A stretch of DNA of 64,000 bases from positions 1,122 through 65,121 of IMG/VR virus record IMGVR_UViG_3300018080_000179, one strand, 5' to 3'. The notes beneath the pieces were generated by a model that worked only from the letters and a program-made list of their open reading frames with translations, did no database searches and was not told the DNA's origin. This document shows, piece after piece, positions 1 through 64,000 of this stretch. Made by a program: the position numbers and the translations under genes. Every line of letters begins with the position of its first letter. The first letter of the stretch is position 1. The DNA comes from a virus. Lineage: Duplodnaviria; Caudoviricetes.

Positions 1-2
1 AC

Positions 3-74
3 GATGCCGTGAAGGCACTGGTTGACTTCATATTCAAAAACGGCGTCCCTGATCTGGAGGCCGAGGCCGCCTAG
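3..74 (+). CDS. 3' end of a hypothetical protein (truncated by window start)
   Basis: Open frame from nt 3 (DAVKALVDFIFKNGVPDLEAEAA) ending TAG at 72-74; the stop overlaps the stop of the convergent minus-strand gene at CTAG. Confidence 0.5.
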   Translation, partial: DAVKALVDFIFKNGVPDLEAEAA

Positions 75-271
75 CCGGTCTTCATCAGTTTTTCAGCATA
101 AAGAACTGCCAGGGCAAGCTGAACCAAGCCTGTCAGTTCACCTTCGGAAAGTGTGTTCATTGGAGACTTGAAGAACTTTTGAAGCTCGCCAGTGGACGTA
201 TTCAGCATCACACCGTTTGGAAGCTCCGCGTTCACAGCCTTGTTTGATTTCGGAAAAGGGATAATTTTCAT
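71..271 (-). CDS. small hypothetical protein (66 aa, MKIIPFPK...); only convincing minus-strand gene
   Basis: ATG at 271 preceded on the minus strand by GGGAGGG (SD) and an extended -10-like TGcTACAAC; the longer ORF-track start at 364 lacks an SD. Confidence 0.6.
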   Translation of the reverse strand: MKIIPFPKSNKAVNAELPNGVMLNTSTGELQKFFKSPMNTLSEGELTGLVQLALAVLYAEKLMKTG

Positions 272-348
272 ATTGCCCTCCCTTCTAATGTTGTAGCATA
301 TATGCTGTTTGTGGTGAAGAGGCTGACATTTACCAGCGGAGTGAGCAA

Positions 349-624
349 ATGGATTCGAAGGCAATCAAGGCGCGGCTTCTGGATGCTGTCGAGAACCAGT
401 GCGGACTATTGGTGGACAGTCTGGAGCGTCTGGAAATAGAAATAAAGGTAACGACGGCTGTGATCGTAATAACCCTCAAACCCTTCAGGGCCGAGGAAGA
501 CGACGAGAATGACGTAGGAAAGATCATAGGCCGGGGCGGGCGGAACATTGACGCCATGAGAACCCTTCTGGGGGCCTTTACAAACCGCTACGGATATCGG
601 GTACATGTGGAAGTTGTTGATTAG
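349..624 (+). CDS. khpA: KH-domain RNA-binding protein, KhpA/YlqC-like
   Basis: 91-aa single-domain protein with DVGKIIGRGGRNIDAMRTLL (GxxG KH loop) and a C-terminal VHVEVVD strand, typical of KhpA. Confidence 0.85.
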   Translation: MDSKAIKARLLDAVENQCGLLVDSLERLEIEIKVTTAVIVITLKPFRAEEDDENDVGKIIGRGGRNIDAMRTLLGAFTNRYGYRVHVEVVD

Positions 625-919
625 AAGCTGGTAGGAATCTGGTAGGATCCTGGTAAAAATGGATTTCTGGTGGATTTCTGGTTGAACTTCTTCTGGTGGA
701 TTTTCTGTGGATATTCAGGGACTTCTGGTGGATCTTTTTCTGGTGGATTTTTCTGGTTGACTGGTTGGGATCCCAATAGAAAGCTGGTAATAATTACTTC
801 CACAATATCAGTGGCTTGGCGCAGTAGGATCCTGGTAGAAAGCTGGTAGAAAGCTGGTAGAAAGCTGGTAGAAAGCTGGTAGAAAGCTGGTAGAAAGCTG
901 GTAGAAAGCTGGTAATAAT
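622..919 (+). repeat. 11-bp tandem array (CTGGTAGAAAG) x7 perfect at 832-908, with degenerate CTGGT-core copies from 622
   Basis: Counted directly: seven perfect units at 832-908 plus a partial to 914; the 18-mer TAGAAAGCTGGTAATAAT occurs at 777-794 and 902-919; intergenic. Confidence 0.95.
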
Positions 920-1016
920 CAGCCGGTTTCGGCAAGGCATGTAATATCAGGCACTTAGCGGGATTTTAATTACCCCCCTCCATTCTTCAAACAAAACACC
1001 CATTTACAAGTTTTCC

Positions 1017-1044
1017 TCAAGTTTTTCGGCGGATTAGCCGTATA
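1017..1044 (+). promoter_or_regulatory. possible sigma28/FliA-like promoter (TCAAGTTT-N12-GCCGTATA)
   Basis: Resembles the extended sigma28 consensus TAAAGTTT-N11-GCCGATAA; lies just upstream of the operon starting at 1080. Confidence 0.3.
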
Positions 1045-1079
1045 GAGGGTTGTAAGTTATGAAACACGGGAGGGAAACC

Positions 1080-1328
1080 ATGGCTAATATGTATGGACAG
1101 TATCAAAAGCACAAGGAGCGTATCATAGACGGCCTGGAAGAGGAGAAGGCCGAGCTTGAGCTTGAATTGGAAGGGCTGGAGGATGGCGACCCGGAAATAG
1201 ACAGGCTGATAGCCGAGAAGGCGCGGGTGGAGCGGGAACTGATCGAGGCTGAAAGCTACGGCTACGGGGACTATCAGGCTGAATATGGGGATTATCTTTA
1301 CGACCAGATGAAGGACGAAGGTTACTAA
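1080..1328 (+). CDS. acidic coiled-coil hypothetical protein
   Basis: ATG 1080 follows the SD GGGAGGG; Glu/Asp-rich; ends in a phage-typical GDYLYDQMKDE tail. Confidence 0.75.
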   Translation: MANMYGQYQKHKERIIDGLEEEKAELELELEGLEDGDPEIDRLIAEKARVERELIEAESYGYGDYQAEYGDYLYDQMKDEGY

Positions 1329-1346
1329 TAAACAAGGGAGGTCAGG

Positions 1347-1643
1347 ATGGAAATCAAAACCACAACAACGGTCGAGTTGGAAGTGGAGGTAACGGGAAGC
1401 CCGGTGCCTTACTCGCCACCAACATTTGACGACCCAGGCGATGGCGGCTACGCGGAAGACATTTGTGTCTACCTGGTCCGCAAGGTGAAGGACAAGGACG
1501 GCAATGAAACAGAGATCAGAATTGATGTTACCGAGTTTTGCGACACTGATCCGGACAGTGCGCTGAGTGACGATCTGATGAATGCGGTCGAAGAGAAATG
1601 CGAGAAGGATTACGGGGACGGTTGCGACCCCAGATTACTTTAA
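1347..1643 (+). CDS. acidic hypothetical phage protein
   Basis: Strong SD GGGAGG before the ATG; 98-aa ORF within the operon. Confidence 0.75.
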   Translation: MEIKTTTTVELEVEVTGSPVPYSPPTFDDPGDGGYAEDICVYLVRKVKDKDGNETEIRIDVTEFCDTDPDSALSDDLMNAVEEKCEKDYGDGCDPRLL

Positions 1644-1657
1644 AAAAGGAGGTCAGG

Positions 1658-2587
1658 ATGAAACGACGGGGATCATTGGTATGGTGGGCGGTGGGGGACC
1701 GCTTCCAGACTACAAAACAGCGTCTTCAGGAGCTTGGCTTCGAAGACATAACCCCTGCAAACGATTTCAGGACATCGCTGATCAAGGCGGTCAAGAAGGT
1801 CAAGAAGGACATGGGCCTGGACCACGGGCTCACGGGCTTTCCAAAGGCCAACACCCAGCATCACAGGTACCTTGACACACCGGAGCGCTGTGAAATCTGC
1901 ATTTACAAGCCTACCGTGGTTGATGGTGAGCCTTATTATGTCAAACTTTGCAAATGCATCCTGGACAAGGATAGCGGGCATTTGGATGTGGATGTGCTGG
2001 ACATAGCCTTTGCACACCGGGTAGACGCGCTTCGAAATGAATACCGCATCCAGCGCGAGGCCATCGACGCGGTTCAGTTTCGGCTTCTGGTCAAAAAGCT
2101 GATAGTGGGGACCGGACAGATGAGTTGCAATGGAATCTCGATGAGACCGGTTTCGGGCGGTGTTTACTATGTGGACGCACGGTTTGACGACAGGTTCAAC
2201 GCGGTGAGAGAGCTCTTCAGAAACATAGACACGGCGGGTGGTTACTGCAGGCTTGATTCGGTACCCATCTTCAATACCACAGAGACGGCGGAGGCGCTCG
2301 AGTATGCCACGACCATCGAGATCAAAAACGCCATTACCAAGTTTGAGGAGAAGCTGGCGGCGGAGGTGAAGAAGGGAATGTCACCGAAGAGGCTCGCGGG
2401 CAGGAAGCGTGAGGCGGAGGGGTTGATAAGCAGGATCAGAACCCACAGCGAGAACCTCACGGCTTCAGCGGAGGCCTTCAACGCCACGACCGAGAACTAT
2501 ATAAAAGTAATGAACGACCGGATTGTAGCGGCAGCCGGGAAGACGGTTGAGCCCTTTGATCTGGGACAGGCGATAGCCGATTTATAG
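1658..2587 (+). CDS. hypothetical protein, DUF6744/DUF3150-like
   Basis: ATG 1658 after AAGGAGG; N-terminal GSLVWW, internal SMRPVSGGVYYV and a coiled-coil C-terminus resemble this phage family. Confidence 0.65.
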   Translation: MKRRGSLVWWAVGDRFQTTKQRLQELGFEDITPANDFRTSLIKAVKKVKKDMGLDHGLTGFPKANTQHHRYLDTPERCEICIYKPTVVDGEPYYVKLCKCILDKDSGHLDVDVLDIAFAHRVDALRNEYRIQREAIDAVQFRLLVKKLIVGTGQMSCNGISMRPVSGGVYYVDARFDDRFNAVRELFRNIDTAGGYCRLDSVPIFNTTETAEALEYATTIEIKNAITKFEEKLAAEVKKGMSPKRLAGRKREAEGLISRIRTHSENLTASAEAFNATTENYIKVMNDRIVAAAGKTVEPFDLGQAIADL

Positions 2588-2629
2588 AACCCCCCCATTA
2601 GGGGCGGTTTGTGTTGATAATTGCCTTGT

Positions 2630-2663
2630 GATACCGCTTGCTTGCAGGCGGTATCTTTTTTTT
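2630..2663 (+). terminator. rho-independent terminator
   Basis: 11-bp stem GATACCGCTTG/CAGGCGGTATC with a 4-nt loop, followed by T8. Confidence 0.85.
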
Positions 2664-2726
2664 GGTTGATTTCATCTTGCCGAAACGCTAAGTCAAGCAT
2701 CCCTTAACAACCTGGAGAATAAGACA

Positions 2727-3149
2727 ATGGATCTTAACCGAAGCGAAGTGATAGAACGCCTGAAGGGCCTGAATTACAAGGCACCCGACCAGGCCTTCAA
2801 TCGCTACATGAAGTTTGATGAGTTCAAGGCTGAAGAGGTGGATGACGACATCCTGATATCGGAGGAGAACCTTTTCAAGTTTCTGCAGAACCACAGCAAG
2901 AAGACGATCACGAAGACAACGTTTTATGCGAACAGGGTGACGATCCCGAAAAACAAGCCGTCAGAGGATGTGAATGACAACGAGCGCATAATAAACGGCC
3001 TTGAGCCGGAGGTGAGGGCCTTCCTGGTGGACAAGGCAAAAGCCCACCAGACCACCATTTACAAGGTGATAGCCGACTACGTAAATACATCGGTGCAGAA
3101 CAAATTCAGGGAAGCGAGACTGGAAATACTCCTTGACGGTGTTGGCTGA
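2727..3149 (+). CDS. putative DNA-binding protein (excisionase-like N-terminus, RHH-like C-terminus)
   Basis: SD GGAG; N-terminal LNRSEVIERL...ILISEENLFKFL; C-terminal NGLEPEVRAFLVDKAKAHQTTIYKVIADYV. Confidence 0.55.
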   Translation: MDLNRSEVIERLKGLNYKAPDQAFNRYMKFDEFKAEEVDDDILISEENLFKFLQNHSKKTITKTTFYANRVTIPKNKPSEDVNDNERIINGLEPEVRAFLVDKAKAHQTTIYKVIADYVNTSVQNKFREARLEILLDGVG

Positions 3150-3183
3150 TGAAAATCCGGAGGATACATGATACATTTGATAC

Positions 3184-3387
3184 ATGGACAAACCACTGGT
3201 CAGGGTCAAGAGGTGCTTCAAGCACGGAAGACAGGGTCACGTCCACCTTCCGAAGCTGAATCTGGACGTCTGTCCGCTGTGTGTACGCATGGGATGGTTT
3301 CATCCGATGGTAAGGAAGGAGTACACGCGGCTGATGCGGAAGGAAAGCAAGAGCTTCTTCGCGGACAACTCGCCTGGCAACACCTAG
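3184..3387 (+). CDS. small basic Cys/His (possible Zn-binding) protein
   Basis: CFKHG...CPLC pattern; competes with the overlapping 3168-3500 frame. Confidence 0.4.
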   Translation: MDKPLVRVKRCFKHGRQGHVHLPKLNLDVCPLCVRMGWFHPMVRKEYTRLMRKESKSFFADNSPGNT

Positions 3388-3496
3388 CCATACATCATCA
3401 GGAATGCATACCGGACGCCATCCAGCACGGGGATGAGAGCCTGTGGGACTGTCATCCGGACTGTCCGTTTTACCGTGACTTTTCAAGGGAGGAGAC

Positions 3497-3784
3497 ATGA
3501 AGGGCTTTTCAGCAAGGCTTCGAAGGATAGTGAAGGAGTCGGGAATGAAGCAGGGAACCTTCGCCCAACGCATTGGCGTGAGCGAGGCGGCTGTTTCACA
3601 GTTTCTGGCGGGAACCAGATGCCCGAACTCGGACACGGTGGTCAGGATCTGCAGGGCGATGGACATATCGGCTGACTGGCTTCTGATGGGTGGAGAGCGC
3701 CAGAGGAGCGTGGACCGTATAATGATGCAAAAGAAGGCCATAGTGAAATCAGCACGCACAATGATCAGGGAGCTTACGGCATGA
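3497..3784 (+). CDS. XRE/Cro-CI family helix-turn-helix transcriptional regulator
   Basis: MKQGTFAQRIGVSEAAVSQFLAGTRCPNSDTVVRICRAMDISADWLL is a classic HTH_3 pattern; SD GGAGG. Confidence 0.9.
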   Translation: MKGFSARLRRIVKESGMKQGTFAQRIGVSEAAVSQFLAGTRCPNSDTVVRICRAMDISADWLLMGGERQRSVDRIMMQKKAIVKSARTMIRELTA

Positions 3785-3954
3785 CAGAAACGACTGAGGC
3801 GGTTTGCCACATCTGCAATTGTTTTGAGCACTGCCTGATAGTCCCGTTCGGGCCGGACCCGACTGACGCCATAAACATCTGTGATGAATGCATGGATTTC
3901 ATCCGGGAGGCAGACAAGGGCTCAGTTGCGGCACCGCAACCGGCAAAGCCATGA
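3781..3954 (+). CDS. small zinc-finger-like protein (57 aa; not in ORF track)
   Basis: Translated by hand: MTETTEAVCHICNCFEHC...ICDEC...; ATGA overlap with the upstream gene. Confidence 0.6.
   Translation: MTETTEAVCHICNCFEHCLIVPFGPDPTDAINICDECMDFIREADKGSVAAPQPAKP
3925..3940. promoter_or_regulatory. 16-bp palindrome GTTGCGG-NN-CCGCAAC (copy 1 of 3)
   Basis: Perfect 7-2-7 inverted repeat; further copies at 9818-9833 and 26319-26334. Confidence 0.5.
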
Positions 3955-3971
3955 GGTACAGGAGGTTCAAA

Positions 3972-4199
3972 ATGGGTAGACACAGGAAAAAGGTCCAGGT
4001 GGATCTGGAGCAGGCAAAAAGGCTGTACTGGGGGGACAAGCTCTCGCTCACGGACACATCCAGAAGGATGGGGTGCTCGCCGGAGATCCTGAGAATAAGA
4101 ATGATTGAAAAAGGCATACCGCTCCGCACGCGGCTTGAGGGCTTCCACCTTCGGTACAAGAAGGACAAGGACGAGGCGATGGCCCATGCCGAATGTTGA
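3972..4199 (+). CDS. small HTH-like DNA-binding protein
   Basis: ATG after AGGAGG; RLYWGDKLSLTDTSRRMGCSPEILRIRMIEKGIPLR HTH pattern. Confidence 0.65.
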   Translation: MGRHRKKVQVDLEQAKRLYWGDKLSLTDTSRRMGCSPEILRIRMIEKGIPLRTRLEGFHLRYKKDKDEAMAHAEC

Positions 4200-4927
4200 G
4201 GATTGTAATGGGAAGCATTGGAGGACAAGGCATGACCGGAACCTTTAAGTCCGCAGATGGAAAGAGGGACATCCCCTGCCAGTCGGAGGAGATGGTGCGG
4301 GCCTTCTGCCTTCGTCATGGGGTCGACATTGAAATGAAGTGCCGGAGGTGCTCCACGACGGTCAAGCACAAGGCCATCGGTTTCGAGAAGACGAAGGACC
4401 ATGCGATCATCCATCACGACAAGTGCCCGGACGGGGAGGGAAGTGGAGCCACGTTCATCCCGCTGTCGAAAAAGGAAAGGGAGAAGTGGAACGACATCTA
4501 TTGGGGGCTCATTGGAAAGCTCGACGGCTACGACCCCGAATTCAGAACCCCGCCGATAGAGACACACCTGACAGAAGACGACTTTCTCTATTTCGGTCCC
4601 GACGAGCCCTACGCCGTGATGTACCCAGGGGTGTGCGACATGAAGACACTCCTCGCGGTGGCCAATATCGGCTGGCACGACCCGAAGCATCCTGAAGAGG
4701 ATCCATACACCGAGGCCAGTGCCCGCTATGTCTATGCGAGGGAGAAGCCGGACGGCCAGTGGGATCTGAACATATCACCACGGAACGAGGGAGCACGGCT
4801 TGTAACCCTGGTCTGGTGGGACGAGTCGGAGATAACGAAGCAGGGCTGGGTGGAGCCGCAGACAACTTCCCCACGTACCGGAAAAAAGAAAACACCTGAT
4901 GACAACCCCCACCTGAAATCCGTATAG
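4193..4927 (+). CDS. hypothetical protein with a Cys/His cluster
   Basis: 244-aa ORF (start may be the ATG at 4232); CRRC...HHDKC motif. Confidence 0.6.
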   Translation: MLRIVMGSIGGQGMTGTFKSADGKRDIPCQSEEMVRAFCLRHGVDIEMKCRRCSTTVKHKAIGFEKTKDHAIIHHDKCPDGEGSGATFIPLSKKEREKWNDIYWGLIGKLDGYDPEFRTPPIETHLTEDDFLYFGPDEPYAVMYPGVCDMKTLLAVANIGWHDPKHPEEDPYTEASARYVYAREKPDGQWDLNISPRNEGARLVTLVWWDESEITKQGWVEPQTTSPRTGKKKTPDDNPHLKSV

Positions 4928-5100
4928 TGAAGACATGAACTACCGGCCCCTTCTTGTTTGGAAGCCACAAGGGACGACCGGAATCCAAAAACGCGGAGTA
5001 TCACTTCAAATGCACGCGGGAACATCACACTGAAAGGAGTCGCCATGAGATAAGCTACAGGTGGAATAAAATCTACATCAGGATTAGTAAAAGTGAAAGC

Positions 5101-5140
5101 GAAGGGCCGGTAACATTCAGACGTGCGACCGGCCCTTTTC
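5101..5140 (+). terminator. terminator-like hairpin
   Basis: AAGGGCCGGT...ACCGGCCCTT stem followed by a short T run. Confidence 0.55.
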
Positions 5141-5255
5141 AATTGTGAAAAATGGAGAAAAATGGAGAAAGCCATTGTCGCGGGAACACACGTTCGGATA
5201 TGCTTGTCCAGGGAAGGGACGTTTTTAAGCTGTAATACAATTCGGGAGGGGTATT

Positions 5256-5975
5256 TTGGCGAAGAAGAGAAAGTACAGGTTTGTACGCAAGGAGAAGGTG
5301 AAGAGTCCCAGGGAGAAGACCCGTGTAAGGAAGGCCACGCCTAGTGCGGCCAAGATAGAGAAGCTTGTGGTTGACTGGAGCATTGCCAATCCGAGGAACC
5401 TGGGGATAGGCCGGTTTCTGAAGGAGCGCGGATATTCAAAAAAGCAGATAGACGACATATTTGTACTTGTCCCAGCCCCGGACTGGCATGAGCGGGCGCA
5501 CCACATCAAGGACGGCTACACGCGGGAGATAGTGAAGAGCCAGCTTGATTTCGTGGCTGAACTGAATGATCAGCTAATCAAGGCTGGGAAGCTGGGGATG
5601 GCCAAGGCGCTGGAGATGATGACGAAGCTGGAGGTGGGCACATACCGGGATGAGGCCGGAAAGCTGGTGTTCGGCCAGTTTAGGCCCTCAGACCTGAAGT
5701 CCTGCATGGACTCTCTGACGGCTGCCATGAAGATCATGAGGACATCCCTTGGGCTTCCATCGGATGAGGGGGCCATCCATGTGTGGCAGCAGCTTAACCT
5801 GAATCCGGCAAACGGGCAGAAGGTGGAGGAGAAGGAAGAGGGGCCTGATCCTGTGGCCGAGCTTGAGAAGACAATAACGTATGATGAGTTGACCATGATC
5901 ATCACCCACATGAGGGAGATGAGGCAGAAGGCGATAGAAAGCGGTGATGTAATTGAAATGGAGAAGACGGCATGA
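5256..5975 (+). CDS. probable terminase small subunit
   Basis: TTG start after GGAGGGG; basic N-terminus, helical core, SLGLP...QQLNLN and TYDEL C-terminal pattern seen in TerS-like proteins. Assignment is by pattern only. Confidence 0.45.
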   Translation: MAKKRKYRFVRKEKVKSPREKTRVRKATPSAAKIEKLVVDWSIANPRNLGIGRFLKERGYSKKQIDDIFVLVPAPDWHERAHHIKDGYTREIVKSQLDFVAELNDQLIKAGKLGMAKALEMMTKLEVGTYRDEAGKLVFGQFRPSDLKSCMDSLTAAMKIMRTSLGLPSDEGAIHVWQQLNLNPANGQKVEEKEEGPDPVAELEKTITYDELTMIITHMREMRQKAIESGDVIEMEKTA

Positions 5976-6421
5976 TATCCACCACACTTTACAACGCGGA
6001 CGACCAGAGCAAAAAGGAAGCGAAGAAACTTAAAGGCCCCGTGCTCAACACGGGATCGAAACCAGACAAGACCGGCGACATTATATTGTCGGAGGCTGTG
6101 AACTTCCCAGCCGAAGGCGTCCCCGTGACTCGGGAGTTTGGTCCCAAGGGGCCAACCGTTGAAAACACAATGGGGCACGCGATACTTCATCAGAACAAGG
6201 GATACTCTCCTGCAGGCGTTCTGGCACGGGTGGAACTCAATGAGCCAATGGACAGGGAGCTTCTCAAGAAGCTTTATCCGGCTGTGGGCGGGAAGATTCT
6301 CAGAACCCACGGTGACAAGGATGGAAACAGGGTGATAAGAAAAATGGAGATCACCCACCTCGCGCTTTGCGTGAGTCCGAACGTGGACCCCGACATCAAG
6401 CCACTGGAGGTAGTTGAATAA
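5972..6421 (+). CDS. HK97-type prohead-protease-like protein, apparently lacking the catalytic Ser/His
   Basis: PDKTGDII...VPVTREF...GHA...LYPAVGGKILR...NRVIRKMEITHLALCVSPNVD aligns by eye with the protease at 32383. Confidence 0.55.
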   Translation: MISTTLYNADDQSKKEAKKLKGPVLNTGSKPDKTGDIILSEAVNFPAEGVPVTREFGPKGPTVENTMGHAILHQNKGYSPAGVLARVELNEPMDRELLKKLYPAVGGKILRTHGDKDGNRVIRKMEITHLALCVSPNVDPDIKPLEVVE

Positions 6422-6711
6422 TGTTTGAAGACTTCTTATCGACTGAAGCGGACAAGATGGACAAGTGGGCGAAGAGCTTGAGAATCCTGATAGCCAAGGC
6501 GAAGGAATATGAAAATCTGAAAACCCTTCTGAACGTGGCGGTAGAGAAATGTGAGACGGACGGCAAGTTCAAGGACACCCATAGAATTGTATTAACCCTG
6601 AAGCCCGGTGTTCACCTTGACACTGAGTCGGCCCTCAAGGCCGCCGATGCGAGGATAGAGGAGGCCGGAAAGAATCCTGACCCAAAGGAGGTGTGCGGTG
6701 ACGGAAAATGA
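6421..6711 (+). CDS. hypothetical protein
   Basis: SD GGAGG; TAATG overlap with the upstream gene. Confidence 0.7.
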   Translation: MFEDFLSTEADKMDKWAKSLRILIAKAKEYENLKTLLNVAVEKCETDGKFKDTHRIVLTLKPGVHLDTESALKAADARIEEAGKNPDPKEVCGDGK

Positions 6712-7015
6712 AGCCATTGAGAAATTAAGGAAAATGGACATCAGGCTGGAGGCCGTGAAGCCGGGTGACATCGTGGTGCTGAAGCACGCGGGAGAACCAT
6801 GCGAGACCATGCTGGAGCACCTTAAGGTGTTTAGTGATCAGACGGAGGTGCGGTTTCTGCTGATAGGCCGCGACATCGACGAAATGATGGTTGTTGAAAA
6901 GGTGATGGAGGTGGACACCCGCAAGAGCCTTGATGCCATAAACAAGCGGATAGATGATCAGCAGGACAGGATAAACAGGCTTGTTGAAACAATAAGGGGG
7001 GCGAAGATTTCATAA
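6698..7015 (+). CDS. hypothetical protein with a C-terminal coiled coil
   Basis: GTG start after AAGGAGG. Confidence 0.7.
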   Translation: MTENEAIEKLRKMDIRLEAVKPGDIVVLKHAGEPCETMLEHLKVFSDQTEVRFLLIGRDIDEMMVVEKVMEVDTRKSLDAINKRIDDQQDRINRLVETIRGAKIS

Positions 7016-7203
7016 TGCTGGACAGAACCGACAAGCTGGCGATCATATTCATTCTGATACTCGCGGTTGCGGTGGGTACGGTATCCTGGACGCTGGCAAA
7101 CATGATTGAAAGGGCCTGTCCCAAGGGCCTGGCGCATTGCGTGGGACAGGCAACGGCAGAAATGGAAAAGGGATTCAAGGAGGGTCGCGGTGCAAACGAT
7201 TAG
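7015..7203 (+). CDS. small membrane protein
   Basis: One hydrophobic segment LAIIFILILAVAVGTVSW; TAATG coupling. Confidence 0.7.
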   Translation: MLDRTDKLAIIFILILAVAVGTVSWTLANMIERACPKGLAHCVGQATAEMEKGFKEGRGAND

Positions 7204-7366
7204 ATTTACTGCAAACTGGATCGTGCTGCTTACCTGCTGGCTGTGGGGAGCGCCCTATGTGGTATTCGTGACCATGCGGTTTGTCTTCAAGACCCCAGGG
7301 TCGGCAGGTGATGCCGTGTACAAGAAGAACATGCTGACAGGCCGCGTATGGTGGTGGGAAGAATGA
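7190..7366 (+). CDS. small membrane protein
   Basis: GTG 7190 after AGGAGG; hydrophobic segment NWIVLLTCWLWGAPYVVFV. Confidence 0.6.
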   Translation: MQTIRFTANWIVLLTCWLWGAPYVVFVTMRFVFKTPGSAGDAVYKKNMLTGRVWWWEE

Positions 7367-7617
7367 CAGGCCCCGGAAAAGGACTACAGCCTGAAGGAAT
7401 CCAGCCCGGAGTATGGAGATATGAAGGAAAGATCCACCCCACAAACAAGTGCTCCACGACCGGTTGCTATCGTGCCGGTGAGCACAGGTTCCGCAACACC
7501 AAGTCCTTCAACGACTTCAAGTGGAAGACGCTGCGGACACATACGTTCTGTCCCCGCTGTGTGGACAGGATGAACAAATTTCTAAGGAAACAGATACCGG
7601 GCCGCTCTGCTGAGTAA
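7363..7617 (+). CDS. hypothetical zinc-binding protein
   Basis: ATGA overlap; CSTTGC...FCPRC. Confidence 0.6.
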   Translation: MTGPGKGLQPEGIQPGVWRYEGKIHPTNKCSTTGCYRAGEHRFRNTKSFNDFKWKTLRTHTFCPRCVDRMNKFLRKQIPGRSAE

Positions 7618-7664
7618 TACCCCGCCTGATCAGCGGGGAGCCCGGATCACAATCGGAGGCAGAC

Positions 7665-7850
7665 ATGAAGGAGCAGAAGGTAGTGACACGCGGGCACCAG
7701 CCCGTATTCCACACAATAGTAGGGAAGACGAAACGTGAGGATTTTGCTATTCAGATCCTTTCGGCCCTTGTAAGATTTCAGGGTCCGACCGCTTCCTGTG
7801 AAACGGCTGTGAAGAAGGCCGACGAGCTTATAAAGGAACTCAACAAGTGA
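7665..7850 (+). CDS. hypothetical phage protein
   Basis: SD GGAGG; TKREDFA...AVKKADELIKEL is a recurrent small phage-protein pattern. Confidence 0.7.
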   Translation: MKEQKVVTRGHQPVFHTIVGKTKREDFAIQILSALVRFQGPTASCETAVKKADELIKELNK

Positions 7851-7957
7851 ATCTGATCCAGATAATAGCGGTGGTCGTCGTTGTGGCGGTTGTGGTGGCT
7901 TTTCTCCTTGGCGTTTACTCCTTTGTCAAAACGCTTGCCAGAGAGGAACTGGACTGA
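7847..7957 (+). CDS. tiny membrane peptide (36 aa; not in ORF track)
   Basis: GTGA overlap upstream and TGATG downstream; IIAVVVVVAVVVAFLLGVYSF. Confidence 0.55.
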   Translation: MNLIQIIAVVVVVAVVVAFLLGVYSFVKTLAREELD

Positions 7958-8175
7958 TGACGCATGTCCCTCCCACCTACACGGGGATAGTCGTTCTGAT
8001 CGGCTCCCACCAACTTCCACTTCATCAACGGCTCTTCATCGAATACAGCCGGGACGGTGAGACGAAAAGGATACAGGCTCCAAAAGGTGCACAGGTGGGA
8101 CAGCGCTACAAAATGACCTGGCACCGTCATCCGGGCGACTGGCAGCTAATACCGATAGGAGATAAAGAGGGATGA
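7957..8175 (+). CDS. hypothetical protein
   Basis: Translationally coupled ORF with SD GAGG. Confidence 0.6.
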   Translation: MTHVPPTYTGIVVLIGSHQLPLHQRLFIEYSRDGETKRIQAPKGAQVGQRYKMTWHRHPGDWQLIPIGDKEG

Positions 8176-8369
8176 CGAGGTTTCTGCAAGGCTTCATGTC
8201 GGCCCTGATCGTTGTTGCTATTATTCGCAATGATTTCAAGGGGATCATATTGGGTTCACTTGTGATATTGGTCACATTGTTTATTGAGGGCTTTTATGAA
8301 AAAGACGAAGAAGTGGAAGACGAAGACAAGAAAGATAACACCAAGCATCCAGGAAATCCTCCACGGTGA
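8172..8369 (+). CDS. small two-TM membrane protein
   Basis: Two hydrophobic segments and an acidic tail; ATGA overlap. Confidence 0.6.
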   Translation: MTRFLQGFMSALIVVAIIRNDFKGIILGSLVILVTLFIEGFYEKDEEVEDEDKKDNTKHPGNPPR

Positions 8370-9876
8370 CTGTTTTGAACAGACCAGAATATTGAAGCCC
8401 AACTCGCTGGACGCGCTGATCTGTGATCCTCCGGCAGGGATTTCCATTATTGGAAAGGATTGGGATTCGGATCTGGGTGGAGCCCACAAATGGATCAAGT
8501 GGATGGAAACGCTGTTCATGGAGATCCACCGGGTGCTCAAGCCCGGAGCCCACGGGCTTGTATGGGCGCTTCCACGGACTTCACACTGGACGGCCACCGC
8601 GCTTGAGAACGCTGGTTTTGAAATAAGGGATGTTGTCAACCATCTCTTTGGCAGTGGATTCCCAAAGTCCCAGAACATGGCAAAGGCCATAGACAAGCAT
8701 TTCGGGGTAGAGCCCGAAGTGGTCGCAACCAGAAAGGGCACGAAGCGTCCGGCAAACAAGAAGGACTCGTCAGCCAATATTCCCATGAACACAAGTCCGG
8801 GCGATGAGAACGGGCAGACCTATGTGAATATAACCAGGCCGGTAACACGACAGGCTGCACGCTGGGACGGCTGGGGGAGTGGGCTGAAGCCCTCCAGTGA
8901 AAACTGGATCCTTGTAAGGAAACCCTTGAGCGGGTCCATAGTGGACAACGTGCTGAAATGGGGTACCGGGGCGCTGAACATAGACGGCTGCCGCATAGGC
9001 ACTCCCCTTCCAAACACCCCGCCCAAGAGAGGAAAGGGTGGAGGCGACAAGCGTGGCGGCACCGGCATATTCCAAAGGTTCAGGCCACACCCCGGACGAC
9101 AGGAACCGAAGGGGCGCTGGCCAGCCAATCTTGTTCTCTCGCATCATCCCGAATGCTACCAGGTCGGATTGAAGGAGGTGAGGGGCACGAAGGGCTGCGA
9201 TGAGGTAAAGGGCAAAAAGCCGGTAGCTGATTCCGGACTTCTGAAGGGCAAGGGTGAGCTTGGGTACAGGTCGGGTCATGCCGACGAGAACGGCTTTGAA
9301 ACCGTTGAGGACTGGTGCTGTCATCCCGAATGCCCGGTTCGAATAATGGACGAGCAGAGCGGAACGTCCACATCCACACCCATGAAGGGTGGAGGCATTG
9401 TAACAAAGAGAAGCACCTGGGCGATAACCCAGAAGGGTGGCAAGGCGATAAGGGCCGGTCACGATCATAACGATTCCGGTGGGGCGAGCAGGTTCTTTTA
9501 CTGCGCCAAGCCATCGGTGGCCGAGCGCAATGCTGGCTGTGAAGCGCTGGATGAGAAGGTGGCTGGAGGGTATGAGTTCAACCAGGACGGCTCGCTCACG
9601 GGACATGTTACAATGAGTAGAAATACACATCCCACCGTGAAGCCGATAGCCCTGATGAAGTATCTGATAAAGATGATCACCCCACACGGCGGGACAGTGT
9701 TTGACCCGTTTGCCGGATCGGGAACCACGCTTCTGGCGGCCCGCGAGCTTGGACTGAATGCCATAGGCATAGAGCGCGAGGCTGAATATGTCCAGATCAT
9801 AAAGGCCCGTCTCGGCAGTTGCGGTGCCGCAACCGGCAGGAGGCGGAAGGACAGGGAAGCCGAAAACCCAACTTAA
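8296..9876 (+). CDS. DNA methyltransferase, N6-adenine/N4-cytosine (N6_N4_Mtase) family
   Basis: ILHGDC, ICDPP, RVLKPG, GSGFPKS, GRWPAN, SRFFYCAK, HPTVKPIALMKYLI and FDPFAGSGTT motifs. Confidence 0.92.
   Translation: MKKTKKWKTKTRKITPSIQEILHGDCFEQTRILKPNSLDALICDPPAGISIIGKDWDSDLGGAHKWIKWMETLFMEIHRVLKPGAHGLVWALPRTSHWTATALENAGFEIRDVVNHLFGSGFPKSQNMAKAIDKHFGVEPEVVATRKGTKRPANKKDSSANIPMNTSPGDENGQTYVNITRPVTRQAARWDGWGSGLKPSSENWILVRKPLSGSIVDNVLKWGTGALNIDGCRIGTPLPNTPPKRGKGGGDKRGGTGIFQRFRPHPGRQEPKGRWPANLVLSHHPECYQVGLKEVRGTKGCDEVKGKKPVADSGLLKGKGELGYRSGHADENGFETVEDWCCHPECPVRIMDEQSGTSTSTPMKGGGIVTKRSTWAITQKGGKAIRAGHDHNDSGGASRFFYCAKPSVAERNAGCEALDEKVAGGYEFNQDGSLTGHVTMSRNTHPTVKPIALMKYLIKMITPHGGTVFDPFAGSGTTLLAARELGLNAIGIEREAEYVQIIKARLGSCGAATGRRRKDREAENPT
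9818..9833. promoter_or_regulatory. 16-bp palindrome GTTGCGG-NN-CCGCAAC (copy 2)
   Basis: GTTGCGGTGCCGCAAC, the exact reverse complement of copy 1, with identical flanks CA...CGGCA. Confidence 0.5.
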
Positions 9877-9938
9877 TCTTGTGCGAACGCCTTTCGACAA
9901 ATATACTGTAATTGAACCAACCTTGGGAGCCTCCTGAA

Positions 9939-10493
9939 ATGAGTCCTACAGTAGAACCCGGCCCCTCTTTGGAAACCATCGATGTAGGTGAATACCAGGA
10001 CAATCCCATTGCCCTGTTCGGGCTGATTTTGGAAAGACTCAGCCATTTTCGGGTCGAGGAGGACTTCGACCCCTCTGTGGACGGTTACAACGCACCACGG
10101 GGCTGTTTGCTGCAGATAGCGGCAAATGGACAGCACTGGCAGAAGACCGGCACGGGCCGCAAGGACTGGTCGCTTCTGGGGACCGGCGGTACCGTGGTCA
10201 CGAAGTATCTGGACCTCACCGACACACCAGCCGACTACACGGGACAACAGAAGAAGATTCTGGCCGTAAACGCCACGGCCAACGGACAGGTCTTCTCACC
10301 GGCCACAATAGACGCCAGTGGAAACATCGACACACCGGGCGAGATGTCCATAAAGGTCTATTCACAGAACAGCGAGCCCGTGCTTGGGGCTGCAAACCGC
10401 ATGGCGATATGGATTGACACGGACGACAACAACAGAACATATTTGATATTCCGGCGGGGCGTCGGTGATCAGATTTCAGTCGAACTGGCATAA
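9939..10493 (+). CDS. virion accessory/fibre-like protein
   Basis: YLDLTDTPADYTGQQKKILAVN is a fibre-type repeat unit; DPSVDGYNAPRG...WQKTG N-terminal motif. Confidence 0.65.
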   Translation: MSPTVEPGPSLETIDVGEYQDNPIALFGLILERLSHFRVEEDFDPSVDGYNAPRGCLLQIAANGQHWQKTGTGRKDWSLLGTGGTVVTKYLDLTDTPADYTGQQKKILAVNATANGQVFSPATIDASGNIDTPGEMSIKVYSQNSEPVLGAANRMAIWIDTDDNNRTYLIFRRGVGDQISVELA

Positions 10494-10506
10494 AGGGGTA
10501 TTCCTA

Positions 10507-11070
10507 ATGAATTTTGTATTCGCCTTCAAGATCACGCTGCGTCCATGCTGGCCGTGGTCCAAAAAGCATCCCGGCTTCCTTTCAATCTTCTGGTTTCATT
10601 TTCTGATCAAGATAGGCAGATATGTTCAGATCATCAATCCGAAGTTTCAGACGGTCCTTTCGGTTGAGGAGTCCAAGTGGCGCGAGGCCATGAAGACAGC
10701 CGATCCCACAAAGAGGGCCAGCCTTCAGCCGGGTGACAGGCCGCTGCCGAAGGGCTACAGGGAGATGGACCATGTGGACGGGCTGTTCAATGTGGACGAG
10801 GGGAAGCCTCTCCAGCCGGGGAACACACGCGAGGAGGACAAGGAGCTTGAGGAGAAGGTGAAGGACATGCCTTTTGTTCACAGGTTCTTCGGCTCCATGC
10901 TGCTGCTTGGAAACACCCCGATCATCCGCAACCTCGATAGAACCATGCATGAAATGGAAATAATGGAGAACGGGCAGGTCTACATCGACAAGAAGGTTCA
11001 CAACATCAACCCACACGATCTGCTGCGGCTGAAACTCGAACTGATTAAAAACAGAAAGAAAAGCGACTAA
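10507..11070 (+). CDS. hypothetical protein
   Basis: ATG 10507 after AAGGGG; 187-aa ORF. Confidence 0.6.
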   Translation: MNFVFAFKITLRPCWPWSKKHPGFLSIFWFHFLIKIGRYVQIINPKFQTVLSVEESKWREAMKTADPTKRASLQPGDRPLPKGYREMDHVDGLFNVDEGKPLQPGNTREEDKELEEKVKDMPFVHRFFGSMLLLGNTPIIRNLDRTMHEMEIMENGQVYIDKKVHNINPHDLLRLKLELIKNRKKSD

Positions 11071-11073
11071 CAG

Positions 11074-11640
11074 ATGCCTGACTATCGCTCTCCAAACGGG
11101 CCTCCGCCCTTCGCCGATGTTACATGTGACGAACTCTTTGAGGTTCTGGTCGACCGGATAGACAAGCCTCACGAGTACACCCACATAATAGCCGAACTGA
11201 TATGCAATGCCCTTGGGTCTGCGGGGACCAACATTGAGTTTGTCGACGGCGTCCCGATGATTCCCGATCCCAACCGTGGGAAGATCCTGAGCCTTGCACG
11301 GCCAATCATCACGGCAGGCGACTTCGGTTTGGGTGTAAAGGACCGGTATCTGTCCATCGAGGACGTTCCAACGGCTGGCAGACAGGGTGTGCGGCTTCTA
11401 AGGCCCTGCACCATAACCGGCTTGTCGGGTCAGTCGCGGTCGACTGGAGACTGGATTCTGGAGATAAGAAAGAACGGGGCGGCCGTGACGGTCGCATCCC
11501 TGAATGTCACTGGAGGGTCCGCCGATGACTCCAACATGGACATCGACATGGACGAAGGTGATATACTTCAGGTAATGGGCATAGGCACGGGAATACAACA
11601 TCCGCTGGCAGCCGTGGAGCTTGCGTGGCGGAAGCTTTGA
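11074..11640 (+). CDS. virion accessory protein (C-terminal beta domain shared with 11654-13168)
   Basis: GVRLLRPCTITG...EIRKNG...DIDMDEGDILQV paralogous to the C-terminus of the next gene. Confidence 0.7.
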   Translation: MPDYRSPNGPPPFADVTCDELFEVLVDRIDKPHEYTHIIAELICNALGSAGTNIEFVDGVPMIPDPNRGKILSLARPIITAGDFGLGVKDRYLSIEDVPTAGRQGVRLLRPCTITGLSGQSRSTGDWILEIRKNGAAVTVASLNVTGGSADDSNMDIDMDEGDILQVMGIGTGIQHPLAAVELAWRKL

Positions 11641-11653
11641 TCAGGAGGGTATC

Positions 11654-13168
11654 ATGGGCTTTTTCAGGGTAACAGAACCGAACGTGGGACCGGTTGCATT
11701 GAATGATCTGGGCATCACCATAGCCCAGGCTGCGGCGGCTGTGGTTCTTTCCGATCAGTTCACGGCGCAGGAGCTTGTCCGGTCGGCGGATATGGAGGCT
11801 GCGATAATCGGCGGAGACCTTACGGTTGAGATCGATTACGGCACAGGCTATCAGTCCGTTGCTGCGGGGGACTATACAAACCGCGACTGTCTTGCCGCCT
11901 TCCTGAACGTCTATGAGATTACCAATGAAAACAACAACGAGGATCTGGTTGACGGCTCCGAGGTGAATGCGAGCGGTCCTTCAGGCAATCCCCTCCATAT
12001 TCATGACGGGCGCTACTACACCGAAACGGAGCTTTCAGGTGCGGGTGGCGCAGGGCTCATTGGTGCCAACACTTCAGGCTGTCCCATTTCAAGTGCCTCA
12101 ACCATGCAGGGTTATGCCGACGACCTGTGTGCGGCCATAAACGCTGTAGCCCCTGATCTGGACGATGTCTACGACAACGATTCGGACGGCATACTGAATG
12201 TCGACGGGACCACGAAGGATCTGGAATTCAGATCCAACGATGCAAACGATGTATCCATTACCCGAAACGACGGATCGAACGTTCAGGACTTCCTCCGGGC
12301 CGATGTATCTGCCGATGAGCTTCTTTTGGGGGCCCTGGCTGACGCTACAAACCCACAGGTCGACGTACGCGTTTTGAGCGACCTGTATGTGGATGGAAAC
12401 ATTACGTTTGTCGGGACCATCACGGATACCACTGTAAACGAGGTCAACGTCACAAACGCCAACATCATCCTTCGTGAAGGTGCGACGACGGGCGCTGACG
12501 CTTCCCTTCAGGTGGAGCGGGGTACGACGGGTGCGGACGCGAACCTCAGATGGAATGAAACAGCCGACCGCTGGATGGCCGGTCTTGAAGGTGCCGACTA
12601 CACCATAGCCCTTCTTGAAGTGGATGAGACTGTGTCGGGCGTTTGGAACTTCGGCGGCGATGACGACACCGAGCCAAACTTCTGGCTGGTTGAGAAAGAC
12701 CCCACATCCCCTCCAAGCTCCAACCTGGGCGCTGCAGGGCAGATTCCTGTAGCCATGATGGAGGACGGCATCATAGCCGTTTACGACAAGTCCAACTCCA
12801 GAAACAAGTGGCTGTCCACACAGCGCGAGCACATCGTGGTAACCGGCAGAAACACCGCCACAAACAAAAACGAGTATCTGTGGTCAAGTCGGGTCAACCT
12901 CATGCAGTCCGGCATACGGATGAAGAGGGATGCCACCCTGGTTGCGGCCTCTGCCCAGCTAGGCGCTTCGGGAACCTGCAACTTCCGGATAAGGAAGAAC
13001 GGTGTGGCCACAAACCTTGCCACACTTGCGGTAACGGCGGCCACAGGCAATGAAGACAACACGCTCAACCTGGATGTGAACAAGGGTGATTATGTCCAGT
13101 TCTACCTTGAAGCCGGTGCAAACATAGACACCCCGATCCTTCAAACGGAATGGGCCTACAGGTATTGA
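11654..13168 (+). CDS. virion fibre/decoration protein
   Basis: HIHDGRYYTETEL fibre motif, LQVERG...LRWNETADRW shaft motif, acidic; SD AGGAGG. Confidence 0.8.
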   Translation: MGFFRVTEPNVGPVALNDLGITIAQAAAAVVLSDQFTAQELVRSADMEAAIIGGDLTVEIDYGTGYQSVAAGDYTNRDCLAAFLNVYEITNENNNEDLVDGSEVNASGPSGNPLHIHDGRYYTETELSGAGGAGLIGANTSGCPISSASTMQGYADDLCAAINAVAPDLDDVYDNDSDGILNVDGTTKDLEFRSNDANDVSITRNDGSNVQDFLRADVSADELLLGALADATNPQVDVRVLSDLYVDGNITFVGTITDTTVNEVNVTNANIILREGATTGADASLQVERGTTGADANLRWNETADRWMAGLEGADYTIALLEVDETVSGVWNFGGDDDTEPNFWLVEKDPTSPPSSNLGAAGQIPVAMMEDGIIAVYDKSNSRNKWLSTQREHIVVTGRNTATNKNEYLWSSRVNLMQSGIRMKRDATLVAASAQLGASGTCNFRIRKNGVATNLATLAVTAATGNEDNTLNLDVNKGDYVQFYLEAGANIDTPILQTEWAYRY

Positions 13169-13259
13169 TTTCGTATAACCGGGTGGGAGAATACTGTCGG
13201 ACGTTTCGAGCCAGCGTTCTGAAATAACTGGCTCACCAATCGTACTGGAGGTTATTGGA

Positions 13260-13625
13260 ATGGAAGCGGTAGCAAATACTGATCAGCCGGTCACAGACAT
13301 CACGGTGGACACGGCACTGAAGCTCACGAGGACAGAGTGGACAATCTACTGGAAGACGAAGTATGAGGGTGCGGTTCAGCGCATAGCGAGTGCGAAGATA
13401 CTGGCGGGCAAGGTTCACGCGGAGATGCTGGCCCTGAAGCAGGAGCACGAGAAGACCGAGAAGCTGCTGAAGGAGAGGGCGCAGGAAATCGAAGGACTGA
13501 AGCTGGAGAATGCGACCCTTTCGGAACAGAACGCAATCCTGACCGGCAGGTCCAAATCGAAGGCCTCCACAAAGGTTACGGTGGCGAAGAAGAAAAAGAA
13601 GAAGGCGGTGCGGAAGAGGAAATGA
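13260..13625 (+). CDS. coiled-coil protein with a Lys-rich tail
   Basis: SD GGAGG; heptad region followed by KKKKKKAVRKRK. Confidence 0.7.
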   Translation: MEAVANTDQPVTDITVDTALKLTRTEWTIYWKTKYEGAVQRIASAKILAGKVHAEMLALKQEHEKTEKLLKERAQEIEGLKLENATLSEQNAILTGRSKSKASTKVTVAKKKKKKAVRKRK

Positions 13626-13756
13626 TGGGAGCGCTGGAAATCATGTTTGACCGTCTTCAGGAGCGCATAAAGAAGGCTTCACGGGAGGAGCTGGAATACA
13701 TGGAGAAGAGGCTGTTTGCCCTTCTTGAACTCGTTAGAAAGAGGCTTGGAAAGTAA
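13622..13756 (+). CDS. small helical protein (44 aa; not in ORF track)
   Basis: ATGA overlap upstream and TAATG downstream; MMGALEIMFDRLQERIKK... Confidence 0.55.
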   Translation: MMGALEIMFDRLQERIKKASREELEYMEKRLFALLELVRKRLGK

Positions 13757-14748
13757 TGGGTCTTTTCGTTGACACTACCGGGTCGAATGTGGACATCCAG
13801 GAGCTTGGGATTACGCTTGTCCATCCGATCACCGATTACGATCTGAGTGGCAAGTTTTCTCCAGACGATCTGCGGGACGCGGGCTCCCTCACGGCGGCCA
13901 TACTCGCGGGTGATTTGAACTGGAAAAAGACCAGCGGTGGAACCATAGAGCCCAACGCCGAATATGATGCGGACATAGTGGACATTGACAATGAGAACCT
14001 GGGGCCGGGGAAGCAGGACGACCGTTCCGTCACCTTCAAGGATCTGGGACACTCGCATGAGTGGGGTGACTTTCCATCGAGGGTCGTTTTCAGCCAGTCC
14101 CCCCACATCAACGGTGTGCTGTGGTGGCTTGGCTGGTATCTTGAAACCGACACGGCACAGGCGGTCACCAGTGCTGTACCCTACACCTCTGTTGAAAAGT
14201 TTTATCACAGCCATCTGGTAATGGATGTGGGCGGGGCCAACGGCCTTCCGTTTACGGTCAGGGTTACCGGAATGAGCGTCGACGAAACAACGGGCAACAC
14301 AACGGCTGGCGACACCGAAGACATTTCCGTTACTGCAAACGGTTATTACCAGACCAGCAAGACATGGATCGACGAGCCGGAGTTGAGCATTGTTGAAGCG
14401 TCCAAGGAGTTTGAGGCCAACATTTACCGGACAAGCTATTGGGATCAGGGAAACACCGATTTCAATGTATTTGGAATGAGGCTGGAGTTTCAGCCGGATT
14501 CGCAGAACTGGGAGATTGATGTAAAGCTTTCCAAGCTGAACAATGACGGCTCCCTGACCCTGATAGACCAGAATACTTATGCCTTTAACGATGCGGTTCT
14601 CAGGGCGGACAAGGACAAGCCCGGAGGCCACAAGCGGCTTGATTATGATATCGATGTACTTGGGTCCGAACACGAGGGGCTTATTCTGGAGGTGAACCAG
14701 ACGGGCATGAAGCACATATTTTATGAATTGAAGCTGGGAGGGGCGTAA
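13756..14748 (+). CDS. virion structural protein (N-terminal module shared with 11654)
   Basis: VDIQELGITL...LSGKFSPDDLRDAGSLTAAILAGDL resembles VALNDLGITI...LSDQFTAQELVRSADMEAAIIGGDL. Confidence 0.7.
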   Translation: MGLFVDTTGSNVDIQELGITLVHPITDYDLSGKFSPDDLRDAGSLTAAILAGDLNWKKTSGGTIEPNAEYDADIVDIDNENLGPGKQDDRSVTFKDLGHSHEWGDFPSRVVFSQSPHINGVLWWLGWYLETDTAQAVTSAVPYTSVEKFYHSHLVMDVGGANGLPFTVRVTGMSVDETTGNTTAGDTEDISVTANGYYQTSKTWIDEPELSIVEASKEFEANIYRTSYWDQGNTDFNVFGMRLEFQPDSQNWEIDVKLSKLNNDGSLTLIDQNTYAFNDAVLRADKDKPGGHKRLDYDIDVLGSEHEGLILEVNQTGMKHIFYELKLGGA

Positions 14749-15107
14749 TGCACAAGTATTCTAAATACAATTACGTTTCATCCGGGGAGAAGCGCACCAA
14801 CAGCACAGAGTACGAGGCGCTTGACGGATTCCCCTACCCTGGAAAGACCGAAGAGGCCATCCCTGTTTCATTCCGCATGCGGGCGATGATTCAGGAAGGG
14901 GCCGCTAATGCGTCCATTAGAATATTCGATGTGGACAATGGCGAGGTGATCTGTGAGAAGACGGATGTAAGCCTGAATGAATACGGGATGATCGATCTGG
15001 GAGCGATAGACAACCTGCCCGACGAAGAGGCCTATTTCGAGGTTCAGGCAAAGTCCGGAACATCCGGCAAGTATGTTTATGTGACGAATGTCGTCTATGC
15101 CCTGTAG
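14748..15107 (+). CDS. small beta-rich virion-associated protein
   Basis: TAATG coupling; acidic beta-strand composition. Confidence 0.65.
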   Translation: MHKYSKYNYVSSGEKRTNSTEYEALDGFPYPGKTEEAIPVSFRMRAMIQEGAANASIRIFDVDNGEVICEKTDVSLNEYGMIDLGAIDNLPDEEAYFEVQAKSGTSGKYVYVTNVVYAL

Positions 15108-15116
15108 GAGAACGGG

Positions 15117-16004
15117 ATGATAGTTTACAAGTACCGCGTCTGGTGTGAGACTGAAGAGGCTTACAAGTATGTCTGGAGCCCAACCGTCCCAACCGTCTGT
15201 CCCGACAATTCCGGACACTCCATAACCACATCCGGTCCACGTCAGCCGGTCGTGGTCAACATGGCGGGTGGAGAGGCCGAAACCACGGACGGCAAGCATT
15301 ACGTTCACGACACCTGCCGACCGCTTGGAACCTACACCTACTTCACCTCACGCGACGATGACCACACTGACCCGCATGCGGTTGGTGGATCAGATGAAAA
15401 CACCATTGACCTGAAGTGGGACCATCCCGCGTCGGAGGGGAACAATCCTGAAGTGGTTTATCTGGATTTCAACACCATAAACAATGAAACCCATGTCAGG
15501 CAGGGCGATATAATGTGGAAGGACGCGCAGCTTGGCGACAACCTTTCCTTCAGCATAGTACCGAAGACAACCAGCTATTCGGCGGACACAAACACCAACT
15601 TCGACCTATACGGCGGATACCTCATTATCCCGGCAGCCGGGGACGGGACGATATCCGTTGCAAACGAGGACATGGTGCTGGTGCAGAATGTCCCGAATGA
15701 ATACGGAAACCTTGCAGCGGGCTACTGGGACGCGGACTGGAATACGACCACCAAGCAGTTTGAGAACATTGTGGCCAACCCATACGGGACCGGCGAATAC
15801 AACATGTTTGGACTCGAGGTGAAGCTCCACTGCTTCATGCAGCGGAGACAGCTTCTGGGATCGGGCCGGAAGGACTGCATGACAAACGACATAGCCCGCC
15901 TTGGCCACCACATGAGAATGAAGATCGAGGCCAGGACAGCCGGTACCGACCATGCCTGGTCGGGCAATGGCACGCTCATGATGTACAGGAAGAAGACGAC
16001 TTGA
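15117..16004 (+). CDS. virion structural protein
   Basis: SD AGGAG; YRVWCETE...PTVCP N-terminal motif; acidic and beta-rich. Confidence 0.7.
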   Translation: MIVYKYRVWCETEEAYKYVWSPTVPTVCPDNSGHSITTSGPRQPVVVNMAGGEAETTDGKHYVHDTCRPLGTYTYFTSRDDDHTDPHAVGGSDENTIDLKWDHPASEGNNPEVVYLDFNTINNETHVRQGDIMWKDAQLGDNLSFSIVPKTTSYSADTNTNFDLYGGYLIIPAAGDGTISVANEDMVLVQNVPNEYGNLAAGYWDADWNTTTKQFENIVANPYGTGEYNMFGLEVKLHCFMQRRQLLGSGRKDCMTNDIARLGHHMRMKIEARTAGTDHAWSGNGTLMMYRKKTT

Positions 16005-16036
16005 ACCATCCGTTGAAAATCATAAAGGAGGCCGAA

Positions 16037-16171
16037 GTGGTACAACTGCCACCAAGGGGAACAAAAACCGAAGAGTTGAAGTGCAAAAAGTGTGGCAAGA
16101 CGCCGAAGGAGTGCAAGCCCAAGGATTGCACCGACGCTGAATGCCCCTACAAGCAGGAGGCTGGGGAATGA
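16037..16171 (+). CDS. small Cys-rich protein (44 aa; not in ORF track)
   Basis: GTG after AAGGAGG; MVQLPPRGTKTEELKCKKCGKTPKECKPKDCTDAECPYKQEAGE; ATGA overlap with the next gene. Confidence 0.6.
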   Translation: MVQLPPRGTKTEELKCKKCGKTPKECKPKDCTDAECPYKQEAGE

Positions 16172-16806
16172 TATCCCGACTCGGTGGAAGACTTCTCTAC
16201 TGGATCCTCCGGTCAAGCACCGGCAGGGACATGCTTTCGATAATAAACAGGGTGGGAATCAAGGGCCACCTTCTGGACGGCAATGCCCATGAGATAGCCG
16301 AATGCTACACCGTACCCGGTGACATTATTCTGGTCCGGGCCGAGTTTGAAGGTACGACCGCGCTTCAGGCTTCCGACTATACACACCTCGCCATACGCGG
16401 CTCACAGAAGCTCATGCCAATTGGCCCGCAATACAGGGAGAGCATGGTTTCGACCATAGTCCATTCCACGGGTCTGCCCGGTGTCCATACCGCCAACATC
16501 AAAGAGCTCTTCGTGGGGATCAGCGCCATAGCCGGTTTGAGGCTCCCGTGGGGATGGGAAGACCGCGAGAGGGTCTGGAAGAGGGCCTGTTACTATGAGG
16601 CCGAGGGTATTGGCTATGACTGGGAATTCTCCAGCACCAAGGAGGACATGTATTGCTCCGAGCTTGGTCTTCACTGTATAAACGACATAAGGCCCGATTA
16701 CCTGAATCTGCGCGACAGGTATGGGGAGCTTACCATAACCCCTGACGACTTCAGGAAGGCGGTGGAGGCAGGGAAGTTCAAACTTCTGTTTGAAGAAAAA
16801 GCGTAA
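16168..16806 (+). CDS. permuted papain-like NlpC/P60 (YiiX/YebB-like) cysteine hydrolase
   Basis: PGDIILVR, YTHLAI (His first), GIGYDWEF, MYCSEL (Cys second), ITPDDF. Confidence 0.85.
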   Translation: MISRLGGRLLYWILRSSTGRDMLSIINRVGIKGHLLDGNAHEIAECYTVPGDIILVRAEFEGTTALQASDYTHLAIRGSQKLMPIGPQYRESMVSTIVHSTGLPGVHTANIKELFVGISAIAGLRLPWGWEDRERVWKRACYYEAEGIGYDWEFSSTKEDMYCSELGLHCINDIRPDYLNLRDRYGELTITPDDFRKAVEAGKFKLLFEEKA

Positions 16807-16818
16807 ACTGGAATTCAC

Positions 16819-18267
16819 ATGCCCATACCCGGATTGAAACTGAAATTGACCGAGTCGCAGCTTGACGACCTTTTCAAGAAGCATGACCTCGCCTACTTTG
16901 CAGAAAAAATCCTCAACATGGAAATCGTCGAGCACCATCAGTCGTGGGCCAAGGCGGTATCCGAAAACAACAAGATCAACATTCTAAGCTCACGCGATTC
17001 GGGCAAGAGCTTCTTCTTTTCATTCGCCTATGTGATCTGGCGGCTTTACTACAACTGGATTCCCCCGCTGCCGTCCGAAGACTTCAAGTCGCTGCCCAGA
17101 AGCTCCCTGGGCTACATCTTCTCCTCGTCGGAGAAGAAGGCTATCGAATTTCTGGACCTTGTGAAGATTGAAATAGAGTCAAACCCGAAGCTTCGCTTTC
17201 TGCTTCCGGCAAAGCGTGATAGCTGGTCGAAAACGGAGATCAGGTGCTCCAACGGTGCGGTTGTGAGGGCCAGGGGCTGGGGAGCGGCTGTAAGGGGTGG
17301 TCACCCGGTATGGATGGTTTGCGACGACGTTCTGTCCGACGAGAACATCTATTCCGAAGTCACCCGGATGAAATCAATAGACTATTTCTATTCAGCCATA
17401 ACCCCGATGGTAATCCCCGGCGGCCAGCTAATCGTCGTCGGGACACCCTTCCACGCATCGGACCTTTACGGTGATATCTGGATCAACCCCGAATACTACT
17501 GCTCTAGGCATCCGGCCATAAAGGAGGACGGCAAGGCCCTGTGGCCGACCCGTTATTCGCTGGAGATGTTGAGAAAGAGGGAGGTGGAGGTTGGCTCCAT
17601 ACGCTTCGCACGGGAATACCTTGTCCAGCCTGTGTCCGAGGGCTCTTCGCTGTTTCCGGAGAGAATCCTGAAGGAGAACTACGACACCGAGTTGTCGCTG
17701 GTTACCGACATGACCGATTCCATGCACAATGAATACACCGTCTACACCGGGGTCGACCTTGCCCTGTCGGCGGCTGTGGGTGCGGACTATACCGTGATAA
17801 TGACGGTTGGCGTCGATCAGTACAAGAATATCCGTATATTGGACATGAGGCGCTTCAAGGGCAGATCCATGACCGAGCAGCTTCACGAGATAGAGGATGT
17901 TTACCACAACTACAGGCCGACCCGGATCTACATCGAGGACAACCAGTTTCAAAAGGTGTTCAGGGACGAGCTTGTGGCCAACACGGACCTTCCGGTCGAG
18001 GGGTACACAACCACCGCCCGCAACAAGAATTCGCTTGAGAAGGGCATTCCCAGCCTCCAGGTGCGGTTTGAGAACCGGAAGTGGATCATCCCCAGAAAGA
18101 CCGAAAGGGATAGAAGGCTGATGGATATTCTGATCAACGAGCTAAAGTGCTTCACATGGCAGAATGGAAAGCTGCAGGGTGTGGGCTCGCATGACGATTG
18201 TGTCATGGCACTGTGGATCGCATACGAGGCCTGCCAGTCGTCGGGCTTCAGTTTCAGTTTTGGGTGA
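16819..18267 (+). CDS. terL: terminase large subunit
   Basis: Walker A SRDSGKS, VRGGHP..MVCDD Walker B, VVGTP, FAREY, nuclease TGVDLA...ADYT, HDDCVMALW. Confidence 0.97.
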   Translation: MPIPGLKLKLTESQLDDLFKKHDLAYFAEKILNMEIVEHHQSWAKAVSENNKINILSSRDSGKSFFFSFAYVIWRLYYNWIPPLPSEDFKSLPRSSLGYIFSSSEKKAIEFLDLVKIEIESNPKLRFLLPAKRDSWSKTEIRCSNGAVVRARGWGAAVRGGHPVWMVCDDVLSDENIYSEVTRMKSIDYFYSAITPMVIPGGQLIVVGTPFHASDLYGDIWINPEYYCSRHPAIKEDGKALWPTRYSLEMLRKREVEVGSIRFAREYLVQPVSEGSSLFPERILKENYDTELSLVTDMTDSMHNEYTVYTGVDLALSAAVGADYTVIMTVGVDQYKNIRILDMRRFKGRSMTEQLHEIEDVYHNYRPTRIYIEDNQFQKVFRDELVANTDLPVEGYTTTARNKNSLEKGIPSLQVRFENRKWIIPRKTERDRRLMDILINELKCFTWQNGKLQGVGSHDDCVMALWIAYEACQSSGFSFSFG

Positions 18268-18271
18268 TCAG

Positions 18272-18691
18272 ATGGCGGGGATGAAGGTTATGGGGGACAT
18301 GGTTGTCACGCATCCGAGAGCCAAAACCACCCTTGGCCACATGGGAGGCCTTCCAAGCATGGCTGATGCGACCTATGAAGCAAAAGAGGAGCCCTTGGCA
18401 ACACCAACCAGACTTACCAACGAAGCGTCCAAAGCCATTGCCCTGCAGGGCCTTCAGGACCATGCTGCGAAGCTGATGCGGTATGTGAAGGACAACATCG
18501 ACTACAGGATTCAGGAGAAGCTGTCCTTCATCGATTCGTCGGCTCTCCGAGAGCTCTTCACACTGTGCGCGGCATACCAGATAGACAACGTGCTTTCGCA
18601 AAAGGATATAGACGACTTTCTCACGAGCCAGCGGGATGAATTCATGGAGGCTGGTTCAACTTTTCTGGAAGGTTTGGAAGAAATCAAGTAG
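18272..18691 (+). CDS. hypothetical protein
   Basis: ORF directly after terL; start chosen at the first ATG after the terL stop. Confidence 0.65.
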   Translation: MAGMKVMGDMVVTHPRAKTTLGHMGGLPSMADATYEAKEEPLATPTRLTNEASKAIALQGLQDHAAKLMRYVKDNIDYRIQEKLSFIDSSALRELFTLCAAYQIDNVLSQKDIDDFLTSQRDEFMEAGSTFLEGLEEIK

Positions 18692-18703
18692 ATTGGAGTT
18701 GAG

Positions 18704-19021
18704 ATGCATTCCGGGGTCGTGGACTTCTTTGACCTTAACAAGGGTTGGGGTTTCATTTCGGTTTCAGGTGGGCAGAAAGATGTCTTTGTTCACTTTTCAC
18801 ATATCGCTGGACAGAGCACGGGACGCAGGGATCTGCACCCTGGGGACCGGGTGGGCTTTGAGATCGCAGAAACGAACGATGGACTACAGGCAAGAAATGT
18901 CAGAGTATTAAGTTCCGTTTTGAATAGGAGAACAGGGCATGCGCTTTTATCGGAAAGGAAGCATAACATTATCAGAAGACGATGCAACGACCCCCAAGCA
19001 GATCAGGTTCGAGGACCGTGA
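18704..19021 (+). CDS. cold-shock domain (Csp) nucleic-acid-binding protein with a C-terminal extension
   Basis: GVVDFFDLNKGWGFI (RNP1), DVFVHFSHI (RNP2), GLQARNV. Confidence 0.92.
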   Translation: MHSGVVDFFDLNKGWGFISVSGGQKDVFVHFSHIAGQSTGRRDLHPGDRVGFEIAETNDGLQARNVRVLSSVLNRRTGHALLSERKHNIIRRRCNDPQADQVRGP

Positions 19022-19307
19022 GCATGAGACCGCCGAGACGACAATCATTCAGGAAGGCGGCGGCCATACGCAGGTCATAGAGAAGAATGTGACCGACTTC
19101 AACATTCCCCTCGGGAAGGTCGCCCAGGGAAAATGGTTTTACTTCTTCTGCGATCAGCCTTTTCGGATTAAAATAAACAATGGGGCCGACCTGGTCATGG
19201 CGGCTGACAAGGTGAACGAGATGTGGGTGGACTTCACCTCGCTGAAGGTGACCAACCCATCCGGCACGGACGACATGCGACTCACATGGGCTATTGGCGG
19301 TGCATGA
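18939..19307 (+). CDS. small virion structural protein
   Basis: SD AGGAG; beta-rich, FTSLKVTN pattern. Confidence 0.7.
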   Translation: MRFYRKGSITLSEDDATTPKQIRFEDREHETAETTIIQEGGGHTQVIEKNVTDFNIPLGKVAQGKWFYFFCDQPFRIKINNGADLVMAADKVNEMWVDFTSLKVTNPSGTDDMRLTWAIGGA

Positions 19308-19323
19308 TATAGGGGTACTGGTA

Positions 19324-20193
19324 ATGAAGGACATGCGGGAATTCTCTGAACTCCTTGATGAGACTATAGAGAAGGGTCGCGCAGCCGAAGAGCGCGACCG
19401 GCAAAGGATAAGGGACAGGCGCACCGAGCTTCGGAAGGCGCTGTCCGACCATCCACACCATCCGATAACCGTTGGCCCTGATTCGGGTTTTTATTCACCC
19501 TACCGTCACACCTCCTTTGGCTGGATGCCCCACGACCCGGAACACTGGCGGGAGCAGGGCATTGGAAGCAGGAAGACTTCATCCTCGGAAGAGTGCCAGT
19601 TTGTGCATGACGGCTACCGCGAGGTGCGCCAGTACCTTTCCGGCGTCATGAAGTCGGTAATAGCCGAAACGGTTGAGAAGGCCAGGAAGGTGGGCACGGT
19701 ACCGAACGGCACCATCCACGACTACAAGGGCCACAAGTATGAGAAGAAGGGACCGGGCGACTGGCGTCTGGTTCATGAGGGCAAGGCCTCCGATCACCCG
19801 ATTGAGCAGCATCACACCGCCAGAAGGCAGAAGGTGCAGGATACCCTGAAGGACCGCAAGAACGGTCTTGCACAGGAGCCCAGCTTCGATGACCGGGCAA
19901 GGGCGGCCAATGAGAAGGCCCGTGAGATCCAGCAGCGTGAGACTGAGGTTCAGGCGCGTGGACTGGAGGCCCGCGAGGCGGATCTGGAAAGGCGGGAGAA
20001 TGCGCTTGCACAAACTAAGGAAGATGGTTCAGCGGATGCTCCGGGCAGTGATGTCGGCCCCGAAGAAGGGCGCGAGTCTGATGCTGGTACCGGCCAGAAA
20101 AATGAAGGCGGTGGTTCTAAGCCTGAAGATAAGGTTCTGAAACCCGGCTCCGACGACGGCGGGGATGACAAGAAGCCGAAGGAGAAGAAATGA
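19324..20193 (+). CDS. putative head-internal protein
   Basis: IEK|G, LRK|A, VMK|S and VEK|A sites; VPNGTIHDYKGHKYEKKGPGDW module; charged low-complexity tail. Confidence 0.65.
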   Translation: MKDMREFSELLDETIEKGRAAEERDRQRIRDRRTELRKALSDHPHHPITVGPDSGFYSPYRHTSFGWMPHDPEHWREQGIGSRKTSSSEECQFVHDGYREVRQYLSGVMKSVIAETVEKARKVGTVPNGTIHDYKGHKYEKKGPGDWRLVHEGKASDHPIEQHHTARRQKVQDTLKDRKNGLAQEPSFDDRARAANEKAREIQQRETEVQARGLEAREADLERRENALAQTKEDGSADAPGSDVGPEEGRESDAGTGQKNEGGGSKPEDKVLKPGSDDGGDDKKPKEKK

Positions 20194-23100
20194 AGCACGT
20201 GATGGATCTGGCCAAGTCGCGGCCCCACAAGTACATCAAGCGGGTCAGGCGTGGGAACAAGTGGGTTTATACCTATCATGAAGGTGGCCGCAAGAAATCC
20301 TTGTCCGACGAGCATTTCAAAAAGATAAAGAAGCTGGCCGAGATGGGGCATGAGACATCAAAGGCCTTGATGGATGGAATCAAGACCGGGACCGCTCCAA
20401 GCGGTACCACGAGCAATCCAATTAGAAGCAGGAAGCGGTGGGCTTCCAAACTAAGGCGTGAGGGCTGGTTTGGGGCAGTTGTTAAAAACAGTGAGGGCAA
20501 GCATTTCAGGGTTGTTGCCATAGGCAAGCGGCAGAAGGAAGCGATGTCTCCTGTTCATGAGGTCTTCCACGTTGTAAAGGATTCGGCGGAAGGCTTCATA
20601 GTCCGCCAGCGCAATGAAGACCGAATGTTTCTGGCCCATGACAAGAATTATGAAATAGTCTCCACCGGGATCAAGCTGTCCAAGAGGCAGCAGGATGACC
20701 TGAAGAAGCTGCATGAGGCTGGCTGGATTCGCGGTCTGCCCGAGGCGGATTATAATGGAAAGGGATACTATGGGGACGGCGCGGATGCGGTTGTAACCAT
20801 GGATTATGATGCTCCGAAGAATGGCACGCTGTTTCGCATGCGCGATGGCGAGGAAGATGATGACTGGCCTGAGTTTGTAGGTCGCAGGGACGTCGAAAAA
20901 AGAGCAAAGAGATGGCTTCGTGAGAAGGGCTTTGGCAGGAAGGTTGAGGTTTACGCAGAGGACCATGAGAAGGGGATGTTTTCAATAAACATCGTTATCA
21001 AGAAATCGGAGGAGGAAATAATGGGTACCGTTGATGGCGCACTGGACGAGGTGATCAAGGGTCGCGGGCCGGACAGAAAACCCCGCAAGAGAAGGTTCAA
21101 GATCGGCCATCAGGTGAAGGATAGCGGAACATCCCCCCATGGAGCAAAGGGTGTTGGAGTGGTCGTGGGAACCGGACAGTTCAGCCATGACGTACATTTC
21201 CCGGATGAGAACGAAACCCTTGAGTTCCATGACGGTGAATTGAAGGGTTCGGCCAAGGTGCACGACGATAAGAAGGTTGGGGATATCCTGAAGCGTCATG
21301 CCCAGGTGAGGCCGTCGAAATACAAGTCCGTTGATGGTGCTCTCGACGATTTGATGAAGGCTGGAGGCGAAGGCTCAAGAGGCGGAGTGGTAATAGGACA
21401 TTATGAGTCTGGTGCGCCAATGTATCAAAAGGGTTCTGGCGTTCTTGGCGCGACCCGGTCTGGCAAGGAAATAAAGGTTGGTATGAGCCGTCAGCGGGGG
21501 AAGGTGCATAGGGATGGTGGTTCAACAAGTGCCCAGGCAACCGCAGGTTGGACAAAGGAAGACCATCACGACGCTGCTGCTCATTACTGGAAGAAGCATT
21601 TGGAGGCAAAAGATCCTGAAAAAAAACAAAAGTATGCTGTAGATCATAGTCACCATGATGTTCAGGCTATGAATATGGGTGGTGGCAAGCTTCGTGAGCA
21701 TTATGATGACGCAGTAAAAAGAATGCGGAGAGGTGAGCATCCGTTTGCTGATGCTGATGAGAAAAGGTTGCTTGGCAAGTCCGTCGATTCGGCCCTCGAT
21801 GATCTGATAAAGGCCGGACCAACCGGACCCGGCTCCAGGGGTGGCAAGGTTGTGAGAACCAAGACCGGCAAGATCCGGTATGAGAGTCACCAGAAGGTGC
21901 TGAATGCGGCTCACGGCATGGAGGGTTCCCACGGAGCTTATAACCATGCTGCACGCGGTGAAGCCAGGGGGACTTCAAAGGTAACGCCAAACGACAAGAA
22001 GCTGATCGACAAGCTCCATGAGCACGGTGTGGAGGATCATCAGAAGGTGGCCTTTTACGATTCCAAGATGGGCCGCCATGCGATGGATTCCCTTCACAAT
22101 GGTCAGGAGCAGCACGTTGACAGCAGCATAAAGCGGTTCAAGAAGGAATATGCCGACCACGACGAGGAGTGGAAGACCAAGGCAAAGATCAACTGGGACA
22201 AGGCTCACGATACAAAGTCCACCGGGCCGGAGAGGGGGATGATGGATGAGAAGCATTATCCCCACCTGATGGACGACTATGAGCTTAAGGGCCATCCCAG
22301 ATTCGACAAGGAGGATTTCAGCAACCTCCGCAACAAGGGATATTCCCATGATGAGATAAGAAACATTTGGGACAAGGACCGGGAGCGTGGAGCTTCCAAA
22401 CCAGGAGGTGCTTCAGTGAAATCTGTAGACGGCGCATTGGATGATTTAATCAAGGGTGGACCTGGGAGTGGCATAAGGAAGTCCGACGACGAGGGCGGCT
22501 TTCATCCTGAAGAGGCGCGAGAGCCCTCAGAGGCCCAGGAAAAGACACCAGAGCAGGAAGCCGAAGACGAGGTCAAGAACGAAGAAGCCAGAAGCAAGTC
22601 GGTTCTAGGCGACCTTGCAGACGATTTGAGGAAGGGTCGTGGTCCCGACAAGAAACCGAGAAAGAGGCGTGGTGGCATATACAAATACAAGGACGCAAAG
22701 GTAAAGGTGGTGGAGCAGGCTCGTGGCTTTACCGACCCAAAGCAGCGGGAGCAAATGTGGGTTCGCCTGGTCGGCGGCAAACATGAGAACTACGAGCATG
22801 GTGACGAATTCACAGTTCATCCAAAACATTTGGAAGAGACAAGCAAATCCAATAAGGGGGAAGCAATGTTTAGAACCGAGATGCCACAGAATCTTATCAA
22901 GAGTGTTGGCGAAGACACTACAACAGCCGAAACCATAAAGAAGGGCATACCGGGACAGAGCCGTTCCTCCCGCGACCTTCTTTACACGCAGGACGATTTC
23001 AAAAAGGGTTGCAAGGAGAAAATGTATCCTGAAAAGAAAAAGAAGAAGGAAGAGCCGGAGGCTGAGAAATCCCTGAGTGAAGAGGTCGTTGACATATTCA

Positions 23101-23747
23101 AGGACTGTGACGCAGCATACGCGGAAGGCGACCTGCACAAGGCTTACATGGGCTTTGAGAAGCTGGCCGGAAAGCTGGAAGGAAAGGTCGAAGACCCGAA
23201 GGCGGTCGCGGCAGCGGTAGGCAGAAAGAAGTACGGGGACGCTGCATTTCAGGCGGCAGCTGCATCGGGCAGAAAAATGGCCTCCGACACGGGCGAGGAC
23301 AACGATTTACAGAAGGGTGGTCCGGGAAGCGGCAGACATAAGATCGGCCACAAGGTCAAGGTGACTGATTCGCCTCACAACAGGAAGCATGGCAACTGTC
23401 CGCATGTCGGCAAGCAGGGGACGGTGTCTTCTGTGTCGGGTGACGATGTAACGGTTATGATGGATGGCGGAGAAGGCAAAAGGGTGGGGATGGGTACGGA
23501 GCATTCTACGGTGACTGTAAAGCATGGCGATTTGGCAGGTGTGAGCAAGTCCTTTGGCTCCGAGAATCTGAAAAACACCCATGGCGAGCAGTTTCATTCG
23601 GACGCAGACCGCCAGGTGGTCGAGTATCTCACTACAATCGACAAGGTGAGCATCCACGACGAATCCCACAATCAATCGCCGAACAAGGTTGATCCAAACA
23701 GGCCCCTGCACACGCAGGAGCAGACATTCATGCACTACACCTGGTAG
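20190..23747 (+). CDS. 1185-aa modular polyprotein with repeated KSVDGALDDLxK(G/A) linkers; putative protease-processed head cargo
   Basis: Linker repeats at 21003-21062, 21324-21362, 21777-21815, 22419-22457 and 22596-22637, with degenerate copies to 23549; lies between terL and the portal. Confidence 0.8.
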   Translation: MKHVMDLAKSRPHKYIKRVRRGNKWVYTYHEGGRKKSLSDEHFKKIKKLAEMGHETSKALMDGIKTGTAPSGTTSNPIRSRKRWASKLRREGWFGAVVKNSEGKHFRVVAIGKRQKEAMSPVHEVFHVVKDSAEGFIVRQRNEDRMFLAHDKNYEIVSTGIKLSKRQQDDLKKLHEAGWIRGLPEADYNGKGYYGDGADAVVTMDYDAPKNGTLFRMRDGEEDDDWPEFVGRRDVEKRAKRWLREKGFGRKVEVYAEDHEKGMFSINIVIKKSEEEIMGTVDGALDEVIKGRGPDRKPRKRRFKIGHQVKDSGTSPHGAKGVGVVVGTGQFSHDVHFPDENETLEFHDGELKGSAKVHDDKKVGDILKRHAQVRPSKYKSVDGALDDLMKAGGEGSRGGVVIGHYESGAPMYQKGSGVLGATRSGKEIKVGMSRQRGKVHRDGGSTSAQATAGWTKEDHHDAAAHYWKKHLEAKDPEKKQKYAVDHSHHDVQAMNMGGGKLREHYDDAVKRMRRGEHPFADADEKRLLGKSVDSALDDLIKAGPTGPGSRGGKVVRTKTGKIRYESHQKVLNAAHGMEGSHGAYNHAARGEARGTSKVTPNDKKLIDKLHEHGVEDHQKVAFYDSKMGRHAMDSLHNGQEQHVDSSIKRFKKEYADHDEEWKTKAKINWDKAHDTKSTGPERGMMDEKHYPHLMDDYELKGHPRFDKEDFSNLRNKGYSHDEIRNIWDKDRERGASKPGGASVKSVDGALDDLIKGGPGSGIRKSDDEGGFHPEEAREPSEAQEKTPEQEAEDEVKNEEARSKSVLGDLADDLRKGRGPDKKPRKRRGGIYKYKDAKVKVVEQARGFTDPKQREQMWVRLVGGKHENYEHGDEFTVHPKHLEETSKSNKGEAMFRTEMPQNLIKSVGEDTTTAETIKKGIPGQSRSSRDLLYTQDDFKKGCKEKMYPEKKKKKEEPEAEKSLSEEVVDIFKDCDAAYAEGDLHKAYMGFEKLAGKLEGKVEDPKAVAAAVGRKKYGDAAFQAAAASGRKMASDTGEDNDLQKGGPGSGRHKIGHKVKVTDSPHNRKHGNCPHVGKQGTVSSVSGDDVTVMMDGGEGKRVGMGTEHSTVTVKHGDLAGVSKSFGSENLKNTHGEQFHSDADRQVVEYLTTIDKVSIHDESHNQSPNKVDPNRPLHTQEQTFMHYTW

Positions 23748-23755
23748 GAGGTATC

Positions 23756-24331
23756 ATGTCGGACGTGCTTCAGGATCTGGCCGACCAGATCACCAAGTCC
23801 GGGTCGCAGCAGCCGGTAACCCAAAGGCAGCAGCCCAGGCCACAGCCGCAGACGAACCTTGGCACCTTTGTAAAGGCGGCCGGTCCCGGTGGAGTCATTT
23901 TTGATTTCAGCCAGGCGAGAGGCAATCCACTGGCTGACAGGTTTGCGGCCCTTCTGAATTACCATTCGGATCCACAGCAGGTCCAGATTGCAAAAGACCA
24001 GCACGCTGCCTATCAGAAGGCGCTGGGGAACTTTGTGGACCTTGGCGAGTCCAGATTCAATCAGAGCAGTGGCCAGGGCAGCTTTGAAGGCGTCCACAAG
24101 GCGTGGAATCAGCAGCTTTCGGGCTCGACCGATGCAACGATTAAGAAGCTCTATGAAGAGGGCAAGCTCGTCGTCGACGATCCAACCTCCATAGAGAAGG
24201 GTGGAGCCGGGATGCCCCAGTTTGGAGACGCCAAGATCAATATTGGTAATGAAACGGTTCATGCCACATCTGAAACGGACCAGGCCGTTATGGAAATGAT
24301 GAAGGGTGGCATGCTAGACGAAGAGGAATGA
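23756..24331 (+). CDS. putative head-internal/core protein
   Basis: SD AGGAGG; DLADQITK|S, FVK|A and IEK|G sites. Confidence 0.7.
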   Translation: MSDVLQDLADQITKSGSQQPVTQRQQPRPQPQTNLGTFVKAAGPGGVIFDFSQARGNPLADRFAALLNYHSDPQQVQIAKDQHAAYQKALGNFVDLGESRFNQSSGQGSFEGVHKAWNQQLSGSTDATIKKLYEEGKLVVDDPTSIEKGGAGMPQFGDAKINIGNETVHATSETDQAVMEMMKGGMLDEEE

Positions 24332-24332
24332 T

Positions 24333-26093
24333 ATGGGCGCAGTACGGGATTTCCTATCCAAATCTGTAGAGTTCATCGGCGAGGAGATAGTGCCTATCGC
24401 CGGGGACTTGAGAAAGGCTGGGCTTCTGGGTTCCAATGGTACCTATGAGCCCAAGGCTTCACTGATAGATCCGTTCAGTTACAACCTCACGGTTTTCGGC
24501 TACAAGGAGAAGTATTCATTTATTGACTATGCCAAGGCACGGCAGATCAGCTACTCGGACCCGGTCCTTTCGGCAATCATCCAGACCAGAACCAACCAGG
24601 TGGGCGCGTTTGCGGTACCACAGGACGACCGCTACAAGGTCGGCTTCAAGATATCCCAGCGGGACAAGAAGAAGAAAATGAACGGGGCGGCGAAGAAGAA
24701 GGCCGAGGAGCTTGCAAAATTCATTATGAACTGCGGCTTCCCGGAGCAGATGGAAGAGACGCCGGACACGAAGAAGCGCGATAATTTCGAGATGTTTCTC
24801 AGGAAGATCACACGCGACTCCCTGACATTCGATCAGGTGAATTTTGAAGTGGTCCCAAGGGCCAATGGAATGCCCGCACAGTTCATAGCGGTGGACGCGG
24901 GCACCATGAGGATACTTCCGGACAGGCGGGATGTGGCGGCCACCTATGGCGGAATGCATGGAAACAACTACGGGTTCTCTCCGCAGAATGCGAATGCCCT
25001 GATGCCCGCGATGATGCTCCAGCCCCTCAACCCGGATCAGACGAATGTGAACCAGACACGGGTTCCACGGTACACCCAGCTTATAAACGGCACGCCAAGG
25101 GCCACGTTTGACGAATGGGAGATGGCGTTTGGAGTGAGAAACCCGCGAACGGACATTCTGTCCAACGGGTACGGCTTCTCCGAGATAGAGATGCTTCTCA
25201 CGGCCATTACCGCACACCTGAATGCCGACACCTACAACCGCAAGTTTTTCTCACAGGGAAGCTCGCAGAAGGGGATTCTGGCATTTGAAGGAAACGTGCC
25301 TCCGGATCAGCTTGAGGCATTCAGACGCCAGTACCATCAGCAGGTCACGGGTGTTCAAAACGCATGGAAGACCCCGATCATAGCCACGGGCAACAAGGAC
25401 ACCAAGCTGAACTGGCAGTCCATGCACTCCACGAACAAGGAGATGGAGTGGGGGAAGTACACCGAGTATCTGGTCAAAACGATATGCGGCGTCTATCAGA
25501 TCGACCCCATAGAGATAGGCTTCGACATAGCCCGCAATTCATCGGGGCAGGGCGGCTCCAGCGGCCTGGGCGGAATGGGTCAGCAGGTCGAGCGTTTGAA
25601 GTTTTCGAAGGACAAGGGTCTTGACCCGCTTCTTCGCTTCATCGCTAACATGATAAACGACTACATTATCTGGCGGCTCGCGCCGGATTTCGAGTTTGAG
25701 TTCGTCGGCCTTAACGCATCCAGTGAAAAGGAACAGGTGGAACTGGACAAGGAGAAGGTGGCCACATTCATGACGGTGGACGAGCTTCGTGCCGAGCATG
25801 ACCTTCCTGCCGCAAAGAAGCCCGATGACGTTGAGTCGGTCGGCGACATGATTCTGAGCCCCACATACGTTCAGGCCTTCCAGGCGCTTGCAATGGGTGG
25901 CGGTGAAGAGGAGGGTGGAATGCCCGGAGAAGACGGCGAGCAGGGGCCGGGTGCTCCCATGGGTGAGGAGGACGAGCCTTCCTATGAGAACATGAGCGAC
26001 AAGGAGCTTGAGGCCGAACTGGCAAAGCTTCAGGGCACCGCAACCGGCAAGTCGATGGAAGCCAAATTCAAGACACTGGAGCTTATACTTTAG
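24333..26093 (+). CDS. portal protein (SPO1/Twort-like)
   Basis: AIIQTRTNQV, RDSLTFDQVNFE, VRNPRTD...YGFSEIE, QLEAFRR, CGVYQIDPIEIGF, SKDKGLDPLL. Confidence 0.95.
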   Translation: MGAVRDFLSKSVEFIGEEIVPIAGDLRKAGLLGSNGTYEPKASLIDPFSYNLTVFGYKEKYSFIDYAKARQISYSDPVLSAIIQTRTNQVGAFAVPQDDRYKVGFKISQRDKKKKMNGAAKKKAEELAKFIMNCGFPEQMEETPDTKKRDNFEMFLRKITRDSLTFDQVNFEVVPRANGMPAQFIAVDAGTMRILPDRRDVAATYGGMHGNNYGFSPQNANALMPAMMLQPLNPDQTNVNQTRVPRYTQLINGTPRATFDEWEMAFGVRNPRTDILSNGYGFSEIEMLLTAITAHLNADTYNRKFFSQGSSQKGILAFEGNVPPDQLEAFRRQYHQQVTGVQNAWKTPIIATGNKDTKLNWQSMHSTNKEMEWGKYTEYLVKTICGVYQIDPIEIGFDIARNSSGQGGSSGLGGMGQQVERLKFSKDKGLDPLLRFIANMINDYIIWRLAPDFEFEFVGLNASSEKEQVELDKEKVATFMTVDELRAEHDLPAAKKPDDVESVGDMILSPTYVQAFQALAMGGGEEEGGMPGEDGEQGPGAPMGEEDEPSYENMSDKELEAELAKLQGTATGKSMEAKFKTLELIL

Positions 26094-26094
26094 A

Positions 26095-26316
26095 ATGGAC
26101 GTTGTTATCAAATCGACGCAGGAGGAGTTTGAGAGCAAGCGGCCGGAACTGATCCACAAGATCGCCGGAGGCATGTTTGACATAAGCCTTGAGAAGTCGA
26201 TGAAGAAGCGACCGGCCATCCTGAAGATACAGGACGAGATGCTGGACTATTGGGACCGGGAGTTTCAGAAGATGATCCGGGGACTGAAGAAGGAAATCGA
26301 AGAGGTGTTGGGATGA
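26095..26316 (+). CDS. small hypothetical head-module protein
   Basis: ATG immediately after the portal stop; VIK|S and LEK|S sites; ATGA overlap with the next gene. Confidence 0.6.
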   Translation: MDVVIKSTQEEFESKRPELIHKIAGGMFDISLEKSMKKRPAILKIQDEMLDYWDREFQKMIRGLKKEIEEVLG

Positions 26317-28841
26317 GAGTTGCGGTACCGCAATCGGAGAAGGCAGTCGCCTCAGTGGGTGTGTTCGACGGCGACAAGCTTCTGATGGGCCGGAGGAGGG
26401 ATTCCAACAAGTACACGCTCCCCGGCGGACACTTCGAACCAGGTGAATACGCCCTTGAGGCAGGAATCAGGGAGCTTCAGGAAGAGGCTGGTATAGAGGT
26501 TGCCTCGCTTATCCCCCTCGGAATGAAACCCGTCAGGACGCCCGAGGGGGTTCTGGACATTCATGCCTTTGAATATCACTGCGACAAGACCCCCACCGTG
26601 AAATACGACCCCGACGAGGAAGTGAAGAAGTGGGAGTGGATAGACGTTTCAAACGGACTGCCGGAGGATGTTTTGAACAATCTTCATTCCAAAAAGAACG
26701 TGGTGCTGCAGCTTCTGGGACTCCAGAAATCCTTTGGGCTCTACATCACCGAGCCGGAATACTTCATAACCGACATTCTCAAGGCCCGTCCCCACAAGTA
26801 TATGCGGAAGTACAAGAAGGGCGACAAGTGGATCTATATCTACCATCAGGGTGACGAGCCCGGAAAGCGCCTCACCCCTGCACAGGTGGAGACCTTCCAG
26901 AAGTTGAAGGAAACGGGCCACGAGTCCTCCAAGCGCCTTCTTGACGGGGCTGAAGAGCACAAGGCTGAAAACATAAGGCGGCTGGCTGAGCTTCATGAGA
27001 CAGGGCATCCGGCGGCCACCGAATGGCTGAGAAGACATGCCCTTCTCGATATTGTTGAGCAGGGGCAGCTTGAACACGTAATAGACCCGGAGCGGGCCAA
27101 CGATCCGTTTCTCAGGGATTTGACCGATGACCAGAAGGCACGGGTGACCCATGAGATCGAGGTGGCCCTTCGGGACAGCATATTCGGGTATCTGGACGGC
27201 CACCGGTCCACACCCTTCTATACAAACCTTCAGCGGGACGGTGTGAACATCGCCAGCATAATGGAGGAGGTGGAGGTTGAGGATTCCCTGTCTGATATCA
27301 TATCCGCGCTGGACGAGGCTTTGAATCAGGTGGATGCAGCCCACCGTGGACTAAGCCCGCAAAACGCCAGAGCCCGTGATGCCGGGGGGTATGGAAACCT
27401 TGGCTTCAACACGGCCATGAATCGCCTCGTGGGCGCGTCTGCGCTCCCGGAGGAGGCGGAAGCCCTCCTTACCCGAACAGAGGCCACCAGAGGCCGGATT
27501 TCCATCGACACAGCCAAATTAAAGCGGGCCAAGCAGGAGCAGGAGCGCAGGCAGCGGGAGGAGGCTGAAAGGCTCCGCAGGGAGCATGGCGAGATAGTCG
27601 AGAAGCATGGTGAGTCGGCCAGGAAGATGATGTCCTATTACGGGGCCAGCCTGTCGGAGGCGGAGCAGGTAAAGCTGATGAAGGGCATCGACAAGTTTTT
27701 CGGCAAGGACTTCAAGTTTGATTCAATGGTGGAGGCCTTTCAGGGACACCCCGATGTTGAGATCAGGATAGAGCGGTCCATGATGGACGGCCTGATCGGG
27801 TATGGGGCCGGAGCCGGACAGAGAAGCATCAGCCTTCGGTTCACCTTCAAGGAGCGGTCCTCCGGGCGGAAGATAACGGCTGCCACAAGGCACATGAGCA
27901 AGTCGTCAAACGGGGCCATAGTGTGGCACAACGAGGTTTTGAACAGGGCCAAAAACAACGACCTTGCCAAATACCCCAAAATGGCCACAGGGCTTTATGG
28001 TGGCGTGGAGCGGTTCCTCAAGCAGGTAACCGCCAACTATTCACCAGCGGCCAAGAAGGACACCCTGATAGAAATAGGCGGGTGCGCCAACAGCGGCTTT
28101 GGAAACGGCTACAAGGGTGCCCTGGTCTGGACCAAGCACTTCTTCGACTTTCCTCCTGCAAATAAAGACCGGTATCTTGGCAGTTGGAAGGACACCTGGA
28201 AGCGAAGCATCGACAAATATGCCAGGGCCCTCGGGACACCGGCATCAGAAGTTGCTGAATTAAAAAGGAAAATAGACTCGGCAGAATATCCATATCAGTT
28301 CACCAAGACCGGTTTTGTTCTTACAAGGGAACAGGCAGAAAAGGTTTTGAGGGCTGATCGCAAAAATCTTGACTTCGACTTCAACCAGCTTCTAAAGAAG
28401 AGGTCCAAGGGCGGCACCGCCACTCCGTATATTGACATTGGTGAATTGATAATGATTCACAGCAAGACGTCGTGGGGGGATGCCAAAAACTACATAAACA
28501 GGACCACAGGGCGTGCGGGGCACTTGAACGAACAGCGTACAAAGATGTACAACAGGCAGCAGCAGGTTGCGGCGGAGAAAAGGTTCCTGACGGGAACGGG
28601 AACGTCACGGCCAAGAACCCCCACCGCCACAACAAGAACCTCCACTGGAAACAGGGGAGCGGACGCAATGCGTGCCTGGGCACCCGGTGGGAGCCGCCGA
28701 AGGATAGCCATAACGGAACCCCGGCTGGCTGAAATAAGAACCTGGACTTCAAACGAGATTCGGGATTTTGTACGAAGGGCTCCGATCACGGATGCCGCAC
28801 GGGCACGGATCAGGGCGATATTGGGAGGCAGGAATGCTTGA
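26313..28841 (+). CDS. multidomain head-associated protein: Nudix hydrolase + HKY module + possible GNAT-like domain
   Basis: Complete Nudix box GGHFEPGEYALEAGIRELQEEAGI; LQK|S...ILK|A linker then RPHKY module; GYKGALVWTKHFFDF near the C-terminus. Confidence 0.8.
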   Translation: MRVAVPQSEKAVASVGVFDGDKLLMGRRRDSNKYTLPGGHFEPGEYALEAGIRELQEEAGIEVASLIPLGMKPVRTPEGVLDIHAFEYHCDKTPTVKYDPDEEVKKWEWIDVSNGLPEDVLNNLHSKKNVVLQLLGLQKSFGLYITEPEYFITDILKARPHKYMRKYKKGDKWIYIYHQGDEPGKRLTPAQVETFQKLKETGHESSKRLLDGAEEHKAENIRRLAELHETGHPAATEWLRRHALLDIVEQGQLEHVIDPERANDPFLRDLTDDQKARVTHEIEVALRDSIFGYLDGHRSTPFYTNLQRDGVNIASIMEEVEVEDSLSDIISALDEALNQVDAAHRGLSPQNARARDAGGYGNLGFNTAMNRLVGASALPEEAEALLTRTEATRGRISIDTAKLKRAKQEQERRQREEAERLRREHGEIVEKHGESARKMMSYYGASLSEAEQVKLMKGIDKFFGKDFKFDSMVEAFQGHPDVEIRIERSMMDGLIGYGAGAGQRSISLRFTFKERSSGRKITAATRHMSKSSNGAIVWHNEVLNRAKNNDLAKYPKMATGLYGGVERFLKQVTANYSPAAKKDTLIEIGGCANSGFGNGYKGALVWTKHFFDFPPANKDRYLGSWKDTWKRSIDKYARALGTPASEVAELKRKIDSAEYPYQFTKTGFVLTREQAEKVLRADRKNLDFDFNQLLKKRSKGGTATPYIDIGELIMIHSKTSWGDAKNYINRTTGRAGHLNEQRTKMYNRQQQVAAEKRFLTGTGTSRPRTPTATTRTSTGNRGADAMRAWAPGGSRRRIAITEPRLAEIRTWTSNEIRDFVRRAPITDAARARIRAILGGRNA
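26319..26334. promoter_or_regulatory. 16-bp palindrome (copy 3, one terminal mismatch)
   Basis: GTTGCGGTACCGCAAT, just after the start codon of the Nudix gene. Confidence 0.45.
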
Positions 28842-29043
28842 AGAAATTGATGCTGGCGTGGAGCATGACTTTGTGAATCTGGTTGAGCAGAATTACTCAC
28901 AGGGCATGTTTGAACGGAATGCGAAGATCATGCTTGGCGAGAACTGGAAGGAAGACGGCGGGGAGATAATAGATTCCTATGCTCCCGAACTCATGGACAC
29001 CTTTAAGAAGTACCTGAATGACGATAACCAAACGACAGCTTGA
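28834..29043 (+). CDS. small acidic protein
   Basis: ATG after GGGAGG, overlapping the upstream stop. Confidence 0.65.
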   Translation: MLEEIDAGVEHDFVNLVEQNYSQGMFERNAKIMLGENWKEDGGEIIDSYAPELMDTFKKYLNDDNQTTA

Positions 29044-29968
29044 GGATATACTTCGAAGAATCAACGAACGGTTCATGGGCTTTTCACACGAGGCGCTTGG
29101 ACCGAGAGCTCTTACCAACGACGAGATGGAGACACTGAGGAGGGCCGGGGTGCTGAAGGCGGGGACAAGAAACATGGTTGCTGATCCGGCAGCCTTCGGT
29201 CGTTTGACCGCCATGCTTCCCTTGAGCGCGACTGCCCGGATAACCTACGAGGATCTGAAGCGCATGGTTCGTGAGGGCGCGGTGGCACAGACCGGCGTGG
29301 AGACAGCCGCCATTGAATATGCCCAGGAGCATGCTGGAGAATACATCCGGGGCCTTCGTGACTCGATGGTTCGGGACGCACGGGCCGGAAGGTCAAGGGC
29401 TGCAATATCTGCCCAGCGTGCGGTTCAGGAAGGTGTGAAGACGGCCATAGCAAAGCGGCAGACCGTCAGTGAATTGAAGACAGCCCTTTTTGATGCCCTT
29501 GACGACAGGGGCCGCGACTGGCACAGGGTCGCACAGACTGAAATCAACAACGCCATCCAGCACGGGGTCTACAGGCGAATCCGCGAGGTGTCCGACGCGG
29601 ATGAAGACCAGAGGGTCTACAAGCGTCCGGCTCCTGATGCGTGTCCATGGTGCAAAAAGCTGTATCTGGAAGAGGATGGGGTTACCCCCAGAATATTCAA
29701 GATGCGTGAACTGGCGGACAGCAACTTCGGTCGCAAGGCACGCAACTGGCTTCCCACGATAGGGAGTGTCCACCCCTTCTGCCGGTGCCAGCTTTCGGTC
29801 GTTCCGAAGGATTACGGCTTCAAGAAGTTCCCGGTTGCGAAGGAGGCCTTTGAGTTTGATTCGCAGAAATTCAAAACAGGTGAATTGATACCTGATGAAA
29901 TATTTGACCGTCTTGGTAGTCTGAAGAACAAGACGCGGCAGGAAGCAATTCTCAGCTATGAGGGATAA
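29018..29968 (+). CDS. MuF-like (SPP1 gp7/Mu F) head morphogenesis minor capsid protein
   Basis: RDWHRVAQTE, DACPWC and VHPFCRC motifs. Confidence 0.88.
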   Translation: MTITKRQLEDILRRINERFMGFSHEALGPRALTNDEMETLRRAGVLKAGTRNMVADPAAFGRLTAMLPLSATARITYEDLKRMVREGAVAQTGVETAAIEYAQEHAGEYIRGLRDSMVRDARAGRSRAAISAQRAVQEGVKTAIAKRQTVSELKTALFDALDDRGRDWHRVAQTEINNAIQHGVYRRIREVSDADEDQRVYKRPAPDACPWCKKLYLEEDGVTPRIFKMRELADSNFGRKARNWLPTIGSVHPFCRCQLSVVPKDYGFKKFPVAKEAFEFDSQKFKTGELIPDEIFDRLGSLKNKTRQEAILSYEG

Positions 29969-29971
29969 GTC

Positions 29972-32101
29972 ATGCGTGGACACAAATACATCAAGCGAAC
30001 GGGTGGGCCTGGCAATTACAAGTATTGGTACAAACTGCCGGACGGCTCCATGTCTGCAGGGTCGGAGGCGGATCAGAAGCGTGGAAAGGTGGAGCATGTA
30101 AAGCGTCTGCTTGCGGGCAAGCGGGATGGTGTTCACAACATGACCCATGCTGAAATAGCGCAGCAAACCGGTCACCCAAGGCAGAGGGTCACGAGCGCTG
30201 CCTCCAATATGCAGACCCGTGGGGGCCATGACTTTGACTCCCATCACAAGCTGGAGGCGACACACGATGATGTCGATTCCGGAACCTACATAAGAAAAAT
30301 CACAACCAAGCATGGTCCTGCAGCGGCAGACCATGGAACGGTTGCTGAATCCAGAAGGGCTAGAGACAGGGCACGAAGCGCCCCTGCTGAAGCGGCGGCT
30401 CGTGGCCGCAGGTCGGCAGCAGGAGAAACTCTGACTCCATCTGTAAAGGAGGAGTTGAGAACAGCCCTTGGTGGGATAACTGAAGAGCAGTTGCTGGATG
30501 AAATACGAAGGGTCCGGGAAAGGGGTGGCTACAGTCTTAGAGAGGCCATCCCTGTTATCAGAAGAAATGCTGGTGGCATACAGGCCAGGCGGAATCGTGA
30601 GTCCAGGGCCGCAGCACGAAGGGCTCCTGCTGAAGCAGCGGCCACACCCAGAACCCCACAGGTTGCAGAAGGTGCTGCCGGTGCGACTCCCTTGGGAATG
30701 GCAAGGATATCCCCTGAAGAGGCGAGGCGTGAGGCACAGCAGGCCGGAAGCGCCAGAGAAACAAAGGCACAGAAACAGGCTCGGCTGATAGCCGAACTGA
30801 AGGAAAGCGGAATCGACCTTTCTGATTCTCCAGAGGGTCCGGCAGCGGTTCGTGAGGCGGCTGAACGTGTAGGCACGACTCCAGCCCCGGCAGCGGCTCC
30901 CCCAGCGGAAGAGGGTGCGGCGGCCCGTGATCTTTCCGAAGCCGATCCCGCGCTTGCAGAAGCGGAGACAGCGGTTCAGGCCGCCGTTGATGCACAGCGC
31001 AATGGAGAGAACCCTTACCTGAAAAGGTCGAAGGAAATATACGAGCGGATCAAGGGTGAACTGAAGCCGGAACGCGCCAAGGCAATCAAGCACATGTTGG
31101 CAGCTTATGAGACCAGGTTGCGCGGGGGTGCCATAAATGAGGCGGGCTGGAAGGCCCAGTATAATGCGATAAGAACGGAGATGGGCGGAACAAGCAGTGG
31201 CCTTCCTCCATGGTCTGGTGCAAAGAAGCATTTTGAATCTGGTACCTTCCACACCATGGATGAGGTGATAAACAACCCACCGATCAATCTTGAAGTGGAG
31301 AGAATGAAACGCGGCTATGCTGCGAAGCAGTTTCACAGACTAAAGCCATTCTTGAAGGACGCGTGGGCGCAGGCAAATCCCAGTGCCCCTCCGCCCATGC
31401 CCACCTTCGGCGATCTGAAAAGCTGGAGCGAGGTTCCAGGTGGCAAGACGCCATACGCACAGTCGGTAAACCCAAGGGGCCGCACAGCCCTTCCAGACGA
31501 GGTACACAAGGCTGTAGTCAAGGGTGCGGACGGCAAACCGAAACTTCCTCCACCCTGGATGCCGATCCACCTGATGCCAGCGTGGAACTATGTGGTGGCC
31601 AAGACAGGCGGGGCCGGTTCTGCTTATGGCGGACAGCGTCCACAGGTCGATCCTTCGGGCAAGCTGTCCACAACGGCACAGGCGAGATACCAGGAAGGGA
31701 TCGCCCTTTCGACCCTGAGAAAATATGTGGTAATGCGGGGAGGCCCGGATCAGCTTATTGACATCCCGTCTTCGAAGCTCGCGGGTTCGCAACTGTCACA
31801 CGCACAGATTTTCAAGGCGGACAACCTGTCGGATGCTCAATTGAAGAACATCCTGAAGACCAAGGTCATCGACCCTGTTTCCTTCATTGGATTTCTCAAG
31901 AAGGAGTTGAAGATCAAGAAGTCATTTTCCCTGGTCGTGAGCAAGTCCGAGACCTATACACCGGGGGAGACTTTGGGTTATAATGGGGACATCAGGAAGA
32001 GCTCTCCAACCCAGCCCGGTATCGTTATTGATCTGAAGAAAGCTGAAAAGATAAGAAAAATCAAAGGAATACTCCATGATCGTAAAGTGTCCCAACTGTA
32101 G
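29972..32101 (+). CDS. large Ala/Arg-rich putative head-internal protein with an N-terminal HKY module
   Basis: MRGHKYIKRTGGPGNYKYWY; C-terminal IKK|S, VSK|S, IRK|S and LKK|A cluster. Confidence 0.75.
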   Translation: MRGHKYIKRTGGPGNYKYWYKLPDGSMSAGSEADQKRGKVEHVKRLLAGKRDGVHNMTHAEIAQQTGHPRQRVTSAASNMQTRGGHDFDSHHKLEATHDDVDSGTYIRKITTKHGPAAADHGTVAESRRARDRARSAPAEAAARGRRSAAGETLTPSVKEELRTALGGITEEQLLDEIRRVRERGGYSLREAIPVIRRNAGGIQARRNRESRAAARRAPAEAAATPRTPQVAEGAAGATPLGMARISPEEARREAQQAGSARETKAQKQARLIAELKESGIDLSDSPEGPAAVREAAERVGTTPAPAAAPPAEEGAAARDLSEADPALAEAETAVQAAVDAQRNGENPYLKRSKEIYERIKGELKPERAKAIKHMLAAYETRLRGGAINEAGWKAQYNAIRTEMGGTSSGLPPWSGAKKHFESGTFHTMDEVINNPPINLEVERMKRGYAAKQFHRLKPFLKDAWAQANPSAPPPMPTFGDLKSWSEVPGGKTPYAQSVNPRGRTALPDEVHKAVVKGADGKPKLPPPWMPIHLMPAWNYVVAKTGGAGSAYGGQRPQVDPSGKLSTTAQARYQEGIALSTLRKYVVMRGGPDQLIDIPSSKLAGSQLSHAQIFKADNLSDAQLKNILKTKVIDPVSFIGFLKKELKIKKSFSLVVSKSETYTPGETLGYNGDIRKSSPTQPGIVIDLKKAEKIRKIKGILHDRKVSQL

Positions 32102-32276
32102 GGATAATCTGGTGAAGAGCACCGACACTGAAGTCAAGATGCGGGTGGCTTTGGTTAAATGGAACAAGGACGGGGTCTTTGCGGTCTGCAAAGCCTGCAA
32201 GACCGACGTCGAGATAAGCCCGGACGTCTTGAAGTCGATCAATACCAAATTCACCTTTGAAACCAAAAAAGGGTAG
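32076..32276 (+). CDS. zinc-ribbon protein (possibly Com-like)
   Basis: KCPNC...VCKACK; 66 aa. Confidence 0.75.
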   Translation: MIVKCPNCRDNLVKSTDTEVKMRVALVKWNKDGVFAVCKACKTDVEISPDVLKSINTKFTFETKKG

Positions 32277-32332
32277 ACGCAGAAGAGATCCGAATATAGA
32301 CTTTATACAGGTGAGCAACAGAGACTCGGAAT

Positions 32333-32370
32333 GAGGGAGTAGTTGCGGTGACGCGATTATTCCCTTTTCT
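32333..32370 (+). promoter_or_regulatory. 15-bp RNA stem-loop with a GUGA tetraloop next to the protease RBS
   Basis: GAGGGAGTAGTTGCG-GTGA-CGCGATTATTCCCTT pairs fully when G-U is allowed; followed by TTCT. Confidence 0.65.
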
Positions 32371-32382
32371 TATGGGGACTCC

Positions 32383-33195
32383 ATGAACGATTTTTTCATT
32401 TCCAAGAGTGATTTTCGTATATGGCTGCCGGATGTGGAATTTGACTTTGAGAAGGCAGACAAGGACGAAGGCCACGACTCCCGAAAAATCATAGGCACCA
32501 TGAACACCTCCACCAAGGATCGCCAGGCAGAGAATGTCATGGCAAAGGGGCTCGACTTCAACCCCTTCCTTCAGCATGGACACTTCAATGACAATCATGA
32601 CCAGTCCACATCGGCGGTCGTTGGGTACCCCGAACGGGTATACTATTCGGATCAGATCCAAACCAAAAAGGGTGTGACCGAGGGCTGGCTTACCGAGGGA
32701 TGGATCGTCAAGGGGACCAAAAGGGCTGACGGCATCTGGGAACTGGCGAAGGCGCTGGCAAAAACCCCGGATCGCAGGTTGGGCTTCTCCATCGAGGGCA
32801 AGGTTCTCAGAAGGTCCAACAAGGTGATCGAGAAGGCGCTGATCAAAAACGTGGCCATCACCAACTGCCCGGTAAACACCGACTGCACCTGGGACGTTTT
32901 CAAGAAGAGTTTTTACAGCGAGGAGATGGCCATCAAGTCGCTGTCTGCTGGCTACGCAACATCCCCCGCCACACAATCCGGCGGCGGAGCCCTTCGGACA
33001 GAAGACCTTGACCAGGAAGACGACAAGAAGCCTGGAAGGAAGGGCAAGGGTCTGAAGATCATACTGCGCTCAATGGGTCTTGACCCTGACAATATTCAAA
33101 AGGCCTACGATTGGGTGAAGGAAAGTCGTCCCGACTTCACTGATGAAGCGGCGGCGGAAGTGGTTAGGTGGATCATTTCAAGCAAAGGAGAATAA
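32383..33195 (+). CDS. prohead (capsid maturation) protease
   Basis: DRQAENV...GLDF...GHFNDNH (His), LGFSIEG (Ser), NVAITNCPVN; SPO1/Twort-like. Confidence 0.93.
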   Translation: MNDFFISKSDFRIWLPDVEFDFEKADKDEGHDSRKIIGTMNTSTKDRQAENVMAKGLDFNPFLQHGHFNDNHDQSTSAVVGYPERVYYSDQIQTKKGVTEGWLTEGWIVKGTKRADGIWELAKALAKTPDRRLGFSIEGKVLRRSNKVIEKALIKNVAITNCPVNTDCTWDVFKKSFYSEEMAIKSLSAGYATSPATQSGGGALRTEDLDQEDDKKPGRKGKGLKIILRSMGLDPDNIQKAYDWVKESRPDFTDEAAAEVVRWIISSKGE

Positions 33196-33198
33196 GCG

Positions 33199-33426
33199 AT
33201 GTCAGAAGCACAGGAAATCGGACGCCTGCCCGCAGAGGAAGTCGGACAGGACCACATCCTTGATGACCCTACAAAGGGTTTTCAGGCTGTGTTGACGAAA
33301 CAGGACGAGATCATTGATCTTCTCAAGGCTTTGACTGCCAAGCTGGACGCAGACGGCGGTGTGAGTGACACGGACTTCGCGTCCCTTCTCACCGACGACC
33401 TGAACAAACTTGGCTTTAGTTTATAA
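33199..33426 (+). CDS. small acidic head-associated protein
   Basis: LTAKLDADGGVSDTDF motif typical of capsid-adjacent small proteins; SD AAGGAG. Confidence 0.7.
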   Translation: MSEAQEIGRLPAEEVGQDHILDDPTKGFQAVLTKQDEIIDLLKALTAKLDADGGVSDTDFASLLTDDLNKLGFSL

Positions 33427-33439
33427 AGGGAGGTTTCTC

Positions 33440-34246
33440 ATGCAAGTAACAAAGGAAGATGTGACCAACGCCCTTTCCTCTCTGGGAAACGTCCCTGCAG
33501 CAGGTGGCGAAGGCACAGACGTCAGCAAGAGTGGAGATGGTTCGCCAACTTCAACTCCCGGCGTGTCAACCAATGGTGACCTCAATTCTGCCAACGGCGC
33601 GGCGACTGGTGGCGGAGACGACGGTTCCCTCGGAGCACCCGGATCGGACATGAGCGACAAGGCAGGAAAGGGAAAGGTGAAGCCAGAGGCCAACAAGTCA
33701 ACTCCACCCCCGGAATTCCAGCAGGGTCTTCCATCGGAAGTTGAAACCAAGGTCGAGGTTTCCGAATTCCTGAAAAGTCTTGTCGATCACACGGCTACTC
33801 AAATCAACGGTCTGCGTGACTTCGTCGTGAAGTCGGATGCGGCGTTTGAGGCGAGGACAGAGGACATCCTTGACTCCTTCGCGGGGCTTGAGAAGTCCAT
33901 GGCCAACATCGGTGTTGTTCTCAAGGCTGTATGCGAGCGCATCGGCATCATAGAGAACCAGCCCCAGATGGCCAAGTCCCAAACGGCTGAAGGCCAACCG
34001 GCTGGCCAGCCTGTCCAGAGAACGTTTGAGGCTCCTCAGGGAGACACAGCCGCTGCTCCGCAGGGTGCTTTCTACAAGAGTCTTGAAGGAAAGTCTCCGG
34101 ACGAAGTCAGGAAGTCGATCTCCAATTCAATGATTGAATTGGTCAAGAAGGGCGAACTTGAAGACACCGATGTCATCAACTTCGACACATACAACTACGT
34201 ATCAGCGGAAGCGGACACCAAGCTCCGTGCCATGCTGAACAACTAG
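33440..34246 (+). CDS. scaffold/core protein
   Basis: Between the protease and MCP; low-complexity N-terminus; nine KS sites. Confidence 0.8.
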   Translation: MQVTKEDVTNALSSLGNVPAAGGEGTDVSKSGDGSPTSTPGVSTNGDLNSANGAATGGGDDGSLGAPGSDMSDKAGKGKVKPEANKSTPPPEFQQGLPSEVETKVEVSEFLKSLVDHTATQINGLRDFVVKSDAAFEARTEDILDSFAGLEKSMANIGVVLKAVCERIGIIENQPQMAKSQTAEGQPAGQPVQRTFEAPQGDTAAAPQGAFYKSLEGKSPDEVRKSISNSMIELVKKGELEDTDVINFDTYNYVSAEADTKLRAMLNN

Positions 34247-34258
34247 GAGGAATGAACC

Positions 34259-35725
34259 ATGTATCCAGTACTGGACACAAAGCAGTTTGAGAACCATGGG
34301 GATGGTTTCGGTTCATCCAATCCCCAGGTTGTCAGCGAACTCAACAAAGCCCTCACAGCGGGCTACGCAAGCGATCCGGCAAGCCAGTCGGATGGCGGGG
34401 CACTTCGTGTTGAGGCCCTCGACGCAACACTCAAAATTGTATCCTTCATGCAGAAGAATATCGTTTTCTACAACGACATTCCCAAGTCGAAGGCGTACAA
34501 CACCGTGGAAGAATACAACATGCTTTCCAAGTATGGTGGACGCGGTGGTTTCTTCATCAACGAAGGCGGCCTTCCCAGAACGGACGACAGTTCGTATCAA
34601 AGGAAGGTACAGTACGTGAAGTTCATGGGGACAACCCGTGAAATCACGCACCCCATGCTTCTCGTCAAGCCCGCGCACGGAAACGTGGTCGCGCTTGAAA
34701 CCAAAAACGGCACCATGTGGATGCTGGAGCGTCTGGAAGACAACCTCTTCCACGGAGATGCTTCGGTCATCAGCCAGTCGTTCAACGGCCTCCGCAAGCA
34801 GGCAATTGACGGCTATTCCGATCCCGACACGGCAGGCGACGGCAAGCCCGACGTCTCGCTTGAGCACATCATCGACCTCCGCGACAAGCCCCTCACCGAG
34901 GGAGTTTTTGCAGAGGCCTCCCGTGTGCTTCTGTCAAACTACATGTTCCCCACTGCCTGTTATCTCAACCATGAGAACCACAGGGACTACAACGTGGGAT
35001 TCTTCTCCAAGGGTCGCTACGGGATACCAGTGGGCAAGGAAATGGAAACAGGGTTCGACAGCCGCAGGGTCAAAACCTCCGGCGGAACCATCCAGCTTCG
35101 CCCGGACGTATTCCTGAGAACCGATCAGGTTGCTCCTGCTGCGGCAGACAACCCCTCGGCACCTACGGCTCCGGCCACGGTGACCGTCACGGTTCAGGCC
35201 AAGTCCACTTCAAGGGGATTCCTCCCGGCTGAATTCGCCACCTACGCCTACGAGGTGACGGCCATTTCCAGAAATGGTGAATCAGCAGCCACTGCCGGAA
35301 ACGTCAGTGCGGTTGTTGCAGCCGCTGGGGCCAGTGATGAAGTCAAGCTCGTCATCGCACGCGGTGCGGTTTCAGGCAACGACCTCACACAGGGCTACAA
35401 GATCTACCGGACACGCATCTCGGACGGTGCGGCTGGTACCAAGTATCTTGTCGCTGAGATTCCAAGCTCGGGCGCTTCGACAGACTTCCTCGACGGCAAC
35501 GAGACTCTTCCGGGTCTTGGAACTGCCTATCTTGGACAGTATGACGAAACGGTCCTTACGCTTCGTGAACTGAGCCCAATGCTCAAATTCCCTCTTGCAA
35601 CCGTGGCTTCAAGCATCCGCTGGATGCAGCTTGTATACAATACGCCCATTGTATTCAGGCCAAGGGGAATTGTGATCATCAAGAACATCGGTCGCCTTTC
35701 GGTTCCAAATCTGATTGGCCCGTAG
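34259..35725 (+). CDS. major capsid protein (SPO1/Twort-like)
   Basis: ELNK|ALTAGY...GGALRVEALD leader, NTVEEYN, LFHGD...FNGL, IIDLRD, and an Fn3-like insertion (YAYEVTA...GES...YKIYR). Confidence 0.96.
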   Translation: MYPVLDTKQFENHGDGFGSSNPQVVSELNKALTAGYASDPASQSDGGALRVEALDATLKIVSFMQKNIVFYNDIPKSKAYNTVEEYNMLSKYGGRGGFFINEGGLPRTDDSSYQRKVQYVKFMGTTREITHPMLLVKPAHGNVVALETKNGTMWMLERLEDNLFHGDASVISQSFNGLRKQAIDGYSDPDTAGDGKPDVSLEHIIDLRDKPLTEGVFAEASRVLLSNYMFPTACYLNHENHRDYNVGFFSKGRYGIPVGKEMETGFDSRRVKTSGGTIQLRPDVFLRTDQVAPAAADNPSAPTAPATVTVTVQAKSTSRGFLPAEFATYAYEVTAISRNGESAATAGNVSAVVAAAGASDEVKLVIARGAVSGNDLTQGYKIYRTRISDGAAGTKYLVAEIPSSGASTDFLDGNETLPGLGTAYLGQYDETVLTLRELSPMLKFPLATVASSIRWMQLVYNTPIVFRPRGIVIIKNIGRLSVPNLIGP

Positions 35726-35746
35726 GATGACGCTGTAAGAAATTCG

Positions 35747-35772
35747 GGAGGGGCGTGCGAGCGCCCCTTCTT
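35747..35772 (+). terminator. GC-rich GNRA hairpin after MCP (terminator or mRNA stabiliser)
   Basis: GGAGGGGCGT-GCGA-GCGCCCCTTC; weak U tail. Confidence 0.6.
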
Positions 35773-35790
35773 ACAATCCTGGAGTATGTG

Positions 35791-36006
35791 ATGAGATTAC
35801 AAAATGAAATGATGGCAGGACAGAAGCTCGGCACGGACAAGGGTGTTGTCGAAGTCAGCAAGGAAGGCTTTGTTGAAGTTGAAGACAAGGCTGTCGCGTC
35901 GGCTCTCAAGGCTTCAGGCTTCAAGCTCGTTGGCAAGCCCAAGCCAGCACCGCAGCAGGCCCAGCAGTCGGGAAAGAAGGACGGCAAGCAACCAGGCAAA
36001 AAGTAA
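35791..36006 (+). CDS. small basic head-associated protein
   Basis: Directly after MCP; SD GGAG. Confidence 0.7.
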   Translation: MRLQNEMMAGQKLGTDKGVVEVSKEGFVEVEDKAVASALKASGFKLVGKPKPAPQQAQQSGKKDGKQPGKK

Positions 36007-36017
36007 GGATGTAGATT

Positions 36018-36416
36018 ATGGTACAGGAATTGAGTCCTACAGATCATATGACGACGGAAGAGATGCTTCGAAAGGAGCATTCATCTGCATCCAGAGCGAG
36101 AAAGGTTATCAACGCCCCGGTTGCCTTTGCGACCCACGGCGCTGCCGACAGATCCATTGATCCGATCAATGCGACCGTGACGGCCGCCTCTGCTGAAATG
36201 GACATGGATAGAAACAAGGTCTATCGGCTGGTTTCATCTGTGGACATGCATTTCAGGATGAGCAAGGGCACATCTGCTGCCGTGACAACCGACATATTTC
36301 TCGCCGCCGGACAACCTATCGTTATTCAGTCGGGTGAAATATGGGACAAGGTGAGTGTGATAAAGGCGGCATCGGCGACAGCGGACGGATTGGCGCAGAT
36401 AACGGAGATGGTCTGA
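36018..36416 (+). CDS. virion structural protein (possible decoration)
   Basis: Beta-rich 132 aa within the head operon. Confidence 0.7.
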   Translation: MVQELSPTDHMTTEEMLRKEHSSASRARKVINAPVAFATHGAADRSIDPINATVTAASAEMDMDRNKVYRLVSSVDMHFRMSKGTSAAVTTDIFLAAGQPIVIQSGEIWDKVSVIKAASATADGLAQITEMV

Positions 36417-36643
36417 AAAGAAACCCGTATGTAACGGTCAACTATCTCTTTGCTACTTACCTGCAGACTGAAGAAGCCGGACGCCACAAGATAAGGAAAG
36501 TCGAGAAAATAAAGCCGGGACGGGCTAAGTTTTTTTTCGACATAACCGAAAAGGAAGCTGAAGAACTAAAGTTCAAGTTCCACAACAGCTCCTGCTCGGA
36601 GTTTGAACGGTTGAGGAAAGTAACCATTGACCTATCTTATTAG
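36413..36643 (+). CDS. DUF5659-like hypothetical protein (start uncertain, possibly CTG)
   Basis: TVNYLFATYL...GRAKFFF pattern; no ATG/GTG after the upstream stop. Confidence 0.5.
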   Translation: MKRNPYVTVNYLFATYLQTEEAGRHKIRKVEKIKPGRAKFFFDITEKEAEELKFKFHNSSCSEFERLRKVTIDLSY

Positions 36644-36652
36644 GGCGGGAAA

Positions 36653-37441
36653 ATGTCAAATGACGGCACCGCATACAACATCCGGCCTCGATCAACAGAC
36701 CAGTTGGTCTCCGCACAATTTGTAAGAGAAAACTTCCTGTTTGGCGTAAACCTGAAGGACGATGACGGCAATGAGATGCCGGATTCTCTTATCAACCTGT
36801 ACATCAAGTCGGCCACGCGGTTCATCCAAAGAAAACTCGGTGGGGTCTTGCTGTTCCCAACAGCAGTTGAAAACGAGGCCCATGACTACTACTTCACGGA
36901 CTACACGCAGTTCGGCCACGTAAAGCTGCACCATTATCCGGTCAAGAAGGTTACCCGCTACAGTGTTCAGTTCCCGCTGACAAGCGAGGTGATCAGCTTT
37001 GATCCGGCATGGTTTGTAACCGATTCGGTCGGTGCACAGGTCAACCTTATTCCAAGGCAGGGAACACTGTCTTCCATTCTGATGGGACAGGGTGGACAGT
37101 TTATACCCATTCTCCATACGGCCCGCGATTATCTCCCCTATGTGATCTTTGTGGATTACGAATGCGGGTTTGATCAGAACGAAGTGGACGAGGACATTCT
37201 GGAAATCATAGGCATGAAGGCGGCCATGGGGCCGTTGAACATAGCCGGTGACCTTATTGCCGGGGCTGGCATTGCAAGCAAGTCCATAGGCATAGACGGT
37301 CTTTCACAGTCCATAGGGACCACATCCAGCGCAACCAACTCCGGCTACGGAGCGCGGATACTCCAGTATCAGAAGCATATTGATTCGATGATATCGGACA
37401 TCAGAAACAACCTGACCGGGATTCAAATGGTGGTCGCGTAA
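36653..37441 (+). CDS. head-tail connector/neck protein
   Basis: LFGVNL, EAHDYY, VDYECG, IAGAGIASKSIGIDGLSQSIGTT...YGARI. Confidence 0.88.
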   Translation: MSNDGTAYNIRPRSTDQLVSAQFVRENFLFGVNLKDDDGNEMPDSLINLYIKSATRFIQRKLGGVLLFPTAVENEAHDYYFTDYTQFGHVKLHHYPVKKVTRYSVQFPLTSEVISFDPAWFVTDSVGAQVNLIPRQGTLSSILMGQGGQFIPILHTARDYLPYVIFVDYECGFDQNEVDEDILEIIGMKAAMGPLNIAGDLIAGAGIASKSIGIDGLSQSIGTTSSATNSGYGARILQYQKHIDSMISDIRNNLTGIQMVVA

Positions 37442-38196
37442 TGGCAAAGAACACTTATCCAAAACCTACCAGAAAACCCGGACGGGTGAGCCTGGTAATC
37501 GACGAATTCAACAACCTGATAGAAGATCAGGGGATCATGGTTCGCGTCACTCCATCGGTGATCTGTCCAAGGCGGACGGGTGAGGTGGAGGACAACATGA
37601 ATATAAACCACGACCTGAACTGCCCCATTTGTCATGGCAGAAGCGTGGTAGACCTTGACCATCTGGCGCAGGACGACTGGGCCTTTATTCAGGGCATCAC
37701 ACTGGACAAGACATTTACCGAGTCATCCCGGTACGACATGAAGGATGCCTTCATGACCTTCCGGTCCCCGCTTCGGGTAAGCTACTGGTATAAAATCGAA
37801 ATCATCGACTTCGGTTCACAGTTCAACGAGTTGATTCACAAGAACGGGAAGGAGACACGGGACAGGATAAGGTACCCGGCCCTTGACCCTGAAGACGGCA
37901 ATATATTTGCACTGATAGATGGCGCGGGTGACACCTATGAGCTTGGCACGGACTACGATATCAACGGCCAGTACATAGAGTGGAAGACGGCACGGATGCC
38001 TCCAGAAGACAGGCTTTTCTCATTTCTTTATCCGGTGCTTCCCACGTTCCGTGTTTTGGATCTGCCACACGAGAACCGCTACTATTACGACAGCGACAAG
38101 AATCCTGTGAAGGTGCCGGAGCAACTGCCACAGCAGGCTCACATCCGGTGGGACTTCATGGCTGTGGGGAGTGGAAGTGATATCGCTCAAGTCTAA
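37441..38196 (+). CDS. neck/head-closure protein
   Basis: ICPR...CPICHG motif; position in the neck cluster. Confidence 0.75.
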   Translation: MAKNTYPKPTRKPGRVSLVIDEFNNLIEDQGIMVRVTPSVICPRRTGEVEDNMNINHDLNCPICHGRSVVDLDHLAQDDWAFIQGITLDKTFTESSRYDMKDAFMTFRSPLRVSYWYKIEIIDFGSQFNELIHKNGKETRDRIRYPALDPEDGNIFALIDGAGDTYELGTDYDINGQYIEWKTARMPPEDRLFSFLYPVLPTFRVLDLPHENRYYYDSDKNPVKVPEQLPQQAHIRWDFMAVGSGSDIAQV

Positions 38197-38968
38197 AATT
38201 GAAAACATGGGCTACAACGCCGACCTGATATCAGCGTCGGTGACGGAGTCGTTCAGGACGGCAGTGGCCGGACTTGCGAACGCTGCCCATGCTGAATGGA
38301 TAAGACTTGCACAGGAGCGCCTTAGAACCTCCGCAGACATTTACATCAACGGCCTCCAGCAGTCGGACAGTTTTACCACGCGCTATGAGCGCACCGAACC
38401 CTACTACGACATTACCCTTGTTGGCCGCATGGCGAACAACATCGAATACGGCATGGACCCGTTTGACATGAAGGCGATCAGACCGGGCTGGCTTGGCGGA
38501 AGCAAGGCCAGGGTGAACAAGAAGGGTCAGTCCTATGTGGTCATTCCCTTCAGGCATTCCACAGGCCCAAGCAGGCGGTTCGCCTATTCAGGCAGGGCTG
38601 CAGCCATGGGTCTTCAGAACAAGCTGAAAAGAACGGTCAGGGAATATGGCCTGAACAAGATGATTCGCGGGGCGCGGGGGAATGTGATTCCCGGTCCTGT
38701 AAAGCGGGTTCCGAAGCGGGCACCCATACACGAGTACCTTCGGGGGATCACCAGGGTCCAGCAGGTCGCAAGAGGCACCACATCCAGAGGCCTTCAGCGC
38801 GGGTCTTCCCAGCTAATCACCTGGCGGGTCATGAGCGAGGCTTCAAGTCCGGAGTCATGGCAGCATCCGGGGATTGAAGCAAAGAATCTTCTGGAGGAGG
38901 TCAAGCAGTGGGTGGACAGGGAAATGGAAAGGGTTGTTGACACGGTTATGGCGGGGGTTACGGTTTAA
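38171..38968 (+). CDS. neck/tail-completion protein
   Basis: IEYGMDPFDMK, YVVIPFRH, TWRVMS...SWQHPG. Confidence 0.8.
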   Translation: MEVISLKSKIENMGYNADLISASVTESFRTAVAGLANAAHAEWIRLAQERLRTSADIYINGLQQSDSFTTRYERTEPYYDITLVGRMANNIEYGMDPFDMKAIRPGWLGGSKARVNKKGQSYVVIPFRHSTGPSRRFAYSGRAAAMGLQNKLKRTVREYGLNKMIRGARGNVIPGPVKRVPKRAPIHEYLRGITRVQQVARGTTSRGLQRGSSQLITWRVMSEASSPESWQHPGIEAKNLLEEVKQWVDREMERVVDTVMAGVTV

Positions 38969-39684
38969 TGCAGGACAGGTACCCAAAAGATCCGGTTGAG
39001 AGCACTTGTCGTTTTGGCTTTCTGCCAATCGACATGATTCTCGAAATCGTGCTTGAGGCCGGGATGGACTGGTTCCGTGCAACACCGGAGGCTCAGAATC
39101 TTGTCTATGGCCAGCTTGACCGGCCGCTTCTGGCCACACGGTATGGTGCAAACAAGATTCAGGAGATCGGCGACTATATTAGAAACACCAAGATAAAGGT
39201 GATTCAGGGCTTCCCACTGGCGGCAGAAACTTCACCCATATTCTCCCTCAACCTTGCCAGCGCAATTGAGTTTGACCAGCACGCCGGTCTGGATAATTTT
39301 GCCGGAGAACTCGACACGCTTGACAGCCAGGAAAATGTAGTCGGGAGAAGTGAAATAGGATATTCTGCTATTAAGGAAGACATCCTGATCGGAGTACATG
39401 CAGCAGGGTCGCCGGACAAGGTTAAATATATGTATCTTCTGGCCCTTTACCTGCTCGGAGCATATCACGATCAGCTAGAGGAAGAGGGAATGTTCAACAT
39501 GACTTTCAGGGCTACGGATCTTTCGAGGTTGAACGAGTACCTTCCGGCCAACATGTTTTCAAGATTCATTACCGCATCTTTTGAAACCTTCGCCCGCGTC
39601 AACAAGGGTGAGGTTCCGATTGCGACTGAAATCATCACGGATGTCGAAATGGAGGTCAGTGCAGACCTTCCGACTGGAGGATAA
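38968..39684 (+). CDS. tail terminator/completion protein
   Basis: Position before the sheath; acidic; TAATG coupling. Confidence 0.65.
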   Translation: MQDRYPKDPVESTCRFGFLPIDMILEIVLEAGMDWFRATPEAQNLVYGQLDRPLLATRYGANKIQEIGDYIRNTKIKVIQGFPLAAETSPIFSLNLASAIEFDQHAGLDNFAGELDTLDSQENVVGRSEIGYSAIKEDILIGVHAAGSPDKVKYMYLLALYLLGAYHDQLEEEGMFNMTFRATDLSRLNEYLPANMFSRFITASFETFARVNKGEVPIATEIITDVEMEVSADLPTGG

Positions 39685-39685
39685 A

Positions 39686-40012
39686 ATGTCAGAAGAAAAG
39701 AAGTTTTCAAAGAAAAAGACGGTAAAGAAGAAGGTGGCAAAGAAGGCCAAGGCACCTACCAAGGCTTTCAGTGTTGAAAAGAAGATCGATGAGATTCGGA
39801 AGTCAAAGCTTCCGAAAGCCGTCAAGGCCAGGTACATCGAGGAGGTCGCGGGACCGGTGGAACCGGCAGGCCCGAAGATTCTTTTCAGCGTTTACGCCAG
39901 GAAGAAGGGAATAAGAAAAAGCATGCACGCCGGGATGCTTGCCTTTCCGAAGGCAAAGGGTGTCCGCATGGCTACGGTTCAGGAGTGGGACGCAATTTTC
40001 AAGGGTTTCTAA
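39686..40012 (+). CDS. small Lys-rich protein
   Basis: ATG after GGAGG; ends EWDAIFKGF, typical of the small gene before the sheath. Confidence 0.7.
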   Translation: MSEEKKFSKKKTVKKKVAKKAKAPTKAFSVEKKIDEIRKSKLPKAVKARYIEEVAGPVEPAGPKILFSVYARKKGIRKSMHAGMLAFPKAKGVRMATVQEWDAIFKGF

Positions 40013-40027
40013 AGGGAGGAATAGACG

Positions 40028-42166
40028 ATGTCTATAAAACGCACATTTAATGGTGCGACCGTCAGCAAGCCAGGGGCTTACTCGGCGGTCAAGGTCCAGA
40101 ACCTCACAGGGTACCCGCTTCAGCCAACCGGGACTGTAGGTCTCATAGGTGAGGCGGTCGGCGGGGAGCCAAGGGTTCTTGACATTCTGGAGGGGCCACA
40201 GATTCAGGCCGCAAAGGAAAGGTACAAGAGTGGGACCATCGCTGACGGCCTGGGACTTGTTGCGGAGCCTTCAAAGGATCCGAGGGTTCCGAACGGAGCC
40301 AGCAAGGTCGTCATCTACAAGCCAAACAACTCCACACGGTCTGCCTATTCGCTCGCCAGCACCATTTCGGGCGATCTGGTCGACCTGCTTTCGGAGAACT
40401 GGGGAGCCGACGAGAACAACCTGAACGTGGTTGTCTCCGAGGGTCAGACCGAAGGCGCAGATGCGAAGCTGCTCGGCACCATTGACGGCCCGTTCACGGT
40501 CGCCAACGGCCAGACGCTGATCATCGACATTTTTGGAACAACCTATACCTTCACCAACACTCTCGTAGGTTCACAGACCGCAGCAGCCATGCAGGCGGAA
40601 CTGGACACCGTGGGAAGATGGGCACCATCCAAGCCGACAATTGCCTCGGTGAATGGGAACAAGGTTGACCTCACCATTGACACGGGAGCAATCAGTGGTT
40701 CCAAGGAGGACTACGGCTACCTTTCAGTGGACGCCACATCAACCATTGACACCATCCTGGGCATCACCGGGACTGTTCGCGGCCTCAAGGGATCGAGATT
40801 CCTTACGTTTGTCAAGGGAAGCGAAGAAGAGGATGCGCTTCAGGAGCTTGGCGGCCCGGATGTGATGAGCATCAAGTATGTTGGTGCAGCCACTTCCTGC
40901 AAGTTGAAAATCGAGGACTCCGGTGGAGACAGAAAGCTCACTACGGACTGCCTTGGTGTTGCAGCGGACAACCTTGACATTACCCTGGGCGAGACGCTTG
41001 ACGGCGAGCTTCGACCCAAGATTACCGTCAAGGAGCTTGTGGACGTCATCAACGGAAATGCGAAGTATGAGGCATCGACCACGTACTCCAATCCGGATGT
41101 GAACGCCATTGATCTTGACTACTACACCGACTTCCAGATTGAAGCGGTTGCTGGAATCCTGAAGCGGGACATTCAGGATCTTGTCAACTTCCTTAACACC
41201 CAGAGCGATCTGGTTGTTGCCGAAAGGAAGTCCAACGTAATCGGAACGGTTGCGCTGGTTGCAAGCCCTGCCTTCTTCACGGGCGGCACGGACGGCACAT
41301 CAACCAACTCCGACTGGGGCGACGGCTTTGATGCCTTCAGGCTCGAAAGGATCAACACGGTTGTTCCACTGATTTCGGCTGACAAGGGGTCGTTGTCGGT
41401 TGACTCCATCAACGCCCTTTGCACATCCCATGTGATCGCCATGACCTCGACGGCAGGAAGATCTGAAAGGAATGCCTACTGTTCGAAGCTGGGGACCAAG
41501 GATGAATACAAGGCGGCAGCGCTGTCAATTTCAAGTGGCCTTGTCTCGCTCACGGGACAGGACATTCAGGTCTACAGCTACAGCAACGCGCAGCTTCAGT
41601 ACATGGACCCATGGGCATACGCATGCGTCTGTGCCGGAATGCAGGCCGGTTCTCCGGTCGGTGAGCCGATCACCCACAAGCTGCTGAATATCAACGGCCT
41701 TCGTGTTCGTGATGGATCATGGGATCCAAAGATCGACTACGCGGAGATGATTGATGCGGGCTGTACCTTTGCAGAGCCGCTTGATCAGGGTGGCTACAGA
41801 ACCGTTGTGGGCAATACCACTTACGGAAAGGACGCGAGCTTCGTCTGGAACAGGAGTTCCGTTATCGAGGCTGGCTACTATGTGGCCTACGACCTTCGGT
41901 TCAACCTGGAGGCGGAGTACACGGGAACAAAGGCAAGAACTGCAACGGCGACCAATATCGCCGGTTCCGTAAGGACCAGAATGGAGGTTTACCTCAACGC
42001 TGAGATTATCGTCGGAGACGATCTCAACGCTGGCAAGGGATACAAGAACCTCCGGGTTACATTCTCGTCCGGGACAGCGGCGATCAATGTGGTTGTTACT
42101 CCGGTACAGGGTATCGACTTCATTCTGCCAACCATTTACCTGGCAGACATCCAGCAAAGTGCGTAA
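40028..42166 (+). CDS. contractile tail sheath protein
   Basis: KPGAYS, LIGEAVGGEP, NWGADEN, FTGGTDG, VGEPITHK, IDFI. Confidence 0.95.
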   Translation: MSIKRTFNGATVSKPGAYSAVKVQNLTGYPLQPTGTVGLIGEAVGGEPRVLDILEGPQIQAAKERYKSGTIADGLGLVAEPSKDPRVPNGASKVVIYKPNNSTRSAYSLASTISGDLVDLLSENWGADENNLNVVVSEGQTEGADAKLLGTIDGPFTVANGQTLIIDIFGTTYTFTNTLVGSQTAAAMQAELDTVGRWAPSKPTIASVNGNKVDLTIDTGAISGSKEDYGYLSVDATSTIDTILGITGTVRGLKGSRFLTFVKGSEEEDALQELGGPDVMSIKYVGAATSCKLKIEDSGGDRKLTTDCLGVAADNLDITLGETLDGELRPKITVKELVDVINGNAKYEASTTYSNPDVNAIDLDYYTDFQIEAVAGILKRDIQDLVNFLNTQSDLVVAERKSNVIGTVALVASPAFFTGGTDGTSTNSDWGDGFDAFRLERINTVVPLISADKGSLSVDSINALCTSHVIAMTSTAGRSERNAYCSKLGTKDEYKAAALSISSGLVSLTGQDIQVYSYSNAQLQYMDPWAYACVCAGMQAGSPVGEPITHKLLNINGLRVRDGSWDPKIDYAEMIDAGCTFAEPLDQGGYRTVVGNTTYGKDASFVWNRSSVIEAGYYVAYDLRFNLEAEYTGTKARTATATNIAGSVRTRMEVYLNAEIIVGDDLNAGKGYKNLRVTFSSGTAAINVVVTPVQGIDFILPTIYLADIQQSA

Positions 42167-42192
42167 TTCCTAAGAGGAAGGGAGTATAAGCC

Positions 42193-42618
42193 ATGACTAC
42201 AGTAATGACAGGCTCACGGGCGCAGTTCTCGATTGGAGCGAGAAAGATAGCCTTTGCCTCAAATGTTTCCTTCAATGAAAACATCCAGTATGAACCAATC
42301 AACGTGTTGGACAAGCTGGAGGTGGAGGAGCACGCAGAGGTAGGCTACACTGTCGATCTCCAGTGTCAGAACTTTCGTGTCCCGGACAGTTCAGTCAAGC
42401 AGCTTGGTATCATGTCAAAGCTGAAGCAGATCCTCACGCAGGGCGAGCTTCAGGCACAGGTTGTTGACAAGAATACCGAAGCATCACTCCTTCTCATGAC
42501 CGGAGTAAAACTCCAGGCGCGTCAGACCACGGTCGACGCACGCGGTGTCATGACGGAGACATGGTCGTTTGTCGGAAGGCAGTCGCAGGACGAGTCTGAA
42601 GACGATACGGCTACTTGA
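42193..42618 (+). CDS. tail tube protein
   Basis: 141 aa after the sheath; VMTGSRA...PINVL...EHAEVGY. Confidence 0.88.
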   Translation: MTTVMTGSRAQFSIGARKIAFASNVSFNENIQYEPINVLDKLEVEEHAEVGYTVDLQCQNFRVPDSSVKQLGIMSKLKQILTQGELQAQVVDKNTEASLLLMTGVKLQARQTTVDARGVMTETWSFVGRQSQDESEDDTAT

Positions 42619-42710
42619 TCTTTCATCGAAGTAAACCTTATCCGGAAGGTTGATGCCGGAAGGGACGTGCGATTCGTCCTTACATTAATTTCAAGTGTAA
42701 GAGGTAAAAA

Positions 42711-43217
42711 ATGAACAACAAGAAAAGCGCCCTTCCAAATATGGATTTTACATTCAAGATCCAGATGGAAGGAGCCGAGACAGGTGTCAACTGGGTTGGA
42801 GACTTTGTTTACCGCAGACCTTCACTCGGTGCCAGAAGCCGGATCGCCGCCCTCAGAAACCAGCTCAACGGAAGCGTCGAAGTCATGGACGACCCGGAAG
42901 TTGAGGACTTCAATCACGCCATATCTCATCTCAGACACACACTGACAGACTTCCCCCAATGGTGGTTTGACGCTGCCTATGGGATGGAACTGCATGATGG
43001 AAATGTTGTGAGTGAGGTTTACAACAAGTGCATGGACTTTGAAAAGCGCTGGAGGCTCAAGGTCCATGGGGGAAGTCACAAGGACGTAGAGGTCGGCAAT
43101 GACAATCCAATCGAATCAGCAGGGAACGAGAGTACGATTAAGGAACCAGCCGTTAATCCCACGAATGCGGTTCCACAATCTTCCGGAGATGCTGGAAGGC
43201 AAGCTGCTCAACAATGA
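42711..43217 (+). CDS. tail assembly chaperone
   Basis: WVGDFVYRRPS...FPQWW; position between the tube and TMP. Confidence 0.75.
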   Translation: MNNKKSALPNMDFTFKIQMEGAETGVNWVGDFVYRRPSLGARSRIAALRNQLNGSVEVMDDPEVEDFNHAISHLRHTLTDFPQWWFDAAYGMELHDGNVVSEVYNKCMDFEKRWRLKVHGGSHKDVEVGNDNPIESAGNESTIKEPAVNPTNAVPQSSGDAGRQAAQQ

Positions 43218-43668
43218 CAATCTGCACAGGATTGCCATTTCAAACATACAGGACCAGGAATACCGTCTTAAGAGGTGGTGGCGGAAAAAATGGAAGCGCC
43301 CCGAAAAAGAACTCGACGACATGACCATAGAGGAGGTCTTCCTCGAAAACCTGGAGGACTACTATGAAGCGGACGAACGGCGCATTGAGGAATTCCATTC
43401 TTCTCTTCAGGCGGAAGACGAGGAGGAGTGGGACGGGGAGTTCAGTGAAGAGGCGGAGAAGAGGCTTGAGGAGGAGCGCCGTCGTGTCTTCGGTGACAAG
43501 GACGACGTCCTTGAGAAATATGTAACTGAAAGTGACAAGTATCTTACGGATGAAGAAATCGCACGGATGATGGATAATGTTGGCAAGGATCTACCAGGAT
43601 CGAGAAAGAAGAAGAAAGAGGCCCCGGTGATGGGTGACGATGAGTTTGAGGACATTTTTGGAGACTAG
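43099..43668 (+). CDS. second tail assembly chaperone (acidic; start uncertain)
   Basis: RWWRKKW...LDDMTIEE motif; immediately precedes the TMP. Confidence 0.65.
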   Translation: MTIQSNQQGTRVRLRNQPLIPRMRFHNLPEMLEGKLLNNDNLHRIAISNIQDQEYRLKRWWRKKWKRPEKELDDMTIEEVFLENLEDYYEADERRIEEFHSSLQAEDEEEWDGEFSEEAEKRLEEERRRVFGDKDDVLEKYVTESDKYLTDEEIARMMDNVGKDLPGSRKKKKEAPVMGDDEFEDIFGD

Positions 43669-43670
43669 GA

Positions 43671-46349
43671 ATGCCAACTACCACAAAGCAGGCCCGCCTT
43701 ACCCTCGGCATGGACATCAAGCCGCTTCAGGACGCCACAAAGGAGATGAAGCGGAGCCTTGAGGATCTCGGCAAGGTTCAACTGGACAAGAATATCAAGA
43801 AGGCCTTTCGGAAGGAGTTGCTTCGGGAGGCCGAGGGCCAGATAAGACTCTACAAGTCCCACCTGAAGGATACCCGTGAAGAACTGGTCAAGATAACCGC
43901 TGCCGGTGACAAGGCGTGGGATGTTACCCGCGTCCGCCAGTATGTCGAGCGTGTGCGCCAGCTTGAGGAGGGCCTCAGGGGCGTCAGGCGCGAGGCGAAC
44001 AGTCTTCGTGGCGGCCCAGGCACAGGGGCCGGAATAGGCGGTGGAGGCGGAGGCGGAGGCGGAGGCGGCAGAGGAGCCGGTTCAGGGGCCATGGATGAAT
44101 TCGTCGGTGGAGGCCTCGCACGCGGCCTCACAGGCGGCCCGGTCGGGAGGGTGTTGGGAGCCGTGGGAATCGGTTTCGGCGTTCAGGCGGCCATTTCGCG
44201 GGCCACAGAGCAAGCTAGAATGGGGATGGAGGTAAGAGCCCTCACTGGCGGTGATCTGGTCAACGATTCAAGCCGCTGGGGCTTCACGAGAATGGAGAGA
44301 AGGCAGCGGGCCATGCAGGTAGCCCGTGCCGCCGGGGGCGATATCAGGGGCGCGGAGCTTAACGAGAGGGTCAACCTTGGCGAGATGCTTCAGCGGGCGT
44401 TCGGGCTTTCGGGTGAGCAGTTTGGCGGCATGATGGGCGCGGCCCGTCGTGGCGGAATTCAGGACCAGAGGGGCTTTACAACCCAGGTTGTAGACCAGGG
44501 CTTTCAGGCGGGGCTTCGCGGGTCCGGGATGATCGAATACCTTACGGCCATGACATCCCACATGGAGTCCATTTCCAACGAGACAGACATAGACAAGAAT
44601 TCAATGAAGATGACGGCGGCCATGGCGAGAATGCCCTTCTTCGCCAGCAAGCCGGAGAGGATATTCGCGGCCATTCAGGGTTTTCAGCAGGCCTTCAAGG
44701 ATCGCGACCCCTATCAGGACTTCCTTTCATACCGTTCACTGGAGGAGGCTTCGGGTGGACGGCTGGGACCGGCCGGAATTGAACTGAGAAGACAGATTCC
44801 CCTCATGGGTGGCGGACTTCCAAAGGGCATAACCGCAGACAGAATGAGGGAGGCAGGACTTGGGGAGCTTCTCCCAGCCTTCCAGACCACGGGTCAGGCA
44901 GCGGTGGAGGCCCGGATAAGACAGGCCATGCGGGACACGAAGGGAATGGGTGGACAGGCACGCGGGCTGGCCTTTCAGCAGGCGACCGGGCTCTCTCCCA
45001 TGCAGATGCTTCCAATAATGATCCGGGCGATGGAGGCCGAACAGGAGGGCACGCTGGATCAGTTCTCCCTCACACAGGGCGAGGTGAAGCGTGTCAAGAA
45101 GGCCGGAATGACACCAACCGACAAGGCCGAGGCAAACGCCAAGTCGTTTGAGGCGCAGATAATCAATTTTGGAAAGCGGGTCGATGACATAAAGAACAAG
45201 ATCGCTGACGGCATATCCGGCGGGATGTTGAAGATGGTTGACGCTGTGGATAACTTCGCCAATGCGACCGGCATGTTCAGATCCGATGTGGAGAAGCTGG
45301 CTGGCATTATTGGTGCGGGCGGGCTTGCCTCTGTTTTGATGAGGGGTGGATTCGGTGGACGCGGTGGAACCGGTGCCGGGGCCGGTGGAGGTGTGATAGC
45401 CGGAGCCGGAGGCGCGGGAGCCCTGCTGCTGGGCGGCGTGTCTGCCGCCTTTATCGGTCACCAGATCGGCAAGGGAATGCGGGCGGAGCTTAACGAGTGG
45501 ACTGGTGGAGAATGGGACCGGGCGCTTGATAGTTTCTGGATGACGCTGCTGGACAAGATGGGTGTGTTCACGGACAAGACCCAGCGGGTTCTCAACGCCA
45601 TGCCAGCCGAGGACACAAAGAGGTACGTTGAATTTGCACGCTCCCAGAACAGGACACTTTCTGCCGACCAGCTTGCGAAGGTGTGGCAGACAGAGCGCTC
45701 CATGCAGAGGAAGCGGGAGAGAAGGGCCGGACCCGGTATGGGTTCTCTGGCTGAAGAATATGTCGAGCCAACGATGGAGGAGGTTTTCGAGGAGGCCTTC
45801 CCTGAAGAGTCCGAGGACATGGCTGAAGGCGGTCTTGTCCAGTATTACCGGCGGGGAGGCAAGAGCCGCAAGAAGTCGGCGCATCAGTCCATGGCTGCCT
45901 CTGTGTATTCGGCTTTTGGATTCCGCAAGAGAAAGCCAAAGCCCAAGCCGAAAAAGAAGAAGGAGAAGAAGAGGACGGCGAGCGGCTTTACCATGCGGGA
46001 GTCACTTCGAAGGGCCGGTCAGAGGGCTGTAAGGCGCAAGGCCATGGGTGGCCCCATTGGAACGGACACGGTTCCGGCATGGCTGACCCCCGGCGAGTTT
46101 GTGGTCAATGCAAGGGACACGGCCAGAAACATGCCAGCACTGGTCTACGCCAATGCGGGAGGGGCGATAGAGCCTGCCGGTGGAGACGGATATGAAATGC
46201 CGGACATGAATTTCAGCGGGCTTGAGATGGCTACACAGGCCAACACATCAGCCCTCAGACAGCTTACAAACATTCTCATGTCGGGTGGCGGAATGGCTGC
46301 CCCGATGATGTCGTTTCCAAGAGGAAGCAATGATATTTACGGAGGATAG
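43671..46349 (+). CDS. tape measure protein
   Basis: Helical Ala/Gly-rich 892 aa after the chaperones; GTDTVPAWLTPGEFVVN motif. Confidence 0.85.
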   Translation: MPTTTKQARLTLGMDIKPLQDATKEMKRSLEDLGKVQLDKNIKKAFRKELLREAEGQIRLYKSHLKDTREELVKITAAGDKAWDVTRVRQYVERVRQLEEGLRGVRREANSLRGGPGTGAGIGGGGGGGGGGGRGAGSGAMDEFVGGGLARGLTGGPVGRVLGAVGIGFGVQAAISRATEQARMGMEVRALTGGDLVNDSSRWGFTRMERRQRAMQVARAAGGDIRGAELNERVNLGEMLQRAFGLSGEQFGGMMGAARRGGIQDQRGFTTQVVDQGFQAGLRGSGMIEYLTAMTSHMESISNETDIDKNSMKMTAAMARMPFFASKPERIFAAIQGFQQAFKDRDPYQDFLSYRSLEEASGGRLGPAGIELRRQIPLMGGGLPKGITADRMREAGLGELLPAFQTTGQAAVEARIRQAMRDTKGMGGQARGLAFQQATGLSPMQMLPIMIRAMEAEQEGTLDQFSLTQGEVKRVKKAGMTPTDKAEANAKSFEAQIINFGKRVDDIKNKIADGISGGMLKMVDAVDNFANATGMFRSDVEKLAGIIGAGGLASVLMRGGFGGRGGTGAGAGGGVIAGAGGAGALLLGGVSAAFIGHQIGKGMRAELNEWTGGEWDRALDSFWMTLLDKMGVFTDKTQRVLNAMPAEDTKRYVEFARSQNRTLSADQLAKVWQTERSMQRKRERRAGPGMGSLAEEYVEPTMEEVFEEAFPEESEDMAEGGLVQYYRRGGKSRKKSAHQSMAASVYSAFGFRKRKPKPKPKKKKEKKRTASGFTMRESLRRAGQRAVRRKAMGGPIGTDTVPAWLTPGEFVVNARDTARNMPALVYANAGGAIEPAGGDGYEMPDMNFSGLEMATQANTSALRQLTNILMSGGGMAAPMMSFPRGSNDIYGG

Positions 46350-46351
46350 AA

Positions 46352-48127
46352 GTGTCGTTTGACTTTGGCTACGAGGGAATGGATACGGCTCCGCCTTCCA
46401 GAAGACGGCTTGGCACGACCAACTCGTTTGCCAGGGTTCTCTACTGGCACTACAACCGGCAGAACTTCAAGAACCCAACACAGACAAAGGCTCTTGGTGC
46501 GGAATCGGACAGTGTGGTTCTGAATGTGAAGTCCGGGGTTCTTGAGAAGGAAATCGTGGAACTCAGGACATCCAAAAGCATCCGTCAGGCTTCGGGGACT
46601 TTTGACATCACGCTTCTCCCGACAGTGAACTGGAAGCAGAAGCTGGCTCCGGGGGACTGGGTTGTAGTCTACCTGTTCAAGACTGCGGCCGAAGCCGGTG
46701 CGTTTGATCCAAACAACCCGTCCAACAAGAACATCATCATGCTTGGGAACATAGACCGCGTGGCCCGCAGCAAGCAGCGTGATGAGCAGACGGACAAGAT
46801 AACGGTTCGCTACAACGTGTCCGGCAGGGATTTTGGAAAGGTCTTTGATGAAACCAATGTCTGGTTCGACCCATATACCCCACAGGGGTTTCTTCTTAAG
46901 AAGTTTGATGGACTCCTTGTGACGCAGGGGCTTGGGTTCAAGGGCAATCCCTCGGAGCTTTGCAACTCGTTTCTGGACATCTTCATCGGCCCCAATGGTG
47001 CCGACCTGTCGAAGACCGGACTTGGAAGGACCAGAACCGACTCGCTGGAGCAGTGGAGAATTCCCCAGGAAATGAAGTCCCTGTTCGCGGACCCGCTCTC
47101 GGCGTCCGGTTTCAACGAGTTGAAGTATCCCAGGCCGGAAGGCCCGGATGTTCCTGAACCGGAGGTGGGGTTCATCGGGACAGGCCCCAATGAGTTTTCA
47201 TCGTCATGGCTGGATGAAATACTTGTCAGGAAAATAGAAAGCGATCTTCCAGGCTACAGATTCAGAAGCCAGCTTGTTCCTGGATCATCGGGTGGGATCT
47301 GGGGACCGATAAAGGAGAATTCAAACAAGCTGACCAATGATGTTTTTCTGGACATGACGCGAACCTCCGCCGGACATGCCCAGCCATCCATAACCCTGCG
47401 TCCAAGGCCCTGCTCCATCTTCTTCGAAGACCCGACCGGCAAGTTGAACGGCAAGACGAATACACTTCAGGACCTGGCCTATGACGAAGCGATCAAAATG
47501 GATCCTGCCAACATCAAGTTTGAGAACCTCGGCAAGGATGGACAGACCCGCTTCAACATGATCTGGCTGGACCCTGTCCAGTCCAAGAAGAAGGAAATCA
47601 ACTCCTACGCCCACATGGCAAATTCAAAACCACTGACACAGGCGGAGTCAGTAAGGCGGCATGGGCTGAAGCGGCTCCATCAGCAGCTTCACTTCGTTTA
47701 TGCACAGGGCGGTACCCAGTCCGATCTGGATGTAAACATCAACCTGTTCAAGTCGTTTGCCCATCTCGTTTATGACCTTCATGCCTACAATCACCTCTAC
47801 GACACGGGCTCGATGACCACGGTTGGCGAGGGCAAGGCGGAGCTTGGCAAGGTTTTGAAGGTACCCACGGACGGGGAGTTTTCAAGTCCGAGGATTTACT
47901 ACGTGGAAGGTTATCAGCACCACTGGACGTTTCCAGGACAGTGGGAGACCGAGTGGAGCCTTACGATGGGACAGTTTGACCATCTGGGGGCACCATTCAT
48001 TGATCTGATAGATGAAGACGATGGAACCTTTGATGATGAAACGGCGAATACGTCGCTGGTCAAGACGAATGTAACCAGGCCATCAGGACCGGGCAGGCAG
48101 TCCGAGAAGAAGTGGTGGCGCTTCTAA
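46352..48127 (+). CDS. baseplate hub-like tail protein
   Basis: TSKSI...GTFDITL, VSGRDFGK, RRHGLK, YYVEGYQH.W. Confidence 0.75.
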   Translation: MSFDFGYEGMDTAPPSRRRLGTTNSFARVLYWHYNRQNFKNPTQTKALGAESDSVVLNVKSGVLEKEIVELRTSKSIRQASGTFDITLLPTVNWKQKLAPGDWVVVYLFKTAAEAGAFDPNNPSNKNIIMLGNIDRVARSKQRDEQTDKITVRYNVSGRDFGKVFDETNVWFDPYTPQGFLLKKFDGLLVTQGLGFKGNPSELCNSFLDIFIGPNGADLSKTGLGRTRTDSLEQWRIPQEMKSLFADPLSASGFNELKYPRPEGPDVPEPEVGFIGTGPNEFSSSWLDEILVRKIESDLPGYRFRSQLVPGSSGGIWGPIKENSNKLTNDVFLDMTRTSAGHAQPSITLRPRPCSIFFEDPTGKLNGKTNTLQDLAYDEAIKMDPANIKFENLGKDGQTRFNMIWLDPVQSKKKEINSYAHMANSKPLTQAESVRRHGLKRLHQQLHFVYAQGGTQSDLDVNINLFKSFAHLVYDLHAYNHLYDTGSMTTVGEGKAELGKVLKVPTDGEFSSPRIYYVEGYQHHWTFPGQWETEWSLTMGQFDHLGAPFIDLIDEDDGTFDDETANTSLVKTNVTRPSGPGRQSEKKWWRF

Positions 48128-48136
48128 GGGTGATCG

Positions 48137-49264
48137 GTGGGGACAAGATACACAAGAGACGGTGGGGTTGTACCCTCGCACGTTCCGGGCAGGCCGCCGG
48201 AGCTTGTTGAAAACGAGCACGAGGAGAAGTACGGGCTCTACAAGGGCTATATCAAGAAGGTTGTCTACAAGGATGATTCCGAGAACATATCCGGCGAGCT
48301 TGAATATGTCGTCAACGTCAAGGGGCAGGACTATTTCGGTGTGCAGGACTGCTCGGCGGCTGGTGGAATCTTTGCAAACCACACGCGGATCAGGAAGGGT
48401 GTGGAGGCCATAAAGCCAGAGGATGTGGCCCTTGCAAAGGGCGACAGGGACAAGGTTCCCAATGACAAGAAGGACGGGGAGTTTGTTCGTGTCCTGATGC
48501 TGGAGGGTGATTCAAACTTCCCGATCATAATAGGGTCGGCCCGCCACACGCTTGCCAACGAGAATCCCGACTGGCATGAGCCCACGACTGACGAGGGAAT
48601 CCATGAGCGGTATGAGTTTCAGGGTCTTGAGTTTCTGATCGACAAGGAGTCCAACTTCTCCATCACACATGTCGGCAGAAAGAACCTTGTGGGCGGCCTT
48701 GCTCCGGTTGTTGAGAATCCAAAGGCCATAACGCCCAACAAGTCAAAAATAGAATTCAAGGGGAACGGTGACTTCTTTCTGGACCTGAACGATTCACTCC
48801 TGCGGCTTTCGATGCTGAAGGAAACGGCCAAGGTGCTCTGGGAGATGGGACAGGGTTTGAACGTCGCCTATGACGGAATTGCCGACAAGGCTCTTCTTCA
48901 GACTGCTTTTGGGGATTCGTTTTCGATAAGCGCAACGGACGGGATACAGGGATCGACCCCTGCGGCCGGTGGCACGAAGCTGTCGTTGAAAAATGGCATC
49001 GCCGAGATGGAAGGGTCCGGTGGCAAGGTAAAGCTGGGAACGAACAAGGTTGGGATAGGCTCGTCTGCGGGTGAGCTTGTGGATATCTGCATAAAGATCA
49101 TAGACGAGATTGTGAAGGTGATAAACGGTCAGACGGCAGAAACCCACAACGGGAACCTTGGTTATCCTACAGGGCCACCGATCAACGCCGGGATCTATCC
49201 GAACATTCTCACGGCCCTGGGGACACTGAAGGCAACACTTACGCTTTTAAAGGGTGGCATCTGA
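48137..49264 (+). CDS. central baseplate spike (gpV/gp5-like)
   Basis: OB-like N-terminus with PIIIG, beta-helix-like middle, THNGNLGYPTGPPIN tip. Confidence 0.8.
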   Translation: MGTRYTRDGGVVPSHVPGRPPELVENEHEEKYGLYKGYIKKVVYKDDSENISGELEYVVNVKGQDYFGVQDCSAAGGIFANHTRIRKGVEAIKPEDVALAKGDRDKVPNDKKDGEFVRVLMLEGDSNFPIIIGSARHTLANENPDWHEPTTDEGIHERYEFQGLEFLIDKESNFSITHVGRKNLVGGLAPVVENPKAITPNKSKIEFKGNGDFFLDLNDSLLRLSMLKETAKVLWEMGQGLNVAYDGIADKALLQTAFGDSFSISATDGIQGSTPAAGGTKLSLKNGIAEMEGSGGKVKLGTNKVGIGSSAGELVDICIKIIDEIVKVINGQTAETHNGNLGYPTGPPINAGIYPNILTALGTLKATLTLLKGGI

Positions 49265-49905
49265 TGACGATGGTTATCGCAGCATTTGCAGAGGCGCTCA
49301 AGAACGGGCTGGGGTTCGATGCCGAACCAACCAGTTCCGAGACGACCGGCCTTGCCGATGCCATCATAACGGAGTTTGGGATTGCCACGGTGTCCAATGC
49401 TCCGGGAACCGTCAACGGGGTTGCTCCATCTTCAGGTGGCCCGCTAATATCCGGCCTTGCCAGCGGGGGAACGATCCTTGGAATGACCGGGGCCAGTCTT
49501 GCCGGAAACATGAAGACCAAGATGAACAAGCCGTCCATAACCGCAGAGCTTCAAGGCATGGCGGACGCGATGGTCAATCATTTCCTTACCGGGACAGTGG
49601 CGTTTGCATCTGGCCTGATAGTCGGGGTTTGTTCGAACACGCTGGTCAGTCCGGGTCCACTTGTGGGATCGGGTTCCGGTGGGTTAATATCGGGATATGA
49701 TGGAACCGTGCTTGCAAACCTCATGGCGACAAGCATGGGCAAGCCGGGAACAACACCTGAGTTGATCAGCTTCTGCAACAACATGGTGACCTACATAATG
49801 TCCAACGCAAGCGTCACCTATGGACCGGCGACCATCTCGGGAACATGCTCCGCAGGGGGTGGTCCGATTGCGGCCGGTACGGGCGCGGGAGGTACGATAG
49901 CCTAA
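49264..49905 (+). CDS. Gly-rich baseplate-associated protein with internal repeats
   Basis: Three similar helix + GxC/VS...GGP...G units. Confidence 0.7.
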   Translation: MTMVIAAFAEALKNGLGFDAEPTSSETTGLADAIITEFGIATVSNAPGTVNGVAPSSGGPLISGLASGGTILGMTGASLAGNMKTKMNKPSITAELQGMADAMVNHFLTGTVAFASGLIVGVCSNTLVSPGPLVGSGSGGLISGYDGTVLANLMATSMGKPGTTPELISFCNNMVTYIMSNASVTYGPATISGTCSAGGGPIAAGTGAGGTIA

Positions 49906-51938
49906 TGGGTTTAGCTGATATCAAGAATGACGTAGTAGGCACCATAGACAATGTCGGTGCCCTTTTCGGTTTTGGTTCCCACCCATATCCAGACAAGGAC
50001 AGCAGCGTCAAGCTGCCTCTGGTGACAAACGTCAAGGTTGATGAAAACGACCAGGCGTGGAGGAAGTCGCTGGGGTATGGGTTCAAGGTCGTCCGTGTAA
50101 ACAAGAACGGGAAGATCAAGGACGCCGAGGGCTGGACCGATTTCATCCTTCAGATAAACCCGCAGGAACTGACGCAGGACGAGGTTTTTGCCATTGAGGT
50201 CACCCCCACCTTTTCTGGTGTTTTGGTTGAGCATCAGGGCATTACAATCAAGGACATAACCATATCCGGTACCACCGGCCTGTCTCCGAAGAGGCGGGGA
50301 CCGGCGGGGGCTTATCCACAGTCAGGTGCTCCAGCATTCGGCACCGCTGGCCGATCCGGCTACTATGAATTTCAGGAGCTTCGGTCCTACTTCAGGGTCT
50401 ATGTGGAGCAGAAAAGAAACGACCCACAGGCGGATCAGGGCGAGCTTCGGATGATATGGCAGAACTTCAAGGACCATGAGGATCTGTTTGTGGTCCCGCA
50501 GAAGTTCACGATGACCCGGTCGGCATCCAAGGCCCATCTTTACGACTATACAATAAACATGAAGGCCATTGGTATTGCCGAGATGGAAGAGACCGGCAGT
50601 TGGTATGACCTTACAAACATTGATAATTTCATAGAAGATATTAACGACGCCTTAATAGCGGGAACAAAGATATTGGAAGGCGGACTTTCTTTTCTTGAAA
50701 GGATCGAGCGGGATATTAGAAACACGATAATCGAGCCGGTGAGAGAGGTGGCTCAGTTCACCCAGGACTGGCGGGCATCGGGCGGTCGCTACATGGCCCT
50801 GCGGGAGAGGGCTGAAACGCTTAGTCTTGCCAATATAAAGGAGCTTTTTGAAAACACGGTGCGCGTCAGTGAAAACGTCAACGACTTCATTGGTCGGGAT
50901 ATGGACGCCTACAACGCGGCCAAGGGGAGAATCCCCACGCTGCCCGGATCCGAAGACAGGACGACTGCGGATGAGGAGCTTGAGATTGTCAACTCCCTCA
51001 AGAAGATAGGCAAGGCCTTGTGGCTCATGCAGGTGGACAACAAGATGTTTGAACCGTCCACCGATGACTTCAGCGACCAGGTGGAGGAGACCTACAACGA
51101 GGCCAAGTATGTAGAGCAGAAACGGGCCAACCAGAAGGAACTGGAATCAAAAAGGGCTGAAGAGGACTCCCTCCGCGTCACCGGAGACATCGTTGCAGCC
51201 AATGCACTCGCGGAAGAGATTGAGGAGCTTGAGCAGACAGAAACCCAGAAGCTCTCGGAGAGCTCTGCCAAGCTGGCTCTTTTGAAAACCAAGACGGCCA
51301 GAATTGTAAAGATAGATGACGGTGACAATATCCAGATACTTGCGGGTCGCCACCTTGATTCTGTGGACAGATACAAGGAACTGATAATATTAAACGGCCT
51401 GAATCCTCCCTATGTGGATACCACGCCCATTGAGGACGACCCTGTAAGGGTGGCTGGAGTACTGAGGCCGGGTGACCAGATTTACATCCCACAAAGCGGC
51501 TTGCCTTCAGACCTTCGCGGGGCGGCCAAAAACAGGGACTATCCCATAACGGAGGGTCTTTCGGAGGCTCAGAAAAACTTTGGGGTGGACATTCAGCTTA
51601 CCGACGAATTCGACCTTGCGGTTTCAAACACACAGGATCTCAAGCTCATAGCCGGTTCGGACAATGTGGGTCAGGCCATCGTGGTCAAGCTGCTGCTAGA
51701 TGTGGGTGCCCTGAAGCGTCACCCTGAGATTGGAACCGACCTTCAGATCGGAAGGAAGACCACCGTTGCACAGAGGACTGTGGGTCAAATTAGGTCTACT
51801 CTTTTCGCGGATTCGAGAATAGAATCTATCATATATGTAAGCGTCAGGCAGGAAGGCAATGCCACCATTCCTGAACTGTCGTTGAGGCTCAAGGGAATTG
51901 ATCAGCCGGTGGCTTTTCCGGTACCGCTGGTAGCATAA
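49905..51938 (+). CDS. baseplate protein (tube initiator + LysM-like + gp25-like wedge fusion)
   Basis: INPQEL...ITISGTTG; GDNIQILA...LNGLNPPY...LRPGDQIYIP; DLKLIAGSDNVGQAI...HPEIG. Confidence 0.75.
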   Translation: MGLADIKNDVVGTIDNVGALFGFGSHPYPDKDSSVKLPLVTNVKVDENDQAWRKSLGYGFKVVRVNKNGKIKDAEGWTDFILQINPQELTQDEVFAIEVTPTFSGVLVEHQGITIKDITISGTTGLSPKRRGPAGAYPQSGAPAFGTAGRSGYYEFQELRSYFRVYVEQKRNDPQADQGELRMIWQNFKDHEDLFVVPQKFTMTRSASKAHLYDYTINMKAIGIAEMEETGSWYDLTNIDNFIEDINDALIAGTKILEGGLSFLERIERDIRNTIIEPVREVAQFTQDWRASGGRYMALRERAETLSLANIKELFENTVRVSENVNDFIGRDMDAYNAAKGRIPTLPGSEDRTTADEELEIVNSLKKIGKALWLMQVDNKMFEPSTDDFSDQVEETYNEAKYVEQKRANQKELESKRAEEDSLRVTGDIVAANALAEEIEELEQTETQKLSESSAKLALLKTKTARIVKIDDGDNIQILAGRHLDSVDRYKELIILNGLNPPYVDTTPIEDDPVRVAGVLRPGDQIYIPQSGLPSDLRGAAKNRDYPITEGLSEAQKNFGVDIQLTDEFDLAVSNTQDLKLIAGSDNVGQAIVVKLLLDVGALKRHPEIGTDLQIGRKTTVAQRTVGQIRSTLFADSRIESIIYVSVRQEGNATIPELSLRLKGIDQPVAFPVPLVA

Positions 51939-51950
51939 GGGATACTGATA

Positions 51951-54900
51951 ATGGCCATATTTGCACCGAGAACCTATCCTGAAATCATTGGAGACATGCT
52001 TGCCCGACTGATATCCGCCACAGCGCTTACGGATGTGAACTGGGGCTCGGTCTGGACTTCCATGCTTGAAGCGGCGGCACAGGAGGATGACGAGCAGTAT
52101 TTCCAGATGCTTCAGATCATTCGGGGTTTTTCACTGGATACCACAACGGGTGTGGATCTTGAAAACCGTGCTGCAGAATACGGACTGGAAAGGGAGCCTG
52201 CAAGCAAGGCCACAACATCCGTGACCCTTGGCGATGAGGCGGTTACGAAGGTCAACACGGGGGTCTACAGTGGTCTCGCGGGCGCTGCTGCCGGGGACAC
52301 AACCATCAACGGCGACTCGGCCACAAACTTCCCTACAAGCGGTTCCATCATTATAGGCCGTGGAACGCCGAATGTGGAGACCATTGCCTACGGCACCATC
52401 ACGGTGTTTGCAAACTATGTCCGGTTCAACCTGTCTGCCGGTCTGTCGAAGGACCATGGCACGGATGAGACGATAGTTCTTTCACAGGCGGGGAACCGTT
52501 TGTTTTCGGCTGGGACCGTGGTTACGGTACCGGCTTCCGATCAGCTTCAGCAGGTTTCGTTCACACTTGACGAAGACGCGACAATCCTTGACGGCGAAGA
52601 GGAGCAGACGGGAGTGGCCGTTACAGCGGTCGAGGCCGGTACAAGCTCCAACGTGCCCGTGGGTGCCATATCCACGTTTGATGCAAAGCCGTTCCCAACG
52701 GCCACGGTGAGAAACCCGGCGCGGGTTACCAACGGCCTTGACGAGGAGTCGGATCAGGATCTGCGCGACAGGATAAAGGACCACATCCAGTCTCTCTCAC
52801 GCGGGACCGGACAGGCCATCATTACCGGCGTCCTTGGTCTGGTTTCCGAATCAGACAACAAGAGGGTTGTTTCGGTGTCGCTTCGACCCAATACCGTACC
52901 GGCGGAAGTGGTCAAGTTGTTTGTGGATGACGGCACCGGGTGGATTCCCACGTATTCGCGGGTCGGCGAAGAGGAGCTTGTGGCCAGCGCGACAGGCGGT
53001 GAGAAGTATTTGGATGTTTCAAACTTCCCTCTGGTCAAGGCGTTTGTGGAGACGCAGAGCGAAGAGCCCTACAATATTCTGAACAACCAAACACTGATAG
53101 TGGAGGTTGGCGGCGAGCAGGAGGTTGTTACCTTCGTCGATTCGGACTTTGAGGTTCCCGGCGCAGCGACGGCCTATGAGGTGCTGGCCAAGATAAACAC
53201 GGTGGCTGTCAATTTCGAGGCCCGTGTTTCTTCGGGTGGAACGAAAACCAGAATATTCTCCAGATTCAACACGGGAGAAGAAATACAGGTGACCGGTGGA
53301 ACGGCGAATTCATCCCTCGCCTTCCAGACGGACGTCAAGTACACGAGCAAGGTTTACCTTGAACGCAACAACGCAATATCGTTGTTGTCAAAGGATGGAA
53401 GGACCGCAGCAATAGAGTCCGGCTCCACGGCAGACTACGACTTCAGCGGGGGCAGGGTGCATCTGGCCCTTGTCGCGGACGGCAAGGTGAACAACATAAT
53501 CAAGGCATGGTTTGACCCGTCCGATTTTGTCATTCCTTCGTCGGTTGACGTTCTTGAGGTGACTGATCTGATAAATGCCAGGGTTCCGGCGATGCACTGC
53601 GAGCCGTCTTCGGGCAATACCCGGATCAACCTGTCGTCCGAGACGCTTCGGAGTGCGGAATCGAAAATCAGGATTGTGGATACATTTACAAGCGTCTTCA
53701 ACGAGGAGACCGGGGTGCTGATAGACCGGACCACCGAATTCGGCAGCACCGGTTCGAATGCGACCATGTTTGGGGCCAATCTGGACTACGTCTACCTTGG
53801 ACATGACGAGGTGCCGTTTGATTCGGTCTATGTGAAGATGGCTACACCGGCTTCAGCCGACATTCTTCCGGTTTTTGAATACTGGAATGGAGCGTCGTGG
53901 GTGGATCTGGGGGTCCGGGATGAAACGCTTGGTTTCACACAGGACGGCCATGTTCTGTTCTTCGCACCATTTGATTGGGCCAAGACACTGGTTTCCGGAA
54001 CCAATGCCTACTGGATAAGGGTACAGCGCACAGAGGCCACGGTACCCACTCCACCGATAGAGTCGGTTGTAAAGGTCTGCGGGGCCAACGAGATATTCTC
54101 ATTCAGCGAGGAAGAGGCCGAAGGTGCGGACAATGACTACCGGATAAACAGGTTCATGGGACAGATAGAGCTTACCGGAACGCTTCAGGCGGGCGACCGC
54201 GTGACCATCGGCTCGAGCAACACCCGTGCTTACATTGCAAGCAGTCCGGCGACATGGTCGGGCTTGGTTGGGACTACATTCTCCCTTTATGTGGATGGGG
54301 TGCTTCAGAGCTACATGTTCCAGGCCGGTGATTTTGTAGATCCACTGGCCGCATCGTCGGCAGAGGTTATCGCGGCCCTTGCGGGTATCAAGGGTGTGAC
54401 GATGTCGACCACATCCGACGACAGGATCAAGATTGCTGCGAACAGGATGACGGATGGAACCATTCAGGCGGTGGCCGGTGGAGCCAACACCATCCTTGCA
54501 TTCCCCACGGATCTTGTTACATCCCTTGTGAGTCATCAGCCAGCCCTTGAGTCGGATCAGGAGGACTTCACATTTGCACAGGATGACTTCATTATCGTGG
54601 TCGTTGATGACAACCTGGCCGACAACTTTGAGGTGCCGTGCTACAAGGCCTCCAGCCTTACGGCTGTAACAAGCCCTGCCATAGTTTTTGACACGACACT
54701 CAATACCGTGTTCCCTCTGGACAGTGACCTCACCGATTTCTATCTTCTGATGACCAGCGGGGCGCAGAGCGGGCAGAAGGTTGCGGTAACAGCCTACACC
54801 GCAGCGACGGGCCGTCTTGACATTGCTGCCCTTCCAGGGGCACCGGCTCCCACGGACACCTATCAGCTTATTCCGAAAACAGCCGATCATGTGGTCAGCC

Positions 54901-55466
54901 TGTGGAACAACAAGCAGGTGACGCTTGTGTCCACCAAGGCCGAGGTGAAGCTTTCCGATGGAGGCAGAAGGGTCCAGCTTGCCAGTCTTCAGCTTGGCGA
55001 AGACGCCTCCATATCCGTTACCGGCGGGTCTGGAAACACGCAGCTTAACTTCGCTCTCCAGGAGAATGGTGTAGATGCCTACCGCTACTTTACCGGGCTC
55101 GCACAGGAGGTTCAGTGGACGGTTGACGGCAAGGAGGACGACCTTGACAACTATCAGGGCATCCGTGCTGCGGGTGTTCAGGTCGAGGTGATAGAGCCTG
55201 TGACGGTGCCGGTGAGGCTTGAGATAGATGTGACCACATCCGAAGGGACAACCCTTCAGACAATCACAAACAGCATCAAGTCGGCGGTTTCCAACTATGT
55301 GAACAACCTGGCCGTGAAGGACGATGTAATCCTTTCGGCTGTCGTGTGCTCGGTTCGCGGGGTGACGGGGGTGGCCGATGCCAAGGTGACCTCGCCGGAT
55401 GACAATATTCCGATTGCGGACAACTCCCTGGCCCGGATCACTGAAGACGACATTATAGTGGGATGA
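51951..55466 (+). CDS. baseplate J-like wedge protein with large inserted domains
   Basis: TTTGVDLENRAAEYGLER, AVEAGTSSNV, NGLDEESDQDLRDR, RAAGVQV, VRGVTGVAD. Confidence 0.9.
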   Translation: MAIFAPRTYPEIIGDMLARLISATALTDVNWGSVWTSMLEAAAQEDDEQYFQMLQIIRGFSLDTTTGVDLENRAAEYGLEREPASKATTSVTLGDEAVTKVNTGVYSGLAGAAAGDTTINGDSATNFPTSGSIIIGRGTPNVETIAYGTITVFANYVRFNLSAGLSKDHGTDETIVLSQAGNRLFSAGTVVTVPASDQLQQVSFTLDEDATILDGEEEQTGVAVTAVEAGTSSNVPVGAISTFDAKPFPTATVRNPARVTNGLDEESDQDLRDRIKDHIQSLSRGTGQAIITGVLGLVSESDNKRVVSVSLRPNTVPAEVVKLFVDDGTGWIPTYSRVGEEELVASATGGEKYLDVSNFPLVKAFVETQSEEPYNILNNQTLIVEVGGEQEVVTFVDSDFEVPGAATAYEVLAKINTVAVNFEARVSSGGTKTRIFSRFNTGEEIQVTGGTANSSLAFQTDVKYTSKVYLERNNAISLLSKDGRTAAIESGSTADYDFSGGRVHLALVADGKVNNIIKAWFDPSDFVIPSSVDVLEVTDLINARVPAMHCEPSSGNTRINLSSETLRSAESKIRIVDTFTSVFNEETGVLIDRTTEFGSTGSNATMFGANLDYVYLGHDEVPFDSVYVKMATPASADILPVFEYWNGASWVDLGVRDETLGFTQDGHVLFFAPFDWAKTLVSGTNAYWIRVQRTEATVPTPPIESVVKVCGANEIFSFSEEEAEGADNDYRINRFMGQIELTGTLQAGDRVTIGSSNTRAYIASSPATWSGLVGTTFSLYVDGVLQSYMFQAGDFVDPLAASSAEVIAALAGIKGVTMSTTSDDRIKIAANRMTDGTIQAVAGGANTILAFPTDLVTSLVSHQPALESDQEDFTFAQDDFIIVVVDDNLADNFEVPCYKASSLTAVTSPAIVFDTTLNTVFPLDSDLTDFYLLMTSGAQSGQKVAVTAYTAATGRLDIAALPGAPAPTDTYQLIPKTADHVVSLWNNKQVTLVSTKAEVKLSDGGRRVQLASLQLGEDASISVTGGSGNTQLNFALQENGVDAYRYFTGLAQEVQWTVDGKEDDLDNYQGIRAAGVQVEVIEPVTVPVRLEIDVTTSEGTTLQTITNSIKSAVSNYVNNLAVKDDVILSAVVCSVRGVTGVADAKVTSPDDNIPIADNSLARITEDDIIVG

Positions 55467-55467
55467 C

Positions 55468-56595
55468 ATGGTAACAAAACTTGAAAAAATGCAGAGGTTC
55501 GTTCCGGCCCTGTACAAGCCTTCGGTCAACGTGAATATCCGGGGCCTTTTGTATGCGTGGGCTGGTGAGGATGATGCGCTCGTTCAGGCGGTCCAGGACG
55601 CCAAGGAGCAGATATACGTCCTGACGGCCCAGCTTCGCTTTCTGGACGCCCTTGGGGCCAATGTGGGGGTATTCAGGCCTACCGTTTTTAACCTCACTGA
55701 CACGCTGTTCAGGCGGCTCATACCGGCTTTGAGTTTCTACCCCAAGCAGGTGATTCCCACCATCAAGACGGTTCTCGACATCTTCTACGAAGAGAACAAC
55801 CCGAAGGTGAAGGTTCACGAGATAAACGAAAACCAGATAGAAATCCAGATACCATCCTCCATCCCGGCCCTCAGACGGGGACTTCGCGGGGCGCAGCATT
55901 TTCACAGCTATTCGGGCACCATCGTGTCGGTGGACAATGTCCTGAAGGAGATTGTGATAGACCTCGAGGACGATACCAAGGTTTTGAAGGTGGATGAGGT
56001 GCAGGACGGCCTTCTGGGGACACCGGATGCCGGGGACATAATCCTGTCCAATACGGCTGGGACCACGGGCGTCACCCTTCAGTTTGGGGCGGCGAGCGAC
56101 CTGTCGGCCTTTGTGCCCACGGCAAGGTTCATGATGACAAACCCCAGATATCCGGGGTCATACATTCCGGACCCGTCAGCCACATTCACCCTTACAAAGA
56201 ATCGTGGAAGGCTGGGACAGGTCATTACATCGGGGGATCTTGTTCCTAACCTCACAATGCAGGACGCATCAAACATTCCCGACGCACCCGGAAGGCTGTG
56301 CTTCAACTTCGGAAAGCCCACCGAGGAGTCGCTTGTGAGGTATCTTGGGCGACCCAACAACACCACGCTGCTGCTTGATCCGGCCTACATGTTTATCAAC
56401 GACCATGCCGTTGGCGAATGGGTCAACATGGTTGTAGTTCCATATCAGAAGCCGAACAAGAACGGGACGGACTATTCGGTGTATCTCGTTGGCATTGAGG
56501 CGGCGAGGCTTCTGGCGCAGCAGATAGTGGAATCACTTGTGGCGTCAGGTGTGGTGGTAAACTGGACAATCATTGGTCCGCAAATATCTTGTTAG
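55468..56595 (+). CDS. baseplate/tail protein (P2 gpI-like)
   Basis: TAQLRFLDALGANVGVFR...DTLFR; C-terminal LVASGVVV. Confidence 0.75.
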   Translation: MVTKLEKMQRFVPALYKPSVNVNIRGLLYAWAGEDDALVQAVQDAKEQIYVLTAQLRFLDALGANVGVFRPTVFNLTDTLFRRLIPALSFYPKQVIPTIKTVLDIFYEENNPKVKVHEINENQIEIQIPSSIPALRRGLRGAQHFHSYSGTIVSVDNVLKEIVIDLEDDTKVLKVDEVQDGLLGTPDAGDIILSNTAGTTGVTLQFGAASDLSAFVPTARFMMTNPRYPGSYIPDPSATFTLTKNRGRLGQVITSGDLVPNLTMQDASNIPDAPGRLCFNFGKPTEESLVRYLGRPNNTTLLLDPAYMFINDHAVGEWVNMVVVPYQKPNKNGTDYSVYLVGIEAARLLAQQIVESLVASGVVVNWTIIGPQISC

Positions 56596-56604
56596 AGGGA
56601 TGAA

Positions 56605-58899
56605 ATGAAGAAAAGCCAAAGGTTCGTAGCAGACCAGCGTTTTGATCTTCCGCAGTACAACTCGATGATCAATTTCATGGCGCAGGAGTTCCATTCTTAC
56701 AACGAGTCCTTCATATCTGCAGACAACAAGGTCATTGCGAACTGGGTTGTCCAGGATAACGGCGGCCTCCAGATAAAGCTGAACAAGGGTTCGGATTCGG
56801 TGCTTGTCAACTCGGAGCGTGACGGGCGGGAGTCCCTTGTAGTGAGGTGCACATCGTGTGACGACCTGACGCTGGATCTTGAAAACAACTCTGTAAACTA
56901 TGTCGAGGTCGAGCTTTATTCCAACACGACTGGCGATGATTCGGTGGCAGTCTGGGATCCTACGGCAAACAGCGGTGAGGGCGAGGAGTTTATCCAGAAT
57001 GTGGACACGGTGAACCTGTGGGCCACGCACAGGCTGGTAAGCAACACCATCGCCTTCTCGGTCGGGCAGACAAACAGGATTCCACTGGCCGAGGTAACCA
57101 CTTCGGGCGGGTCGATCACAAACATACAGGACGCCCGCGACATGCTGTTTCATCTGGAGATCGACTGGAATTTCGGCTCCCCCAGAACGGACCTTGGAGT
57201 AAGGACGCTCAAGGATGATCTGGACGCGATAAAGACCAGTATAAAGGAAATGAAAGAGCTCTCGTCGTTTGGAGACGCCGAGTGGTATCAGGACACGGGT
57301 GTAGGCACCCTCTCCCTTCTGGAGCGCATAAACTACATCCTGGTCGACGGCGGCCAGATCAAGTGGGACATGCCGAAGGCCGCCGAAGGCAGCATGATAG
57401 CCCACCATGCGTCCCCGGTCGAAGGCATCAAGGATGGTGACACCTTCACCATAAGCGACGGGGTCACGCCCATCACCTTTGAATTCGACACCGACGCATC
57501 TTCTCCGCCCAACCCGGTAACCATCGGTTCGGGTGCCACTGCTGCGGCAGTCAAGGCGGCCATGATAGCTGCAATCAATGCGGCGGCATTTGACATCACA
57601 GCCTCTCCGGGGCCGGACAACAAGATCAGTCTTGTCAACGACAACACCGGCTCCGCTGGAAACGTGGCGATAAGTGAGAATCTGGCCAACAACAACGTCA
57701 CCCTTGCTCCACAGGGAATGATCGACGGCTTCACGAACACAGAGCTTACCTGGACGGACGCCCTCAAGATCATCGCTCCTGGAAGGGCCTATTCGTTCAC
57801 GGTTTCGGCACAGACGGTCAGCAACCTTGCGGACGGCGAGGTTGTCTATGTAACGCTTCCGGATGTTGGAACGGCACCCGGTGGACCGCTGGCGGTGAGC
57901 AAGGCGGCCTCTTCGGCCTACCTTCTGAATGCGGCCAATACCAGAGGCTACATTCTGGCCTACAGGTCGGGCACGAAGGTCTATTTCGGAAACGGCTGGC
58001 AGTCGATGGAACTGGAGAGTGGAGAGGAAAGCCAGCTTGGTGACGGCATCCCAACCGAATGGATCACGGCCATGGGGCTGGTTGATGAATATGACTCCAC
58101 GCCACCCTATACCTCAAGCCACTGGATAACCCCTGGTGCTTCATTCACACAAACCATTTCAGAGCTTGATGCAATAGTAGACATGATCCACGCGGTCACC
58201 ATGGGGCCACGGTATGAGGAGTATGTGGTTTCGGACGGTGGTGCCGGTTTTCAGATCGGTTCCAAGGTCAAGCTGCCTCCAGCCTACGGGGTGGGCGGTA
58301 ACTATACCTATCAGACCGGGATCAGACAGCTTGACATGTTCGTGGACGGCAGGAAGTGGACGTTCGGTGTGGGCGAGGATGTTCTGGAGGATCCAAACAT
58401 CGGTGCCGGTATCGGCGACCAGGTAGAGCTCTTGCGTGCGGTTCCAAACGGCAAGCGCATCACATTCAAGATAACATCCGGTGGCGGACAGGACGGCAAG
58501 GTTGCGGTAAGGCCTGGAAAGCGGGTCAAGAACGGTTCCGGTGCCCTTATTCCTGCAAACAAGGTCTGCGCCTGGGCGGATGACGGGACCATAGTTCTGG
58601 CGGACGCAAACGTGGTCACCCTCTCGGATTTTGCCGGTATTACGGTGGAGCCCATTGCGGACGGGACGTTTGGAGAGGTGGCCAAGATTGGAAACATAGC
58701 GGGGATATGCTCCGGCCTGGGTGCGACGGTTGGCGACAAGGTCTGGATGGACGGGGCGGTTCCGGGGGGTGTGACGCTCACGAAGCCCACGGGTGGTGGC
58801 GACACGGCAATCATGCTTGGATATGCAGAGCCGCCTGACGGTGTGGCCTCTCCGAATGCAGACGACCTCTGGCTTAATCCTGAAATCGCGGTTCTGTAG
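56605..58899 (+). CDS. tail fibre/baseplate-attached protein
   Basis: IPLAEVTT...IQDARDMLF fibre-attachment motif; C-terminal cement-like domain. Confidence 0.8.
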   Translation: MKKSQRFVADQRFDLPQYNSMINFMAQEFHSYNESFISADNKVIANWVVQDNGGLQIKLNKGSDSVLVNSERDGRESLVVRCTSCDDLTLDLENNSVNYVEVELYSNTTGDDSVAVWDPTANSGEGEEFIQNVDTVNLWATHRLVSNTIAFSVGQTNRIPLAEVTTSGGSITNIQDARDMLFHLEIDWNFGSPRTDLGVRTLKDDLDAIKTSIKEMKELSSFGDAEWYQDTGVGTLSLLERINYILVDGGQIKWDMPKAAEGSMIAHHASPVEGIKDGDTFTISDGVTPITFEFDTDASSPPNPVTIGSGATAAAVKAAMIAAINAAAFDITASPGPDNKISLVNDNTGSAGNVAISENLANNNVTLAPQGMIDGFTNTELTWTDALKIIAPGRAYSFTVSAQTVSNLADGEVVYVTLPDVGTAPGGPLAVSKAASSAYLLNAANTRGYILAYRSGTKVYFGNGWQSMELESGEESQLGDGIPTEWITAMGLVDEYDSTPPYTSSHWITPGASFTQTISELDAIVDMIHAVTMGPRYEEYVVSDGGAGFQIGSKVKLPPAYGVGGNYTYQTGIRQLDMFVDGRKWTFGVGEDVLEDPNIGAGIGDQVELLRAVPNGKRITFKITSGGGQDGKVAVRPGKRVKNGSGALIPANKVCAWADDGTIVLADANVVTLSDFAGITVEPIADGTFGEVAKIGNIAGICSGLGATVGDKVWMDGAVPGGVTLTKPTGGGDTAIMLGYAEPPDGVASPNADDLWLNPEIAVL

Positions 58900-58907
58900 G
58901 GGATACA

Positions 58908-59297
58908 ATGGCACACGAAGCTCCACAGCGAAGATACCAGTATACCGGCACGGGGAATATCGTGTCGGGCGCTGCTGTTACGAAGGCGGGGGTAGGACTT
59001 ATCAAATACGCCGACAAGTCTGCGGCGGACAGGTTCCTTGGAGTATCCCTTCAGTTGCTTGCTCAAAATCAACATGGCGATGTGAAGACATCAGGGCGCG
59101 TGCCGGGTGATGTGTTTTCGGTTGTTAACTTTGTAGAAAATGTCATTCCGGCAGATAATTCAAGGATATGGCTTGGACTGAACGGACAGTTTACAGTTTC
59201 ACCTCCTGCTGACCTTTCGGGGCACCAGCAGCAGGTTGTGGGTTTATGGGATGATGGCGATCTTCTTCTTCAACCTCATTTTCTGGGTATTGCTTAA
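58908..59297 (+). CDS. small virion protein, DUF2190/cement-like domain
   Basis: GAAV...KYAD...FLGV...GDVKTSG...IWL...G.FTVSPP...VVG; paralogous to the C-terminus of the upstream gene. Confidence 0.65.
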   Translation: MAHEAPQRRYQYTGTGNIVSGAAVTKAGVGLIKYADKSAADRFLGVSLQLLAQNQHGDVKTSGRVPGDVFSVVNFVENVIPADNSRIWLGLNGQFTVSPPADLSGHQQQVVGLWDDGDLLLQPHFLGIA

Positions 59298-59318
59298 AAA
59301 AAAACGGGGGATTCACTA

Positions 59319-59531
59319 ATGTCTTCAGAAAATGAACCGAAAAAGACTGGGTGTGTGAGCTTTGTCGACGATGAAGTGCAATTCACAGATCCAGACGTAC
59401 AAGCAGACTTTTTAACACGGTGTAAAGCTCTGCAGAAGTACGCCAAGGCCCGGAAGAAGGAGTTTGAGGAACTCCTGGAGGGCAAGGCGGAAGTATCCAT
59501 AATTCTGCGGGTGCTTCCAAAGAAGTCCTAA
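59319..59531 (+). CDS. small hypothetical protein
   Basis: SD GGGGA; 70 aa. Confidence 0.6.
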   Translation: MSSENEPKKTGCVSFVDDEVQFTDPDVQADFLTRCKALQKYAKARKKEFEELLEGKAEVSIILRVLPKKS

Positions 59532-59554
59532 ACCCCATTTGGAGGAATTGAGAG

Positions 59555-61552
59555 ATGGGCGATATTTCCAAACTGCGGGGTGTGATAGACAGCATCCCAC
59601 AAACAATCGACCTGACAGCATCCGGCAATGTGCTGAAAGTCGAAAACTTCAAGATCACAGATTCCGGCGTTACCGCTTCCAAACCCCTGAAGCTCGACGC
59701 GGACAAGAAATTCACATCAGGGGACATCGACCTCACAACTGAAGTAACGGGCACCCTGCCTGTGGGCAATGGTGGTACCGGTTCCGCTTCCGCGATGAAC
59801 AACAACAGGTTCATCATATCCAGTGGTGGCGCAATTGTAGAGCAGTCTGCGCTGACAGGGTCGAGAGCCGTACAGACAGATTCAAACGGTCTGCCTGAAG
59901 CATCGACTGTAACCAGCACAGAACTTGGTTATGTCAGTGGCGTAACCTCTGGAATCCAAACACAATTGAATGCCCTTTCAACGGGCTATTCAAGACGTCA
60001 GGCGGTCATTGAAATCGTAGCAGACAACACTGCAGATCCAGCGGCACGCGAGACCCACGGAAACAGGTACATTCTGGCCGTTGACGGCGGCTCACCCCAC
60101 GCGGGATGGGACGGCGCATCGGCTGGTGACATTGTCGAATTTGTCACCGATACATGGGTCGCGGTATCGCCTCTTGAAGGCTACGTGGCCTATTCGGATT
60201 CGGACAACAAGGACGCGCTGTATGTGGACGATGGCACCCCCGCATGGGAACTTCGTCCGGTTGCGGTCACGGACCACGTTGACCTTGCAAACAAGGGAAC
60301 ATACACCCACACCGAACTCGACTCCCATCTGGACGACGCCACGAAGCACTTTCTGCTTCTTGACGAAGACGACATGGCGTCCGATGACGACAGCAAGGCT
60401 CCCAGCCAGCAGTCAACAAAGAAATATGTCGATGACTCGGTTGGCGCGTTGACTCACGACGGCTTTGCAGACTTTGTTGCAAACGAGCACCTTCCCGGCA
60501 TCGACGAAGACGACATGACTTCGGACAGTGCCAGCCATGTGCCCACGCAGCAGTCGGTCAAGGCCTATGTCGATGCACAGGTTGGCGGATCTTCTCCGGA
60601 CAATCTGAGCTATGCCAGCGTTGCTGGTGAGGCATTCGCTGCGAACACATCGTTTGCAGTCCGCGAGATGATCGGTGCAAACGGCCCGTCAAGCATCTAT
60701 GACGAGGATCTCAATTCAAGCCCTGGCAACATCAGCGATGACCAGACAAGGGCAGGCTCTCCCTTCAGTGATGCCACTGGTGGAACACTGGGAACCGTAA
60801 AGGCGTGGCTCGAAAGGCAGTCCAGCGCAACAACCAACAACCTCATCATGGACATTTATGATGACAACTCTGGAGAACCCGGAAGCGTTATCGCCAACGG
60901 TTCTTCCAATGCTGTTGCTGTAAACACCCTTGCAATTGGAACAGGCAACGGAGCTGCAGCGACAGAGATTGAATTTACGTGGTCAACACCACCGACGATT
61001 GCGGCAAGCACCACCTATCATTGCGTCCTTCGCGGCGATGGGAGCTTTGGAGGCGGACAGGTTTTCGTATTCACATCAGATTCCACTCCAAACGTAAGGG
61101 ACTGGTCAACTGACGGTGGCACCAACTGGTCAAGCTTCAGTGGCTACATGTCCTTTGAGATCATCCTCGCTGGCGAAGAGAAGGGCAAGGTATACAAGGC
61201 CAGCTCGGATGAAGAAAACGAGCCGGGAGAATACCGGGTTGTCGGTCTGGTTCAGGTGGGAGGCACCCCGCTTGCAGAAGGCGACGCCTGCACGGTTCTC
61301 AGATTCAACAAGGCCAAGGCCCTTGGATCTTCGGACAGCGTGATCGGCTCCAGTTCTTCGGATGACGGCGCTTTCCTCTACCTGAACAAGGCAGGGGCCA
61401 TCGGTCTCGATCCTTCCACGGGAATCACAGCGGGCGAGAAGTACGCAATTGTGATCCTTGGGAAGCTGAACGAGTACAATGCGACAGCGGCCAACGAGGA
61501 GATCATGGTGGACGCCGGATTCGGCGGCTTCATGGGATTTGACCTGGGATAA
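59555..61552 (+). CDS. tail fibre protein
   Basis: VTGTLPVGNGGTG, TELGYVSGVTSGIQTQLN, two DEDDMxSD...QQSxKxYVD repeats, DUF2793-like segment. Confidence 0.85.
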   Translation: MGDISKLRGVIDSIPQTIDLTASGNVLKVENFKITDSGVTASKPLKLDADKKFTSGDIDLTTEVTGTLPVGNGGTGSASAMNNNRFIISSGGAIVEQSALTGSRAVQTDSNGLPEASTVTSTELGYVSGVTSGIQTQLNALSTGYSRRQAVIEIVADNTADPAARETHGNRYILAVDGGSPHAGWDGASAGDIVEFVTDTWVAVSPLEGYVAYSDSDNKDALYVDDGTPAWELRPVAVTDHVDLANKGTYTHTELDSHLDDATKHFLLLDEDDMASDDDSKAPSQQSTKKYVDDSVGALTHDGFADFVANEHLPGIDEDDMTSDSASHVPTQQSVKAYVDAQVGGSSPDNLSYASVAGEAFAANTSFAVREMIGANGPSSIYDEDLNSSPGNISDDQTRAGSPFSDATGGTLGTVKAWLERQSSATTNNLIMDIYDDNSGEPGSVIANGSSNAVAVNTLAIGTGNGAAATEIEFTWSTPPTIAASTTYHCVLRGDGSFGGGQVFVFTSDSTPNVRDWSTDGGTNWSSFSGYMSFEIILAGEEKGKVYKASSDEENEPGEYRVVGLVQVGGTPLAEGDACTVLRFNKAKALGSSDSVIGSSSSDDGAFLYLNKAGAIGLDPSTGITAGEKYAIVILGKLNEYNATAANEEIMVDAGFGGFMGFDLG

Positions 61553-61565
61553 GTTAACCTTCAAC

Positions 61566-61590
61566 TGTGGAGGGGCCTGACCCCTCCACA
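61566..61590 (+). other. perfect 10-bp intergenic hairpin without a U tract
   Basis: TGTGGAGGGG-CCTGA-CCCCTCCACA. Confidence 0.6.
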
Positions 61591-61605
61591 CTACAGGGAC
61601 CGCCA

Positions 61606-62157
61606 ATGGGGAGACAGATCAAGTTTGTAAACGGAGCACCCACCACGGTTGAGATTCCGGACAGTGACGATCCTGGAATAAACTGGAATGCACCGGATGG
61701 AAATGCCCCGGTTGAGATTCAGGAGTACAACGAAAACATATTCCTGTTCAGCCCGGATGTTCAGGACAACCAGTTTCTCTACGCATACGTCAAGGTGCCG
61801 GAGAGGTATGTGGAGGGGAACCAGATCAAGATGTATGGCGGGGTCTACACGCCTTCTTCTCCGGGCAGCAACATCCTGATGAAAACCCGGACCTATCTTT
61901 ACAGGCCGGAGACGGATGTTATGGATTCAGTCACCAACTTCCACAACTCGACAAACACTGAAATAACGAATGAAACCAGAAAGTTCCACAATTTAGAATT
62001 CGACCTCACCGACTCGAACGGGAAGATAAACTCAATTTCAGTTAGTGCCGGTGATGTTTTGAAGATAAGATTGAACAGACAAGCCAGTACGGAGACATCT
62101 TCGGACACGGCGGATACGCGGTTCATGCCGAACATGTGTGAATTGTCATTTGGATAA
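61606..62157 (+). CDS. virion beta-sandwich protein
   Basis: VKVPERYVEG...VSAGDVLKIRLNR...DT pattern. Confidence 0.7.
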   Translation: MGRQIKFVNGAPTTVEIPDSDDPGINWNAPDGNAPVEIQEYNENIFLFSPDVQDNQFLYAYVKVPERYVEGNQIKMYGGVYTPSSPGSNILMKTRTYLYRPETDVMDSVTNFHNSTNTEITNETRKFHNLEFDLTDSNGKINSISVSAGDVLKIRLNRQASTETSSDTADTRFMPNMCELSFG

Positions 62158-62169
62158 GTGGAGAGTGGA

Positions 62170-64000
62170 ATGTTTAGACTTCTGGTCCTTCTGGCACTGT
62201 TGTCAACAGTGGCCGACGCAAGATTCAAATACACGAAGCAGACGCACCTTCCAAAAATAAACCTTCTGGACAATCCTGGATGGGAGAACCACAAGACCGG
62301 GTGGACGAAGAGTGGCGGAGTCTACACCCTTGAAACATCCACGCATCTGATGGGCGGGGCATCGGGTCAGTGGAACCCCTCGGCCACCAGTCAGACATTC
62401 ACCAGTGATGCCGCCGTGCTTCCCAAGGGGATGTACGGACGCGACTGCGAGCTTTCCTTCATATACTCCTGGGACAGCGGGACTGCTGGAGAGATTCAGT
62501 TTTATGTATGGGACGGAACCAACGCCCTGCATGAAAAGGTGGACCTTGTCCCAACATCCTCACCGCTTCCGGAACCGGCCAGGGTCGCGTTCACATGCCC
62601 GTCATCTGGTTCAATTTATGCCAGGTTGGAATCGACTGCCGACGCGGACGAGATAACGCTGGACGACTTCTGGCTTGGAAGCAACCTGAACAATTTTGAC
62701 TATCTCACGGCAGAGCGCGTGGGAACCAAGCGGTGGGCAGCGACATCGGGGTGCGCCTGGACAAAGAACGCAGACAACTGGGACGAGTACGCTGCCGACG
62801 TACAATGCGACGACAACACAAGAACATTCACAGGGCAGGCGATAGCAGACGCAACGATTGACGGGCAGAAGCCAAAGATAAGATTTGCCGGTCTTGACTC
62901 GGGCGACTATAGGGTGGTGTTCACGGGTGGTATGAACGCCGACTACGGAACCGGAACAACCGTGTGCAGGTACGCGATAACAGACGGGACAACCAGAAAG
63001 GAAGTCACACACGCTGCCGCTACGAACAACGCACAGATCAATGCAGTGCCAAGCGTTGAAGCTGACTTCACATACGACACGGCACAGGGCGACACAACCT
63101 ATACACTCATTGTCTACGGCGACCCCGACGGTGACTGCTTCACAACGGGCATCTACGCTGGACTCGCGGCAGCGGTCTACCGCTACCCGCTTGAAAGCCA
63201 GAAGGCGACCACAATAGACATGTCGAAGTGGTACGTTGACGCCAGCATCGGTGGTGCGAACATTGACATGGGCAACTCCACCATCACCACCTACACTGCA
63301 CCGGACAATTCGGGGCTTGACCTTGTTGTAAATGACGGGTCGGCAAGTGTTGGCATTGGTTGTTCAGGAACAAATGAAAATGACGTGGGCGACCTGACGT
63401 GTTCAGCAGGGAACGAGCAGATTGCCATTGTACTGAACATCCCACAGGCGGGGGCGTATGAGTTTGAATTTACCCTTGCACACAAGGCAAAGGCAGCACG
63501 GGCTGTTTTTGAACTTGTAGAAACCGGAAACGCAAACCAGACAATTGTGCAGGAGGGCAACACAAGACTGACATCATGGAACGGCACGACAAGTGACATG
63601 GTGTTTCCAATTGTCCTGACTGGCCTCTTTAAGTTCGATTCGGCTGGAAAAAAGACAATAAGATTAATGAGGGAACAGGACAGGACACTCACATCGAACC
63701 TCATCTACGCAGACAGAGAAACGGCATCGGGACAGCGGGACATCCACATCACGGTCAAGCCGTGGCTCAGAGGCTATTCACAGCCCTATGCGATCCCGCA
63801 GAACAAGTGGCAAACCCGAATCCTGCAATCCAACTTTACTTCGGCTTCGGCAACGGTGACGGGACTTACATTTGACAATCTGACCCCTGGGAAGACCTAC
63901 AAAATATTCCCGAAGTTTTATTTCAGAACCACCAGCGGCAGGACACCAGACTATCAAAATGGTGTGAGCATGTACGATGGGGGGACAAAGATAAACGGAA
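62170..64000 (+). CDS. signal-peptide-bearing, Cys-paired multidomain protein in the fibre cluster (3' truncated; not in ORF track)
   Basis: Translated by hand: open for 610 codons to the window end; MFRLLVLLALLSTVADA|RFKY; NLLDNPGWE CBM-like start; 8 Cys. Confidence 0.85.
   Translation, partial: MFRLLVLLALLSTVADARFKYTKQTHLPKINLLDNPGWENHKTGWTKSGGVYTLETSTHLMGGASGQWNPSATSQTFTSDAAVLPKGMYGRDCELSFIYSWDSGTAGEIQFYVWDGTNALHEKVDLVPTSSPLPEPARVAFTCPSSGSIYARLESTADADEITLDDFWLGSNLNNFDYLTAERVGTKRWAATSGCAWTKNADNWDEYAADVQCDDNTRTFTGQAIADATIDGQKPKIRFAGLDSGDYRVVFTGGMNADYGTGTTVCRYAITDGTTRKEVTHAAATNNAQINAVPSVEADFTYDTAQGDTTYTLIVYGDPDGDCFTTGIYAGLAAAVYRYPLESQKATTIDMSKWYVDASIGGANIDMGNSTITTYTAPDNSGLDLVVNDGSASVGIGCSGTNENDVGDLTCSAGNEQIAIVLNIPQAGAYEFEFTLAHKAKAARAVFELVETGNANQTIVQEGNTRLTSWNGTTSDMVFPIVLTGLFKFDSAGKKTIRLMREQDRTLTSNLIYADRETASGQRDIHITVKPWLRGYSQPYAIPQNKWQTRILQSNFTSASATVTGLTFDNLTPGKTYKIFPKFYFRTTSGRTPDYQNGVSMYDGGTKING

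What the first reader, a model, noticed from the sequence alone, without database searches (positions are those of the whole stretch)
20190..23747. 1185-aa beads-on-a-string polyprotein with repeated double-cleavage linkers
Seen: linkers KSEEEIMGTVDGALDEVIKG (21003), KSVDGALDDLMKA (21324), KSVDSALDDLIKA (21777), KSVDGALDDLIKG (22419) and KSVLGDLADDLRKG (22596), then degenerate KSVGED..TIKKG (22899), KSLSEE..DLHKA (23067), NDLQKG (23313) and VSKS (23547). The linker codons differ synonymously (AAG TCC GTT GAT GGT GCT CTC vs AAA TCT GTA GAC GGC GCA TTG), so selection is on the peptide. The segments between linkers are largely unrelated: an HKY module, two or three KOW/SH3-like barrels (KIGHQVK, KIGHKVKV), His-rich domains and a small helical domain. 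They start with stereotyped new N-termini: GRGPD(R/K)KPRKRR twice, GGPGSG twice, and G(E/P)GSRGG twice. Inference: one gene yields about 8-10 small basic internal proteins, a virus-style polyprotein. I do not know this architecture as a described phage family, but I cannot search the literature.
Basis: partly seen in the sequence, partly recalled or inferred. Interest (0 to 1): 0.9.

Follow-up and report, generated by a model that had tools for sequence, protein, structure and literature searches.

The report
Phage head-cargo polyprotein with cut-site linkers
An uncultured phage encodes, just before its portal gene, one long protein made of about ten unrelated small modules joined by a short peptide that looks like the cutting site of the phage's own head-maturation protease, so one gene probably loads many small proteins into the virus head, although no cut has been measured.

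Summary
ORF 20190..23747 encodes 1185 aa. Linker peptides share 11 of 13 residues but only 24-30 of 39 bases.

The cleavage reading is well supported by sequence, not by experiment. The linker end [DE]-[LIVM]-x-K|[GAS] also occurs at the capsid protein N-terminus. There it aligns with the K|S position at which a deposited staphylococcal myophage capsid chain begins. It also occurs in the protease tail, scaffold, portal N-terminus and the next gene.

In the window the motif is enriched only in the head genes. These hold 12 observed against 1.85 expected, besides 8 against 0.91 in the ORF itself.

Relatives with 51-63% identical portals carry different module sets at the same position. Free-standing genes start exactly at the predicted P1' residue. 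Two metagenomic proteins fuse the protease itself to such modules.

The second cut (K|S) is not supported as a protease site. Not all products are basic.

This scan has noted similar polyproteins with other linkers on other DNA. I found no paper describing it. Verdict: new variant of a known kind, namely protease-processed head cargo or polyvalent proteins.

The parts
20190..23747 (+). Cargo polyprotein ORF, 1185 aa (P0001)
   Evidence: No Pfam or PHROG family. No full-length homologue.
20190..20216 (+). N-terminal 9-residue tag M-K-H-V-M-D-L-A-K|S, a propeptide-like copy of the linker end
   Evidence: The same kind of tag follows Met in P0002, P0005, P0007, P0039, P0141 and others.
20217..21005 (+). 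Module S1 (res 10-272): HKY module (about res 10-66) plus a second domain
   Evidence: The HKY part also occurs in the 863-aa protein of the window (42% identity) and in many hits. Three of those hits carry Pfam LPD1. Res 190-302 matches P0038, P0077, P0080, P0100 and P0147.
21006..21059 (+). Linker 1 (res 273-290), ...T-V-D-G-A-L-D-E-V-I-K|G
   Evidence: Predicted helix 274-289 in a low-confidence model. SD-like GGAGG plus in-frame ATG at codon 278.
21060..21326 (+). Module S2 (res 291-379), starts GRGPDRKPRKRR
21327..21359 (+). Linker 2 (res 380-390), S-V-D-G-A-L-D-D-L-M-K|A
21360..21779 (+). Module S3 (res 391-530), GEGSRGG-type His-rich module
   Evidence: The module recurs, often several times per protein, in P0005, P0011, P0016, P0022, P0028, L004, L013 and L021.
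21780..21812 (+). Linker 3 (res 531-541), S-V-D-S-A-L-D-D-L-I-K|A
   Evidence: Helix 532-541.
21813..22421 (+). Module S4 (res 542-744), composite. It has a GPGSRGG start, a helical core (about 568-662) and a 699-744 piece.
   Evidence: P0003 is 53% identical over 539-668. Free-standing P0013 and P0017 cover 568-662. P0018 covers 699-755. This is the only confident part of the single-sequence model (res 600-670, pLDDT 85-93).
22422..22454 (+). Linker 4 (res 745-755), S-V-D-G-A-L-D-D-L-I-K|G
   Evidence: Helix 747-754. SD-like site plus in-frame GTG at codon 743.
22455..22598 (+). Module S5 (res 756-803), GGPGSG start, acidic (net -8)
22599..22634 (+). Linker 5 (res 804-815), S-V-L-G-D-L-A-D-D-L-R-K|G
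   Evidence: Helix 803-814.
22635..22901 (+). Module S6 (res 816-904), starts GRGPDKKPRKRR
22902..23141 (+). Region S7 (res 905-984) with degenerate sites K918|G, K939|G and K984|A. This is the start of the conserved 'core' chain.
   Evidence: Colinear with P0002 154-263. Similar blocks occur in P0007 and P0010.
23142..23315 (+). Module S8 (res 985-1042), small helical A-Y-M-G-F-E-K-L module. It is the most widespread module.
   Evidence: Most of the 150 listed hits cover it. Free-standing genes begin M-[AGST]-Y-[MVI]-G-F, that is at the predicted P1'.
23316..23549 (+). Module S9 (res 1043-1120), GGPGSGRHKIGHKVKV start. Possibly a small beta barrel, not established.
   Evidence: Sub-threshold KOW hits only. 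The module is absent from the otherwise colinear P0002, a cassette indel at linker boundaries.
23550..23744 (+). Module S10 (res 1121-1185), S-F-G-S-E-N-L-K-N-T-H-G-E module
   Evidence: Recurs in P0002, P0006-P0008, P0010, P0011, P0018, L007, L008, L016, L017 and L021.
23756..24331 (+). 191-aa protein. It is the constant last module of the chain in relatives, but a separate ORF here with its own tag M-S-D-V-L-Q-D-L-A-D-Q-I-T-K|S.
   Evidence: tblastn matches in 18 of 20 portal-related loci. It is fused to the chain in L010, L013, L014 and L016-L021. K40 is invariant in 14 of 14 aligned sequences. The model is helical and non-compact, pLDDT 62.9.
24333..26093 (+). Portal protein. Its N-terminus carries [DE]-L-x-K-A-G at residue 28.
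   Evidence: PF04860. The motif is present in the window and all 19 relatives examined.
26250..28841 (+). 863-aa NUDIX protein with T-D-I-L-K|A-R-P-H-K-Y (site plus HKY module)
29972..32101 (+). 709-aa protein starting with an HKY-like module; 3 strict motif sites
32383..33195 (+). Prohead (head-maturation) protease, the presumed cutting enzyme
   Evidence: phrog_1028 E 7e-52. His (H-F-N-D-N-H) and Ser (F-S-I-E-G) columns are conserved across 6 sequences. The C-terminal E-E-M-A-I-K|S-L-S-A-G-Y resembles the capsid-protein site.
33410..34246 (+). Scaffold-like protein with a complete linker-like element K-S-I-S-N-S-M-I-E-L-V-K-K|G before its C-terminal tail
   Evidence: phrog_15087 weak match. 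The element is conserved in 5 of 5 sequences.
34259..35725 (+). Major capsid protein with V-S-E-L-N-K|A-L-T-A-G-Y at residue 30
   Evidence: phrog_752. Conserved in 5 of 5 sequences. It aligns with E-D-V-V-K|S-F-Q-T-G-Y of PDB 5lii_P, and the 439-residue chain 9row_B starts right after that K.
19294..20193 (+). 299-aa upstream protein. In relatives the same family carries C-terminal effector domains behind a K|A site.
   Evidence: tblastn. RelA_SpoT in L008 and S-AdoMet lyase in L007 and L019. Sites K296|A and K348|A lie just before the domains.

Best explanation
P0001 is a head-cargo polyprotein of an uncultured myophage whose capsid module is distantly SPO1-like.

Shown by sequence: it is translated as one 1185-residue chain made of about ten unrelated modules. 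Each module is preceded by an 11-13-residue peptide (S-x-D-x-A-L-D-D-L-I-K) that looks amphipathic and ends in the site [DE]-[LIVM]-x-K|[GAS].

Inferred: the chain is co-assembled into the prohead. Loading may go through the tag peptides and/or the N-terminal HKY module that it shares with two other head-block proteins. The prohead serine protease (32383) then cuts after the Lys of each tag. In the same step it would trim the capsid protein (after K30), its own tail, the scaffold tail, the portal N-terminus (after K28) and the 191-aa protein (after K40). This would release roughly 10-11 fragments of 4-30 kDa inside the head.

Weaker inference: the basic fragments stay with the DNA and enter the host with it. 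Some acidic pieces may be expelled like scaffold fragments.

In evolutionary terms the tag is the N-terminal propeptide of free-standing cargo genes. Polyproteins arise and dissolve by gene fusion and fission at the tags, which explains the cassette-like shuffling among relatives.
For: 1. The motif is repeated and selected as a peptide. There are 5 canonical plus 5 further sites in the ORF. Cores share 11 of 13 aa but 24-30 of 39 nt. The strict motif count is 8 against 0.91 expected, with 0 of 1000 shuffles reaching it.

2. The motif is the same as at the maturation-type sites of the head proteins.
   - Capsid protein: V-S-E-L-N-K|A-L-T-A-G-Y, conserved in 5 of 5 sequences.
   - This aligns with E-D-V-V-K|S-F-Q-T-G-Y of the full-length 463-aa chain 5lii_P. 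The 439-aa chain 9row_B begins 3 residues before T-G-Y, that is right after that K. SPO1 Gp6.1 (9vel_C) has V-D-A-L-N-K|A-L-E-A-G-H.
   - Protease tail: [DE]-x-x-A-x-K|S-L-x-A in 4 of 4.
   - Scaffold: K-S-x-x-S-x-[AS]-[ML]-x-[DEQ]-[LM]-V-[KR]-K|G-type element in 5 of 5.
   - Portal: [DE]-L-x-K-A-G in 20 of 20.
   - 191-aa protein: K40 invariant in 14 of 14.

3. Enrichment is confined to head genes.
   - 9 head-block genes other than P0001: 12 sites against 1.85 expected, 0 of 1000 shuffles.
   - 21 downstream genes, including tail genes: 1 against 2.89.
   - 17 upstream genes: 3 against 1.76.

4. Module boundaries coincide with P1'.
   - Free-standing genes of the helical module begin M-[AGST]-Y-[MVI]-G-F in 6 of 7 small proteins printed whose match starts at residue 2; P0032 starts M-Y-M-G-F.
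   - GGPGSG starts are preceded by K in 17 of 17 cases and GRGxDxKPRK in 5 of 5.
   - P0002 is colinear with P0001 but lacks S9 exactly between two sites.

5. The same tag follows the start Met in many family members: 24 sites within the first 16 residues.

6. There is a direct link to the protease. P0003 and P0037 are phrog_1028 protease domains (res 1-165) followed by such modules. In the contig of P0003 the capsid protein again carries L-L-E-E-I-T-K|A near its N-terminus.

7. Content varies at a fixed position. In 15 portal-related loci with upstream sequence, the ORFs before the portal are motif-rich chains of 424-746 aa. Only P0001 regions 337-495, 935-1034 and 1112-1171 recur, in 7 loci. 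Regions 1-336, 496-934 and 1035-1111 recur in none.

8. Recognisable counter-defence-type enzymes sit behind the same site in the neighbouring gene family of relatives: RelA_SpoT after K296|A and S-AdoMet lyase after K348|A. This favours delivery into the host.

9. HKY-bearing hits P0004, P0009 and P0012 carry Pfam LPD1, and two of them NUDIX. These are polyvalent-protein domains.
Against: No cut has been observed. There is no virion proteome, no cultured relative and no expression data for this phage or any relative. tblastn against 50,697 phage records found nothing for P0001, the 191-aa protein, P0005 or P0087.

The inference that 9row_B is the mature capsid protein rests on chain length and alignment alone. 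I found no paper stating the site.

A conserved [DE]-L-x-K-[AG] could be a structural or binding motif in some of these proteins. The portal is the clearest case, because 20 of 20 conservation is equally expected for a structural motif.

The scaffold element is shifted by one residue relative to the linker (…L-V-K-K|G), so its register is ambiguous.

The AlphaFold single-sequence model is poor (mean pLDDT 42.9). It cannot show that the modules fold independently or that the linkers are exposed. Linker 2 was not predicted helical.

None of the modules has a known function, so 'cargo' is inferred from context.

Two of the five canonical linkers have an SD-like sequence and an in-frame start codon just before the tag, so some internal initiation is not excluded.
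Confidence: 0.65

Rival explanations
1. Uncleaved polyvalent protein. The chain is packaged, and perhaps injected, at full length. The repeated peptide would then be a helical spacer or a repeated docking peptide for scaffold, capsid interior or DNA, and not a cut site.
For: Iyer et al. 2017 (PMC5512222, passages read) note that phage N4 virion RNA polymerase is packaged unprocessed. No cleavage data exist here. The tag looks amphipathic and is predicted helical in 4 of 5 canonical linkers of a low-confidence model. The portal copy of the motif is invariant, as a binding motif would be.
Against: The tag end matches the capsid-protein N-terminal site, which aligns with the start of a deposited mature-length chain. 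Free-standing genes start at P1'. The tag occurs directly after Met as a short leader. The scaffold carries the element just before its C-terminal tail. The Gly-rich P1'-P5' residues (GGPGSG, GGEGSRGG, GRGPD) are typical of exposed, flexible sites.
Confidence: 0.15
2. Assembly core rather than cargo. The chain, especially its conserved C-terminal part plus the 191-aa protein, is an internal scaffold or core component. It would be cut up by the protease and mostly expelled before or during DNA packaging, as the T4 core proteins are (recalled), so that few or no fragments are delivered to the host.
For: The 191-aa family occupies a fixed position directly before the portal in 18 of 20 loci. Its model is an extended, non-compact helical protein with a disordered Q/P-rich stretch (pLDDT 62.9, pTM 0.28). 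No fold match was found. Several segments are acidic, like scaffold fragments.
Against: Module content before the conserved core is highly variable, which is unexpected for an assembly core. Six segments are basic. A separate scaffold-like gene exists. The neighbouring family carries enzymes that are useful only in a host cell.
Confidence: 0.12
3. The modules are made separately by internal translation starts at the module boundaries, so the long ORF is an operon-like fusion and no protease is needed.
For: An SD-like GGAGG lies 5-8 nt before an in-frame ATG at codon 278. AGGAG/GGAGG lies 6-8 nt before an in-frame GTG at codon 743. Both are just upstream of a tag. In L004 the equivalent modules are separate, overlapping ORFs.
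Against: Only 2 of 5 canonical linkers, and none of the degenerate ones, have such a start. The purine-rich words are also forced by Glu/Gly codons. Products started there would still carry the tag and need it removed. There are no stop codons or frame changes between modules.
Confidence: 0.04
4. Assembly or gene-calling artefact: a chimeric contig or a read-through of several genes.
For: The record is a metagenomic viral contig estimated at about 60% complete.
Against: The frame is open for 3558 nt with even composition. Independent contigs from other samples hold analogous fused chains at the same position. The Atlas holds the identical protein sequence, possibly from the same sample.
Confidence: 0.02

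Closest known systems
Polyvalent proteins of phages and conjugative elements (Iyer, Burroughs, Anand, de Souza, Aravind 2017, PMC5512222; passages read)
   Same: Both are large multidomain proteins encoded among virion genes, with many unrelated domains, rapidly shuffled architectures and presumed delivery with the DNA. The authors draw an analogy to viral polyproteins and note assemblin-like peptidases at the C-termini of some members, likely processing proteins during virion assembly. Hits sharing the HKY module of P0001 carry their LPD1 domain and NUDIX.
   Different: P0001 itself matches none of the Pfam LPD or other catalogued domains. The paper's main text never uses the word 'linker' (0 occurrences). 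In the passages I read, release is ascribed to embedded peptidase domains. Here the defining feature is a repeated 11-13-residue tag matching the site of a separately encoded prohead protease. The paper's supplementary files were not seen.
Phage T4 internal proteins IPI-III and Alt: capsid-targeting sequence removed by prohead protease gp21 (recalled; the Mullaney and Black 1996 title was seen in a reference list)
   Same: A short N-terminal leader ends in the protease site. The same protease trims the capsid protein. The products stay in the head and enter the host. The tags after Met in this family look like such leaders.
   Different: T4 uses one leader per separate gene, a gp21-type protease and L/I-x-E sites (recalled). 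Here the tags are internal and repeated in one chain, the protease is of the phrog_1028 (HK97-like Ser/His) type and the site is Lys-specific.
Ejection and inner-body proteins of giant phages phiKZ, 201phi2-1 and SPN3US, processed by the prohead protease (abstract starts seen for PMC7411985, PMC5694885 and PMC10052503; details recalled)
   Same: Many head-internal proteins are cut by the maturation protease at a shared short motif, some at several sites, and are ejected into the host.
   Different: Those are mostly separate paralogous genes with propeptides in 200+ kb phages and use Glu-type sites (recalled). Shuffled unrelated cassettes joined by one conserved tag were not reported in what I read.
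SPO1-like (Herelleviridae) head module: capsid protein Gp6.1 or phage 812 MCP with its prohead protease
   Same: The capsid protein matches 9vel_C (E 1e-76) and 5lii_P (E 1e-30), with the same N-terminal ...K|[AS]-x-x-[AT]-G-[YH] element. MCP identity is about 33-38% to Bacillus SPO1-like phages.
   Different: No cultured phage in the 50,697-record collection has a relative of P0001, of the 191-aa protein or of the GSRGG module. The cargo chain is not a known feature of that family.
Earlier reports of this scan on other DNA: protease-headed or T4-type cargo polyproteins with G-F-A-S-R-G, Q-G-V-A-E-G, L-x-E|S, L-G-S-R or E-S-K-K-x-E linkers
   Same: The architecture and inferred logic are the same: unrelated modules, one repeated short linker resembling the protease site, and variable content.
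   Different: The linker here is different and longer (an 11-13-residue element that looks like an amphipathic helix and ends in K|G/A/S). The phage lineage differs too. In this case the linker is also found in scaffold, portal, capsid protein and protease. Those reports are unchecked AI notes, not evidence.

Membership tests
Polyvalent proteins (Iyer et al. 2017) | 2-15 unrelated domains in one polypeptide of a phage or conjugative element | tested here: met
   About 10 segments without mutual similarity beyond their starts. Each matches a different set of partial homologues.
Polyvalent proteins (Iyer et al. 2017) | Encoded among virion or packaging (late) genes | tested here: met
   The ORF lies directly upstream of the 191-aa gene and portal, within the block up to the protease, scaffold and capsid protein. 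I did not test the 482-aa ORF at 16819 against any family.
Polyvalent proteins (Iyer et al. 2017) | Contains catalogued domains (LPD families, MuF, enzymatic effectors) | tested here: not met
   0 Pfam families for P0001 at E 0.01, and none significant for any of 10 segments at E 5. The only indirect link is that HKY-sharing hits carry LPD1 and NUDIX.
Polyvalent proteins (Iyer et al. 2017) | Rapidly varying domain architecture among relatives | tested here: met
T4-type internal proteins with capsid-targeting sequence | Short N-terminal leader ending in the prohead-protease site | tested here: inconclusive
   A 9-residue M-K-H-V-M-D-L-A-K|S leader is present by sequence, and similar leaders occur in 24 family N-termini. 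Targeting and removal were not tested.
T4-type internal proteins with capsid-targeting sequence | gp21-family protease and L/I-x-E cleavage motif | tested here: not met
   The protease is phrog_1028 and the site ends in Lys.
T4-type internal proteins with capsid-targeting sequence | Packaged in the head and injected | not testable with these tools
   No virion or infection data. No cultured relative.
Substrates of the HK97-like prohead protease of SPO1-like heads | Site identical in type to the capsid-protein maturation site | tested here: met
   D-D-L-I-K|G compared with S-E-L-N-K|A (window MCP), E-D-V-V-K|S (5lii_P; 9row_B starts after it) and D-A-L-N-K|A (9vel_C).
Substrates of the HK97-like prohead protease of SPO1-like heads | Actual cleavage by the protease | not testable with these tools
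   Needs co-expression or virion N-terminomics.
   KOW2_Spt5 18.5 bits against cut-off 28.9, and KOW 14.6 against 22.3, for S9 only. The AlphaFold single-sequence model gives coil at pLDDT below 50.

The most novel reading that the evidence does not exclude
The 11-13-residue peptide S-x-D-x-A-L-D-D-L-I-K|G would be a portable 'address-and-cut' tag of a large, wholly uncultured group of phages. The same element marks scaffold, portal, capsid protein, protease and every cargo module. Any ORF placed behind it would be loaded into the prohead and released by the maturation protease. Genes with this tag would fuse and split freely, so that polyproteins, protease-headed chains and free small genes are interchangeable states of one plug-and-play capsid-delivery system for counter-defence proteins.
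Probability: 0.35. Interest if true: 0.8.

Novelty: new variant of a known kind. Interest (0 to 1): 0.66.

Why it matters
If the tags are cut, one gene delivers about ten different small proteins with the phage DNA, and the set is reshuffled between close relatives. That would be a compact, evolvable way of carrying an arsenal into the host, with all ten modules still of unknown function.

It would also give a simple rule for reading head-packaged proteins out of metagenomic phage genomes of this lineage: [DE]-[LIVM]-x-K|[GAS] after an amphipathic helix. The tag would be a natural candidate for loading foreign proteins into capsids.

There is a practical caveat for anyone testing it. The cut is after Lys, so ordinary tryptic proteomics cannot distinguish it from sample digestion.

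Tried and rejected
Homologue and family searches that found little:
- Full-length homologues: none at near length, none in phage records, none in viral contigs by peptide patterns. The exhaustive phmmer gave only partial, module-wise hits.
- Known families for P0001 or its ten segments: none significant in Pfam or PHROGs.
- ESM Atlas look-alikes for residues 10-272 and 905-1185: no usable hit.

Structure work that led nowhere:
- The full-length single-sequence AlphaFold model was too poor for fold claims. A test of MAFFT on P0001 plus 46 short hits showed that a full-length alignment of mosaic proteins is unreliable, so I did not fold the whole protein with an alignment.
- The 191-aa protein model found no fold match in PDB or BFVD. 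The model is of moderate to low confidence, so this says little.

Context and names:
- P0010 gave no viral-contig relatives.
- Names and accessions of ten hits: all are metagenomic and either unnamed, 'hypothetical' or, in one case, carry an implausible automatic name.

Literature:
- Searches for the capsid-protein cleavage site of SPO1-like phages, with passages of PMC3201976 and PMC12282133, gave nothing usable.
- PMC12991175 concerns T4 gp21 and CBASS and is not relevant here.
- Motif words searched in full text matched 0 papers.

Rejected ideas:
- The linker as a DNA-level recombination joint: linker DNA is only 62-79% identical.
- K|S as a second protease site of the same type: it has no P4/P3 determinants and is kept after Met.

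Not used: complex prediction (an enzyme with a short substrate is not a suitable job) and the look-up of sequencing runs/lay_reads (RNA or DNA reads cannot show proteolysis).

The 'MuF-like' look of the 316-aa protein (C-P-W-C ... H-P-F-C-R-C) is my recollection only. Pfam gave no Mu F match.

Supplementary files of papers were closed and not consulted. The supplementary architecture lists of Iyer et al. might contain related proteins.

Full report
WHAT IS THERE

The window is 64,000 of the 65,121 bases of a linear IMG/VR viral record estimated at about 60% complete. Nearly all long ORFs lie on the + strand.

ORF 20190..23747 (+) encodes 1185 aa, referred to here as P0001. It lies at the upstream end of a head-gene block:
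- a 299-aa protein at 19294
- P0001
- a 191-aa protein at 23756
- the portal at 24333 (PF04860)
- an 863-aa NUDIX protein at 26250
- a 316-aa and a 709-aa protein
- the head-maturation protease at 32383 (phrog_1028, E 7e-52)
- a scaffold-like protein at 33410
- the major capsid protein at 34259 (phrog_752)

The capsid protein is 33-38% identical to those of SPO1-like Bacillus phages. It matches SPO1 Gp6.1 (9vel_C, E 1e-76) and a staphylococcal myophage capsid protein (5lii_P, E 1e-30) among solved structures.

CHECK OF THE OBSERVATION

A six-frame regex scan finds the five canonical linkers only in this ORF, at the coordinates given. The degenerate sites and the stereotyped module starts are also present.

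The three 13-residue cores share 11 of 13 residues but only 24-30 of 39 bases, with 5-9 synonymous codon differences per pair. The DNA copies are 67-79% identical.

The strict motif [DE][LIVM]xK[GAS] occurs 8 times against 0.91 expected, and 0 of 1000 shuffles reach that.

The ten segments between sites are unrelated to each other apart from their first residues. Their net charges run from +18 to -8, so 'basic' holds for six of ten.

No Pfam or PHROG family matches the protein or any segment. The 'KOW/SH3' idea rests on sub-threshold hits for one segment only.

IS THE LINKER A PROTEASE SITE?

Six independent lines point that way.

1. The capsid protein carries V-S-E-L-N-K|A-L-T-A-G-Y at residue 30, conserved in the four relatives that reach it.
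   - In the PDB alignment this stretch lies on E-D-V-V-K-S-F-Q-T-G-Y of the 463-residue chain 5lii_P.
   - A second deposited chain with the same aligned sequence, 9row_B, has 439 residues and begins three residues before T-G-Y, that is right after that Lys.
   - SPO1 Gp6.1 reads V-D-A-L-N-K-A-L-E-A-G-H.
   - I take 9row_B to be the mature form. That is an inference from length and alignment. I found no paper stating the site.

2. The same ending occurs in four further head proteins.
   - Protease tail: E-E-M-A-I-K|S-L-S-A-G-Y, in 4 of 4 sequences.
   - Scaffold-like protein: a full linker-like element, K-S-I-S-N-S-M-I-E-L-V-K-K|G, precedes the C-terminal tail in 5 of 5 sequences.
   - Portal: [DE]-L-x-K-A-G at about residue 28 in 20 of 20 sequences.
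   - 191-aa protein: F-x-K|[SA]-x-G-P-G-G, with K40 invariant in 14 of 14, plus a second E-M-M-K|G near the end.

3. Within the window the strict motif is enriched only in the head block.

| Gene group | Observed | Expected | Shuffles reaching observed |
|---|---|---|---|
| 9 head genes other than P0001 | 12 | 1.85 | 0 of 1000 |
| 21 downstream genes, including tail genes | 1 | 2.89 | 943 of 1000 |
| 17 upstream genes | 3 | 1.76 | 261 of 1000 |

4. Module boundaries sit at P1'.
   - Small free-standing proteins of the helical module start M-[AGST]-Y-[MVI]-G-F, against ...D-L-H-K|A-Y-M-G-F in P0001.
   - GGPGSG starts are preceded by K in 17 of 17 cases and GRGxDxKPRK in 5 of 5.
   - P0002 is colinear with P0001 880-1042 and 1121-1185 but lacks segment S9, which is bounded by two sites.

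5. The tag follows the initiator Met as a 6-16-residue leader in many family members, with 24 such sites. Examples are P0001 itself (M-K-H-V-M-D-L-A-K|S) and the 191-aa protein (M-S-D-V-L-Q-D-L-A-D-Q-I-T-K|S).

6. Two metagenomic proteins, P0003 and P0037, are phrog_1028 protease domains (residues 1-165) continued by such modules. In the contig holding P0003 the capsid protein again has L-L-E-E-I-T-K|A near its N-terminus.

The window's protease keeps the conserved His (H-F-N-D-N-H) and Ser (F-S-I-E-G) columns.

RELATIVES AND VARIABILITY

No full-length homologue exists in any collection searched. The exhaustive search found 217 proteins at E <= 1e-3 (10 at <= 1e-10, 1 at <= 1e-30). In the 150 listed, the best-scoring stretch covers only part of the query. 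The ten looked up are metagenomic and unnamed or automatically named.

The loose motif occurs 287 times in the 150 listed hits against 110 +/- 11 in shuffles. 94 of the 150 have at least one copy and 39 have at least three.

Twenty viral contigs carry a portal 51-63% identical to the window's.
- In the 15 with usable upstream sequence, the ORFs before the portal are motif-rich chains of 424-746 aa, sometimes split into two or three ORFs.
- Only three regions of P0001 recur there, in 7 loci: 337-495, 935-1034 and 1112-1171. Regions 1-336, 496-934 and 1035-1111 recur in none.
- The 191-aa family matches in 18 of 20 loci. The other two hold fewer than 270 nt upstream of the portal.
- It is the fused last module in most relatives and a separate ORF in the window, L004, L007 and L008.

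The conserved core is therefore an N-terminal block, the N-T-H-G-E module and the 191-aa protein. Residues 1-890 of P0001 are an accessory extension.

The upstream 299-aa family carries recognisable enzymes behind the same kind of site in relatives: RelA_SpoT after K296|A in L008 and S-AdoMet lyase after K348|A in L007. Such enzymes act in a host cell. This is the best hint, indirect as it is, that the block holds delivered cargo.

THE SECOND CUT

K-S lies 8-16 residues (mode 10-11) upstream of 88 of 266 canonical sites. About 24 would be expected at random positions, and the maximum over 200 trials was 38. It is therefore a real part of the tag.

However, the residues before it are not conserved. 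The free N-terminal versions also keep it directly after Met (M-K-S-L-N-D-L-I-K|A, M-K-S-L-Q-D-A-F-N-D-L-I-K|A).

I read K-S as the start of the tag. It would be left over from, or equivalent to, the N-terminus of a free-standing gene, and not a second cut site. If so, each tag stays on the C-terminus of the preceding module unless trimmed by something else.

STRUCTURE

The single-sequence AlphaFold model of the whole protein is poor (mean pLDDT 42.9, pTM 0.32). Only residues 600-670 are confident. Linkers 1, 3, 4 and 5 and the N-terminal tag come out as short isolated helices, while linker 2 does not. This does not test independence of the modules.

The 191-aa protein, folded with 14 sequences, is helical and non-compact. 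It has a disordered stretch around the invariant K40 (pLDDT 62.9, pTM 0.28) and no fold match.

HOW IT MOST LIKELY WORKS

See Best explanation for the full statement. The repeated tag, its identity with head-protein sites, the variable cassettes and the protease fusions are shown by sequence. Loading into the prohead, cutting by the 32383 protease, retention and ejection are inferred.

Rivals kept:
- an uncleaved polyvalent protein with docking or spacer repeats
- an assembly core that is degraded and expelled
- internal initiation: an SD-like word plus an in-frame start lies before 2 of 5 canonical tags
- artefact

COMPARISON WITH WHAT IS KNOWN

The closest concept is the polyvalent protein of Iyer et al. 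2017. I read passages only. They describe shuffled multidomain proteins among virion genes, an analogy to viral polyproteins, embedded peptidases, and assemblin-like peptidases at some C-termini. The word 'linker' does not occur in the paper's main text.

Mechanistically the closest are the T4 internal proteins with their capsid-targeting leader (recalled) and the multiply processed ejection proteins of giant phages (abstract starts seen).

My full-text searches found no description of tag-punctuated cargo polyproteins in phages. The motif words matched 0 papers. Subscription journals and supplements are not covered by these searches.

This scan has already reported analogous polyproteins with other linkers on other DNA. 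Those notes are unchecked and I did not test them. They mean the theme is not unique to this window, while this Lys-type tag and its presence in scaffold, portal, capsid protein and protease are specific to this case.

VERDICT

It is a new variant of a known kind, with interest 0.66. The main weakness is the complete lack of experimental or cultured-phage data.

Noticed in passing
window 5972-6421 (+): A 149-aa ORF aligns with the C-terminal half of the prohead protease, but reads A-V-G-G where the six proteases have S-I-E-G, and it lacks the H-F-N-D-N-H region. It is a possible inactive paralogue, as another first-reader note (e1-6235301) suggested.
   Followed up: partly
L018 about 17206-17996 and L021 about 17840-18546: In two relatives the protease gene matches the window's protease in two pieces (res 1-168/190 and 157/161-270) separated by about 700-790 nt. 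The interruption could be an inserted element, intron or intein, or a rearrangement. It was not examined.
   Followed up: no
L008:5714-7432, L007:5349-6932, L019:1547-2881: The family of the window's 299-aa protein (19294) carries different C-terminal enzymes in relatives: RelA_SpoT (E 3e-18) or S-adenosylmethionine lyase (E 9e-10 and 9e-7). In two of the three, a K|A site lies just before the domain. The window's copy has only an acidic, low-complexity tail.
   Followed up: partly
window 26250-28841 and 29972-32101: The HKY module (…[RG]-[PG]-H-K-Y-[IM]-[KR]-[KR]…W/Y-x-Y) also occurs inside the NUDIX protein, right after T-D-I-L-K|A, and at the N-terminus of the 709-aa protein. In hits it is almost always preceded by F-x-I-x-D-L-[IL]-K|[AG]. 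It may be a head-anchoring module. Its fold and function are unknown.
   Followed up: partly
window 32383-33195 and 34259-35725: After their K|[AS] sites, the protease tail and the capsid-protein N-terminus share a 25-residue similar stretch ([AS]-L-[ST]-A-G-Y-A-[ST]-x-P-A-[ST]-Q-S-x-G-G-A-L-R). This explains the phrog_1028 hit on the capsid protein.
   Followed up: partly
window 29018-29968: The 316-aa protein is conserved next to the NUDIX protein in relatives (44-53% identity). It has a C-P-W-C ... H-P-F-C-R-C pattern that I recall from MuF/SPP1 gp7-type head proteins, but Pfam gave no such match, only a sub-threshold ToxA_N line.
   Followed up: no
L023:4848-6080 and 6083-6928: In the contig with the protease-cargo fusion P0003, the next gene starts with an HKY-like K-Y-A-K-R-T-G-T-P-G-N-Y-V-Y-W. 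The following 281-aa protein begins with a K-K|A-L-A-I-G-A-G element resembling the capsid-protein N-terminus.
   Followed up: no
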